Below are positions 1 through 64,000 of a stretch of 64,000 nt of DNA, piece after piece. The stretch is taken from positions 325,314,001 to 325,378,000 of the forward strand of contig JBNRSN020000005.1 of the NCBI GenBank assembly GCA_051313645.2. Direction: 5' to 3'. The translations under genes and the position numbers were made by a program. Within the stretch, counting starts at the first letter, position 1. Every line of letters starts with the position of its first letter. The DNA is from Centroscyllium fabricii (lineage: Eukaryota). The notes beneath the pieces are model-generated. The model made no database searches, was not told the origin of the DNA, and saw only the letters and a program-made list of their open reading frames with translations.

Positions 1-490
1 CTACCGCTGCACAATAGAAAGCATACTGACAAGCTGCATCACAGTCTGGTATGGGAATTGCACTATCTCGGACCGGAAAACCCTGCAGTGGGTAGTCAAA
101 ACTGCCCAACGAATCACCGGTACACAGCTACCGTCAATGGAAAGCATCTACCTCAAACGCTGCTTACGGAGGTCTCTGAACATTATTAAAGACCCCACAC
201 ACCCCAGCCACAGTCTGTTCGCCCCCCTGCCCTCCGGGAGACGCTACAGAGCAATTCGCACCCGCACGACTAGATTTAAGGACAGCTTCTTCCCCAGGGT
301 TGTCAGCCTCCTGAACTCTAAAAATAAACTCCGGTACCTGCACGCCTGATAATGTACTTTACTGTATGCAATTTGCATGTAATTTATTTGCACTACTCTC
401 GGGAGAGTCGAGTCTTCGTCTCGTTGTATTGTACTAGTACTCTGCAATGACAATAAAACTTGAATTGAATTGAATTGAATTGAATTGAAT
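1..490 (+). mobile_element. Rex1/Babar-type LINE 3' end
   Basis: Reading frame ...ESILTSCITVWYG...IIKDPTHPSHSLFAPLPSGRRYRAIRTRTTRFKDSFFP... is typical of the Rex1/Babar C-terminus. It is followed by AATAAA and a (TGAAT)n tail. Confidence 0.85.
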
Positions 491-559
491 TCTCTGGCCT
501 TAAGCAGAACCAGTAAACCTGGCAACAGTTCACACGACCTAGGAAAGGGTGGGTCTCAC

Positions 560-1480
560 TTTTTTTATTCGTTCATGGGACGTGGGTGTCGCTGGCAAGG
601 CCAGCATTTATTGCCCATCCCTAGTTGTCCTTGAGAGGGTGGTGGTGAGCCGCCTTCTTGAACTGCTGCAGTCCGTGTGGTGAAGGTACTCCCACAATGT
701 TGTTAGGGAGGGAGTTCCAGGATTTTGACCCAGCGACGATGAAGGAACGGCCGATATACTTCAAAATCAGGGTGGTGTGTGACTTGGAGGGGGACTTGGA
801 GGTGGTGGTGTTCCCACACACCTGCTGCCCTTGTCCTTCTAGGTGGAAGAGGTTGTGGGTTTGGGTGGTGCTGTCGAAGAAGCCTTGGCGAGTTGCTGCA
901 GTGCATCTTGTAGATGGTACACACTGCAGCCACCGTATGCCGGTGGTGGAAGGACTGAATGTTTAAAGTAGTGGATGGGGCGCCAATCAAGCGGGCTACT
1001 TTGTCCTGGATGGTGTCGAGCTTCTTGAGTGTTGTTGGAGCTGCACTCGTCCAGGCATGTGGAGAGTATTTCATCACACTCCTGACTTGTGCCTTGTAAA
1101 TGGTGGAAAGGCTTTGGGGAGTCAGGAGGTGAGACACTCACCGGAGAATTCCCAGCCTCTGGCCTGCTCTTACAGCCACAGTATATAATGGCTGGTCCAG
1201 TTAAGTTTCTGCTCAATGGTGACCCCACAGGATGTTGATGGTGGGGGATTCGGTGATGGTAATCCCGTTGAATGTCAAGGGGCAGTGGTTAGACTGTCTC
1301 TTGTTGGAGACAGTCATTGCCTGGCACTTGCGTGGCACAAATGTTACTTGCCTCCCATCAGCCCAAACCTAAATGCAGGTCTTACTGCATGTGGGCACAG
1401 ACTGTTTCATTATCTGAGGAGTTAGGAATGGAATGGAATACTGTGCAATCATCAGCGAACATCCCCATTTCTGACCTTAT
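560..1480 (-). mobile_element. CR1/L2-group LINE 3' fragment (family B)
   Basis: Degenerate RT C-terminus (TIYKAQVRSVMKYS...LDTIQDK) and a 3' UTR ending in poly-A. Same family as 42905-44480. Confidence 0.8.
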
Positions 1481-2364
1481 GCTGCCAAAACAAGGTAAGC
1501 TAGGCAATTTATTTTCCTCGTACAGCTGTATAATTGCCATGAATGCACTCCAATGAAGTAAAGGTACCTTTTATTTCAATGATCACAAGATGAAGAAGGA
1601 TGCGAATACCATTCAAACCATCTTAGCTCACCATCCAGTAACAAAAAAATCCTCCGACAAACCATTGATGTTCATGGCATCAAATTTTTTCTTTGATGGT
1701 TCCAGAGTTTTTGGGCTGGATTTTCCAAGTCCCGAGGAGGCGGGCATGGAGGCAGGACAGCTGGGGAACTCGGAGAAATTCTGGGCGGATGGCAAACCCA
1801 CCCCCATTCCACCTCCGTGCCCGTTTGCCAGGAGGCGGGAAGATGTGCAGCTTCGGTTCCCGTCTCCTGGAGGCGGGAAAGGCATTTAAAGGCAGTTGAA
1901 GGCTTCCCGACCTCGGAGAACCCCGCCAGGTTGGAGGAGACATGGAGAAGGTCTGCAGCGGTCGGAGGCACCTGGAAGTAAGGTGTACAGGTGAGTGATG
2001 GTTGCAAGTGTGGAGTGGTAAGTATGTAAGGTGTGTGGTGGTACGCCGGCTGGCGAATCCGCCTCGGGAGTACTGCGGGGCATAGCCCCGCCCACCGGGT
2101 GACGCGATGACGTCACCACGTCTCTCGGCGTGATGAGGTCACGAGCGGCGGGTAGTTTAAATAAGCCTGCTCCTCGTGGTTCAGTCTCTTTCTTGCTTAT
2201 GTAGTTGTTAATTAAACAAGTGTTATCTGTCTCTCCGGCTCCTGTGTGGTTCTTGGGTCCTGCAAGCGCTACAGTGGTGACCCCGACTTGGAACGTCTTC
2301 CAAGGAGAAAACAGCAGCTACAGGACTGAAAACCAAGCAGCCTCAGAACACTTTCAAAAACAAC

Positions 2365-3100
2365 ATGACTTCCAGAAACCAAGCTTCTCGTTTACAAGGA
2401 CTTGGCCAGAACCCCGAGCACAGACTAACTCTACCGGAGTTCTGGGAGCAACGCCCGGCAGCGTGGTTTATGTGTATAGAGACCAGCTGCCACACACATG
2501 GCATCCAGGGGGACGACCGCTATGACCTGGTCTTTTCGGCCCTACCGCAATCGAAGATCGATCGGATGTGGTCGAAGCTACAGCGCGTGCCCACAGCAGG
2601 CAGGTATGAATTTATCAAGGCCGCGCTACTTAAAAAATTCACTCCCTCCCAGTTCGAGCACGACTGCCAACTCCTTAACCTCCCCGAACTCGGGGACGCA
2701 GACCCATCGGACCTTTGGGGCCAAATGCAAGCGCTCACCGCCGATCCCGCCTCCCTGTTCCGCACCATATTCCTCCTTAAACTGCCCCCCTCCATCAGAC
2801 CGGCCCTGGCGGCCTTCTGCCACCAGAGCAGGGACGAGCTAGCCGAGGAAGCCGACAGGGTCATGGCGGCCGAGCGCACCCGCTCCGCCACGTGCGACCT
2901 CACTGCCGCGGCAGTCGAGCCCACCCACTCGCCCCCCAGGTCCAACCCAACGCCTGAACCCAGGCCCCCGCGCCCTCCCAAGCAACCGTGTGCATCAAGC
3001 ACCGGTCACTGCTACTACCACGCGCGGTTCGACACCAAAGCGCACCGCTGCGTCCAGCCCTGCACGTTCAAGCCACGGCCCAGCCCCCACCACTATGTCT
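2365..3100 (+). CDS. Gypsy gag
   Basis: LPEFW...PAAWF at the N-terminus and the C-terminal CYYHARF...AHRCVQPC motif typical of CsRn1-type Gag. The true end is uncertain because the frame overlaps pol. Confidence 0.8.
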
Positions 3101-6100
3101 GTAGGACACACCGGAGCTCTGCTCTACGTCACAGACAGCGGCACAGGCCTCCGGTTCCTCTGCGACACAGGCGCACAGCACAGCATCGTGCCAACCTCCC
3201 CCGCAGAAGCCAAAAAAGGCACCCGGGGCCCGCCACTCGCGGCTGCCAACGGCTCGGACATCAAAACGTACGGCACCCGCAAGCTAACAATCCAGCTTGC
3301 CGGCCACACATACCAATGGGAGTTTGTCACGGCCCAGGTCACTTCACCCCTCCTCGGGGCAGATTTCCTCTGCGCCCACGGCCTCCTGGTCGACATGTCC
3401 CGGCGCCGCCTGGTCGACATTCAAAATATGTCAACCATCCCATGCTCCACAGGGCCTGCACTCCTGGCCCACGCGGCGGCACAATGCCGCGCCCGGAACT
3501 CTGACGCGTACGGCTCGCTCCTCGCTGAGTTCCCAGCCCTTACCAATCTCACCTTCACCGCCCGCACGGCCAAACACGGGGTGGAACACTTTATCACCAC
3601 CACCGGCCCTCCCTTGCATGCCCACGCCTGCAGGCTGGTCCCGGCCAAGCTGGAGATTGCGCGCACCGAGTTCCGCACTATGGAGCAACTCGGCATAATC
3701 CGCCGCTCCAGCAGCCCCTGGGCCTCTCCCCTCCACATCGCCCCCAAGCCGGGCGGGGGTTGGCGCCCCTGCGGCGACTACCGCCGCCTCAACAACGCCA
3801 CCACCCCGGATAGGTACCCCGTACCCCACATCCAGGATTTCTCCGCCAGGCTAGCGGGCTGCACGAACTTCTCCAAGATCGACCTGGTGCGTGGCTACCA
3901 CCAGGTCCCGGTGCACCCGGCGGATGTCCCTAAGACAGCCGTAATTACCCCCTTCGGCCTGTTCGAGTTCCTCAGGATGCCCTTTGGACTCAAAAACGCG
4001 GCCCAGGCCTTTCAGCGCCTAATGGACTCAGTCCTACGGGACTTGCAGTTCATTTTCGTCTATTTAGACGACATCCTCGTGGCCAGCACCTCCCCCCAGG
4101 AGCACCTCCTGCATCTCAGGACCCTGTTTCAGCGCCTGACCGAACACGGCCTCATATTAAGCCCTTCTAAATGCAAATTTGGCCTAGATATTATAGACTT
4201 CCTGGGCCACCGCATTTCCAAAACCGGGGCCATACCCCTGCCCTCCAAAGTGCAGGCAGTTCAGGAATTCCCCCGCCCGCACTCCATTAAGGGCCTGCAG
4301 GAGTTCTTCGGGATGGTTAACTTCTATAACCGCTTCATCCCAGGTGCAGCCGCTCTCATGGCTCCCCTATACCAGGCCACACGCGGGCAGTCCGGCAAAA
4401 CTGCGGTCGAGTGGACGGCCGACGCCGCCACCGCGTTTACCGCAACCAAGACCGCCCTGGCCAACGCCACCCTCCTAGCCCACCCTAGGCCCAATGCCAG
4501 AGTGGCCCTCACCACTGACGCCTCCGACCACGCTGTCGGGGCCGTTTTCGAACAGTGGGCGGGCAACTCCTGGCAGCCCCTGGCCTTTTTCAGCCGGCAA
4601 CTACGGCCCCCGGAGGTCAAGTACAGCGCCTTCGACAGGGCGCTCCTCACTCTCTACCTCGCTGTGCGCCATTTTCGCTTCCTCCTGGAGGGCCGTCCCT
4701 TCACAGCTTTCGTGGATCATAAGCCGCTCATATTTGCAATGGCTAAGATCGCCGAACCCTGGTCGGCCAGGCAGCAGCGCCAACTCGCAGCCGTGTCGGA
4801 GTTCACTACCGACATCCAGCACATCTCCGGCCGCGACAACGTGGTTGCTGACTGCCTGTCACGTCCCACCATTAACGCCGCCCAAATGGCGGTCGATTAA
4901 GCCAAGCTGGCAGCAGACCAGCGGGCAGACCCAGACCTGCTCGACCCAGCAGAAAACCTCCCTGGCCTACGCTTGGCCAACATCGCACATGGCCCCGCAG
5001 CCACCGTAGTCTGCTGCGACGTATCGTTACCGCAGCCCAGACCCGTCGTCCCCCACGCATGGAGGCGGCGCATTTTCGAGACCCTCCATGGCCTGTCCCA
5101 CCCAGGCACCCGCGCCTCCATTAAACTTATTTCGGCCCGTTTTGTGTGGCGCGGCCTACGCAAAGACGTCCGCGCCTGGACCAACGCCTGCATCGCCTGC
5201 CAGTGGGCCAAAGTGCACAAGCACATCAAAGCCCCGCTGGAAACGTTCACCGTGCCGGCCAGGCGCTTCGACCACGTCCATGTCGATCTCGTCGGACCAC
5301 TGCCGCCATCCCGGGGCCACACACACGTCATGACCATGGTCGACCGCAACACTCGCTGGCCAGAAGCAGTCCCCCTGGTTGCTACCAACACCACGGACTT
5401 GGCCAGGGCGTTCATCGCGACTTGGGCCGCCCGTTTCGGCGTGCCCACCGACATCACGTCAGACAGAGGTCCCCAATTTACGTCGGCACTATGGGCGGCC
5501 ATCGCCCGCGACCTCGGGGTGACCCTACATAGAACCACCGCGTACCACCCACAAGCTAACGGGCTCTGCGAAAGGTTCCACCGCTCCATGAAAGCCTCCC
5601 TGCGGGCCAGCCTCAAAGACGCATCATGGACAGACCGTCTCCCTTGGGTACTGCTCGGACTACGCTCGGCGGCCAAGGAAGATTTGCACGCCTGAGCAGC
5701 GGAACTCATCTACGGCCAGACATTAAGAGTGCCGGGCGAGTTTCTCGCCGAATCAAACGCTCCCTGGTCGGCCGACCAGTTCCTCAAGGACTTTGCAAAC
5801 CCGGCACGAGCGTTCACCCCCTTACCGGTGGCCCGGCACGGAGAGCCGGCGGCACGTGTACCGGACAACATCAAGCACGCAAAGTACGTGTTCGTCCGTC
5901 ACGACGCCCATCGTTCACCTCTACGGCCACCTTACGACGGCCCTTACAGAGTGCTTCGGGCAGGATCCAAAGCTTTTCAGCTACAGCTGGGCAACCGGAC
6001 AGAAATTGTCTCCATCGACCGGCTGAAACCGCCACACGTAATAGCGGGCGACGTGACAGTCCCCGCCCAGCCACCTCAACGCGGACGCACTCCCACACCA

Positions 6101-6187
6101 ACACCCGCCCACACTCCACCGCAGAACCAGGAGCAACGCACGACACATGCCGGCCGCATCTTACGGCCACCACGACGCCTCACATAG
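3095..6187 (+). pseudogene. Gypsy pol (PR-RT-RNaseH-IN) with two in-frame stops
   Basis: Protease FLCDTGA, RT MPFGLKNA and YLDD, RNase H TDAS, integrase H-H-C-C/DDE and GPY/F (PYDGPY). All in one frame, with TAA at 4898-4900 and TGA at 5693-5695. Confidence 0.92.
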
Positions 6188-7058
6188 ACTCTTTTCCTCT
6201 CGGATGGATTCTGGGGGGAGCTGTGTGGCGGTACGCCAGCTGGCGAATCTGCCTCGGGAGTACTGCGGGGCAGAGCCCCGCCCACCGGGTGACGCGATGA
6301 CGTCACCACGTCTCTTGGCGTGATGAGGTCACGAGCGGCAGGTAGTTTAAATAAGCCTGTTCCTCGTGGTTCAGTCTCTTTCTTGCTATGTAGTGCTAAT
6401 TAAACAAGTGTTATCTGTCTCTCCGGCTCCTGTGTGGTTCTTGGGTCCTGCAAGCGCTACAGGTGAGTGATTAGTTTAAAAAAAATGTTCACTTACCTTG
6501 TTCTCCTTCCATAGCCTGTAGCCGCGGAGCATCGGGAGAGCCGACATCCTGCTTGTCAATTTCAGGTAATGGCTGATGGACCCTTTGATCCATCAGACAT
6601 CTGAAATTTACAAATTTGCAATGTTTCATGAGTCCTCCCCTCAAAGACTCATCAAACTAAAGAGAATGTCAGTGTTTGACAGCTTCACAGAGCTGTCAAA
6701 TGCTGTCATTTCTTCTTTCAAGAAGTCTTGACAGATAGCCCGTCTGACGTTGATGTGCTCTGTCAGTGACTTCTTCCCTAATTGGCCTGCTGAGCCCGCA
6801 GGGTGGGCTTAACGAGCTCAATCAGGGGAAAATCTCTCTGAATGGTCAGGCGAGGATGGAGGCGGGACAGTGGCACGACAAGCAGCATTCCCGCTTCCAA
6901 CTCGCCTCCACTGACAAAATCCAACCCTTTGTCTCGAAAATTCTACCCAATATCCATTCTCTCTGTTGGCCACTCTTTGTGTAGGAATAGAAGAATAGAG
7001 GGGCAGGATGGTAAGAGGTAATTAGACTGGCTTTCATAGCTCTCAGGTAGGCCTCGAA

Positions 7059-8346
7059 TTAATCAGAAGCAGTCAGCACGGATTCGTTAAGGGAAAATCG
7101 TGCCTGACCAACCTGATAGAATTCTTTGAAGAGGTGACCAGGAGTGTGGACGAGGGAAAGGCGGTTGATGTCATATATATGGACTTCAGCAAGGCGTTCG
7201 ACAAGGTCCCGCACGGTCGACTTATGAGGAAAGTAAGGAGATGCGGGGTAAGCAACAAAGTGGTGGGATGGATTGAGAACTGGCTGGCTCAAAGGAAGCA
7301 GAGGGTAGTGGTAGAAGGCCAATACTCGGGCTGGAGACTGGTCACCAGTGGGGTACCACAGGGGTCGGTGTTGGGGCCACTACTGTTTGTAATCTTCATC
7401 AATGACTTGGAGGAGGGGACTGAGGGGTGGGTCAGCAAGTTTGCGGACGACACAAAGATAGGGGGAGAAGTGGATGAGGAGGAAGGAGGTAGAAAGATTC
7501 AGAGGGATATAGACAGGATGCAGAGCTGGGCTGAAGAATGGCAGATGGAGTTCAACACGGGGAAATGCGAGGTGATGCACTTCGGCAGGGCAAATAGGAA
7601 GAGGGAATATAGGGTCAATGGCAGAATCCTGAGTGAAGCAGAGGAGCAAAGGGATCTGGGAGTATATGTACACAGATCACTGAAGGCTGCCACCCAGGTG
7701 GACAAAGCAGTGAAAAAGGCCTATGGGGTATTGGCCTTCATCAACAGGGGAATAGAGTTTAGGAACCGGGAGGTCATGCTGCAGCTGTACAGGTCACTGG
7801 TGAGGCCACACGTGGAGTACTGTGTGCAGTTCTGGGCACCGTACTACAGGAGAGATGTGGAGGCGCTGGAGAGGGTGCAGAGGAGATTCACCAGGATGCT
7901 GCCGGGAATGGGAGGAAGGTCATACGAGGAGAGGTTGAGGGAGCTGGGACTCTTCTCCCTGGAACGGAGAAGGAAGAGGGGGGACTTGATAGAGATGTTT
8001 AAAATGATGAAGGGGATCGATAGAGTAAACGTGCAAAGACTGTTTCCCCGGGCGGGAAGAACGTCAACAAGAGGACACGAGCACAAGATTCAAGGAGGAA
8101 GATTCAGAAGGGATGGCAGGGGCAGGTTCTTTACACAGAGAGTGGTCGGGGAATGGAATAGGCTACCATCTGAAATAGTGGATGTGGACAGTCTGGGTGC
8201 TTTTAAAAGGATGATAGACAGGTACATGGAGGGGAAGGAACAGTAGGGGGGGAAGGAAAAATCAGAGATGGACTAAGGGCGGCACTACATTGAGGGCCCA
8301 AGGGCCTGTACAGTGCTGTATGTTCTATGTTCTATGTTCTATGTTC
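7059..8346 (+). mobile_element. 5'-truncated CR1 LINE with uninterrupted RT C-terminal ORF
   Basis: 370-aa open frame containing DFSKAFDKV, SGVPQGSVLGP and FADD, ending in a (TATGTTC)n tail. Confidence 0.93.
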
Positions 8347-8464
8347 TTGTATACATTTTGTGCTCCCTCATGTTCCTTCCGACAGACGTGTCTCTCCCTC
8401 CCAAACACCATCCTTCTTTTCTTTTCTTTCGTATGGTGGTGGCAAAGCAAATCAAATGTCAATA

Positions 8465-8946
8465 CAGGTCCAACACCATTAATCCGGCATGGTCGGGACC
8501 AGGACGGTGCCGGATCTTTGAAAATTCCGAACGATTGAAGCTTCGGCGAGCGCATGTGCAGACCATTCAAAATGGTCGCCGCCAAGGCCGGTGGCCATTT
8601 TGAATGGTCTGCGCACGCGCTCGCCGAAGCATCAATCGTTCGGGGAGAGGCCCGGGCATGCGCAGCCAAGCGCGGCGGCCATTTTGCGCATGCGCAGCCA
8701 AGCGCGGCGGCCATTTTGCGCACGTGCAGACCAGCCGGGCAGTCGGGGAGTGGCCCGGGCATGCGCAGCCAAACGCGGCGGCCATTTTGTGCATGCGCAG
8801 ACCAGTCAGGTAGTCAGGGAGAGGCCTGGGCATGCGCACCCTAGCGCGGTGGCCATTTTGCGCATGCGCAGACCAGTCGGCCGGATTCATTCCGGACGAC
8901 TGAAGTTGCCGGATTAACGGTGGCCGGATTAACGGTGCTCAACCTG
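8465..8946. mobile_element. pogo/Tigger-like MITE with internal GC-rich repeats
   Basis: TA-flanked TIRs CAGGT...CACC(A/G)TTAATCCGG. Repeated TGCGCATGCGCA and GGCCATTTT motifs inside. Confidence 0.8.
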
Positions 8947-8954
8947 TATCTGAG

Positions 8955-9241
8955 CTGGATATCCAGGCTAAAGCTTCCGGTGTAGCTGCGTGGATATTTT
9001 GTAGGCTGCCTGTGAATTTCCTCTAAGGGCAGTGCTCAATGATGTGCTCCAGGGTCTGATCAGGATCTCCACAGTCACATGATGGGGATGCTTTAATCTT
9101 CAATCTATGAAGAAGATGGCAGCATCTACCATGACCGGTTCTGAGGTGGTTGGTGGTTGTCCACTGTTTGCGAGGAAGGTTTGATCCTTCGGGTTGTACT
9201 GTGGGCTCCTCTATAAGGAATCCATTCCCTGTGACCCTCAC
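8955..9241 (-). mobile_element. Vingi/Ingi-like LINE C-terminal fragment
   Basis: WTTTNHLRTGHGRC...SPSCDCGDPDQTLEHIIEHCP, a CCHC-type C-terminal motif of non-LTR retrotransposons. Clade assignment is from recall. Confidence 0.6.
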
Positions 9242-9756
9242 ACCATCGTTGCCTGGATCGAAGTTATACTGTTCTTCTAACTTGGTGCATTATTTGCAGT
9301 CTGAAAGCACTAACTGGTTTCCTGGATAGATCAATGACCATCAGCATAATGCGGGCCTGCACAGATGTTCACGTGAGCAGCTTAACTGAAGAACAATGAA
9401 AAAATATCGACATTCTGATTCTAAAATGCAAAGTAGGAACTACCTCGCACTGGTGCAGCGCCTGCTGCAATAACTGCCTTGGAACATACAAAAATGATCA
9501 CATGCTTGAGAAACAGTGAAAATCTACACCCTCCGTTGAGATCTGTGCCAGGATTTACAGCCTCCCGGTTTTACTGCAAGTCAGCATTTGGTCAACCTCT
9601 TCCATTCTGTATTGAATTTTACTTAACTTTCATGACAGAAAATACATTACATTGTATTTACGGCGCAGAAACAGGCCATTTGGCCCAATAGGTCTATGCC
9701 AGTGTTTATGCCCCACACAAGCCTCCTCCCACCCTCCTTCATCTAACCACATTTAA

Positions 9757-10240
9757 GGTGGTGTAGTGGTCATGTCACTAGACTAGTAAGACAGAGGCTC
9801 AGTCAAATGCTCTGAGGATATGGGTACAAATCCCAACAAGGCAGCTGGTGGAATTTAAATTCAATTCAATTTAATTCTGGAATTAAATGTTAGTCTTAGT
9901 AATGGCGACCATGATACCCATTGTCGATTGTTGCAAAAACCCATCTGGTTCACTAATGTCCTTTAGGGAAGGAAATCTGCCGTCCTTACCTGGTCTGGCC
10001 TACATGTGACTCCAGGCCCACAGCAATGTGGTTGACTCTTAATGCCCTCTGAAATGGCCGAGCAAGCCACTCAGTTGTAAACAACCGCTACGCAACATTG
10101 TGGGTGTACCTGCGCCATATGGACTGCAGTGGTTCAAGAAGGTGGCTCACCACCATCTTCTCAAGGGCAATTAGGGATGGGCACTAAATGCAGGCCTAGC
10201 CAGCCAGCGACGCCCACATTACATCAACAAATTTAAAAAA
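9757..10240 (+). mobile_element. tRNA-derived SINE (family B) with LINE-B 3' tail
   Basis: Box A/B-like head. Near-identical to 36165-36650(-) and 52195-52682(+). Tail shared with LINE family B. Confidence 0.8.
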
Positions 10241-10567
10241 AAGTAACATATCCTTCTGTTTCTTTCCCTCTCATGTGTTTATCGAGCTTCCCCTCGACTG
10301 CATCGATGCTATTCACCTCATCTACTCCGTGTGGTCGCGAGTTCCACATCCTAACCACTCTCTGGGTATAGACGTTTCTCCTGAACTCCCTGTTGCATTT
10401 ACGAGTGACTATCTTACATTTTTGGCCCCTGGTTCTGGACTCCCCATTGAGCAAACAAAAATATTTGATTTAACAAACTACTTTGGAGCTGCAATTAAAA
10501 CAGAAAATGCTGGAACTGCTCAGGGGGTCAGGCAGCATCTCTGGAGAGAGAGAGAAACAAAGTCATC

Positions 10568-11717
10568 GGGGGGGGATTTTCGCAAAGGTGTGGGAACCTG
10601 GCGGGTTTTGGGCGGATCAGGTTTCTGACACAAATGTTCAAGGTCCTGGAAGCCCCACGCAATTTTGGCTTAATTGGCCAATTAATTGCCCGCGTGTCAG
10701 AGCCCCTGCCTGTTGTGTATGTGCCTTTAAGTAATTATGCTGGGCACTACTTTGTGTAGTGTCGTAATACTGTTATACCCCTCGTGTTCAGAAGCATTGT
10801 AACTGTAAGAGTAAATTAAGAGGGGAGGAATGTTGTGTATGTGCCTTTAAGTAATTATACTGGGCACTACTTTGTGTAGTGCCGTAAAACTGTAGTACCG
10901 CAGTCAACCACTAGTGTATATAAGTTTGTGCGCGGTACGATATGTTCAGTTCCATTCTCTGTAATTGATGAATAAACACCTATTTGTTTTACACCCTGGA
11001 GTCGGGTCCGTTGTTCTATGAGACACATAGCACGGACTTAACACTGCCAATTGACTGATTACAGTCAGAAAACAGCAGAGCTGCAGTTGACAGCCGGAGG
11101 TTTGATTGATAGGGGTAAGGACTGTGTGTTGTTAGTTTCTCTGGAAACAGTGCATTATGACATCACAATGGAGTGCAACCAATCTCAAAGCCCAAGTGGG
11201 TTGAGTGACAGGTCTATAGACTCGCTGGGAAGCTCACAGTTAGGGGCCGTCTCTCTGTGAAGCATTTCCATTCATCTGTCAGATACATTTCTAGAAGGTT
11301 TTCTCCACAGCTGCTCCTCAGACAAGGGAGTCACTTACACCTCCAGGGTGTTGAAGGCCTGGAAGGCATTCTGCTACAAGTCGCTCAATGCCTTGAAGGT
11401 GAAAGTGACCAAGCCAACCGTGATCCCGCTAGGTTTCACCGGCAGGGTTTCAGGATGGCGGGGTATGGGTGGGAAGGGCTCAAAAATCGCGAGGGGCCCT
11501 TAAAATGGGATTACCCATGGCAATTAAGGGCCCCTAACGAGCTCAATGATCAATCACGCCGATGGCGTGTGGGAAAGATTCAGGCCGGCTAGACACGTCG
11601 GCCGAAAACTGCAAAGCGGTGGGGATCCGGCGGGAGGAGTCGGGACCCCCCGGTTTTGGGATTTTAAGCCCCGCCCCGCCGGAAACCTGCCCTCACGGCC
11701 CTCCGAAAATCCCCCCC
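10568..11717. mobile_element. Harbinger-like non-autonomous element containing a solo LTR
   Basis: Ends GGGGGGATTTTCG...CGAAAATCCCCCC. Confidence 0.7.
10711..11043 (+). mobile_element. Solo LTR with internal tandem duplication
   Basis: TG...CA ends, 5-bp TSD CTGCC, TATA-like box near 10917 and AATAAA at 10971. The first ~65 bp are repeated at 10831. Confidence 0.85.
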
Positions 11718-11946
11718 AATGTTTCAGGTCTCTGACCCTTCATCAGAACTGGAAAAAGGTTTCATCTCTAACTTTTTCCAGTTCTGACGAAAGGTCATCG
11801 ACCTGAAACACTGACTCGGTTTCTCTCTCCACAGATGCTGCCTGACCCGCTGAGCACTTTCCAGCATTTTCTGTTTTTATTTCAGATTTCCAGCATCCAC
11901 AGTAATTTGGCTTTTGTATTTTTTTTACTTCAGTGCAGCTTTAGTT

Positions 11947-12350
11947 GGGCGGCACGGTGGCACAGTGGTTAGCACTGTTGCCTCACAGCACTGGAGACCC
12001 GGGTTCAAATCCAGCCTCGGGTGACTATCTGTGTGGAGTTTGCACATTCTCCCCGTGTCTGCGTGGGTTTTCTCCGGGTGCTCCGGTTTCCTCCCACAGT
12101 CCAAAGATGTGCGGGTTAGGTTGATTGGCCATGATAAATTGACCCTTAGTGTTAGGGGGATTGAATTGGTGGGGTTACGGGGATAGGGTGGGATATGTGT
12201 CGGTGCAGGCTCGATGGGAATCGAGGGATATGGGGAGAGGGCAGGGGCGGGGTGCTGGGTTTGGATGATCAGCCATGATCTCATTGAATGGCGGAGCAGG
12301 CTCGAAGGGCCGAATGGCCTACTCCTGCTCCTAGTTTCTATGTTTCTATG
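11947..12350 (+). mobile_element. HE1-type V-SINE
   Basis: tRNA head GGTGGCACAGTGG...GGTTCAAATCC, V-domain TGTGTGGAGTTTGCACATTCTCCCCGTGTCTGCGTGGG, and a CR1-derived tail ending (TGTTTCTA)n. Confidence 0.9.
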
Positions 12351-12811
12351 AGGCGAGTGATATGTCGGCGTGATCGGATCGTCAGAAAGACAAATACTGT
12401 ATCGAGCTACGACTCCGCTAATGGCAACTGACAAATCCGGTGCTACATGAAACAAATTGAGAGCATTGTTGCCATGACTGATATCATTTAGCCACATATT
12501 TCAACTGGGAACAGTAACTGTTTGCCTGCTCTAATGGGGAGTGCAATCAAGGCTCTTCCTTTTTTTCAGCGTCCAATTAACTCGATTGTGTGAAATCATC
12601 AGACTAAATGATCGGCGTTAATTAGAATTATAACAGTCTTCATCACGTAGCTGCATTAATGGGATTCTTAATTGCGTGCATTTACATAATACTTTGATTA
12701 CAAAAAAAAAGTTTCCCTCTTTTTGTGTTCCAAATGGAAATGTTTATTTAAAGGTAGGAGTGAGCAGTGAAGGCGAATGCTGGACCTGAGTTAGCGCATT
12801 TCAGGTCTGAC

Positions 12812-14135
12812 TGAGAATCACACAGCACAGAAGGAGGCCATTCGGCCCATCGTGCCTGTGCCGGCTCTTTGAACGAGCGGTCCATTTCGTCCCATTCCCC
12901 TGCTCTTTCCCCAGAGCCCTGCAAATTTTTTCTCACCAAGTATTTGTCCAATTCCCTTTTGAAAGTTACGATTGAATCTGCTTCCACCGCCCTTTCAGGC
13001 AGCGCATTCCAGATCATAACAACTCGGTGCATTAAAAAATTTCCCTTCATCTCCCCTATTATTCAACGGCAAGATGGCGGCGCGCATAGACGCAGCTGCT
13101 TTGCGTCTCCCGTTTTTTTAGTGTCCCTGGTCCCGCACTGTTCCTGGAGAGGACGGCGGGGTCGGTGGAGTGGAGCACCGGTGCTCCTCAATCGGGGCAC
13201 CGGTGCTGAACAAGCCGTCGCGGTCGTCGGAGCGCCGGGGTGCTGAGAGCGGGCTCGAAGAGTCGTCGGGCCTCATGGGGCCGTGGGCGTCGGGAGAGCC
13301 GTGGGGCTCGAGGAGTCGTGGGGCTCGAGGAGCCGTCGGGCCGTGGGCCTCGGGAGAGCCGTGGGGCTCGAGGAGTCGTGGGGCTCGAGGAGCCGTCGGG
13401 CCATGGGCCTCGGGAGAGCCGTGGGGCTCGAGGAGTCGTGGGGCTCGAGGAGCCGTCGGGCCGTGGGCCTCGGGAGAGCCGTGGGGCTCGAGGAGTCGTC
13501 GGGCCGTGGGCCTCGGGAGAGCCGTCGGGCCGTGGGCCTCGGGAGAGCTGTGGGCCTCGAGGAGCCGTCGGGCCGTGGGCCTCGGGAGAGCCGTGGGGCT
13601 CGAGGAGTCGTGGTGCCGTCGGGCTTGGTGAGATGGAACAGGGGTTTGCTCTGTCCACTCCCCTGGCATCGTGGCTGCAGCGCCTGGTGGGATGGAAAGG
13701 ATCAGACTGGGACCAAGGACATTTAATAATTTGGGAGATTGCATGTTTGCATTTTGTTGTTCTGTGTATGTTCACTTTACAATGACAATAAATTGAATCT
13801 TATCTTATCTTATCTTATTTTGTCAATTCCCTTAAATCTGTGTCATCTGGTTAATGACTCTTCTGCCAGCGGAAACCGTTTCTCCATAGCTACTCGATCA
13901 AAACCCCTTATAATTTTGAACACCTCTATTGAATTTCCCCTTAACCTTCTCTGCACCAAGGAGAACAATCCCAGTTTCTCTCGTCTCTCCACACAACGGA
14001 GGTTCCTTTCCCCTGGGACCATTCCAGTCAATCTCTTCTGCGCCCTCTCCAAGGCCTTGACATCCTTCATAAAGTGTGACGTCCAGAATTGGACACAATG
14101 CCCCAGCTGAGGTTGACCCAGTGATTTATAAAGGT
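12812..14135 (-). mobile_element. CR1 LINE 3' fragment, interrupted at about 13062-13817
   Basis: ALERAQKRLTGMVPG...LGLFSLVQRRLRG, then WNALPERAVEA after the insert. Confidence 0.85.
13062..13817 (+). mobile_element. Non-autonomous Rex1-like retroposon with GC-rich minisatellite
   Basis: 5' CAAGATGGCGGC start, minisatellite at 13250-13625, and a 3' end CAATGACAATAAA plus (ATCTT)n resembling the Rex1 tail at 445-490. Confidence 0.6.
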
Positions 14136-14183
14136 TTTGTTCGGCTCTCCTGCAGCAGGGGCTATTTTTGGTTTCTACTTATA

Positions 14184-14555
14184 CAGGTTGAGCACCGTTA
14201 ATCGGGCACGGGCGGGACCAGGCCCGTGCCGGGAAATGGAAAAAACCGGGAGAACGAGTTTGGACACTGCGCATGCGCGCCAGTCAAAATGGCCGCGCGC
14301 ATGCGTGCAGCATTGCGATTGGCTGGCGCGCGCATGCGCAGATCGGACACGGGTCCGCCGTCCCTCTCCATCGCCTTTGGACAAATGCAAAAAGTCACAC
14401 AACACCAGGTTTAAAGTCCAACGTTTTATTTTAAATCACAAGCATTCGCTGATGGGGGCTGCCATTTTGCGCATGCGCAGTGCAGTCGGGACAATTTGTG
14501 CCGGCAGACTGAAGCTGCCGGCTATTCGGGACACGGATTAACGGTGCTCAACCTG
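14184..14555. mobile_element. pogo/Tigger-like MITE
   Basis: Perfect terminal TIR CAGGTTGAGCACCGTTAATC with TA TSD. Confidence 0.88.
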
Positions 14556-15378
14556 TATAGGAGAACATTAGCACACAGCTGAAAAATGGTTGTGTGTGAA
14601 ATATTAATTAGGAAAACATTGACTGATATGAAATTTTAAAATGCACACAGATTAAATGAGGTTCTTCAGAGCTCTGCTGATGACTTGGTTGTTAACCTAG
14701 TGCAGGTATATAACTGAGTCCAATGTTGAAAGGGCATGACTTGATTGGTAACATACCCCATTTCTGAGCCATACTGACTGACAGTCTCAGATTTGAGTCC
14801 AGACAGTTGCAGTCAGCCAGGCATTAGAGGTGCTCCAACTGGTCTCATAGAAACATAGAAGATAGGAGCAGGAGTAGGCCATTCGGCCCCTCGAGCCTGC
14901 TCCGCCATTCAGTGAGATCATGGCTGATCATCCAAACTCAGTACCCTGTCCCTGCCTTCTCCCCCTATCCCTCGATCCCTCTAGCCTTAAGAAATACATC
15001 CAGCTCCTTCTTGAATATATTCAATGAACTAGCCTCCACCGCCCTCTGTGGTAGAGAATTCCACAGGTTCCTGTGGTTTCAGTGCTCCTGGGCTGTGGAG
15101 GAGAAAAACCAGGTAGGCTTTCAGTCCTGGATGTTACTACATTTCGGGAAAGTGGACGTGTGTGGATGTTTGGTGAGGACAGGGTCAGATTTGCCTGTGG
15201 TGCTTGAATAGCCCACCAAGACTCACTGCCTATGTGAAAAGTGGCCACAAATCTTTGCTAGGTAGTGACAGGAAGGGATATGGAGCAACGGCAGGTAAAT
15301 GGAGTTGAGGGACAGATCAGCCGTGACCTAATTGAATGGCGGAACAGGCCTGAGGGGTCGAATGGCCACCTCCAGTTA

Positions 15379-15725
15379 CAGGTTGAGCACCGGTAACCCG
15401 ATACTCTCAGGACCAGGCCGGTGCCAGACCACTGAAAATTCCAAACCACTGAAGGTTCGGGGGGAGCGCGCGGTAGAACACCCCCCGGGGCCCGGAGCAC
15501 GCGGTAGAACACTCCCCCCCGAGGGAGCCCGGGGATAGAACACTCACAAAACCTAAAAGCACAGAAACCCAAATGCCCGACGCCTTCGGCGCTCGCCCAC
15601 CCTTCCCAGGAAACGGTGGCGCCGCCGAGCGGCTGCTCCGTAAAATGAAGAGCACCGGTTTCCAATCGTGCCGGACCACTGAAGCTGCCAGACCATCGGG
15701 TGCCGGATTACCAGTGCTCAACCTG
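15379..15725. mobile_element. pogo/Tigger-like MITE (different interior)
   Basis: CAGGTTGAGCAC...GTGCTCAACCTG with TA flanks. Confidence 0.85.
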
Positions 15726-16708
15726 TACTAATGTTCCTAGGGACAAAATGGCGTGGAACCACATCCCAACAGCATTCAACCAACCTTCAGGAGAGGACGA
15801 GGGAAGAGGATCTGCACAAAACGTATTACACCCTCTACCCAATGAATGGGTCCTTCAGTCTCACCAGTCAGATTGCCTCACTGCCCATGTATCTGGTATT
15901 ACAATGGCATCTTTATAACATTTTACATAGGATTACGTAGGATATACGGCACTGAAACAGGCCATTCGGCCCAACCAGTCCATGACGGCGTTTATGCTCC
16001 ACTCGAGCCTCCTCCCATCTTTCCTCATCTAACTCTATCAGTATAACCCTCGATTCCCTTCTCCCTCATATGATTGTCTAACCTCCCCTTAAACGCATCG
16101 ATACTATTCGATTCAACCACTCCCTGTGGTAGCGAGTTCCACATTCTCACCACTCTTTGGGTAAAGAAGTTTCTTCTGAATTCCCTGTTTGATTTCTGTT
16201 GATGGCCTCTAGTTATGCTCTTCCCCACAAGTGGAAACATTCTCTCTCTGTATCCACTCTACCAAAATCTTTCATAATTTTAAAGACCTCTATTAGGTCA
16301 CCCCCTCAGCCTTCTTTTTCAAGCGAAAAGAGACCCAGCCCGTTCATCCTTTCCTGATATGTATTCTCATCCTTTTCTTCACATTTCTGGTATCATCCTT
16401 GTAAATCTTCTCCAGTGCCTCTATATTCTTTTTATAATACGCCAACCAGAACTGTATACAGTGCTCTAAGTGTGGTCTAACCAAGGTTCGATACAGGTTC
16501 AGCAAAACATTCCTACTTTTCAATTCTGTCCCTCTAGAAATAAACCCTAGTGCTTGGTTTGCTTTTTTTATGGCCTTGCTAACCTGAGTCGCTACGTTTA
16601 GTGATTTGTGTATTTGCACTCCGAGATCACTTTGTTCCTCTACCGCATCAAGACTCGCACCCTCCAAGTAATAGGTGACCTCCCTATTCTTCCTACCAAA
16701 ATGTAATA

Positions 16709-17320
16709 CAGGTTTAAGTTCATTAATCCAGCAGGGTCGGGACCAGCACCGTGCCGGATTGTTGAAAACGGCGAATTATTGAAGCCACGGCGGCGCATGC
16801 ACAGAACATTCAAAATGGCCGCCGCAAAATTGTCAATTCTCTGCGCATGCGTTCGCCGGAACCTGGCAGTTGATTTTCGGCCTAAGGGTTGGGTGGAACT
16901 CGCACTCGATTCTGCTGCGGGTCAGGAAGCGGGCTGCACGGCTCCAGCGGGCCTGAGGCCCAATGCGCGGCTCAAGCCTGGCTCATGTGACTCCACCGTA
17001 CGCCAGCTTCGGTACGCGGTGACGTCCGCACGCAGCCAGGCAGGAGCCTCCGGCAGCGATGGGCACCGAGCATTGCCTGTATCGCGTCCTGCGAAAGGCG
17101 GCTGGCACAACAGCTCATCTTCTGGGCCTGAGATTCACCATCGGCATCGGGCTGGTCACTAAGCCGGGATCCAGTGAGTATATGTTAGGTGAAAGGAAAG
17201 CCCAGCCCCGACAGTGGCCATTTTGAATTGTCTGCGCATGCGCCGGGCAGTCGGGAAAATCTGTGCTGAACGACTGAAGCTGCTGTTTTTTTGGGTGCCG
17301 GATTAATGAACTTCAACCTG
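16709..17320. mobile_element. pogo/Tigger-like MITE
   Basis: CAGGTTTAAGTTCATTAATCC...GGATTAATGAACTTCAACCTG. Confidence 0.8.
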
Positions 17321-17333
17321 GACCTCACATTTA

Positions 17334-17594
17334 CAATAGCAAAATACTGTGGATGCTGGAAATCTGAAATAACAACAGAAAATGCTGGAAACACTCAGCA
17401 GGTCAGGCAGCATCTGAGGAGAGAGAAACAGTGTTAACGTTTCGGGTCGAGGACCCTTCGTCAGAACTGGATAAGGTCAGAGAAAGAAAAGGTCAGAGAA
17501 GAGAGATTTTTAACCTCGACCTGAAACGTTAACTCTGTTTCTCTCTCCTCGATGTTGCCTGACCTGCTGAGTGTTTCCAGCATTGTCTGTTGTT
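17334..17594. mobile_element. Fold-back Penelope pLTR-derived mini-element
   Basis: Inverted arms and a 12-bp TSD ACCTCACATTTA (17322-17333 / 17595-17606). Confidence 0.82.
17433..17467 (-). ncRNA. Minimal type I hammerhead ribozyme motif
   Basis: Minus strand reads GTT-CTGACGA-AGGGTC-CTC-GACCC-GAAA-CG-TT-AAC. This gives the core CUGANGA/GAAA, stem I GTT/AAC, stem II, and a palindromic AACGTT stem III with a GUU cleavage triplet. Confidence 0.8.
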
Positions 17595-18531
17595 ACCTCA
17601 CATTTATCTGTGTTGAACTTCATTTGCCAATTATTTGCCCATTCTGCAAGTTTATTAATGTCCTTCTGTAACTTGTCGCCGTCCTCCTCAGTATTGACTA
17701 GCCCCCCCAATTTGGTGTCATGCGCAAATTTAGAAATTGTGTTTTTGATTCCTAAGTCTAAATCGTCAATATAAATTGTGAACATCAGTGGTCCCAGCAC
17801 TGATCCTTGTGGAACACCACTACCCACCTTCTGCCACTGTGAATAGCTACCCTTTACTCCTACTCTTTGCTTTCTGTGCTTTCAGAGGAAACGTAATCCT
17901 AATTTTTTTGTGGCAATGCAACCACAATGAAGACTGTCAATGTGAACACAATCTTCCCCACTCCATTTCAAAATTTAACACGTCAAAGGTCTCGCTCTGA
18001 CTTTGTGCTCCCAATGGGGAGGCTTCTCTCCGGGAATACACGCCAGCATTTGGGGTCCACACTGTGGAGAAGTTTCCTGCCATTGGTTTAAATGATCAAA
18101 AAATCATGTGCAGCCTACGGCCGAATTTCCAGTATGCAATCCCAGTGGGCCAAAGCTCTTTTTCTTTTATCCATTGATGGGATGTTGGCGTCGCTGGCTG
18201 GCTAGGCCAGCATTTAGTGCGCATCCCTAATTGCCCTCGAGAAGATGGTGGTGAGCCACCTTCTTGAACTGTTGCAGTCCATATGGTGTAAGTACACCCA
18301 CAATGTTGTTAGGAAGGGAGTTCCAGGATTTTGGCCCAGCGACAGTGAAGGAGCGGCGATACAGGTCCAAGTCAGGATGGTGTGTGGCTTGGAGGGGAAC
18401 TTGTAGGTGGTGCTTTACCAGGAGCATGAAGTTAGAAAATGGCCCCTATCGCTGGGACCGGGAAGGTATGCCACTTGTACAACTGATTTGAGAACCCAAT
18501 TGAATACCAGCTTCCACCATCACCAACATAT

Positions 18532-18912
18532 CACAGAACACAGAAACACAGAAGATAGGAGCAGGAGTAGGCCATTCGGCCCTTCGCGCCGGCTCCGCCG
18601 TTTTGACGAGATCATGGCTGATCATCCAAACCCAGCACCCCCTCCTACCCTCTCCCCATATCTCCCGACACCCCCAACTCTAAGAACTATATCTCATACA
18701 CATACTTATGGGCAATTTTTAGTATCTCCAATTGACCTAACCTGCATGTCTTTGGGTGGTGGGAGGAAACCGGAGTACCCGGAGGAAACCCACACGAACA
18801 CGGGGAGAACATGCAAACTCCACGCAAAGAGGTCCCGGGCCAAGCAGGATTCGAACCCAGGAGCTCCTTATTGCGAGGCAGCAGTGCTAACCACTGCGCC
18901 ACCGTGTCGTCC
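18532..18912 (-). mobile_element. V-SINE (variant subfamily)
   Basis: V-domain and CR1-type tail in reverse orientation. Confidence 0.85.
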
Positions 18913-21089
18913 ACTGTTGTGCTCTCCTGCAGAAGGTATGCCAATTTATCCAGTTTCTTTTTTCTATGAAGAAACGAGGTGAAGGGCCGAGATATCATAG
19001 TTACAGAACGGTGAAGCTTGAACAGAGCAGGAGAGAAGATGAGATAGTCTTGGCAAATCCGTAGATTATTGGAGGAATGGAAAACTGAGAGCAGGAAGAA
19101 GCTCCACAGGTCAGAGGTCCCAGGGAGGAATGAGCTACACTCGGATATTGTCTCAACTTCAATAGACAGTGAAGTGACTAAAATATGAAAGAAAGAGGCA
19201 GAGTTTGGTGGGACCACTTTGGCTGATAGTTCCATGGAGGAAGGAAGAGGACCTGCCTTTTTTCTACAATCCAAGGACAGGAACTGCTCTTTAGACAAGC
19301 ACCAGCTACATAGTAGGAGAAGCCAGGGAGCTGCCAGCTATTGGCCAGTGAGTGCTGTTGTTCAACCAAAATCTCAATGTTTATTTTGTATTTTAATAAT
19401 TTCGTAATGATCTCAGCAGTGAGGCTAATGGATGTGGACAACCATGGATAATGGCGTTTGGGGGATCTACTGCTGCTTGTCATGTTCAGTTAAACAAATT
19501 CCACTCCAATTACTAGGACCTGGCAGGGGCTGCGGACATTCCCGTACAAAATATCTGAGTGACTTGCATCCTTTTAAGATGTTGGAAGATCAGTCACAAC
19601 TGGGGATGATCGAAGGGACTCTGGTTGCTCCCTCCTCTGCAGCCAGTTATAGCCCTCTCTCCTCTCTCTCTCTCTCTTTTATTTCTTCCCCCGTCTGCGA
19701 TAAGTTGTCTGCCATTTCCTCACAGGCCAGGATCAATTTTGGCAAGAGCGGCGCTACTGAATGTCGAGCCGCTGAATAACCGCCCGCCTCCAAGTTCATT
19801 ACAGCCACTCATTCAGCACAGCTCATTAAGATGGTCTGCGGAATTAAAATGCAAATTTTCTTTTACAAGACGCTGATGGATCTGTCTGTAGCTGATGCTG
19901 TTTGCGGTGCTTCCCAGTCTGATGCACGCACTGCATTTCAAGTGGATTCACGCACTGTTAATTTAGATTTGTCTGTTCTTAATTTGGCCCCAACTGTCAA
20001 CAGAACCGATACTCTGATAAATCCATTAACAATGGAAGTTTGAAATAAAAACAAAACGACTGTGATTGCGTTTCAGCAATACACAGTTTGATCGTCAGTA
20101 ACATGTTAATGAACTTTCGTCTCCATGGAGTATTGACTTCAGAATTTCTTTTGTATTATCATGACTGTTCTCTCTCTCTCTCTGAAATGAATAGATTAAT
20201 TTAACTAATTGGAAACATCCTCTAAATTATGTCATATCTATTCATGACCACTGTAAAATATGCTTTTGGATGCTATTTAAACTAAATTAATTCAGCAGCT
20301 CATTTAATGGCGAGAAAAAAACAATTACAGACTATTTAATTAAAGTTACTGAATAACGTAATTCCCCGCCGTCTAATTAGCTTTGCCGTTATTTCCAGCT
20401 CTGTTCTCAGCCTCCAGTAACCGCAGGTATGCCGAATGCTTATTTTACCAGTACAAGTATAGGGGTACAGAGTGCTTCGAGGGGTTACGCGGTGCTTTTA
20501 ACATTTAAAGCTGGGGTCTCAGGGAAAGCAACACCACCAGCTCCGTGCTCTGTCTCAAGTTGTTTATCTCTGCCTCCCCACTGCTTCGCTCAAAATCAAG
20601 GCTTGTTGGAGGATGGAAAAAGAAAAACCACGATTAATTGGTAAAAGGAAAGCAATCTGCCTCAACCTTGTTCAGTTTTATTACACGGAATTGCATACAA
20701 CGTCCAGCACAGAAGCAGGCCAATCAGCCCAAGCCGGCGTTTATGCTCCACACCACCCTCCTCCAACCCCTCATTTTAGATGGAGTCTCACTGGTGGCTG
20801 TTGAGACCCATGGGCCTGGATTTTAACTCAGTGCGGGATGGTGTTGTGTTATCCGCATTTTGTGTTATCCACCCGAATCTAAATGGATGTGGGAGATTGA
20901 TGCAATTTTAACTTAATTGTCCAACTGAGTTCCAATGTGTGGGAACCCTTGGCAAATGGGTTTTCCCTGACTGAAAGTCGCCTCCGATGGCATCATCATT
21001 GCTGCTGCATTTAAGGTCTACAGCAAGCCTTGCTTCTTCTGCCGACTGCCAAGCTTTTTGCCTGTGGAGTGTGAGAGACCGGCAGGAAA

Positions 21090-21501
21090 GATAGAAACAT
21101 AGAAACATAGAAACTCGGAGCAGGAGTAGGCCATTCGGCCCTTCGAGCCTGCTCCGCCATTCAATGAGATCATGGCTGATCATCCAAACCCAGCATCCCG
21201 CCCCTGCCCTCTCCCCATATCCCTCACATCCCTATCGAGCCTGCATCAACACATATCCCGCCCTATCCCCGCAACCCCACATATTCAATCCCCCTAACAC
21301 TGAGGGTCAATTTATCATGGCCAATCAACCTAACCCGCACATCTTTGGACTGTGGGAGGAAACCGGAGCACCCGGAGGAAACCCACGCAGACACGGGGAG
21401 AATGTGCAAACTCCACACAGATAGTACCCGAGGCTGGATTTGAACCCGGGTCTCCAGTGCTGTGAGGCAACAATGCTAACCACTGTGCCACCGTGCTGCC
21501 C
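21090..21501 (-). mobile_element. HE1-type V-SINE
   Basis: Reverse complement of the 11947-12350 family. Confidence 0.9.
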
Positions 21502-23706
21502 CGAGGGGGTGGTCCTGGAAATCGTGGGAGTAGCGGGAGACCCAGATCAGCTCCTCGTTTTGACAAGGTGGCCCTGCAGGCTTTAGTAGATGGGGCTATA
21601 GCCAACAGGGAGGTGCTCTTCCCTTCTACAGGGAGGAAGGGGCCTCCCAAACAGACCGAGGCAGTGTGGATGCAGGTGGCTGAGGAGGTCAATTCATTGG
21701 GAGTCACCCACAGAACCTGATACAGTGCCGCAAGAGGTTTCATGACCTTCTCCGCACTGGAAAAGTGAGTATGAATTTCCCATCACCCTCAATCTGATCC
21801 CCATTGCCTCTCCTCACCTCAGCTTTAGCAATCTCTTCCTTCACACTCCAGTTGACACTGACATCCATGCACCCTTACCCATTCCCTTTCTCTCTATGGT
21901 CACATTCACATAACTATTCGATTATGCAGCCCTCACACTCCCTATCACTGTGATGCTATGAAAACAACTGACAACACACAGGGAGGGCCCTTGGTCTTGC
22001 CACCTCACTCCATCTTTGTCTCCTTCTAAGTATCGATGCGATGGAATTTCTACAGTCACTGCTTCATTCTCACTCAACCTCCACTTGTCTCCCTCATTGC
22101 AGGAAGAGAGCTCACAATAAGCGAGAAAGAGCAAGGACAGGAGGAGGGCCACACTCACTAGCCCATCTCAACCCCTGGGAGGAGGCGGTCCTGGAAATCG
22201 TGGGAGTAGAGGAGGAGGCGTAAGTGAGGGATGGACAGATGGGTGCAAAACAGTAAGCTGGTGACAGAACAGTTTCCCATCTCTTTCATTGGCATTGCGT
22301 GAGTCGCTGATAATGATTCAGAAGTTCTAACAGATGGACTTGAGCATCTGCAATATGCAATGTGCATGTAATCTTGGCATCAAGTTGATGTGCGATCAAT
22401 TATACTCGAGGCGAGGTTCAGAATACAACTGAGGCTTTTATTCACTAAGAACCCTGGACATCCTTAGACTGACCGGCAACTCCTTGTACTGGGCCAAGCT
22501 CCCAGAGCTCGGGCCTTTATCAGGTAGGCTAGGGGCGGAGTCAGCTTTAGGCATGCCCGGGCATGTATACACACAGGCAAATATATACAACAGTGGTTTA
22601 CCACACAAGTTTCTGACTCTTTCCTTTACTCCCCCACAGGACCATCGCAAGCATCCATCCCCACTAGCCAGGAAGAATAGGCTGAGCAGCCAGACTCCTC
22701 AGAGGAAGCTGCAACCTCTGAGGGCACAGCGTCAGCATAATTCAGCGCACCCAGCACCAGCACAGACACTCACAATTCGCTGAGACCTTCGGGACATAGA
22801 GTAGTGTCATCACCTGGTGTATCACAGCTCACAAGTGAGCATCAGCAGATTGTGGAGACAGGGACAGCAGTGGAGAGTCCTAGTCGGAGGGCAGAGGACT
22901 CTGCCAGCTCGGCTCAGCTGTATGTCAACACTCTGCCTCTGGGTCCATCCATAAGATCAGCGGTGCTGGAACTCCAGGAACAGATGCAGGAGTCTCTGGC
23001 AGGTTTTGTCTCCAGGGTCGCTGCAAGTATAGAGCGAATGAAGGAGTCCGTAGCGACCATGAGCAGAGCCTTTGTGGAGTCATTGGCGCATGAACGCATC
23101 ACGACAGAAAGGATGGCAACCTCCCTCGAACAGATGGCACCAATAGATGAGAGGATAGCTTCGGCCTTGGAGGAGATAAGTCGCCAGAGTGCAGAAAACA
23201 TGGTGAGTGTTCAGAATAGAATAACATCTCTGGAGGAGCGATGGTCATCTATTGAACAGAGAAACCAGACCTTCATGGAAGTCCTTCTGAGTAGGACTGC
23301 CATTGCAGATACGGGTCCCCATGGCCCCCCTGATGTGCAGCAAGGTGCTCTCAAGCCACTTGCAGGTGCTGAGGGGGACCTGACCCATGAAAGGGAAGTT
23401 GATGGCAGACATCAAGGAAGTGAGGTCTCCTCTCCAAGCACTCACACTTTCAAACTACTGCAGAGCTCTCGGTCAGAGCCCCACCAGAGTCCACACCCAA
23501 GTGAGATAGGCATCTCAACCCCTGCACAGCCGCAGGAGCAGCAGACTGTTGACGAGCCCTCACAGCCTCGCAACCCCAGAGGACGCCCACCAAAGGTGTC
23601 GAGATAGGAGCAGCAGCAAAGTGAGCAAGGGGCCTCCACATCTGCTGAAGCCACAGGGGAGGCACCATGTAGGAGCAGGCGTAAGAGAAAAATTCTGCAC
23701 AAATAG
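21502..23706 (+). pseudogene. Harbinger Myb/SANT-like DNA-binding protein gene, three exons, disrupted
   Basis: Exon 1 APRFDKVALQALVD...W..VAEEVN...RT[W]IQCRKRFHDL (1-bp deletion near 21719; donor gtgagt at 21765). Exon 2 at about 22103-22252, KRAHNKRERARTGGG. Exon 3 from 22640 with a coiled-coil-like segment. Confidence 0.8.
22386..22605 (-). mobile_element. Solo LTR in intron 2 of the Myb-like gene
   Basis: TG...CA ends, 5-bp TSD CAAGT, and AATAAA on the minus strand. Confidence 0.8.
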
Positions 23707-23909
23707 TCACTTGGGTGAAATGTTGTGTTTATTGTAAAAATATCATCAGTTGGTTCTTGTACATAAAAATTCTAATGGCAACTGTTGCAGTTGTGGCGTG
23801 TGTCATTTCGCGAATGGGACTTTCACATTGTGAGCTTAGGATTACTTGCAACTGTCAGTATGCTGGTCAAATTGCTCGGAATCAGCAGGGTCTTGGCCAC
23901 TGTCGATGT

Positions 23910-25185
23910 TCAGGCAAGAAGCTGCGAGGCAAAAGTGCTTGATCGGCTAGGCTGAGCAAATCTGGCCAAGATGCATGTGTTCCTTGCATCACGGGTAGCA
24001 ATGTTCTCGTGCAATACTGCCGCTGGTTGATGGGCCTCTGCAGGATGTTCATTTTCACACTCCTCCTCCTCCTCCACCACCTCATCTGAGGAGGGTATCT
24101 GAGGAGCCATTTGGTCCTCAGGAATCTGCAAGCCATGACGCTGTGCCATGTTGTAAAGTGCACAGCAAACCATGACGAATCTGGAGACCCTGGCTGCTGA
24201 GTACTGCAGGGCTCCATCGGATCTATCCAGGAATCTGAAGTGCAGCTTCAGCAAACCGATGGTTTGCTCAATTATGGCTCTGGTGGACATGTGGCTGGAG
24301 TTGTAGCTCTCTTCAGCGTCGTTGGATGGGCTCCTCAATGGCCTTAGTAGCCACGTCTTCAGGGGATAGCCCTTGTCTCCAAGTAGCCATCCATTAAGTT
24401 GGGCTGGCAGACTGAATAGCGGAGGCACACTAGACTGGCACAGTATGAAGGAGTCATGGCAACTGCCAGGGTACTTGGCACAAACATGCACAATTTCCTT
24501 CTTGTGGTTACACACCAGCTGAACGTTAAGGGAGTGGAAGCCCTTGTGGTTGACAAAAATACGTGGATTGCGATGGGGTGCCTTAAGGGCCACATATGTG
24601 CAGTCAACAACGCCCTGCACCCTTGGAAAGCCTGCAGACTAGCTAAGCCAACTGCACACGCCGTGACACTTGCTTGATCCTTGGTGGAATGGATGTGATT
24701 GTGTGCGCGATTGCAAATAGAGCATCGGTTACCTGCATGATGCAAGTGTGTGCGGCCGCCTGGGAGATGCCGCTGATGTCTGCTGCTGATCCCTGGAATG
24801 AGCCGGAGGCAAAAACGTTAAGTGCGGTGGTGACTTTGATGACCACTGGTAAGGGTTGTCCACCTGGTCCTCTGGCCTGCAGGTCTTGTTTCAGCATTGC
24901 GCAGATGTCACCCACTATCTCTCGCTAAAGTCGGAGCCGCCTTTAGCACTGCTGCTTAGATATGTTGAGGTAGCTGACCCTGTGTCTGTAGACCCTGTTT
25001 GGGGGGTATCTCCTGTGCCGACGGGTTTCCAGGCGCTGGCCCCTTCTGGCCTGTGCAGCTTCAGGTGGGTGAGCAGCAGCCTGGCGCTCCTGTTGGTGCT
25101 GCTGTTGTTCCTGGTTCTGCTGGTGCCGCGGCTGGTGCTCGAGCTCATCTAATGCCCAGATGGGAAGGAAATAAATGGCTCCCAT
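23910..25185 (-). pseudogene. PIF/Harbinger DDE transposase (HARBI1-like), with stops and a frameshift
   Basis: HTH region [11 protein letters not shown]...GISQ, then [40 protein letters not shown] and [12 protein letters not shown]. Confidence 0.93.
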
Positions 25186-25624
25186 GCTTCTGGTATATGC
25201 CTCAGTTGAGGAAGCGCTCAGTGATGGTGGTGAGAGGGGTTTCCCAGGAGGTCACACTGGCGATGGCTGTCAGGCTCCAAACTTCCACAGCTGTGGTCAT
25301 GCCTTCTAAAAGTTCTGCCAGACCTGAGACAACAAAGTCCTGCCACCTGCAAATGATGGCTGATCAAATCTCCTCTTTAATGGTTGACCTGCAGCTGATA
25401 GTCAGTAATTCAATAGTGCTCGTGGCAGGCATTCTGTTCATAGGAGAGTAGAAAAAGGCATCAAAGATTTTGTACTTACATTAAGATTTTTTCCAAGTGT
25501 GCAGGAACCAGAAAGCTAATTAAAAAAAAAAAAAATGTTTTTAATCCTCTCTCTGGATGCTTCTACCTTAGAGTGAGTGCTCCATCACTCTTCTGAAGGA
25601 AGCTATTACCCAAACTCTGACTTC

Positions 25625-26524
25625 GGGGGAACTTTTAGGAGGTCCCTGAGTGCGGGTTTCTGGCGGGTCAGTTTCTAAAATTCCAATCCGGCGGGCGGGA
25701 AGGCACCCCGCCGGATCCCCACCCATTTGGGATTTTCGTCGGGCGGGTTTGGCCGCCCCGCATGTTTCCCGCTCGCCGCCGGCGGGGATACAGATTGAGG
25801 TCATTGAGGGCCCTTAATTGGATGGCTAATCCTATTTCAAGGGCCCTCAGCTATTTTAGCCCTCTTCCCACCCAAAACCCGCCTGGTGAAAACCCCGCCG
25901 TGAAAAAGGTGGTGGGAACCAGGTGGCTGGGTGTCTACCACCTTCAAGGCATGGGCACAGCACCCATACAGCAGCTTGCTAGCCTCCACCATGCTGGAGG
26001 TGCAGCTGCCACCCAAGGGTGAGAAACTTCAGAGCCCAAAACCCTGAAATCATTCATCTTCAAATCGCTCCTATTCAACAGAGATCGTGCTGCTGCGCTG
26101 TCTGTGAGCCCAGCTGTCAATCACCCAGGGGATCAGTTTCTGTTTACATTCCATTGAAACCACAAACAAACAGTGACTCACTTCAACTGTTTGTTTTGTG
26201 GTTTCAAGTGGTCCTTTCATAGTCTGACTCACAGAGGCTATGTAAACATAGAAACAAAGGCAACACTTCAGATCTGTCAATCAAGCTGAGTGAGTTCTTA
26301 CTACTCAGGCCTATCAATCAACAGCCCGCCCAACTCAAACTGTGAATGTAAAGGGCTATGTTCCCGCCCATTAGTGTACATTGGAAGCCCGACAGTCTGG
26401 TGGAGATTTAATTGGCCACTTGAGCCAAAATCGCTCAGGCCTCCCAGGTCCTTGGGCAGGTGGGGCAGAAAACTGACCCGGCCAAAACCCACCAGCTTCC
26501 CACAGCTTTTTTAAAATTGCCCCC
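25625..26524. mobile_element. Harbinger-like non-autonomous element
   Basis: GGGGGAACTTTT...AAAATTGCCCCC with 3-bp TSD TTC. Interior related to 10568-11717 and 41972-42893. Confidence 0.75.
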
Positions 26525-27673
26525 TTCATGCCCAGCGGTCCGTTTTACCATGGACAACTATCGCAGTCACTCACATTTCATTTTCCAACATTCACTCTAG
26601 GTGTGCCCTTTTCTCATTCCCCGTTTTCACGTTGCTTCTTCTATCACTTCCCCAAATCAACAGAGCATCGTTGCCAAGGTAATCCAGTCATAAAGTGTAC
26701 GCAATTTGTCAAAGACCTTATAAGCCAGAAGATCTGCCTTCGTTGATAATATCTGGTTGATCTACAGGCACAAGTCACGAAATTGAGAGAAAACGTAGAA
26801 GAAAATAACCATTCAACGAGAATGAAGTCTATCTAAGCATGAGCTTAACGCAAAGAGCAATGGCTGACTTCATTGCAGCATAATAAGATTAGAATTTCTT
26901 AGTGACACGGCTGAAAAAGATTAGGGTGCATTCAAGAGAAGATGGGATTTTTTTTTCTAACAGTTTTGCTGCAGAAAGACAGCTTATTACAGTGAAATAA
27001 ATGTCCCTCTATAACTGCTAAGTTTCATAATCTCGCACTACAAAACATTGCTGATAGATTCCAACATTCGAACTGATGATTCCCTTTAGAACGATGGATC
27101 ATGTTGAAAAGTGTTCCAATCTGCTGCATTTGGCTCAAAGGAGACTGTGAATAAGGACATGTTCCAAGATTCCAGATGGTGCTCCTACTCTATACTTGAA
27201 TATTCAGCATTTCAAAAGTACAGGGAAATAATGCAATGTTAAATGCAAAGCTGGGTTATAAAGCGGAGGAAACATAAGAAATAGGATCAGGAGTCGGCCA
27301 TACAGCTTCTCGAGCCTGCTCCGCCATTCAATAAGATCATAGCTGATCTTCTAACTCAACTTCACTTTCCCGCCCTATCCCCATATCCCTTGATTCCTTC
27401 AGTGTTCAAAATTCTGTTGATCACAGTCTTGAACATACTCAACGACTGAGCATCCAAAGCCCTCTGGGGTAGACAATTTCAAAGATTCCAAAGAATATGG
27501 CATCTCCTGCAAGTCCACAGAGTATGTGCTTACCCCCATCCCCGCCCAACATGTTGGTTGTAATTTGAAAATGTTAGAGAAAACGTTCAAACCTGCAAAG
27601 ATGCTTATCAATTGTCTCAGAGGAACTCTGTGAACCTCAACAGCTAATTTTAAGATTGTCAATGTTGCAACAC

Positions 27674-28345
27674 GGGCCCAGAAATTCCGGTCCCAACATG
27701 TGAGTACGCGCTGGGTACTCACCCGTAGGCCCATCTGAAGTGTCGGTTTCGTGCATGCACAGGTCATGCGCGCGAAACCGGCACTTCCGATCCCCTGACA
27801 GAAGGGGTCAGGGGGCGGAACGCGTGCGCAGCAGCACGTGCGCACTGCACTTCCCATTTTTTTTTTTACAGTTCTGTGTGCGGGTAAGTATGGAAAAAGA
27901 TACGGCTGCTTTTTTCATGTGCAAAGACTGGTTTTCAGAAGGTAAGTGGTGAATTAATTCAATTTAAAACATATTTTCCACAGGTTTATTTTTAATTTTT
28001 AAGTACTTTAAAGAAAGGTAAGTTAATTTTTAGCTCCGTCAAAAAAATTATTTGAAGATTTTCTGAAGTTTTGGGGCTCTAGTATTCATAAGTTTGACAG
28101 GTCTTCCTGTCAAACTTATGAATGGAGCATTCTGTGCTCCGATTGGCTTTCCACGGCCCACGTGATCCCACGCGATATCTCGCACTATCTTCGCCACTGG
28201 GATCCAGGAGCGCGGCGCGCAGGCAGTTCAGGAAGGCCCTGCATCCGAATTCCATGCGGGGCCACAGCTCAACGGCCGGCACGCTAGGTAAGTGCAAGTT
28301 GGAGGCTTACACTCGCAGGAAGCCTCCAACCGGAATTTCTGGCCC
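27674..28345. mobile_element. Harbinger-like non-autonomous element
   Basis: GGGCCCAGAAATTCCGG...CCGGAATTTCTGGCCC. Confidence 0.8.
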
Positions 28346-29025
28346 ATGGGGTGGTGTCAATGTTGCAACATGGGGTGGTTTGGTGGTGAGATAGAGCGGA
28401 GATGAACCAGAGCAAGGGAAATGGATTGTGAGAGAAAGTCAAAGAGAGATAGTGAAAGGAGGAAATAGAAAGTGAGATAACAAACCCAAAAGATGGAACG
28501 AGAAAGGGAAAAATGAGGGGAAAAAAGACACGAGAGAGAAGGATAAAGAAAAAAAAGACAAAATGTAAGGCGGAGTAGAAACATTGAGTAAAACGGAAGA
28601 AAGAAAGAGGGAAACAAATACAGTCCTCACCACTTATACCAACCACGCTATGGTGGGCAACCATTTATACTGTGCAATTTCCCATAACCATTTGCCAACA
28701 CCCTAGAAGCCAATCGCAAAGGTGCCCTTCACAACGCAATGACCATACCAGCTATTTCGGGCATTCAATAAGCTCTTCGCACTTCGTGATAGTGCGATTA
28801 CCTTAAATATTTAAACCTCTCAATTTACCACATTACAAGCTTCGCTGATTTCACGAAAATTGAAGTGTTTACTAAATGTCTCTCAGCTTGTGCTGCTAAC
28901 TGTTCACCTATTGTGTAGAAGCTGCAGGAGACCCAGTACTGCAGTTTAGTCAGATTGTATTGGAAGCCTAGTGAAATAGTGACTGAGAGATGGGATTTAC
29001 TCATTGTAGGACATCCAGTTTTATA

Positions 29026-30528
29026 GGCCCAGAACTTGCAGTGAAACAAAAACAGCGGGTTTAATGTGCTCACCGTTACTGGCGTGTAAAAACCCCCAGT
29101 AAATTGTGGTGCGGAAGAGGTAGGCTGTGAGTTGCGAATCGTCACAAGTTGCTGGTCAATTTGCACCGCTCCACCGTTTACCTCACAAAAAATGGATCTC
29201 GCCACCAATCTCCCCGTGAGTTCCAGGAAATTGCTGAATGTGTGCCGTAAATATGAACTGTACTCATTGCAGAAAGTGTTTGCTGGTACTTAATCACGCG
29301 AGGAGCCTACAATACCACTCAATCTCTGGCCCAGGAAGGAAACAATTGAAACTGCGAAGTCTCATTCCTGCAGGTAGTAAATAGTTCCCAGAGGTTTTTA
29401 AAATTTAAACTTTTCATTTTTTTTCTTACTTTCCTTTCTGTCTCTTTTTTCTCTCTCTCTTAATCTAATCTATCTTTCACTCTCTCTATTTGTCTTTCTG
29501 TATCTAATTTGACTATAATTCACCCTATTTCCTTTTCTGTCGTTCCTCTGTTTCTTTCTCCATACGTAAATTTCATTGGTTAAGGAGATAGGGCTAGAAA
29601 TTCGGTGGCGCACGTTTTCTGGCGCTACCTTCGGCGGTGCGCTACTTTTAGCGCCTGCCTAACGCTGGCGCCGTTAGCACTGAAATTCGGTTGTAGCGCC
29701 CATAGTAGGAGGTCAGGCACTAACGCAGGCGCCCGACCTCGTTCTTCAGGCGCTGCAGCCGAAGTTCCGGGCGCTGGGGGTCGCTGCGACGCGCAGCACT
29801 GCAGGCCTTCTTCCCCGATTACACAGGAGGGGCCTAGCGTGGTTGCGGCCGGAGCCCTGCGGGGCCGCCATGATGCCAAAGGAGCCCAGCACTCGAGGGA
29901 AGTGCCGGGCTCAGTGAGTTGAGGTAGGGCACTGCGGGGTGTGGGGGGGGGGGGTGGGGGGGGCAGTGGGGGAGGCCGAGGGTGGCAGAGGGGGAAGGTG
30001 CTGGCAGTCGACCAGCAACAATAATGGCCGCTCGGCACCCTCCCCTTTAAGCAGCGCTCCCCCGCTGCAGTTATGGCAGGAAAAAGCTGTCGCGGGCAGC
30101 ACCCGCCGAAAACTCAGCGCGCTACTCAATTTCAGTCGCAGGCGCCAGCGTGGTGCTGCGCGCACTTATGACGTCATTTCCGGCGGCGAGCAGTGTGTAA
30201 TATTCAGTGGGGCGCTACCGGTTGCCGCCCACCTTCGCGCCCCACTGAATATCGCGGGAGGCGGCAGCGCAGGCACTAAGTGCCTTGCGCCCCATTAGCG
30301 TCCTTTGTGGGTGCTAACGGCAGGCACAAGCCACCGAATTTCTAGGCGATAGACTTTTGGTACTGTCATTCACCAAGGTCCCAGATGTCCCGTTGCCCTC
30401 ATCCTCATGATCTGCTCGCTCTTCCAGTAATTATTACCGCGGAAATTATATTTGAGCTGAAGGGAGCAGGAAAAAGTCTAACTAATGGCGCACGCCACGA
30501 GATGTCTCGTTCCAACAAGATTTGGCCC
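29026..30528. mobile_element. Harbinger-like element with a nested second element (29591-30348)
   Basis: Outer ends GGCCCAGAACTTG...CAAGATTTGGCCC. Inner ends GGGCTAGAAATTCGGTGGC...GCCACCGAATTTCTAGGCG with ATA TSD. Confidence 0.7.
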
Positions 30529-31258
30529 AATGTCTTTATTCTGCACTCCTTGTTTTTATCGTCCACCACTTATAGCGAGCAAAGTGCGTTAACACCTACA
30601 CACTCCACCCACTTTTAGTGGTGGGGACGGTATACAGAAAGATAGAGTGAATTCCAGACAGCAGAAAAGTAAAGTACATGAGATGAAAACAGATGGTAAA
30701 AGAAGCAAGGGAGAAACAAGTGGATAAAGAAGAAGAGAAAGCAAAAAGAAAAGGGGGGAATACAAAGAGAAAAACAAGGTGAGAAAAAAGGGCAAAACAG
30801 GACGGGAAATGGGGGGGGGGGATCAAAGAGAGAAACGAGAAGAGAAAAAAACAGAAAAGCAAGGAAGGAACAAAGAGATACAATGGGAGAAATAAAAGAG
30901 AAAAAACAAAGAAAATGGCAAAAAGTAAAAAAAGAAATAAAAAATTTTGTCAGCATTGTGGGATCAAAATATCCTCAGCTTGTTTCCATTGCTTTTGTGC
31001 CACATTCCCACTCTGGAATGAGTCATGGGTTAAACAACGTTTATAGATTCCATGTTCTGCCATCAATTTGTCAATCCCAGGTCAGATTGGAATATTTAAA
31101 ATCAATCAGCCAGCGTCCTTTGTTGTGGAACCACTTTATAAGTCGAGCTGGGAGTGAACAAATTGCTGCAGTATAACCAAAAGGCTCTTAAAATGAGACG
31201 ATGGAGATTAAAGGATTACTTCAACTTCCAGTGAGATTGTGTACTGTTGCTAATGAGC

Positions 31259-32090
31259 TCATAGAAACATAGAAGATAGGAGCAGGAGTCGGCCATTCGG
31301 CCCCTCGAGCCTGCTCCGCCATTCAATGCGATCATGGCTGATCATCCAAACGCAGTACCCTGTCCCTGCCTTCTCCCCATATCCCTAGATCCCTTTAACC
31401 TGAAGAAATATATCTAACTCCTTCTTGAATATATTTAATGAATTGGCCTCTACTGCCTTCTGTGGTAGAGAATTCCACAGGTTTACCACTCTCTGGGTGA
31501 AGAAATTCCTCTTCATCTCTGTCCTAAATGGCTTACCCCTTATCCTTAGACTGTGACCCCTGGTTCTGGACTCCCCCGCCATCGGGAACATCCTTCCTGC
31601 ATCTAGTCTGTCCAGTCCTGTTCGAATTTTATGTTTCACTAAGATCCCCTCTCATTCTTCTAAACTCCAACGAGTACAAGCCCAATCGACCCAATCTCTC
31701 CTCATACGTCATTCCTGCCATCCCAGGTACCAGCCTGGTGAATCTTCTCTGAACTCCTTCCATGGCAAGAACATCCTTCCTCAGATAAGGTGACCAAAAC
31801 TGCACACAATACTCAAGGTGTGGTCTCACCAAGGCCCTGTACAACTGCAGCAAGACATCCTTGTTCCTGTACTCGAATCCTCTCGCTGCAAAGGCCAACA
31901 TACCATTTGCCTTCTTGACCGCCTGCTGCACCTGCATGCTTACCTTCAGCGACTGGTGCACAAGAACACCCAGGTCTCATTGCACTTCCCCTTCTCCCAA
32001 TCTATTGCCATTAAGATAATAATCTGCCTTCTTGTTTTTGACACCAAAGTGGATAAGCTCGCATTTATCCATGTTATATTGCATCCGCCA
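31259..32090 (-). mobile_element. CR1 (HER1-like) LINE 3' fragment
   Basis: [24 protein letters not shown]...; its 3' tail matches the V-SINE tail. Confidence 0.9.
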
Positions 32091-32282
32091 TGCTTGGGAA
32101 CACCACCACCTGCAAGTTCCCCTCCAAGTCACACACCATCCTGACTTGGAAATATATCACCATTCCATCATCCTCGCTGGGTCAAAATCCTGCAACGCCC
32201 TCCCTAACAGCACTGTTGGGAGTACCTTCACCACACGGACTGTGGCGGTGCAAGCAGGCCGCTCACCACCACCTTCTGACCC

Positions 32283-32666
32283 GGGCGGCACGGTGGCACA
32301 GTGGTTAGCACTGTTGTCTCACAGCTCTGGAGACCCGGGTTCAAATCCAGCCTCGGGTGACTATCTGTGTGGAGTTTGCACATTCTCCCCGTGTCTGCGT
32401 GGGTTTCCTCCGGGTGCTCCGGTTTCCTCCCACAGTCCAAAGATGTGCGGGTTAGGTTGATTGGCCAGGATAAACTGACCCTTAGTGTTAGGGGGATTGA
32501 ATATGTGGGGTTACGGGGATAGGGTGGGATATGTGTCGATGCAGGCTCGATAGGGGCGGGGTACTGGGTTTTGGATGATTGGCCATGATCTCATTGAATG
32601 GCGGAGCAGGCTCGAAGGGCCGAATGGCCTACTCCTGCTTCTAGTTTTCTATGTTTCTATGTTTCT
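32283..32666 (+). mobile_element. HE1-type V-SINE inside a LINE-B tail
   Basis: Full head, V-domain and tail. The flanks join to form the LINE-B 3' UTR. Confidence 0.9.
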
Positions 32667-33344
32667 CGAGGGCAATTAGGGATGGACAACAAATGCTGAC
32701 CTTGCCGGAGATGCCCACATCCTGAGGATGAAACAATTAGCAGAATACCCGTACCACCACCACCATACATTTCAAATTGTTATGGACTACCCACCACCCA
32801 CTGTTGGCACAGCTCAACTGAAGTACAAAAATCAAATCAAAAACTGTTTGTGCAGGTGGATGCACAAAATAATTTGGAGGGTTAAATTCTCCTTCTCCCT
32901 GCATCCTCAATGAGGTGAAATCGAGTCTGATCACACAGTCTCCTACTCGAATTCTTTCTTTTACAAAACCTCAATATTCCTCATCACCCTCAATCTTCTT
33001 TTCCTTCTACAATATACCCGCTTTGTTCCATCTAACCATTACTTCTTGCTTCACTTGGCCTTGTCACCCACCCCTTTTTCAAGCTTGACAGTGTCCTGCA
33101 TAATAGGTGCACTCATGTTGCAAGCCAGGATTTCATTCTGCTCAGTGTTCAGGGTAATCAAATTAAATCAACTGGCCTTGCATCCTGCAACTACCATCTC
33201 CCCAGTTCACTTACGTAATACTTTGCTGCGGAGTCAATCTCGCCACCATGCCCTTTCCTCCAAACCTCCACTCACTGCAACCCTGCATTTACCCAGTCTC
33301 TTTCCTTTCTCCCCCAGTTACCCTTCATCCCCCTCCTTCCTTGC

Positions 33345-33682
33345 ACAGGAAACTCTTTGGTATCCGGCACCGACGGGACCAGGATGGTGCCGGTTGATTA
33401 AAAGTTCCGGATAATGAAGAAGGGACGTGGAGTGACAACGGCCCAAGGTACGAGTGCCCCGTTATACAGCCAGAATTGCTGGAGCCCTGTTACCCAGGTA
33501 CAGGGGACCCGGTTACACAACCAGAGGTGCAGGAGCCATGGTTACACGGCAAAAGGTACGAGATCGACAGTTACACAGCCACAAATATAGAGTATATGGA
33601 AGCCTCAAACCTGCTCCTGAACTTTGCCGGTTAATAGAGAATTCCGGATAATTAGGTGCCGTTTAAATAAGAGTTTCCTTGT
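33345..33682. mobile_element. Degenerate pogo/Tigger-like MITE
   Basis: CAGGAAACTCTT...AAGAGTTTCCTTG inverted ends, with CCGG subterminal motifs as in the other MITEs. Confidence 0.55.
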
Positions 33683-33817
33683 ACCACAATTCTGCTCAGT
33701 TTCTTCTCTCTCTCTCCAGTCAAGGCCTACCGAGTATCCTTCCTCTCCCTTTCCCACTGTGATCTGAGGAACATTAGGAACAGGAGTGGCCCATTCAGCA
33801 CCATTCAATGAGATTGT

Positions 33818-34874
33818 TGCAAGAAGTCACACAACACCAGGTTATAGTCCAACAGTTTTATTTTAAATCACAAGCTTTCGGAGCTTCTGCCCCTTCGTCA
33901 AGTAAAAGAGAGACTGACTTAAAGAACGCACATATGGGAGGAAGAGAGAAATCTGATCTCCCACATCTCACCTTAGCAGAGACAGACAGAGCACACAAAG
34001 GCGTATTAACATATTTTAACACATCAGTCTGAGATCAATGAGGCACAGTCGCAAGGGGTCAAATCCTGCAAAACACACAGAATGATTTTAAAAAAAAAGG
34101 AATTTCCTTACAAGACAAAGATGTCCCTAGTCTGGATGACTCTACGTCAGGCAGGGTCACATGTAGCGTGACATGAAGCCAATATCACGGTTGAGACCGT
34201 CCTCATGGGTGCGGAATTTGGCTATCAGCCTCTGCTCGACGATTTTGCGTTGTTGTGTGTCTCGAAGGCCGCCTTGGAGAATGCTTACCCGAAGATCGGA
34301 GGCTGAATGTCCTTCACTGCTGAAATGTTCCCCGACTGGGAGGGAACATTCCTGCCTGGCAATTGTTGTGCGGTGTCCGTTCATCCGTTGTTGAAGTGTC
34401 TGCGTGGTCTCGCCGATGTACCATGCCCCGGGGCATCCTTTCCTGCAACGTATGAGGTCTCAACCATGATATTGGCTTCATGTCACGCTACATGTGACCC
34501 TGCCTGACGTAGAGTCATCCAGACTAGGGACATCTTTGTGTTGTAAGGAAATTCCGTTTAAAAAAAATTCATTCTGTGTGTTTTGCAGCATTTGACCCCT
34601 TGCGACTGTGCCTCATTGCTCTCAGACTGATGTGTTAAAGTATGTTAATACGCCTTTGTGTGCTCTGTCTATCTCTGCTAAGGTGAGATGTGGGAGAGAT
34701 CGGATTTCTCTCCTCCTCCCATATGTGCGTTCTTTAAGTCAGTCTCTCTTTCACCTGACGAAGGGGCAGAAGCTCCAAAAGCTTGTGATTTAAAATAAAA
34801 CTGTTGGACTATAATCTGGTGTTGTGTGACTTCTTGCAATTGTCCACCCCAGTCCCAACACCGGCACCTCCACA
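33818..34874 (-). mobile_element. Penelope-like element remnant with inverted pLTRs and GIY-YIG C-terminus
   Basis: ORF 34157-34384(-) NGHR...PVGEHFS...E..LIAKFRT...GLN. About 370-bp inverted arms, 13-bp TSD TCAATGAGATTGT, and hammerhead motifs at 33868-33905(-) and 34751-34788(+). Confidence 0.88.
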
Positions 34875-34941
34875 TCAATGAGATTGTGGCTGATCTTTAC
34901 CATAACCCCATTTATCCGCCTTGGCTCCATATCCCTTAATA

Positions 34942-35343
34942 ACACGGTGGCACAGTGGTTAGCTCTGTTGCCTCACAGCTCTGGAGACCCGGGTTCAAAT
35001 CCAGCCTCGGGTACTATCTGTGTGGAGTTTGCACATTCTCCCCGTGTCTGCGTGGGTTTCCTCCGGGTGCTCCGGTTTCCTCCCACAGTCCAAAAATGTG
35101 CGGGTTAGGTTGATTGGCCATGATAAATTGACCCTTAGTGTTAGGGGGGTTGAATATGTGGGGTTACGGGGATAGGGTGGGATGTGTGTCGGTGCAGGCG
35201 CGATAGGGATATGGGGGAAGGGTAGGAGGGTGGTGCTGGGTTTGGATGATCAGCCATGATCTCATTGAATGGCGGAGCAGGCTCGAAGGGCCGAATGGCC
35301 TACTCCTGCTCCTATGTTTCTATGTTTCTATGTTTCTATGTTT
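34942..35343 (+). mobile_element. HE1-type V-SINE
   Basis: Same family as 11947-12350. Confidence 0.9.
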
Positions 35344-35427
35344 AACAGTTATCGATCACAGTCCGAAAACCCCAACTGACCCAGCAACCACAGCTTTTTC
35401 AGGAAGAGAAGTTTGAGATTTCTGCTA

Positions 35428-35674
35428 GAGCTGTCTTCTGTCCTATTACCACCTCGTCTCGTTTTGAATAACTCTCATTGTCTCTTCTCGTCCCTTGGTT
35501 CTCTCACAGCCCTCCTCTATCCTTCTCGGCTCTCTCATCAGTCTCGACAAAGGGAACGACCCAAAACGTTGACTCTGTGTTTCTCTCCACCGATACTGCC
35601 TGAGCTGCTGAGTTTTTCCAGCATTTTCTGTTGTTGCTTTGGATTTCCAGCATCTGCAGTATTTCGTTATCGTC
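35428..35674 (+). mobile_element. Penelope pLTR fragment inside a CR1 3' piece
   Basis: 15-bp TSD TTGAGATTTCTGCTA and a degenerate hammerhead at about 35540-35575. Confidence 0.72.
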
Positions 35675-36164
35675 TTGAGATTTCTGCTACTCTTTGTGTG
35701 AAAAAGTGCTTCCTGATTTCGCTCCTGAACGGCCTAGCTCTAATTTTATGATCATGCCCCCTTGTTTTGGATTGCCCCGCCACAGGAAATAGTTTTTCAG
35801 TATCTACCCTGTCAGATTCTTTTAACCTTTTAAACACCTCGATCAGAACATCACTCAATCTTCTATACTTAAGGGAATACAAGTCAAGTTTATGCAACCT
35901 GTCTTTATAATGAACACACTGAACCCCAGAGTAATTCAGGGGAGTCTGCGCTGCACCCTTTCCAAGGCCAATATATCCTTCCAGGGGTGCGTCGCCCAAA
36001 ACGGAGCACAGTACTCCAGATAGAGTCTAACCAAAACAGTGCGATCCGGCACACCCCATCCTCACCTCTGATTATGACAATTTACGATCTCTCTGCTCAT
36101 CCATCTCTCATCATGACCCTGTTTTTTTTAAGTCTGCTCTCCAACCTCCCTCCATCCTGACCTT

Positions 36165-36650
36165 TTTTTTTTTTAAATTCGTTGATGGGATGTGGGCGTC
36201 GCTGGCTGGCTAGGCCTGCATTTAGTGCCCATCCCTAATTGCCCTTGAGAAGATGGTGGTGAGCCGCCTTCTTGAACCGCTGCAGTCCATATGGTGTCGG
36301 TACACCCACAATGTTGCGTTGCGGTTGTTTACAACTGAGTGGCTTGCTGGGCCATTTCAGAGGGCATTAAGAGTCAATCACATTGCTGTGGGTCTGGAGT
36401 CACATGTAGGCCAGACCAGGTAAGGACGGCAGATTTCCTTCCCTAAAGGACATTAGTGAACCAGATGGGTTTTTGCAACAATCGGCAATGGTTGACATTA
36501 CTAAGACTAACATTTAATACCAGAATTAAATTGAATTAATTTAAATTGCACCAGCTGCTGTGGTGGGATTTGAACCCATATCCTCAGAGCATTTGACTGA
36601 GCCTCTGGCTTACTAGTCTAGTGACATAACCACTATGCCACCGCCTCCCC
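36165..36650 (-). mobile_element. tRNA-derived SINE (family B)
   Basis: Reverse complement of 52195-52682. Confidence 0.85.
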
Positions 36651-36658
36651 TCACCTAC

Positions 36659-36904
36659 TGACGTATCGTGAATCAAACACGAAAGACGAGTAGTTACCCA
36701 AACTACAGGCTTTTATTCACTTACAATGGAGCTAGTCTCCTGTCGAGTTCAAGGCGAGAATGAGCGGGGGCAGGGCGGCCCTCACCTATCTGCTCCCACC
36801 TGAGGGGAGGAGTTAGAGGTGTGGCTGACCTGGCCTTGCAAACAATGTACAGAGTTGAAGGTGAGCACATCCATATATATACACTGGTAATTACGGTTAC
36901 CACA
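36659..36904 (-). mobile_element. Solo LTR
   Basis: TG...CA ends, 5-bp TSD CCTAC and minus-strand AATAAA. Begins TGTGGTAA, like 22386-22605. Confidence 0.8.
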
Positions 36905-36989
36905 CCTACTATGATCTCCTTTCCACTGTATTTCCTATTAACTCCTCTTGAGGACCCAACCGTCGCAAAAGCCAGTCTTCAGCCAAAAC

Positions 36990-39900
36990 AACGCAGCGGG
37001 GTGTCGCAATATTAATCAAGGAGTCAATTACTGCAGTTAGGAGGGATGATATCTTAACAGGTTCCTCTAATGAGGCCACATGGGAAGAACTTAAAAACAA
37101 AAAGGGGGCAAGCACGTTGCTGGGCATGTACTATAGGCCCCCAAACAGTCAGGGGGAGATAGAGGAACAGATATGTAGGCAAATCTCAAGAGAAGTGTAG
37201 AAATGATGGGGTAATAATAATAGGGGATTTCAACTTCTCCAATATTAACTGGGATAGTCAGAGTGTGAAAGGCTTGGAGGGTGCAGAATTCTTAAAGTGC
37301 ATCCAGGAGAGCTTTATAAGCCAGCATGTAGAAAGTCCTACAAGAGAGGGCAGTACTGGACCTCATTCTAGGGAATATAGCCGGGCAAGTGGTAGAAGTG
37401 TCAGTCGGAGAGCATTTTGGTGACAGTGATCATAATTCGGTGAGATTTAAGGTAGTCATGGAAAAGGACAAAGATGGAACGTAAATTACGGTTCTAAATT
37501 GGGGGAAGGCCGAGTTGAATATGATAAGGCAGGATCTGGCCAAAGTGGACTGGGATCAGCTACTTGTAGGAACATCCACATCAGAGCAGTGGGAATCTTT
37601 CAGAAAGGAAATAGAGAGAGTACAACCAAAACATTCCTGTAAAGGTCAAGGGTGGGACCAACAAGCCCAGGGAACTCTGGATATCAAGGGATATACAAGA
37701 ATGGATTAGGGAAAAAAGGGAGGCTTTTGGCAGATACAAAGGACCAAAAACAGTGGAAGCTCTAGAGTAGTATAGAAAGTGCAGGGGGTACTTAAAAAAG
37801 GAGAGCGAAGAGGGGGCATGAAAAAACATTGGCAGGCAAAATAAAGGAAAATCCCAAGGTGTTTTATAAATATATTAAGGGCAAGAGGATAACCAGGGAA
37901 AGAGTAGGGCCCATTAGCGACGAAAGTGGCAATCTGTGTGTAGAGCCGGAAGATGTTTTGTATTTTGTATCAGTTTTTACAGTAGAGGACACTAAAAATA
38001 TCCCAACACTGGAAAAACAGGGGACTATAAAGGGGAAGGAGCGAAATACGATTAAAATTACTAAGGAGGTGGTACTCGGTAAGATAATGGGTCTAAAGGC
38101 AGATAAATCCCCTTGTACCTGATGGCTTGCATTCTAGGGTCTTGAAAGAAGTAGCGGTAGTGATTGTGGATGCATTGGTGGTAATTTTCCAAAACTCCCT
38201 CGACTCGGGAGGGGTCCCAGCGGATTGGAAAACTGCTAATGTAACGCCCTTATTTAAAAAGGGAGACAGACAAAAGGCTGGAAACTATAGACCGGTTAGC
38301 CTAACATCTGTGATTGGTAAAATGTTGGAGTCCATTATTAAGGAAGCAGTAACAGGACATTTGGATAAGCATAATTTAATCGGACAGAGTCAGCATAGTT
38401 TTACGAAAAGGAAGTCATGTTTAGCAAATTTGCTCGAATTCTTGAGGACGTAACAAACAGGGTGGATATAGGGGAACCAGTGGATGTGGTGTATTTGGAC
38501 TTCCAAAAGGCATTTGACAAGGTGCCACACAAAAGATTACTGCACAAGATAAAAAATCACGGGATTGGGGGTAATATACTGGCATGGGTGGAAGATTGGC
38601 GGCATGGTGGCATAGTGGTTAGCGCTGTTGCCTCACAGCACTGGAGACCCGAGTTCAAATCCAGCCTCGGGTATTATCTGTGTGGAGTTTGCACATTCTC
38701 CCCGTGTCTGTGTGGGTTTCCTCCGGGTGCTCCGGTTTCCTCCCACAGTCCAAAGATGTGCGGGTTAGGTTGATTGGCCAGGATAAATTGACCCTTAGTG
38801 TTAGTGGGATTGAATATGTGGGGTTACGGGAATTATCTGTGGGGTTACGGGGATAGGGTGGGATATGTGTCCGTGCAGGCTTGAGAGGGATCTGGGGAAA
38901 GGGCAGGGGCGGGGTACTGAGTTTGGATGATCAGCCATGATCTCATTGAATGGCGGAGCAGGCTCAAAGGGCCGAATGGCCTACTCCTGCTCCTATCTTC
39001 TATGTTTCTATGTTTCTAACAGAAAACAGAGAGTCGGGATAAATGGTTCATTCTCAGATTGGCAATCAGTGACTAGTGGTGTTCCGCAGGGGTCAGTGCT
39101 GGATCCCTAACTTTTTACAATCTATATTAACAATTTGGAGGAAGGGACCAAGTGCAACGTACCCAAGTTTGCCGACGATACTAAGATGGGAGGGAAAGCA
39201 GTGAGTGAGGAGGACATAAAAAACCTGCAAAGGGACATAGACAGGCTAGGTGAGTGGGCAAAGATTTGGCAGATGGAATATAATGTTGGAAAGTGTGAGG
39301 TTATTCACTTTGGCAAAAAAAATCAAAGAGCAAATTATTATCTGAATGGAGAGAAACTTCAAAGTGCTAAAGTACAAAGGGATCTGGGGGTCATGGTGCA
39401 TGCAACACAAAAAGTTAGTATACAGGTACAGCAGGTAATCTGGAAGGCCAATAGAATCTTGGCCTTTATTGCAAGGGGGTGGAGTATAAAAACAGGGAAG
39501 TCCTGCTGCTGTTATTATACAGGGTATTGGTGAGGCCACATCTGGAATACGGTGTACAGTTTTGGTTTCCATATTTGAGAAAGGATATACTTGCTCTCGA
39601 GGCAATTCAAAGATGATTCACTCGGTTGATTCCGGAGATGAGGGGGTTGACTTATGAGGAAAGGTTGAGTAGGTTGGGCCTCTACTCATTGGAGTTCAGA
39701 AGAGTGAGAGGCGATCTTATCGAAACATATAAGATTGTGAATGGGGCTTGATCGGGTGGATGCGGTGAGGATGTTTCCACTGATGGGTGAGACTAGAACT
39801 AGGGGGCATAATCTGAGAATAAGGGGCTGCCCTTTCAAAACTGAGATGAGAAAAAACTTCTTCACTCAGAGGGTGGTGGGGCTGTGGAATTTGCTGCCCC

Positions 39901-41968
39901 AGAGAGCTGTGGAAACTACTACTTTGAATAAGTTTAAAACCGAGATAGACAGTTTCTTGGAAGTAAAGGGAATTAGGGGTTATGGCGAGTGGGCAAGTAG
40001 GTGGACGTGAGGCTTGGTTCAGATCGACCATGTGATCTCCTGGACAAGTTTCGATTGCCTAGATGGGTCGGAGAGGAATTTCCCAGATTTTTTCTCCCAA
40101 ATTGGCCACTGGGTTTTTGTCTGGTTTTTCGCCTCTCCCGGGAGATCGCATGGGTTCGGGCGCGATGGAGAGTGAAAGTAGATTTGAGGTTAAGATCAGA
40201 TCAGCCATGATCTTGTTGAATGGCGGAGCAGGCTCGAGGGGTGAATTGGCCTACTCCTGCTCCTATTTCTTATGTTCTTATGTAGGTGAGGTTTTAAATT
40301 AATATTTTGCATCTGTGTTCACCATGGAGAAGGACAATATAGGCATAGAAATCAGGCAGGGGGATTATGATATACTTGAACAAATTAGTATTGAGAAGGA
40401 GGAGGTACTAGCAGTTTTAGTGGGCGTAAAAGTGTATAAATCTCCAGGCCCTGACGAGATGTATCCCAGGCTGCTGTGAGGCAAGGGAGGAGATTGCGGG
40501 GGCTCTGACACTAATTTTCAGAACCCCTCTGGCCACAGGGGAGTTTCCAGAGGACTGGAGAACAGCTAACGTAGTACCATTATTCAAGAAGGGTAGTAGG
40601 GATAAACCAGGGAATTACAGGCCAGTGAGCCTAACATCAGTGGTAGGGAAATTATTGGAAAAATCTCAGAAGGACAGAATTAGTCTCCACTTGGAGAGGC
40701 AAGGATTAATCAAGGATACTCAGCATGGCTTTGTCGGGGGAGATCATGTCTAACCAATTTCGAGGGGGTGACTAGGTGTGTGGATGAGGGTAGTGCAGTG
40801 GATGTGGTATACATGGATTTCAGTAAGGCTTTTGATAAGGTCCCGCATAGGAGGCTGGTCAAGAAGGTAAGAGCCCATGGGATCCAGGGCCATTTGGCAC
40901 ATTGGATCCAAAACTGGCTTAGTGGCAGGAGGCAGAGGGTGATGGTCGAAGGTTGTTTTTGTGACTGGAAGCCTGTGTCCAGTGGTGTACCGCAAGGATC
41001 GGTACTGGGTCCCTTGCTGTTTGTTGTGTACATTAATGATTTAGATATGAATGTAGGAGGTATGGTCAGTAAGTTCGCAGATGACATGAAAATTGGTGGA
41101 GTGGTAAATAGCGAGGAGGGAAGCCTCAAGCTATAGGACGATATAGATGGGATGGTTAGATGGGCAGAACAGTGGCAAATGGAATTTAATGCTGAAATGT
41201 GTGAGGTGATGCATTTTTGGAGGACTAACAAGGCAAGGGAATACACAATGAATGGTGGGACCCTCGGAAAGACAGAGGATCAGAGGGACCTTGGTGTGCA
41301 TGTACATAGATCCCTGAAGGCAGCAGGACAGGTGGATAAGGTGGTTAAAAAGGCATATGGGATACTTGCCTTCATTAGCCGAGGCATAGAATATAAGAGC
41401 AAGGAGGTTATGATGGAGCTGTACAAAACGCTAGTTAGGCCACAATTGGAATACTGTGTGCAGTTCTGGTTGCCACACTATAGGAGGGATGTGATTGAAA
41501 TGGAGAGGGTGCAGAGGAGATTCACCAGGATGTTACCTGGGCTGGAGTGCTTTAGCTATGAAAAGAGACTGGACAGGCTGGGGTTGTTTTCCTTGGAGCA
41601 GAGAAGGCTGAGGGTGGGATTGAGGTGTACAAAATTATGAGGGGCATAGATAGGGTAGATAGAAAGGAACTTTTTCCCTTAGTAGAGGGATCAATAACCT
41701 GGGGGCATAATTTCAAGGTAAGGGCAGGAGGTTAGAGGGGATTTGGGGAAAAACTTTTTCATCCAGAGGGTGGTTGGAATCTGGAATTCACTGCCTGAAA
41801 GGATGGTAGAGGCAGGAACCCTCACAACATTCAAGAAGCATTTAGATGAGCACTTGAAACGCCATAGCATACAAGGCTACAGACCAAGTGCTGGAAAATG
41901 GGATTAGAATAGACAGGGCTTGATGGCCGACGCTGACATGATGGGCCTCTTTCTGTGCTGTATAACTC
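36990..41968 (+). mobile_element. CR1 LINE (APE-RT) with a second CR1 nested at about 37957-40283
   Basis: APE motifs (YYRPPNS, GDFN, SDHNS), then KENPKVFYKYI. The host resumes at 40283 (VGEVLN.YFASVFT) and runs through RT to the tail. The inner copy has its own RT and (TATGTTCT)n tail. Confidence 0.88.
38598..39017 (+). mobile_element. V-SINE inserted in the inner CR1 RT
   Basis: Interrupts ...LAWVEDW / NRKQRV.... Confidence 0.88.
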
Positions 41969-41971
41969 TAT

Positions 41972-42893
41972 GGGGTCAATTTTCATGGAGCTGGCAGGTG
42001 GCTTTATTGGCAGCTGGGGAGGGAAAATTGCTAAAATGGGGGTCACGACCCCTCCCGCCATTTTCCCGCCAGCTTGTCAGTTTCACCCGGCAGGTCCGAT
42101 TGGCCCATTTCAATCCCGCCCAAATTCGGCGGGGATGGTCATTAGGCTCATTAGGAGCACTTAATTGGCATCTGTAATGCCGTTTCAAGGGCCCATATCT
42201 ATTTTGAGCCTCTTCCCATGCAAAACCCGCCTGGTTGGAACGCCGTTGCTGAAACCTGGCGGACACACAAGCGGCTTGGTGACTTCCACCTTCAAGGCAT
42301 TGAAGCACCTGCCACAGAATGGCTTCCTGGCCTCCAACATGCTGGAGGTCTAACTGTCTCCCTGGGGTGCCCAAGATTAGTGGCCAAAAACCTTTAAAAA
42401 ACGTACCTACCAGCTGCTTCCCAGTGCTTCACAGACAGGCGCTCCATAGCTGTCAAGAGCCTGCCAGTGAAACAAAGCACTTAGAGCTGTCAATCATCAA
42501 GTTGCTGTTAGTTTCTGTTGACAGTGGATTCTGATGTCACAATCCACTGAAACCACAAACAAACAGAACAGATTAGTTAGAGCTGTCAATCATCGAGTTG
42601 TGGTTACAATCTGTTGACAGTGGATTATGACGTCACAATGCCCTGAAACCACGGAAAGAAAAACACCAGCCCACTTAGAGCTGCCAATCATCGGCTCTGC
42701 TTCTTGCACAGTGGGAAGCCCACTGCCTTTCTATGCAAAATCAATCAATTGGCAGGGGCTTCCCACACTCGGGGATTTAATTGGCCAATTGAGCCAAAAT
42801 TGCGTGGGGCTTCCACACCCTTCAGAAAGCGGGAAGATAAAGTGATCAGCGGGGAACCCACCCATTTCCCACACCATGACGAAAGTCGACCCC
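41972..42893. mobile_element. Harbinger-like non-autonomous element
   Basis: GGGGTCAATTTTC...GAAAGTCGACCCC with TSD TAT. Confidence 0.78.
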
Positions 42894-42904
42894 TATGACT
42901 CTAA

Positions 42905-44480
42905 ATCGATTCACTCCATGTGATATCAAGAAACAGCTGAGTGCACTAGATATAGCAAAGGCTGTGGGCCCCGACAACATCCCGGCTGTCATGCTGAAAA
43001 ATTGTGCTCCAGATATAGCCGTGCCTCTAGCCAAGCTGTTCCAGTACAGCTATAACAATGTGGAATATGGAAAACTGCCCAGGTATGTCCTGTCCACAAA
43101 AAGCAGGACAAATCTAATCTGGCCAATTACCACCCCATCAATCTACTCAATCATCAGCAAAATGATCAGAGGTGTCTTCGACAGTGCTATCAAGCAGCAC
43201 TTACTCACCAATATCCTGCTCACTGATGCCCAGTTTGGGTTCCGCCAGGACCACTCGGCTCCAGACCTCATTAAAACCTTGGTCCAAACATGGACAAAAG
43301 AGCTGAATTCCAGAGATGAGGTGAGCGTGACTGCCCTTGACATCAAGGTAGCATTTGAACAAGTGTGACATCAAGGAGCCCTAGTAACACGGAAGTCAAT
43401 GGGAATCGGGGGAAACCTCTCCACTTGCTGGAGTCATACCTAGCACAATGGAAGATGATTGTGGTGGTTGGAGGTCAATCATCACAGCCCCTGGACATTG
43501 CTGCAGGAGTTCCTCTGGGCTGTGGCCTAGGCCCAACCTTCTTCAGCTGCTTCATCAATGACCTTCCCTCCAACATAAGATCAGAAGTGGGGATGTTCGC
43601 TGAAGATTGCACAGTGTTCAGCGCCATTCACAACTCTTCAGATAATGAAACAGTCCATGCCCACATGCTGCAAGACCTGGACGACATTCAGGCTTGGGCT
43701 AATAAGTGGCAGGCAGCATTCGCGCCACACAAGTGCCAGGCAATGTCGATCTACAACAAGCGAGTGTTTAACCACCGTCCCTTGACATTCAATGGCATTA
43801 CCATTTCTGTATCCCCCACCATCAACACCCTGGGGGTCACCATTGACCAGAAGCTCAACTGGACCAGCCACATAAATATTGTGATAACAGGAGCAGGGCA
43901 GGATATTCTGCGGTAAGTGTCTCACCTCCTAACTCCCCAAAGCCTTTACATCATCAAGTCAGGTGTGTGATGGAATACTATCCACTTGCGTGGATGAGTG
44001 CAGCTCCAACACTCAAGAAACTCGACGCCATCCAAGACAAAGCAGCCCGCTTGATTGGCATCCCATCCACCACATTAAACATTCACCTCCTCCACCACCG
44101 GCGTATCATGGCTACAGTGTGTACCTTCGATAAGGTGCATTGCAGCAACTTACCAAGGCTTCTTCGGCAGCACCTCCCAAACCCGCGACCTCTTCCACCT
44201 AGAAGGACAAGGGCAGCAGATGCATGGGAACACTACCACCTCCAAGTTCCCCTCCAAGTCACACACTATCCTGACTTGGAAATCTATCGCCGATCCTTCT
44301 TCGTCGTTGGGTCAAAATCCTGGAACTCCCTCCCTAACAGCACAGTGGGAACACCTTCCCCACACGGACTGCAACAGTTGAAGCAGGTGGCTCACCACCA
44401 CCTTCTCAAGGGCAGTTAGGTATGGGCAATAAATGCTGGCATGGCCAGCGATGCCCACATCCCATGAACGAATAAAAAAA
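42905..44480 (+). mobile_element. CR1/L2-group LINE (family B), degenerate RT to 3' end
   Basis: KAVGPDNIP...QFGFRQ...LDIKVAF...CFINDLP...FAED. The 3' UTR is shared with SINE family B. Confidence 0.88.
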
Positions 44481-44998
44481 ATCAGAATCCGTGGCACATT
44501 CCAGCTCCCCAGACGTTGGGTCATCAGAAGCTGGTAACTGAGGCCGCTGTCACTGTCATCTGACTGATTGACGGGATTCTGAAAAATTGATCCTGGTGCA
44601 TGGAAGTTATGAGTGATACCTCAGTGTTGTCTATTGGGGGGAATTCCGTGATCCTGCACTCACAGGCAGCAAAGGTTGGAGATAGGGCTAGAGCACTTTC
44701 TAGCCCTGAATCTCTGACCCATACTCGCTGTGAGCCCGGGTCCCTGCCGGGAACATGTAATTACTCCTTGTGTTCATGAGCTCCCTGGGATCCTATGTTG
44801 CCGTGCCTGTGGGGGAAGCTCACATAATTACTGAATACTGCACCGATTGTATAGGTACCTGGCTGGTACAACGTGGCTTACAGCTTTGTCAGTAATGTTG
44901 TGTTTCAGGCTGCAGCTTGAATAGAACTTTATTCATTCACCCAAGATCAGTAATAGAACTCGTGGGAGATGAAATCCTCAGTGGCTGCAGAATCATCG

Positions 44999-45165
44999 CG
45001 GTCAATTTTAACCTAACCCGCTCATAGGGAAAGTGGTGGGATTTGGTGCAACGCTGGTTTTGCACCCTACTCGACTTTACTGTCTTTCGAAGTCAATATT
45101 GGGCAGAGCATTCCACCAGATCAAATGGCTTTCCCACCTGGGCGGATAGGTTAAAATTGACCCCC
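44999..45165. mobile_element. Short Harbinger-like MITE
   Basis: GGTCAATTTTAACCTA...TAGGTTAAAATTGACC inverted ends. Confidence 0.7.
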
Positions 45166-46299
45166 TTCATTTCCATAAAATATAACCAAGGGCCTCTCAG
45201 CTCAGTCGCCCAATTACACTTTCTTCCCAACCAGAAGAACATATACGAACATAAAACATAAGATGTAGGAGCAGGAGTTGGTTATTTGGTCCCTCGAGCC
45301 CGATCTTGGCCTCAACTCCACTTCCCTGCCTGCTCCCCATAACCCTCGACTCCCTCACCATTCAAAAGTCTGTCTATCTCCACCTTAAATATATTCAATG
45401 ATCCACAGCTCTCTGGGGAAGAGGAATTGCAGAAAATCTGCAATGGAAATTTGAACTGAAGTGGATTCAGCTATGCATTTATTCAAGCCATTTCGCATTT
45501 GTCTCTATTATTTTTAAATGATACTTTTCAGGTGCGCAGGCACAACATGAGGACGTTCAGCTGTTCATGTGTGACGTCCTTCTCATATCCCCAGACAGAC
45601 GCTTTCCTTTCATCGTGGTAGATGTAATGAGTAGCACTGCAACAAAGGCAAAATCAATTTCACTGTACAAAGAGATGACTATTTCATGGTTTGTGTTTAA
45701 CCTCTGATCAGGCTGTGGAGAAGGAATTATAACAACAATCCCTGCTGGCGTGTTGAGGTGTTTGTGACACCGGGGTGCCAATGGATACATGGCTTGATCC
45801 CTTGGAGGCATGAACTGGCAGACCAGCACAACAGTTAGGCTGTAGACACTGGTCTCAGACATGATTTACACTGCCATATGTTCCTCGCACTTAATTTACT
45901 GACAAGGAGCTCTAAGCTGTGTTGCCTCTGTGGCTCATTTTTAATTAGATAAAAAGATCAGGCATGTCTATGATTAAATATGTTAGAACACCTTTGATTG
46001 CTTTGATGGCTCTCTGCTGAGGTGTGATGTGGAATAGTTGGAGAGACCACATTGTTCTTTCTCCCGTAATGGGCGATGCCAGCCAATTTCGGCATTTTTA
46101 ATGCCAGCTCAATCGCTGGCGCTAAAAATAGCGCATCGCCCGGGTCAGCGCCACAAAGTGTGCACTGACCAACATTTCCCCCATAGAGTCATAATGGCAC
46201 AGGAGGAGGCCAATCTTCCCATCGAGTCTGTGCCAGCTCGCTGCAGAGCAATCCAGTCAGTCCCATTCCCCTGCTCTATCCCCCTGTTGAAAACATGGA

Positions 46300-48268
46300 G
46301 GGCTGGATTTTACATGCCGAGACGAATTGGGTGCGGAACTTCAGCCTTCCGGGTTCCACTCCCGCCCCAGCAACGCCCGACACACAGACGCTATTTTCCC
46401 TGATTGGCGTTGTTAAGCCCCGCCCTGCGAGCTCGCCAGCCAATTAAGGGAAAGTCAGGGACATGTACCATTTATTTTTGACAGATGATCGGTCAGTGTT
46501 TGACAGCATTGAGGTGCTGTCAAACACCGACAATCACTGTACAAAGGTGAGCCCTTGCAGCCAGACTCTCCAATGACTCTCTCCTCAGGATAAAACAGAT
46601 GGCAGCTGCAGGTGAGGTTAGAGAAGCGATCTGTCACTTCTCCCAATGAGGTGAGGCCACACAAACACTTCAAAGCTTGTCACCTACAGAAAAATCTAAA
46701 CACATTGGGGCTGAAATTCCGATGACCGCGGGGCCGCAGTGCGTGTGTACGGAGCGGGTACTCATGCCTGTGGCCCTGGAATTGCAGGTGGACACCATTT
46801 CCCTGGGATACCTGCAATTCTGAAGATGACCAGAAGCTACCAGGGGTTGGTAGCTGAATCGCATTGGCCTGCGCGCCAGGAGGTGCGCAGTGCACTTCTG
46901 ATTTTTTTCAGAGTTTTATCAGGGTAAGTACTGAAGATTTTAGGCCTGAAAATATCAGCTGTAACGACCCCTTTTTAGCAGGTAAGTCTTTATTTTATAG
47001 AATTTAAGTATTTTTTTTAACAGGTTTTTAATTTTTTTAAACTTTAAAGACAGGTAAGTATTTTTTTAGGGCAGTTAAAAACTTTTAAAAAATTTAATTT
47101 TTTTAAATTTTTTGTTTAAAATAGGTAATTTATGTTAGTAATAGTAATGTTAAAAATGTGGTGTTTAAAAAAAATGTATTTTACTGTTTAATGTGTTTTT
47201 GAGGTTCTTCCTTTTCATAACTTACACAGATCTCTCTGTTAGTTATGAATGGAGGATTCCTTCCAGTCATTGGCTCCCCGCGGACCACGTGGTCCTGTGC
47301 GAGCTCTCGCACAAACTACGTCGCTGAGTTGCCTCAGCACGGCGCCTGGAGCCTGAAGCAACACTTCAAATCGGGATTTCACAATTGCAGAATTGGAGAA
47401 CAGCAGCAGCGCAGGGCAAGTGGACCTCGGAGGCATACACGTGCAGGAAGCCTCCGAGGCTAATTGTTGGGCCATCAAAAATGACTTTCTCAACATCTGC
47501 TTACCTCTGGTACTCACCAGTGTCCCATTGGATCCTTCACACCACTTCTGCAGCGGTCATCTGTACAGAAACATTACAATGGACCCACAGCACGCCTCAC
47601 TTACTCTGGCGGGATTCCCCGACGTTGGGAAGCCCGCAGCAGAAGTCCCAAAATGAGAAAAAGCCTCTTAATTGCCTGTTAACTACCTGTTAAAAATAGA
47701 AACATAGAAGATAGGAGCAGGAGTAGGCCATTCGGCCCTTCGAGCCCGCTCCGCCATTCAATGAGATCATGGCTGATCATCCAAACCCAGCACCCCGCCC
47801 CTGCCTTCTCCCCATATCCCTCGATCCCTATCGAGCCTGCACTGACACACATCCCACCCTATCCCCGTAACCCCATATATTCAATCCCCCTAACACTAAG
47901 GGTCAATTTATCATGGCCAATCAACCTAACCCGCACATCTTTGGACTGTGGGAGGAAACCGGAGCACCCGGAGGAAACCCACGCAGACACGGGGAGAATG
48001 TGCAAACTCCACACAGATAGTACCCGAGGCTGGATTTGAACCCGGGTCTCCAGTGCTGTGAGGCAACAGTGCTAACCACTGTGCCACCGTGCTGCCCAAC
48101 AAGCAGTTAAATGTTTATAATCCTCTTCCCGCCACTAAGAGTCAGGTCCCTGGGCAAATTGGGGACCCGACTCCCAGGAAGATTGTTTGGACCTGCTCCC
48201 ATTCTTTATAATTTTGCAAGCAGTCCTGCCTCCAAACCCGCCTCCTCGGGGACAGTAAAATCCAGCCC
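46300..48268. mobile_element. Harbinger-like element with a nested element (about 46707-47474) and a V-SINE (47697-48097, -)
   Basis: GGGCTGGATTTTAC...GTAAAATCCAGCCC. It splits a CR1 3' UTR (46190-46299 / 48269-48580). Confidence 0.78.
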
Positions 48269-48929
48269 TGAGTGTCTCCGCTTCCGCCACTTCCGTCGGC
48301 AGCGAATTCCAGGTCCTCATCACTCGCTGCGTAAAAAGGTTTTTCCTGACGCCCCCCCTGTATCTCTTGTCGAAAACCTTAAATCTGTGTCCCCCTAGTC
48401 CTTGTACCATCAACTAGTGGGAACTGCCTTTCTCCATCTAGCCTATCCAAACCCGTCATAATCTTGTACACCTCTATCAAATCAGCCCTCAACCTCCTTT
48501 GCTCTGCTGAAAACAAATCCAGCTTCTCCAACCTGTCTTTGTAGTTAAAATCCCCCATCCCCAGAACCATTCTGGTAAAGAGTAGGGTTAAAACGAGAGT
48601 AAATAAAACAGGGATTACGCTTCAAAAGTACTTTGTTGGCTGAGAAGCGCTTGAGGCGATCTGGAGTTTGTGGAGGGCACTGTTTAAATACAAGCTGCTT
48701 CTTTAAAAAGCAAAACTAAAATGTGGACATACTCATACATGGAGGAACCTTTTTATTACTGTCCCAAGACAGAGAGACACCTTTTAAAAGTGTCTTCAGT
48801 AGACGTGGTCATGTAAAATCAATATACCATTCTACCAGAAAACTACTTTTCACATTATTGACCTATTAAAGAGCTGAATTACAATATGAACCAACTCATT
48901 TATCCATGTGAGCTGATTTGAAGGAAATA

Positions 48930-49335
48930 TCTTGCTATATCATGTCCTTAGAATGTCTCAATGTACATTGTAACCAATGAATGAATTTGAAATGCAGTCA
49001 ACATTGTTACGTCGGCAAACGCAGAAGCTAATTTGCACAGACTAAGGTCCTACAAATAGAAAATTTGACGAGTGGCCAGTTGTTTTTTTTTGGTTGTGTT
49101 TGCTTCAGAAAGGAATGCTCGCCAGAATACCAGGTGTACTCCCTTTTACGTCTGCCTGAACAGGCAGACCGGGCCTGGCTTTATTTCTCATCTGAAGGAC
49201 GGCACCTCTGACAATGCAGCACTCCCTTAGTACAGCCCTGAAATATCAGCCTTGATTACCTGCTCAAGTCCTGGAGTGGGCCCTGAACCCATTCCCTTCC
49301 AACTCAGAAGGGAATGATACCAACTGAGCCAAGTT
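48930..49335 (-). mobile_element. Degenerate Deu-domain SINE
   Basis: TCATCTGAAGGACGGCACCTCTGACAATGCAGCACTCCCT is shared with 63108-63556. Confidence 0.7.
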
Positions 49336-49730
49336 GAAGCGTATACTCTGTTCAAAGCAGTGATAGACCTGGGTGAATGTCCCTGTGCTGTTTCTCCGAC
49401 AAGGGCAGTGAGCACACGGGAACACCACCACCTCAAAGGTCCCCTCCAAGTCACACACCATCCCGACTTAGATTTATATCACCGTTCGTTCATCATCACT
49501 GGGTCAAAACCTCGAACTCCCTACCCAACAGCACTGTGGGAGTACCTTCACCACAAAGACTGCAGCGGTTCAAGAAGGCGGCTCACCCCCCACCTTCTCA
49601 AGGGCGACTCGGGGTGGGCAATAAATGCTGGCCTTGCCAGCAATGCCCACATCCCCAGATTGAATTTAAAAAATATACGATTAAAGTTTCTGTAGCTGAA
49701 ACTGTTTGGCCATTTTATCTAAACTTACAT

Positions 49731-49936
49731 AAAAACAGAAAATGATGGAAATATGCAGGTCAGGCAGCATCTGTGGAGAGAGAAACAGAATTAATGTTTC
49801 AGGTTGATGACCCTTGGTCAGAAGCGCGAACTGAAACGTTAACTCCGTGTTTCTCTCTCTACAGATGCTGCCCGACCTGCTGAGCATTTCCAGCATTTTC
49901 TGTTTTTCGTTCAGATTTCCAGCATCCGCAGTATTT
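49731..49936. mobile_element. Fold-back Penelope pLTR-derived mini-element
   Basis: Inverted arms, TSD TCTAAACTTA(C/T)AT and degenerate hammerhead cores at the centre. Confidence 0.78.
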
Positions 49937-50600
49937 TCTAAACTTATATTTTTGTTATATTCTTTTCATAAAATCAGCAAGGCTTTTCAATCCTACCTAT
50001 TCATTGCCACCTATTCCGGAATAACAAAATGCCAACTTATGTGCATTGAGTAGCCAAACAGCGCTGCTGTGCATATGCCCTGACAGACACATTGACAGAT
50101 TAATTATATAGCTATGGCAGCAGGGACCCTGACAATATGCTTTTATTTTTACCTCGGTTTTATTAAAAAGAATTATCATTTTTATAACACCAGATGTGAC
50201 CAGATCTGTTGCCAACTGTGATAGCACTTTGGTGTTAGTGAAATGGAAATCCAGATCTCAGAGGAAAATTCAAACCCAGAATCGGAGGAATTTTCAATCC
50301 AAGATGCTATGCTGTAGACCCCTGGAAGGCTGGTCGGTGATTTGAGTTTGATGCTTTGTAAATCCCTGGGCCGGACAGTGTCCACATGCTGGCAGCCTGG
50401 ATGTTGCGTGTTCCAATTCCTTAGTAATCTAAGGAAAGCTCCCAAAGACATTCCAATATTGAGACTTCTCATGATAAATTAATGGAGCTGTTCTTTGCTG
50501 CAATTGGTCCTGCCCCATCAGTACGTCATTGGAGCAGCTCTGGCCACATGCTCGAGGCGGGGTAGCAAGATTCAAAGCATTCTTTAATCTTAAGGGATAT

Positions 50601-51079
50601 ACAGGTTGAGCACCGTTAATCCGGACACCGTTAATCCGGCAACTTCAGTCGTCCGGAACGAATCCGGCCGACTGATCTGCGCATGCGCAAAATGGCCACC
50701 GCGCTTGGCTGCGTGTGCCCGGACCTTCCTGAACGAAGAGCGCATGCGCAGACCATTCAAAATGGCCGCTGGTCTTTCGCGGCAGCCATTTTGAATGGTC
50801 CCGAACGATCCCGGGCCTCCCCGAACGATGAGCGCATGCGCAGACCATTCAAAATGGCCGCTGGTCTTTCGCGGTGGCCATTTTGAATGGTCCAGAACGA
50901 TCCCGGGCCTCCCCGAACGATGAGCGCATGCGCAGACCATTCAAAATGGCCGCCGACCTTTTGCGGCGGCCATTTTGAATGGTCTGCGCATGCGCTCGCC
51001 GAAGCTTCAATCGTTCGGAGTTTTCACTTGTCCGGTATATGCCTGGTCCCGACCGTGCCGGATTAACGGTGCTCAGCCT
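50601..51079. mobile_element. pogo/Tigger-like MITE with tandem YY1/NRF1-like units
   Basis: CAGGTTGAGCACCGTTAATCCGG TIR and about three ~90-bp internal units containing GCGCATGCGCAGACCATTCAAAATGGCCGC. Confidence 0.85.
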
Positions 51080-51350
51080 GGGGAATTTTAAATATTTCCC
51101 CCCCCGCCCACCCCACATGGACACTGGCGGTGCACTTTGAACAGAACCTACTGTGATACGCTTTGAATAAAAGCACGTTTCTGAACCTCACACTGTCTTT
51201 TCACATGCTGAAAGTGAACCTATGAACATGCAAGGACCTAATTTTCTGTTTTGTTTGCATTCAAAGCAAACACATCCAAATAACTAGCAACATTGTGATG
51301 AAAGTGTCGCTCAAATTCCAAGAGCGATAGGCTGAAGTGACATCTCTCAC

Positions 51351-51509
51351 CTTTTGGTCTTGGCCGTAGGCCAGAATCCAATCCTCTTCTTGCGGATGGA
51401 AGAGCATACTTTGAATCTGAAAGCTTTGGCGGTACTTTTGATAGGTCGCGCCTTCATCCGAGCTGATCAGTACACTGCTCTCAATCTCGGGGTCACTCAC
51501 GAGCATTAT
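51351..51509 (-). CDS. SORCS1: Internal coding exon (159 bp, phase 0/0) of a SORCS1/SORCS3-like Vps10p-domain receptor
   Basis: Translates IMLVSDPEIESSVLISSDEGATYQKYRQSFQIQSMLFHPQEEDWILAYGQDQK, with a BNR/Asp-box motif (SSDEGATY). Pyrimidine-rich acceptor ttttctcttttctcctgccttgaacag and donor AAG|gtgaga. By recall, the PEIE/WIL/QDQK residues favour SORCS1 over SORCS3; the paralog call needs phylogeny or synteny. Confidence 0.9.
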
Positions 51510-52194
51510 CTGTTCAAGGCAGGAGAAAAGAGAAAACAAATCTGAGGAAAAGCTTAAAGCTACACAGACAGACAGACAGACAGAGGTACAAAAAAGAAAA
51601 CGAGTTTGCTTAATTTGTGTATTCCCCGATGGGAGGCTGGGGGGGCGGTGGGTAATGAATAGCTGCACAGCAAATTGGTTGCATTGCTTGAATTGTAATT
51701 AAAATGTCAGCGTAGAATGGCTTCTTTTGAAAGTAGCGCTGGTTGGAATGACCCCAAAGTGCCCTTACCACACATCTGCAGTCTGCTGTATATTAATGCT
51801 GACCTTCTTCACAGTGCCATGTGTAAAGTTCTGCTTTGACAAACATTAATGCTTTTAACTGCTGCTCGTTTCCAGCTGGTGCTGGGAAAGTCATCATGTG
51901 ATTATTTTATGATCATTCCAAAAAAAAGTCACCCACAAAACAACGACAAAATGGTGGACTGTGATTAATCCCAACCTTTTCTCCGGGACTGTAACGTTGT
52001 TTTGTTCCCTGTGGAAAGACTTCCTTGCAAAACATATCGAGATACGGAAACGACAGGCAGGAAAAGACCAGCTGGCCCATCAAGCCTACCCCACACCATG
52101 ACGGCTGGAGCATCGTGACCAGTCACCTCCTACCCGCCCCTCCCGTAGTCGTGGAATCTCCTGGGAGAGGCAAAAAAAAAAAACAGGGCCAATA

Positions 52195-52682
52195 GGGGGA
52201 GGCAGTGGCGTAGTGGTTATGTCACTAGACTAGTAATCCAGAGGCTCAGTCAAATGCTCTGAGGATATGGGTTCAAATCCCACCACGGCAGCTGGTGGAA
52301 TTTAAATTCAATTCCATTCAATTCTGGAATTAAATGTTAGTCTTAGTAATGGCGACCATGATACCATTGTGGATTGTTGCAAAAACCCATCTGGTTCACT
52401 AATGTCCTTTAGGGAAGGAAATCTGCCGTCCTTACCTGGTCTGGCCTACATGTGACTCCAGACCCACAGCAATGTGGTTGACTCTTAATGCCCTCTGAAA
52501 TGGCCTAAGCAAGCCACTCAGTTGTAAAAAACCGCTACGCAACATTGTGGGTGTACCTACACCATATGGACTGCAGCGGTTCAAGAAGGCGACTCACCAC
52601 CATCTTCTCAAGGGCAATTAGGGATGGGCACTAAATGCAGGCCTGCCAGCCAGCGACGCCCACATCCCATCAATGAATAAAT
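52195..52682 (+). mobile_element. tRNA-derived SINE (family B), full length
   Basis: Box A (AGTGGCGTAGTGG), box B (GGTTCAAATCC) and LINE-B tail. Confidence 0.87.
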
Positions 52683-53155
52683 AGAGGAAAACAAATCTGC
52701 AAAATTGCTCCTCACCCCCCCTCAGGCGATTGAGGTTCAAAGAAGTTTATGATGATACAAGTGTACTTCCATGGATCTATTCTTCATTATTATTATTTTG
52801 GATTGCCTTACATGAGATTTAATAATAAACATAAGACTAGAAGTTACTGTTGATATTAGTGAGAAAATGCTGAATGGTTTGGCTTATTCCTGGAGATTTG
52901 ATCATGTGACATTTGATCACATGGCAGTCGATCAAGTGACACCATTGTTATGATGTTTAATCACATGACATTTGAACATGTGACATTTGCCCAAAATACA
53001 TAGCAACTTCTAAAAATAATGAATAAAACCAAAACCAAAGGTCATTGAATTCACTGATTCCCACATTGCAGCATTGAACACCAGCTTCAGGGAGGTGAGG
53101 CTCAGTCCTCAGGGTGAAGCACCAAAGCTGTCTGACTCCCATAAAAAAACACATT

Positions 53156-53935
53156 GGGCCAGAAATTCCAGTTTGCCCATATCGCGTTTGAGCTCTGGTG
53201 CGAGCGCACCAGAGCTTAATCGTGCAGGAAGCAGCCGTTTGCGCTGCTTCAGGTTTTCCTGTGCCGGCCAGCGGGGGGGGGGGGGGGGGTGCGGGTAGAG
53301 TTCCTGCGAGGGCTAGCGCAGGAACCATCGAACTACGGGGTGTGTCCAGTCATTCCGTTTAAAAAAAAAAACTTTATCTACGGACCAAGACCAGGAGATT
53401 GTACGCTGGAAAAAAGGAGTCGTAAGTAGCCATTTTTATCTGTTAAGTGTGTATTTTATTGATTCTAATTGTTGTTTTTTCAGTTTTTTAATTGTTGATA
53501 ACTTTAAAGACAGGTAAGTAATTTTTAGACCTGTTAGAAGTTGAAAAACATTTCTGTAAATTTTTATTTTTTCTTTAAAATAGGTTATTTGTGTTAGTTG
53601 GGGTAATGTTAAAAAAATGTGGTGTTTTTAAAATTTTATTTTTGAGTTTAGATGTCTTTTGGGTAATCTCTCCTTTCAAAACTTGCACAGATTTCTCAGT
53701 GGAAGTTTTGAACAGAGGATTGCTTCCACTGATTGGCTCCCTGCCAATCACATGGTCTCAAAAGCCATCTCGCACTAATTACGCCCTTCAGATGTCCATG
53801 AAGCTCGCACAGAGCTCTGACAAGCTGGGCTAACTGGAATTACTGAGTGCAAAAAAGCAAAACGGATTATGGGCAGTGCAAGTGCAACTAGCAGGTACTG
53901 CACCCGCACGAAAGCTCCACTGCAATTTCTGGGCC
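53156..53935. mobile_element. Harbinger-like non-autonomous element
   Basis: GGGCCAGAAATT...AATTTCTGGGCC. AT-rich interior homologous to 46707-47474. Confidence 0.75.
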
Positions 53936-53954
53936 AATATACAGCAGTGCACAT

Positions 53955-54478
53955 CACAGGCTGACAGGAACTCTCCCCCCATACACAGGCTGACAGGAAC
54001 TCCCCTCCATACACAGGCTGACAGGAACTCCCCTCCATACACAGGCTGACAGGAACTCCCCTCCATACACAGGCTGACAGGAACTCCCCTCCATACACAG
54101 GCTGACAGGAACTCTCCCCCCATACACAGGCTGACAGGAACTCCCCTCCATACACAGGCTGACAGGAACTCTCCCCCCATACACAGGCTGACAGGAACTC
54201 TCCCCCCATACACAGGCTGACAGGAACTCTCCCCCCATACACAGGCTGACAGGAACTCTCCCCCCATACGCAGGCTGACAGGAACTCTCCCCCCATACAC
54301 AGGCTGACAGGAACTCTCCCCCCATACACAGGCTGACAGGAACTCCCCTCCATACACAGGCTGACAGGAACTCTCCCCCCATATACAGACTGACAGGAAC
54401 TCTCCCCCCATACACAGGCTGACAGGAACTCCCCCCCCCCCCCCCCCCATATACAGGCTGACAGGAACTCTCCCTCCA
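53955..54478. repeat. Minisatellite, about 18 copies of a 28/29-bp unit
   Basis: CACAGGCTGACAGGAACTC(TCCCC/CCCT)CCATA in tandem. Confidence 0.95.
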
Positions 54479-54540
54479 TTCTCTCTTTCTTCCTCTCTCT
54501 TCCACTTTGTGTTTCTCTCTCTCCCTCTCTCTCCCACTTT

Positions 54541-55331
54541 GGGGGGATTTTCATGTCCCCGTGAGGCGGGGTTTTCGGCGGCCCGGACGGCAAAATAGCG
54601 CAACCGGCAGGTCCCACCCCCCCGCCGTATCCCCGCCGCTTTCTCATTTTCCCCCACCTATATTGCCCGACCCAAAACCTTCCCACCGCCGGCCAGCGGG
54701 GATGGGTTATCACCTCATTAAGGGCCCTTAATTGGCATCTTTAATGGCATTTTAAGGGCCCTCAGCCATTTTGCCCTGTTTCCCTCCCTAACCCCACCAC
54801 CCTAAACCCCGCTGGGTGAAACGCAGTGGGAGCACAGCGCTGGTTATTACTTTCTCCTTCAAGGTGTGAAGGACTTGCTGCCAAATGCTTGCATGCCTCC
54901 AGCACCTTAGAGGAGTAAGTAACTCCGCTGTGGCTGCAGCAGCTGTGAGCAGAAACTGAGAAATCTCAGTTCTGAACATTTCCTCACAACCACTGCGAGC
55001 TGTCAAGAATTCTGAGTCCGCCTGCCCACCTGTCAGTCACCAGCACTTGACCGTTCCCATTGGTTCCACTCCACTGTGATGTCACAGTGGAGTGTTTCCA
55101 TGAGAACTGTCAACAACCAGTGCTGGAACTGTCAATCAAACTCCTTGCAGCCCCGATGCAGCCCGACTCGATTGACCTAATTACCTCCCGCTGCCGCCGG
55201 CGTGGATTTAACAACCTAATTAAATTAAAATTGCATGGCCTTCCCAGCTGTTTGGGTGGGCGGGGCCGGAGGCAGCCCAGACCAATCCCCGCCAGGTTCC
55301 CGCCCTTCCGGCGAAATCCCCCGCCCCCCCC
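54541..55331. mobile_element. Harbinger-like non-autonomous element
   Basis: GGGGGGATTTTC...GAAATCCCCC ends, inserted into a CT-rich repeat. Confidence 0.68.
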
Positions 55332-55343
55332 TTGTGTTTCTCT

Positions 55344-58300
55344 TGTTGTGTTTTGAGTTTGCTTTAATTAAGTTTGTCCCAGTGCCTGGGTGTTACCTGA
55401 AGGGAGGGGCCTAGGGGGCCCCGTTTGACTTTGAGTTCTCCATGTGCTGTAATGTCCACCAACTTACTCAGTAAATAGTTAAAAGTACATTTCGTCTCCT
55501 CTACTCATTACTGTTCGGTCAAGATGCAATACTAGCGACGAGGCGGCTGTTGTACTCTCTAAAAAGACGGAGATAAACATGCAAACCTACAGCCGTGATA
55601 TTGAAATGGCGACGCGTGGGCCACTCAGCTCGCAACATCAATAGTATTTTGACAGTTGGCTAGCTGCGACGTAGACGGCAGACAGAGTATTGTGCGGGCC
55701 AGGCAACTACCGTGAGTGTAGTTAATGTAACTCTGGCCGGAGGAGAAAAAGAAAAGAGAAAAGTAAAAAAGTCCGTGGATTTTAAAGGGACAGTGCACAT
55801 TAAAACTATGACTCCCTTGGAACGTATTGAAGAGTTCTCTGGGGATAAGGACAGCTCATGGGAGGAATACGCAGAGAGACTGGGGTGTTTCTTTGAGACC
55901 AATAATATTGACAAAGAAGAGAAGAAGCGCTTAGTGTTGCTAATCGTATGCGGAGCTGCTACTTACTCCGTCCTGCGTTCATTGGTGGCTTCTCATAAAC
56001 CGAGTGAGGTGGATTATGCTGATTTGATTGAGGAGCTGCAGAAACATTTTAACCCAAAACCCTCAGAGATTGTGCAGCGTTTCCATTTTCACAATTGTAA
56101 ACAACAGCCTGGACAATCTATTTCAAGTTACATTGCGGAGTTGAGGAAACGCTCATTACATTGTAATTTTGGTGACCATTTAGACAAGATGCTCCGTGAT
56201 CGGATTGTGTGTGGAGTGCTGGACTCGGCATTGCAGAGACAGCTGTTAGCGGCGAAGGCCCCGACATTCCGACTGGCTGAGGAGAAGGCTTTAGCAGCAG
56301 AGGCTGCATCGATGAACACACGTATGCTCCATACAGAGGCAGCGCCATCTCAGGCCGCCGAGGAGGTGCACAAGACCACATACACAGCTGCTGCTGCGAG
56401 AGACATGGAGGCAACTAAAGAGACAGAAAAAATGTTTCCGCTGTGGGGCTCTCCATGGTCCCACTACATGCAAATTTGTGTCAGCGGTATGTCATTTCTG
56501 TAAGAAAAGAGGACACAAAGCTCGTGTCTGCATGAAGAAAGCTCAGGATGCTGCAGCAGAGCCAACACAAGCACCGCAGACACACACCCTGACACTGCAG
56601 GACAATGATGAGTACACAGTGTATACCACGGAAGCTGTGCAGCTACCCCACAGATGGTGGGGGTACACAGCAAATGTGATCATGAATGGGGCACCACTCT
56701 GCATGGAGGTGGATTCAGGCTCAGTGTGTTCGTTGATAAGTGAAGAGACTTACAATAGGCTGTGGTCGAGTGAACTCCCGACGATGGCTCAGGTCAGTGG
56801 CGTGCTACGGCAGTGGTCCCAAGCTCAACTCCAGGTGCTGGGTATGATTCATGCGGAAGTTAAGTATCAGGCAGTCAAGGACACACTTCCACTTTATGTG
56901 GTGGTGGGGCAGGGCACAAACCTGCTGGGCAGAGATTGGTTTGAGCCCCTCGGTATTGAAGTGACAGGAGTACACACAGTACAGTGACAGTCCATAATGC
57001 CTATGTTGGAGAACTATGAAGAGGTTTTTGGTGAGTTCGGGGCCTGTCGGGGACCGCCAGTCTCAATCAAAGTGGACCCAGGGGTAGCGCCTAAGTTCTT
57101 CAAGGCGCGACCAGTGCCTTTTGTGTTGCGCAACTAGGTGGGTGAGGCCCTGAATAAGCTGGTAAACCACGGTGTTCTCTTGCCAATGAAGAACTTCCGT
57201 TGGGCCACCCCATCATGCCCATTGCAAAGAAGGATGGGGGCCTGCGAATCTGTGGAGATTACAAATGTACGGTTAATACAGCTGTGTTACCAGATGTGTA
57301 TCCCTTACCAACAGTTACAGAGCTGTTTTCAACACTGGCTGGAGGCACCCTGTTCACCAAGCTGGATCTCAAGCAAGCATACCAGCAACTGGTCCTGGAT
57401 GAAGAGTCAGCCGAGCTGTTGACAATCAACACCCACAGAGGACTTTTCCGAGCCACAAGGCTGCAGTTTGGAGTGTCTACGGCTGTGACAATCTTTCAGA
57501 GGTTTATGGACACCCTGTTGGCTGGGGACCCGGGAGTTCAGCCTTACCTGGATGACATAATGATTACAGGCAAGACACAGGAAGCCCATGATGAGCGGCT
57601 GCAGGAAGTACTACAACGGCTGGCGGAGGTAGGACTACGCCTTCAGAAGGAGAAATGTGTGTTTGCTGTCAATGGGGTAGAGTTCTTGGGATTCCGAGTG
57701 GACAAAGACGGTGTGCATCCGACTACGGAGAAGGTTGAGGCTATCAGGAGCGCTCCCACCCCCAAGAACAAGACCGAACTGCAGGCATTCCTCGGACTGT
57801 TAAACTTCTACAGTTGTTTTCTCAAGGACAAAGCTGCAATCTTAGAGCCACTGCACAGGCTGTTAGACCAAGCAACAGTGTGGAACTGGACTTCAGCTCA
57901 TGAAACAGCCTACAGACAGGCAAAGGAACTGCTACAAGCAGATAAGGTTCTGGCACACGATGATGAAAACAAGCCATTGGTGTTGGTGTGTGATGCCTCA
58001 CCATATGGGCTGGGAGCTCTGTTGGGTCACATAGAGCCAGATGGCCGGGAAGCGCCTATCAGTTTTGCCTCAATAACACTCTCAACAACAGAACGTAATT
58101 ACGCCCAGATTGACAAGGAGGCCCTAGCCATCATATTTGGGGTAAAGATGTTCAGCCAGTACCTGTTAGGGAGACCGTTCATCATCTACACAGACCACAA
58201 GCCACTCTTGGGGCTCCTGTATCACTCCAAGCCCATGCCCCAGATCATATCACCACGTATGCTTCGGTGGAGTCTGATGTTGGGGGCCTACAGTTATGAA

Positions 58301-59997
58301 CTTTGCTACAGACCTGGGAAGATGCTGGCTAATGCTGATGCTCTGAGTCACTTGCCTTTGAACTGGCCGATGGCTGAGATGCCACCACCCCTGGAGGTGC
58401 TGCTACTGGAGGAAGTTACGGAGGTCCCACTCCATGCCCAGCGGATTGGCAGCCTCACACAGAAAGATCCAGTTTTGTCATGGGTGCTACGCTGGCTGCT
58501 GCATGGCTGGCCCTCCGAGGTCCAGGAGGAGCGTTTCAAGCCCTTCATTCAGAGGCGCCATGAAATGTCTGCACATAAGAACTGCGTGCTCTGGGGAAGC
58601 CGTGTGGTGGTTCCTGCCGCCGCAAGAGAGAAGGTGTTGAAAATGCTACATGACTCGCACCCTGGGATTGTGTACATGAAGGCATTGGCGAGAAGCTATG
58701 TCTGGTGGCCGGGGTTGGACTGAGACATGGAGTAGGTGGTAAAGAGCTGTGAGACATGTCAGCTGACTCGCCATAGCCCACCCAAGGCTCCCCTGGGAGT
58801 GGACCACTCGTAAATGGTCAAGAGTCCACATTGACTTTGCAGGGCCATTTCAGGGGAAGGTCTTTTTGATAGTGGTGGATTCTCATTCAAAATGGTTGGA
58901 GGTGGCTATCATGAGCTCCATGACATCCAGTGCAGTGATCAACACGTTGCGTCTGCTGTTTGCCACACATGGGGTCCCCGATGTGCTGGTTTCGGACAAT
59001 GGAGCAGCCTTCACGTCAGCAGAGTTCAAGGCTTTTGCAGGCAGAAACGGAATCCGCCATGTGACCACAGCGCCCTATCACCCCTCCTCTAACGGGCAGG
59101 CAGAGAGGATGGTGCAAACCACAAAAGAGGCACTGGTGAGGATATCGGTGGGGGACTGGAAAACCAGATTGGCCAGGTTCCTGTTATCACAGCATACCAC
59201 ACCAACCTTAGCAACGGGGAAGAGTCCTGCCGAGATACTGATGGGTCGCCGGCTGGTGACTGCACTGGACCGGCTACACCCAGACTACAGGGATGAGATG
59301 CACACAAAGCAAGAGGAGCTGGCTGAGAAGCACCAGGGCACCGCCAGGCAGTTCGAGCCTTCAGAGACTGTGTTTGCCCATTGCTATGCAGGAGGAGACA
59401 AATGGATTCCTGCCGTGGTGGAGCAGGCCACGGGTCCCCGGTCGTAGAGCGTTCTTACACCTGATGGCCAGCTACACAGACGCCACGTAGACCAGCTACA
59501 GGGTCGTACTCCGGTGAGAGTAATAGAGATGTCACAGGCTAGGCCATTGTCTCCACCACCTCTGCCAGGCAGTGACGGCCTGCTTCTTGCAACAACGACT
59601 GAAGCCACATCGACAGAAGGTGTCACAGAGTCATCAGCCATGGAGGAAGGTTTTCCTGCGGCTAGTAGTGGCACCCCGACTATGCCTGTCCAGCGGCGCT
59701 CAAGTCGGGTTAGATTCCATCCCAGACGCCTGGAGGACTAAAGGGTTCTATCTGGGGGAAAGGACTGTTGTGTTTTGAGTTTGCTTTAATTCAGTTTGTC
59801 CCAGTGCCTGGGTGTTACCTGAAGGGAGGGGCCTGGGGGGGGGGGGGGTGGCGGTGTCCTGTTTGACTTTAGTTTCACTTTCGTTTTGGGATTCTGCTTT
59901 GCAGACCATGTGCTGTAATGTCCACCAACTTACTCAGTAAATAATTGAAAGTACATTCCGTCTCCTCTACTCATTACTGTTTGGTCAAGATGCAATA
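55344..59997 (+). mobile_element. Full-length degenerate Gypsy retrotransposon, Mag-like
   Basis: LTRs 55344-55531 and 59766-59997, 5-bp TSD TCTCT, PBS-like TAGCGACGAGG (tRNA-Ser type, one mismatch) and PPT GGGGGAAAGGAC. Confidence 0.93.
55808..59741 (+). pseudogene. Mag-like gag-pol with frameshifts and stops
   Basis: Gag WEEYAERL...LRDRIVCG with tandem zinc knuckles, protease EVDSGS, RT YLDD, RNase H CDAS and integrase SDNG...SNGQAER. Confidence 0.9.
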
Positions 59998-60522
59998 TCT
60001 CTCTTCCTCTCTCTCCCTCTCCCACTTTGTGTTTCTCTCTCTCTCCCTCTCACTCCCACTTTGTGTTTCTCTCTCTCTCCCTCTCACTCCCACTTTGCGT
60101 TTCTCTCTCCCTCTCACTCCCACTTTGTGTTTCTCTCTCTCTTCCTCCCTGTTCCACTTTGTGTCTTTCTCTTCCTCCCTCTCCCAGTTATTTTCACAAC
60201 TGGCAATAAAGCAGTGTGTTTCCGAATAGCCAAGAGACCAGCAGGAACCAGACAGCGCAGTTTGGTTGCAAGCCAAGACAGCCAGGGTACTGCGCATGCG
60301 CAACCAAGGACCATTTCTCCCGAGTCGCCAGCAACAATGCTCAGGACACCAATCGGACATTCCGGTAGACTCCCGCCAAAAACAGGAGGGTTGGGAACCC
60401 TATTTAAGTGACATTGCACCATCCAGTCTTCAGTTAACTGAATGATGCCTCCATTAACGTCACAAAGAAGCGTCATTGAAGCACATTAAACATTTGCCTA
60501 GTGATAACAGTCATGTATAGCT

Positions 60523-60632
60523 GGAATAACAATAGAAAATGCTCGAAACACTCAGCAGGTCAGGCAGCATCGAGGAGAGAGAAACAGAATTAACGTTTTG
60601 GGTTGAGGACCCTTCGTCGGAACAAGACCCTT
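60523..60632 (-). mobile_element. 110-bp Penelope pLTR fragment
   Basis: 13-bp TSD GTCATGTATAGCT and a degenerate hammerhead at about 60589-60623. Confidence 0.78.
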
Positions 60633-60872
60633 GTCATGTATAGCTTATAGCCATTATTGGGGAATCATGGCATATGATAATATGCTGTTCTTGGGATATT
60701 ATATCTAAGCATTTGGATGTATTCAAGTTATTCTGATACCCAGAACCATATCTAGATAGCATCACTGGATTGCCAAAAAGATTATCACACCTACATTTCT
60801 TGTTATCAGTTCTCATGTATTCTCCATCTGGGTGGTTTGCTGGCCACCTCAGTAGGGATTGAGAGTCATATT

Positions 60873-61698
60873 GGGCCCTGTTTTCCTGTGCTCCAGAGGA
60901 GCTGCACACCCACGAAGGGGGGTTCAGAAATGCCTCGTGGGTGTGCAGCACGGGGGATGCCCACGAACGGGAATTTCCTGTGCTGATGGGCAAGGCCCTT
61001 CAGCTCCCAACGCAGGAAGACCTTGCACTGACGATTTCCTGTCAGAACGGGTGATTTTTAGAGAGTGATTCCGTGTGCAACTGGCTCACAAGCTGCCCAC
61101 GAAAAAAACAGTAGTAAGAGGGAGAAGATTCAGTTATTGAAGCAGGTAAGTTAATTTTTTTACTTTAATTTTTTACAGTTTTTGGGAGTAGTGTGGCCAG
61201 ATCGGTAGCGTTAAATTTTTAAGTTAAAGTTTTTAAAAAAAATTTACAAATCCGATTTTAAGTTAATTTACCTGTTTCAAATCGCTAATTTTTAAAGTTA
61301 CATTTCTGAAATTTTTAACTCTCCAGCTATAAAAAATCTAAGAGGAAAAAATGGCAGACTTACCTTCCGTTTCTTCCTCTGAGAAGCTGCTGTGCCCCCG
61401 CGCTGCTCCCCGCCAATCTGTCAGTGCAGATCTGTCACTTCCCTGCTCTCACAAAGGTCCGACTCGGGATCTGTTTATTTAAATTAGGGATCTGGGGGGC
61501 GTTTTTAATTTAAATTTGGGATCTGTGGGCGGGGCTTACACTGCGCACCTAGCGTGGCTGGACTGCCACGCAGCGCAGGAACGGGGAGGAACGGGGAGGA
61601 AATTGATGTTCACACTTCTGTGCAATGTTGGTGCGTGAGATTAGGAGTCCCCAGGGTCCTAGCGCACGCACTAACCGGCACACAGGAAAACAGGGCCC
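60873..61698. mobile_element. Harbinger-like non-autonomous element
   Basis: Perfect TIR GGGCCCTGTTTTCCTGTG and 3-bp TSD ATT. Confidence 0.88.
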
Positions 61699-62116
61699 AT
61701 TATCATTGTGGAATTTGCAACCATGACCTCGAGATTGCTGATCCAATACTATAACCACTATGCTACCATATTGTTGGGAGTGAATGTTCTTACTTATAAC
61801 TTATTCCCCAAGATAATAGGTTTCAAAAGCTTTTACCACCATTCATCGGAATTAAGCATACAATGACAACTACTGCTACCAATAACCACACACACACAAT
61901 GGTAGCTATTACCAATAATAATTACATATATACTGGAGACATTTACAGTAAAAAGACTGAAGACCATAAGAAATAGGAGTAGGAGTCGGCCATATGGCCG
62001 CCCGAGCCTGGAATTTAGTGTCCAATTGAAAAAAAATTAAGTATCTTTGGTTTAATATTGAGTTTTTACAATACCATTGCAAGTACTGATTTGGAGTTAC
62101 TTAGCTCACGACATCA

Positions 62117-63100
62117 GAACATAAGGACATAAGAATTAGGAGCAGGAGTCAGTCATACGGCCCCTCGAGCCTGCTCTGCCATACGGCCCCTCGAGCCTGC
62201 TCTGCCATACGGCCCCTCGAGCCTGCTCTGCCATACGGCCCCTCGAGCCTGCTCTGCCATACGGCCCCTCGAGCCTGCTCTGCCATACGGCCCCTCGAGC
62301 CTGCTCTGCCATACGGCCCCTCGAGCCTGCTCTGCCATACGGCCCCTCGAGCCTGCTCTGCCATACGGCCCCTCGAGCCTGCTCTGCCATACGGCCCCTC
62401 GAGCCTGCTCTGCCATACGGCCCCTCGAGCCTGCTCTGCCATACGGCCCCTCGAGCCTGCTCTGCCATACGGCCCCTCGAGCCTGCTCTGCCATACGGCC
62501 CCTCGAGCCTGCTCTGCCATACGGCCCCTCGAGCCTGCTCTGCCATATGGCCCCTCAAGCCTGCTCTGCCATTCAATAAGATCATGGCTGATTTTCTACC
62601 TCATTCCACTTTCCTGCCCGATCCCCATATCCCTTGATTCCCTTAGCGCCCAAAAATCTATCGATCTCAGTCTTGAATATACTCAACGACTGAGCATCCA
62701 TGGCTCTCTGGGGTAGAGAATTCCACAGATACATAACCCTCTGAGTGAAGAGATTTCTCCTCATCTTTGTCCAAAATGCCCGACCCCTTATCCTGAGACT
62801 GTGAACCCTGGTTCTGGACTCTCCAGCCAGGGGAAACAGCCTCTCAGCATCTATCCAGTCAAGCCCTCTACAAATGTTATACCTTTCAACGAGATCACCT
62901 CTCATTCTTCTAAACTCCGGAGAATATAGGCCCATTCTACTCAATCTCTCCTCACAGGACAACCCTCTAATCCCAGGAATTAATCTAGTGAATCTTTGTT
63001 GCACCCCCTCTGAGGCAAGTACATCCTTCCTGAGGTAAGAAGACTAAAACTGTGCACAGTACTCCAAGTGTGGTCTCACCAAAGCCCTGTACAATTGTAT
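62117..63100 (-). mobile_element. CR1 LINE 3' fragment
   Basis: QQRFTRLIPG...WNSLPQR followed by the 3' tail. Confidence 0.9.
62154..62571. repeat. About 16 copies of a 26-bp unit derived from the CR1 3' tail
   Basis: CATACGGCCCCTCGAGCCTGCTCTGC repeated almost perfectly. Confidence 0.95.
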
Positions 63101-63107
63101 AGAAAGA

Positions 63108-63556
63108 AAGACTTGCATTTATATAGCATCTTTCACAACCACCGGATGTCTCAAAGCACTTTACAGCCAATGAAGTACTTTTTGAAGTGTAGTCACTGTT
63201 GTAATGTGGGAAACACAGCAGCCAATTTGCACACAGCAAGGTCGCACAGCAATGTGATAATGACCAGATCATCAGTTTTTGTTATGTTGATTGAGGGATA
63301 AATATTGGCCAGGACACCGGGGATGAAGCCCCTGCTCTTCTTCAAAATAATGCCATGGGATCTTTTATATCCACTTGAGAGAGCAGACGAGACCTCGGTT
63401 TAACATTTCATCTGAAGGACGGCACCTCAGACAGTGCAGCACTCCCTCATAGTGTCAGCCTAACTGTTTTATGTGCTCAAGTCCCTGGAGTGGGACTTGA
63501 ACCCACAACCTTCTGACTCAGAGGAGAGTGTGCAACTTAACTGAGCTACGGCTGAC
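63108..63556 (-). mobile_element. Deu-domain SINE (SacSINE1/AmnSINE-like)
   Basis: tRNA-like head on the minus strand (GGTTCAAGTCC), central Deu-like block and L2-type tail. Confidence 0.75.
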
Positions 63557-64000
63557 ATTGGTAGCAAGACTTCCTTACATTTATAGTCGAACCCCCTTGC
63601 AATATAGGCTAATTGCCAGAGAATTCACTGCATCACACGATTCGAGCTTGAGGGGACTAGGTGGCCAATCCTTGTTGAATTCTAAAGTAACTATTCTAAT
63701 AACTACCTTTTTATACCTTTCTTTCACTCTAACTACATGAGAATCCACATGTTTCAAAGTATTTTACCTCACCCAATTGGGTGGACTTCAGTTTTAACAA
63801 GAATAACATCAAGCCTTCACCTTGACTGAGCTTTCAATCACGTCATTCAACTGGAGACAGCTACAGGGGTCCAAGGCTTGTCTACAGATGTTATCACCTG
63901 CCTTGCGCAGATATGTTCTTGGAGGAATTCATCCCATGGAGGACAACTGGGAGATCTATGAGGTTGGGCCAAAGAAAGCTTGTAGCTGAATGCTGACCAG

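Follow-up and report, generated by a model that had tools for sequence, protein, structure and literature searches.

The insert at positions 17334-17594 of the 64,000-nucleotide stretch of Centroscyllium fabricii DNA analyzed here (the window) very probably represents two truncated copies of the end of a high-copy repeat, likely the pLTR of a Penelope-like element (PLE), arranged head to head between target-site duplications (TSDs) and likely built at the time of insertion, and the hammerhead motif that it carries is predicted to be locked in a hairpin and inactive. The insert is likely an ordinary terminal fragment, dead on arrival, of a Penelope-like element that is itself very common. Its parts, and those of the LINE that hosts it, are as follows.

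16443..16708, minus strand: left part of the host LINE, which resembles the CR1 type (self-BLAST; joints from 16706 to 17594 in all four sequencing runs)
16709..17320, unstranded: unrelated TIR-bounded MITE-like element, inserted at the TA at the target's left edge
17322..17333, plus strand: left TSD, 12 bp (paralogues of the LINE join 16706 to 17594, with the target present once)
17334..17370, minus strand: 37-nt "tail," a 3' extension on the sense arm only, the longer of the two 3' end classes of the family
17371..17452, minus strand: sense arm, pairing with the inverted arm and containing the 3' half of the hammerhead
17433..17467, minus strand: minimal type I hammerhead (descriptor and fold, family alignment), with a predicted cut after U17 at 17436
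17453..17513, minus strand: unpaired 61-nt centre, made of the 5'-truncated upstream part of the sense arm and the 5' half of the hammerhead
17514..17594, plus strand: second arm, inverted, 5'-truncated and tail-less, beginning 16 nt upstream of position 17 and not including CUGANGA
17595..17606, plus strand: right TSD, a direct-repeat match to 17322-17333
17607..17877, minus strand: right piece of the host LINE, an RT fragment with YIDD near 17773 (self-BLAST, run contigs)

The insert is 261 bp long, and the direct repeats that flank it (17322-17333 and 17595-17606) are exact over 12 bp, with a rough estimate of 2e-5 for their occurrence by chance; the left repeat possibly extended to 13 bp at its start, base 17321 having since been altered. 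The arms (17371-17452 and 17514-17594) are oriented head to head and are alike in 77 of the 82 columns (5 differences, 94%), and the minus strand of the insert folds at -148 kcal/mol (z -17.5), a value equalled by none of the 200 shuffled sequences. The arm alignment and the direct repeats bear out the initial annotation, which had described a 261-bp insert of two inverted arms with a 12-bp TSD. The arms are not symmetric: the 37-nt tail is present on one of them, and the other possesses only the 3' half of the hammerhead motif. An open frame of 43 codons (17336-17464, minus strand) extends from the hammerhead core through the tail, and it may represent the start of the ORF of the parent element, as in other PLEs the first residues of the protein are encoded by the pLTR and the tail. 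A weak search with this 43-residue frame against longer proteins returned eight candidates, none at E<=0.01, and no longer relative. Just 5' of helix I of the hammerhead, a pyrimidine tract (17500-17467, minus strand) that closes with CAG (17469-17467) is reminiscent of a 3' splice site, and such a tract is also found at 11760-11780 (plus strand). Located in the loop of the hairpin and sense to the host gene, it is a possible cryptic acceptor; a comparable 3' splice site feature has been described where the intron ends in Penelope of D. virilis (PMC4209133).

As to the target, other copies of the host LINE possess the respective sequence once, and thus the duplication at the insert must be genuine. 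The contigs of four of the 21 sequencing runs, covering three organisms, were aligned to positions 16500-18200 at 85% likeness, and 22, 15, 21, and 8 contigs in the four runs were found to join 16706 to 17594, with loose ends at 16709 running on into the target sequence. The empty target is thus seen in paralogues of the LINE, and no contig of the four runs spans the focal locus itself. The LINE has been split twice, by the TIR element at 16709-17320 and by the 261-bp insert. The MITE-like element at 16709-17320 is present at high copy in one organism, the other two having close to a single copy or none, and its relatives are recognized at 8454-8949, 14184-14558, and 50599-51071.

A complete minimal type I hammerhead had been proposed at 17433-17467 on the minus strand, and these coordinates proved right, the core letters and the helices being recovered by a descriptor. 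The 5' part of the motif includes C3 at 17464 and CUGANGA, with one extra A ahead of helix II; helix II consists of 5 bp (17456-17452 with 17448-17444), GAAA starts at 17443, position 17 is a U at 17436, helix I consists of 3 bp, and the core is intact. The palindrome AACGTT, originally interpreted as stem III, is indeed present, but helix III is replaced by just four palindromic nucleotides, ACGU, as the A and U that flank them in AACGUU are core positions 14 and 17. The predicted cleavage triplet is GUU, one of the cleavable NUH triplets (PMC3138052), and it was not taken as evidence against activity. A descriptor search of both strands, suggested as a check in the initial annotation, produced two matches in the 64 kb (17433-17467 and, at 11784, a copy of the family that has decayed), as compared with a background mean of 0.02 matches per 64 kb in 200 first-order random sequences. 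A scan of the whole window with Rfam at E<=1 recovered no hammerhead family, with three weak matches elsewhere, and this result was not weighed against the motif because minimal forms do not possess helix III. The motif is similar to the minimal hammerheads described for metazoan PLEs in its CUGANGA and GAAA core, the extra nucleotide before helix II, the G10.1-C11.1 pair, the palindromic 15.2-16.2 positions, and the short helix I, while it differs from them in having a U in position 17 and only half a motif in the opposite arm; helices II and I, of 5 and 3 bp, compare with 7-8 and 4-5 bp in the Schistosoma consensus (PMC4209133).

Across the five aligned core-spanning arms, 88% of the stem cells are paired, versus 5-47% when the alignment is slid. 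The same five arms (five of the six core-spanning arms, the 35.5-kb copy being omitted) contain a single pair changed on both sides, and their covariation is no greater than that of shuffled alignments, 354 of 500 of which score as high. Only one of the six core-spanning arms, the focal one, has the core, the palindrome, and helix I all intact. If each arm has changed by approximately 3%, a core of 15 nt would remain intact by chance with P of 0.63, and with P of 0.39 at double this rate. Survival of the core to such an age is thus what chance alone would give, and it is not a sign of selection. The focal helix I has lost its fourth pair, and the opposite arm retains it.

The focal copy is one of five loci of its family in the 64-kb window, three of which are fold-backs, each with a different centre. 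The other four loci are listed below.

10487..11918, unstranded: second fold-back, its inverted arm split by a 1.15-kb TIR element (approximately 10569-11716)
49728..49936, unstranded: third fold-back, 209 bp, with a 10-bp TSD and the tail on the right arm
35525..35673, plus strand: single tailed arm with a decayed core
60523..60632, minus strand: single arm without a tail, belonging to the subfamily of the focal copy, with a 13-bp TSD and a decayed core

The pieces at 10.5 kb and 11.7 kb are considered one arm because the TIR element splits it; this 1.15-kb element (10569-11716) possesses 14-bp G-rich TIRs, and related pieces are found at 25625-26524, 42038-42900, and 54538-54947. TSD lengths at three of the loci are 10, 12, and 13 bp, and for the remaining two no TSD was found (none clear at 10487-11918, none at 35525-35673). 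In all three fold-backs, a tailed arm is paired with a tail-less arm. Counted from U17, the 3' ends in the family fall at +66 to +75 or at +99 to +102, and each of the three fold-backs has one end of each kind. The 5' ends are spread over positions -13 to -77, and the would-be cleavage site is spanned by all eight arms.

The family is of very high copy. In each of the four runs, representing three organisms, the deepest bin of the aligned stretch is on the arm (as summed depth, not copy number). Among the matches listed (24 of 4003), contig ends pile up at 17367 (536, 547, 469, and 259 contigs in the four runs), at 17374 (542, 536, 571, and 387 contigs in the four runs), and at 17332 (653, 612, and 479 contigs in three runs), the last of these sites being 35-42 nt from the other two, and the sequences flanking these ends are unrelated and AT-rich. 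The joints that skip the centre vary, leading from 17413, 17415, 17431, 17435, or 17465 to 17515-17519 (among the matches listed, 15 of 850). Common outer ends combined with variable centres suggest that the fold-backs are built during insertion and are not copied from a 261-bp master. The initial annotation had considered the 261-bp fold-back a mobilized, non-autonomous unit, and this proposal is at odds with the differing centres and common outer ends of both the fold-backs in the window and the paralogues in the runs. No RT or GIY-YIG ORF adjoins any of the five loci in the window, and scans of viral contigs and metagenome contigs with DNA patterns gave no matches. The family is not described in the literature found on Penelope in sharks and elasmobranchs, and it may be listed in repeat libraries (Repbase, Dfam) or in supplements.

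The Penelope-like origin put forward in the initial annotation is supported by the inverted truncated copy, the one-sided tail, the hammerhead, and the TSD. In reported insertions of PLEs, the 5' end is often occupied by an inverted copy that is 5'-truncated, and a tail of 30-40 bp is found at one of the ends (PMC8557442). In one example, from rotifers, the pLTR is inverted, a tail of 31 bp is present on one side, and the TSD is 9 bp long, the TSDs reported there being 8-10 bp, versus 12 bp for the focal insert (PMC3846280). The complex insertions described for endonuclease-positive PLEs (Penelope/Poseidon, Neptune, Nematis; PMC8557442, PMC3846280) are similar to the focal insert in the head-to-head inverted truncated copy, the one-sided tail (37 nt here), a TSD of similar size, a hammerhead near the 3' end, and an open frame through the end of the arm, but the focal copies are too short to retain any RT or endonuclease sequence. 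Of the features of this group, the focal family presents the inverted 5'-truncated copy (3 of 5 loci), the 30-40-bp tail with two 3' end classes, the hammerhead, and the short TSD, and by these four the insert would belong with the truncated inverted insertions of endonuclease-positive PLEs. The existence of dispersed single motifs, and of opposite-strand pairs from truncated PLEs with 100-700 bp between them, has been reported already (Cervera and De la Pena, 2014, PMC4209133).

A second, unrelated family in the window allows for a comparison. Its fold-back at 33818-34874 is composed of inverted arms approximately 94% alike, with a 36-nt tail on one arm and a 13-bp TSD (33805-33817 and 34875-34887), and each arm encodes a minimal hammerhead with a palindrome of its own and one core letter changed. 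Between these arms, a GIY-YIG fragment is located (34160-34459, minus strand), matching Pfam PF01541 with an E of 0.013, below the cut-off, and with an Atlas first match of 0.95 in a cluster that is 41% GIY-YIG. As the second family combines the same anatomy with a GIY-YIG fragment, this anatomy appears tied to a PLE-type endonuclease in this genome; the fragment ties no ORF to the focal family. A short end of the second family is also present at 14378-14446, inside a MITE-like element.

The insert was most likely assembled as follows. The GIY-YIG endonuclease of a PLE would make a 12-13-nt staggered cut at an AT-rich spot of the LINE, and the PLE RT would start at the two neighbouring internal sites of the family, tailed and tail-less, with uncleaved RNA as the template. 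Both cDNA products would stop early, at approximately 180 and 81 nt, and would then be joined at their 5' ends, with gap filling yielding the TSD. Tentatively, the fold-backs might be considered fossils of a two-ended, two-template integration, in which each nicked strand primes its own reverse transcription, from the tailed or the tail-less start and on separate uncleaved RNAs, the cDNAs being joined head to head. Such a possibility fits with the pairing of tailed and tail-less arms in all three fold-backs and in the second family, and with a subfamily-diagnostic difference of 1 nt between the focal arms: the inverted arm has a 1-nt gap in common with the 60.5-kb copy, and the sense arm does not have this gap. 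This is one site that would favour two templates, and gene conversion or repeated deletion would also fit. As to the biochemistry of such elements, the Poseidon protein of the anole is reported to cut and extend both target strands, with two neighbouring internal RT starts bounding the tail, and uncleaved RNA is described as the main substrate, with no RNA-seq ends reported at the hammerhead site (PMC11167929). Similarly to what is proposed for the focal family, the two neighbouring RT starts in Poseidon of Anolis carolinensis bound a tail approximately 100-140 nt downstream of the hammerhead, and the template is uncleaved RNA (PMC11167929). If the two-template reading is true, the formation of inverted structures by PLEs becomes testable by counting, given the very many short copies, and the antisense arm would represent a built-in off switch for the ribozyme.

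Other explanations need to be considered, for the assembly of the insert and for its nature. The second arm may have been produced not by a second target priming but by self-priming or folding back of a single cDNA as the template, or by an inverted duplication that took place locally at a later time, and we consider this doubtful, even though self-priming on an antisense template has been proposed for inverted repeats of rotifer PLEs that have palindromes at the junction (PMC3846280), and the arms are 94% alike. At odds with it, both outer ends of the insert are found at the end clusters common to the whole family and abut the TSD, the centre is an unpaired stretch of 61 nt with no palindrome, and the 1-nt gap of the inverted arm recurs in the 60.5-kb copy and not in the sense arm. 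This alternative only alters the step of assembly, with the PLE origin unchanged. We find it improbable that the 261-bp fold-back forms a non-autonomous element in its own right, similar to a retrozyme or a SINE, transcribed and re-inserted whole by a PLE protein in trans. The short copies of the family are in huge excess and no ORF is seen near the five loci in the window, while pLTR sequences alone are reported to be able to support mobilization in trans (PMC3846280), and there is room for a short, single-arm master RNA. However, the centres vary among the three fold-backs in the window and among the paralogous joints, with the outer ends being common, and the copy at 60523-60632, which possesses the subfamily letters of the focal copy, is a single arm. 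Nor are there tandem hammerhead units such as those in the animal non-LTR retrozymes, which are non-coding, possess type I hammerheads, are derived from PLEs, and have been reported in a cartilaginous fish, but which are described as tandems, arranged head to tail, of two or more complete motifs, in contrast to the head-to-head focal insert with its one complete motif (bioRxiv 10.64898/2026.07.22.740005). An identity as a non-LTR retrozyme was ruled out, as the insert does not form head-to-tail repeats of two or more units that possess complete hammerheads. Even less credible is a hairpin representing a MITE of a DNA transposon, or the 3' end of a twin-primed LINE or SINE, with an incidental match to the hammerhead, though the short, high-copy, inverted-repeat shape would suit it, and the window is rich in MITEs and LINEs. 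The ends are asymmetric by 37 nt, the TSDs are of 10, 12, and 13 bp, and single arms possess TSDs, which rules out a MITE (class II), and the match to the hammerhead descriptor is far above chance. In twin priming, the two arms would not cover the same sequence, and here they do, with no poly(A).

Cleavage of a host intron by the motif, suggested in the initial annotation, also needs to be weighed, and it concerns the following exon.

51351..51509, minus strand: SORCS-type (VPS10-domain) internal exon, bounded by AG...GT, which sets the strand of the pre-mRNA

This exon matches Pfam PF15902 with an E of 7e-6, below the curated cut-off, and SorCS2 (6FFY) with an E of 2e-12. It is the only host exon found in the 64 kb, short motif searches, which are not sensitive, having detected no further SORCS exon in the window. 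As the exon is internal, and as no later exon was found in the window, the insert is likely intronic and sense to the SORCS-type gene, and the placement of the motif on the same strand as the SORCS pre-mRNA holds, the exon being on the minus strand. It is conceivable that, acting as a trans-dimer or aided by a protein, the intact hammerhead cleaves the SORCS intron while this is being transcribed, and so affects splicing or mRNA output, but we give this very little credence. In its favour, the focal arm is the single one of the six core-spanning arms with the core, the palindrome, and helix I intact, the motif is on the strand of the exon, helix II is predicted to last until approximately 17430 has been transcribed, and conserved intronic type I hammerheads are reported in genes of amniotes (PMC6155905). 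The latter, of the RECK type, are conserved at an orthologous intron position and possess the canonical, monomer-active fold, versus the minimal fold of the focal motif. The evidence on the opposite side starts with folding. By nearest-neighbour calculations, in which tertiary contacts, kinetics, and proteins are not included, adopting the ribozyme-competent shape would cost +7.6 kcal/mol for the isolated motif, whose preferred fold is a hairpin with the two core strands paired, and +21.5 kcal/mol for the whole insert. In the host pre-mRNA, the antisense arm would be made first, and it would capture the 3' strand of helix II, GAAA, the palindrome, and the 3' strand of helix I, the outcome in the intron being an inert double-stranded hairpin of approximately 80 bp. 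Once the 3' half of the motif has been synthesized, pairing with the antisense arm is predicted within approximately 10 nt, and the predicted probability of helix II is 0.95 with the nascent end at 17433 and only 0.003 with it at 17427, which would leave the motif unsequestered for a few nucleotides of synthesis. In a fold of two copies, the active dimer topology reaches -9.6 versus -31.6 for the best fold, and a fold that pairs A14 with U17 is favoured over the active dimer form by 2.4 kcal/mol. The loss of the fourth pair of helix I and the P of 0.4-0.6 for an intact core by chance also count against cleavage. No tandem partner is present on the same strand, the nearest same-strand family copy being 5.7 kb off, with a broken palindrome. 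Single minimal hammerheads of PLEs are reported not to cleave in vitro, and their dimers to cleave weakly (PMC4209133); the PLE hammerhead of the anole is reported to cut only with its protein (PMC11167929), and one of nine dimers of Xenopus retrozymes is reported to cleave (bioRxiv 10.64898/2026.07.22.740005). With an antisense arm, transcribed first, predicted to bury the 3' half of the motif, with a helix I of 3 bp, with no near tandem partner, and with the published single motifs being inert, cleavage of the SORCS intron is unlikely on these models, and the earlier proposal of co-transcriptional cleavage is not upheld. In the very remote event that the ribozyme did cut the intron, it would represent a retroelement-derived regulator of a neuronal receptor gene.

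The locus by itself is of little weight, being one of very many truncated ends of retroelements, with three such hairpins in 64 kb. It does present a caution for genomic scans, in that a hammerhead core found intact in an intron, in sense orientation, is no evidence of cleavage if an upstream antisense arm covers the core. The family overall, on the other hand, represents a useful natural data set on how PLEs build inverted insertions.

Multiple other mobile elements are present in the window. One example is a Gypsy-type LTR retrotransposon at 2029-6462, whose LTRs (2029-2274 and 6219-6462) are approximately 95% identical and which possesses long gag/pol frames with matches to protease, RT, and RNase H; a second, more broken Gypsy-type element is found at approximately 55664-59447. 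Another example is a likely PIF/Harbinger-type transposon at 22741-24638, with two facing ORFs, one of which matches DDE_Tnp_4 with an E of 1e-32. Tandem arrays with periods of approximately 60, 57, and 52 nt are located at 13251-13633, 53955-54479, and 62154-62572, respectively, the last of these being a repeated piece of a SINE-like repeat.
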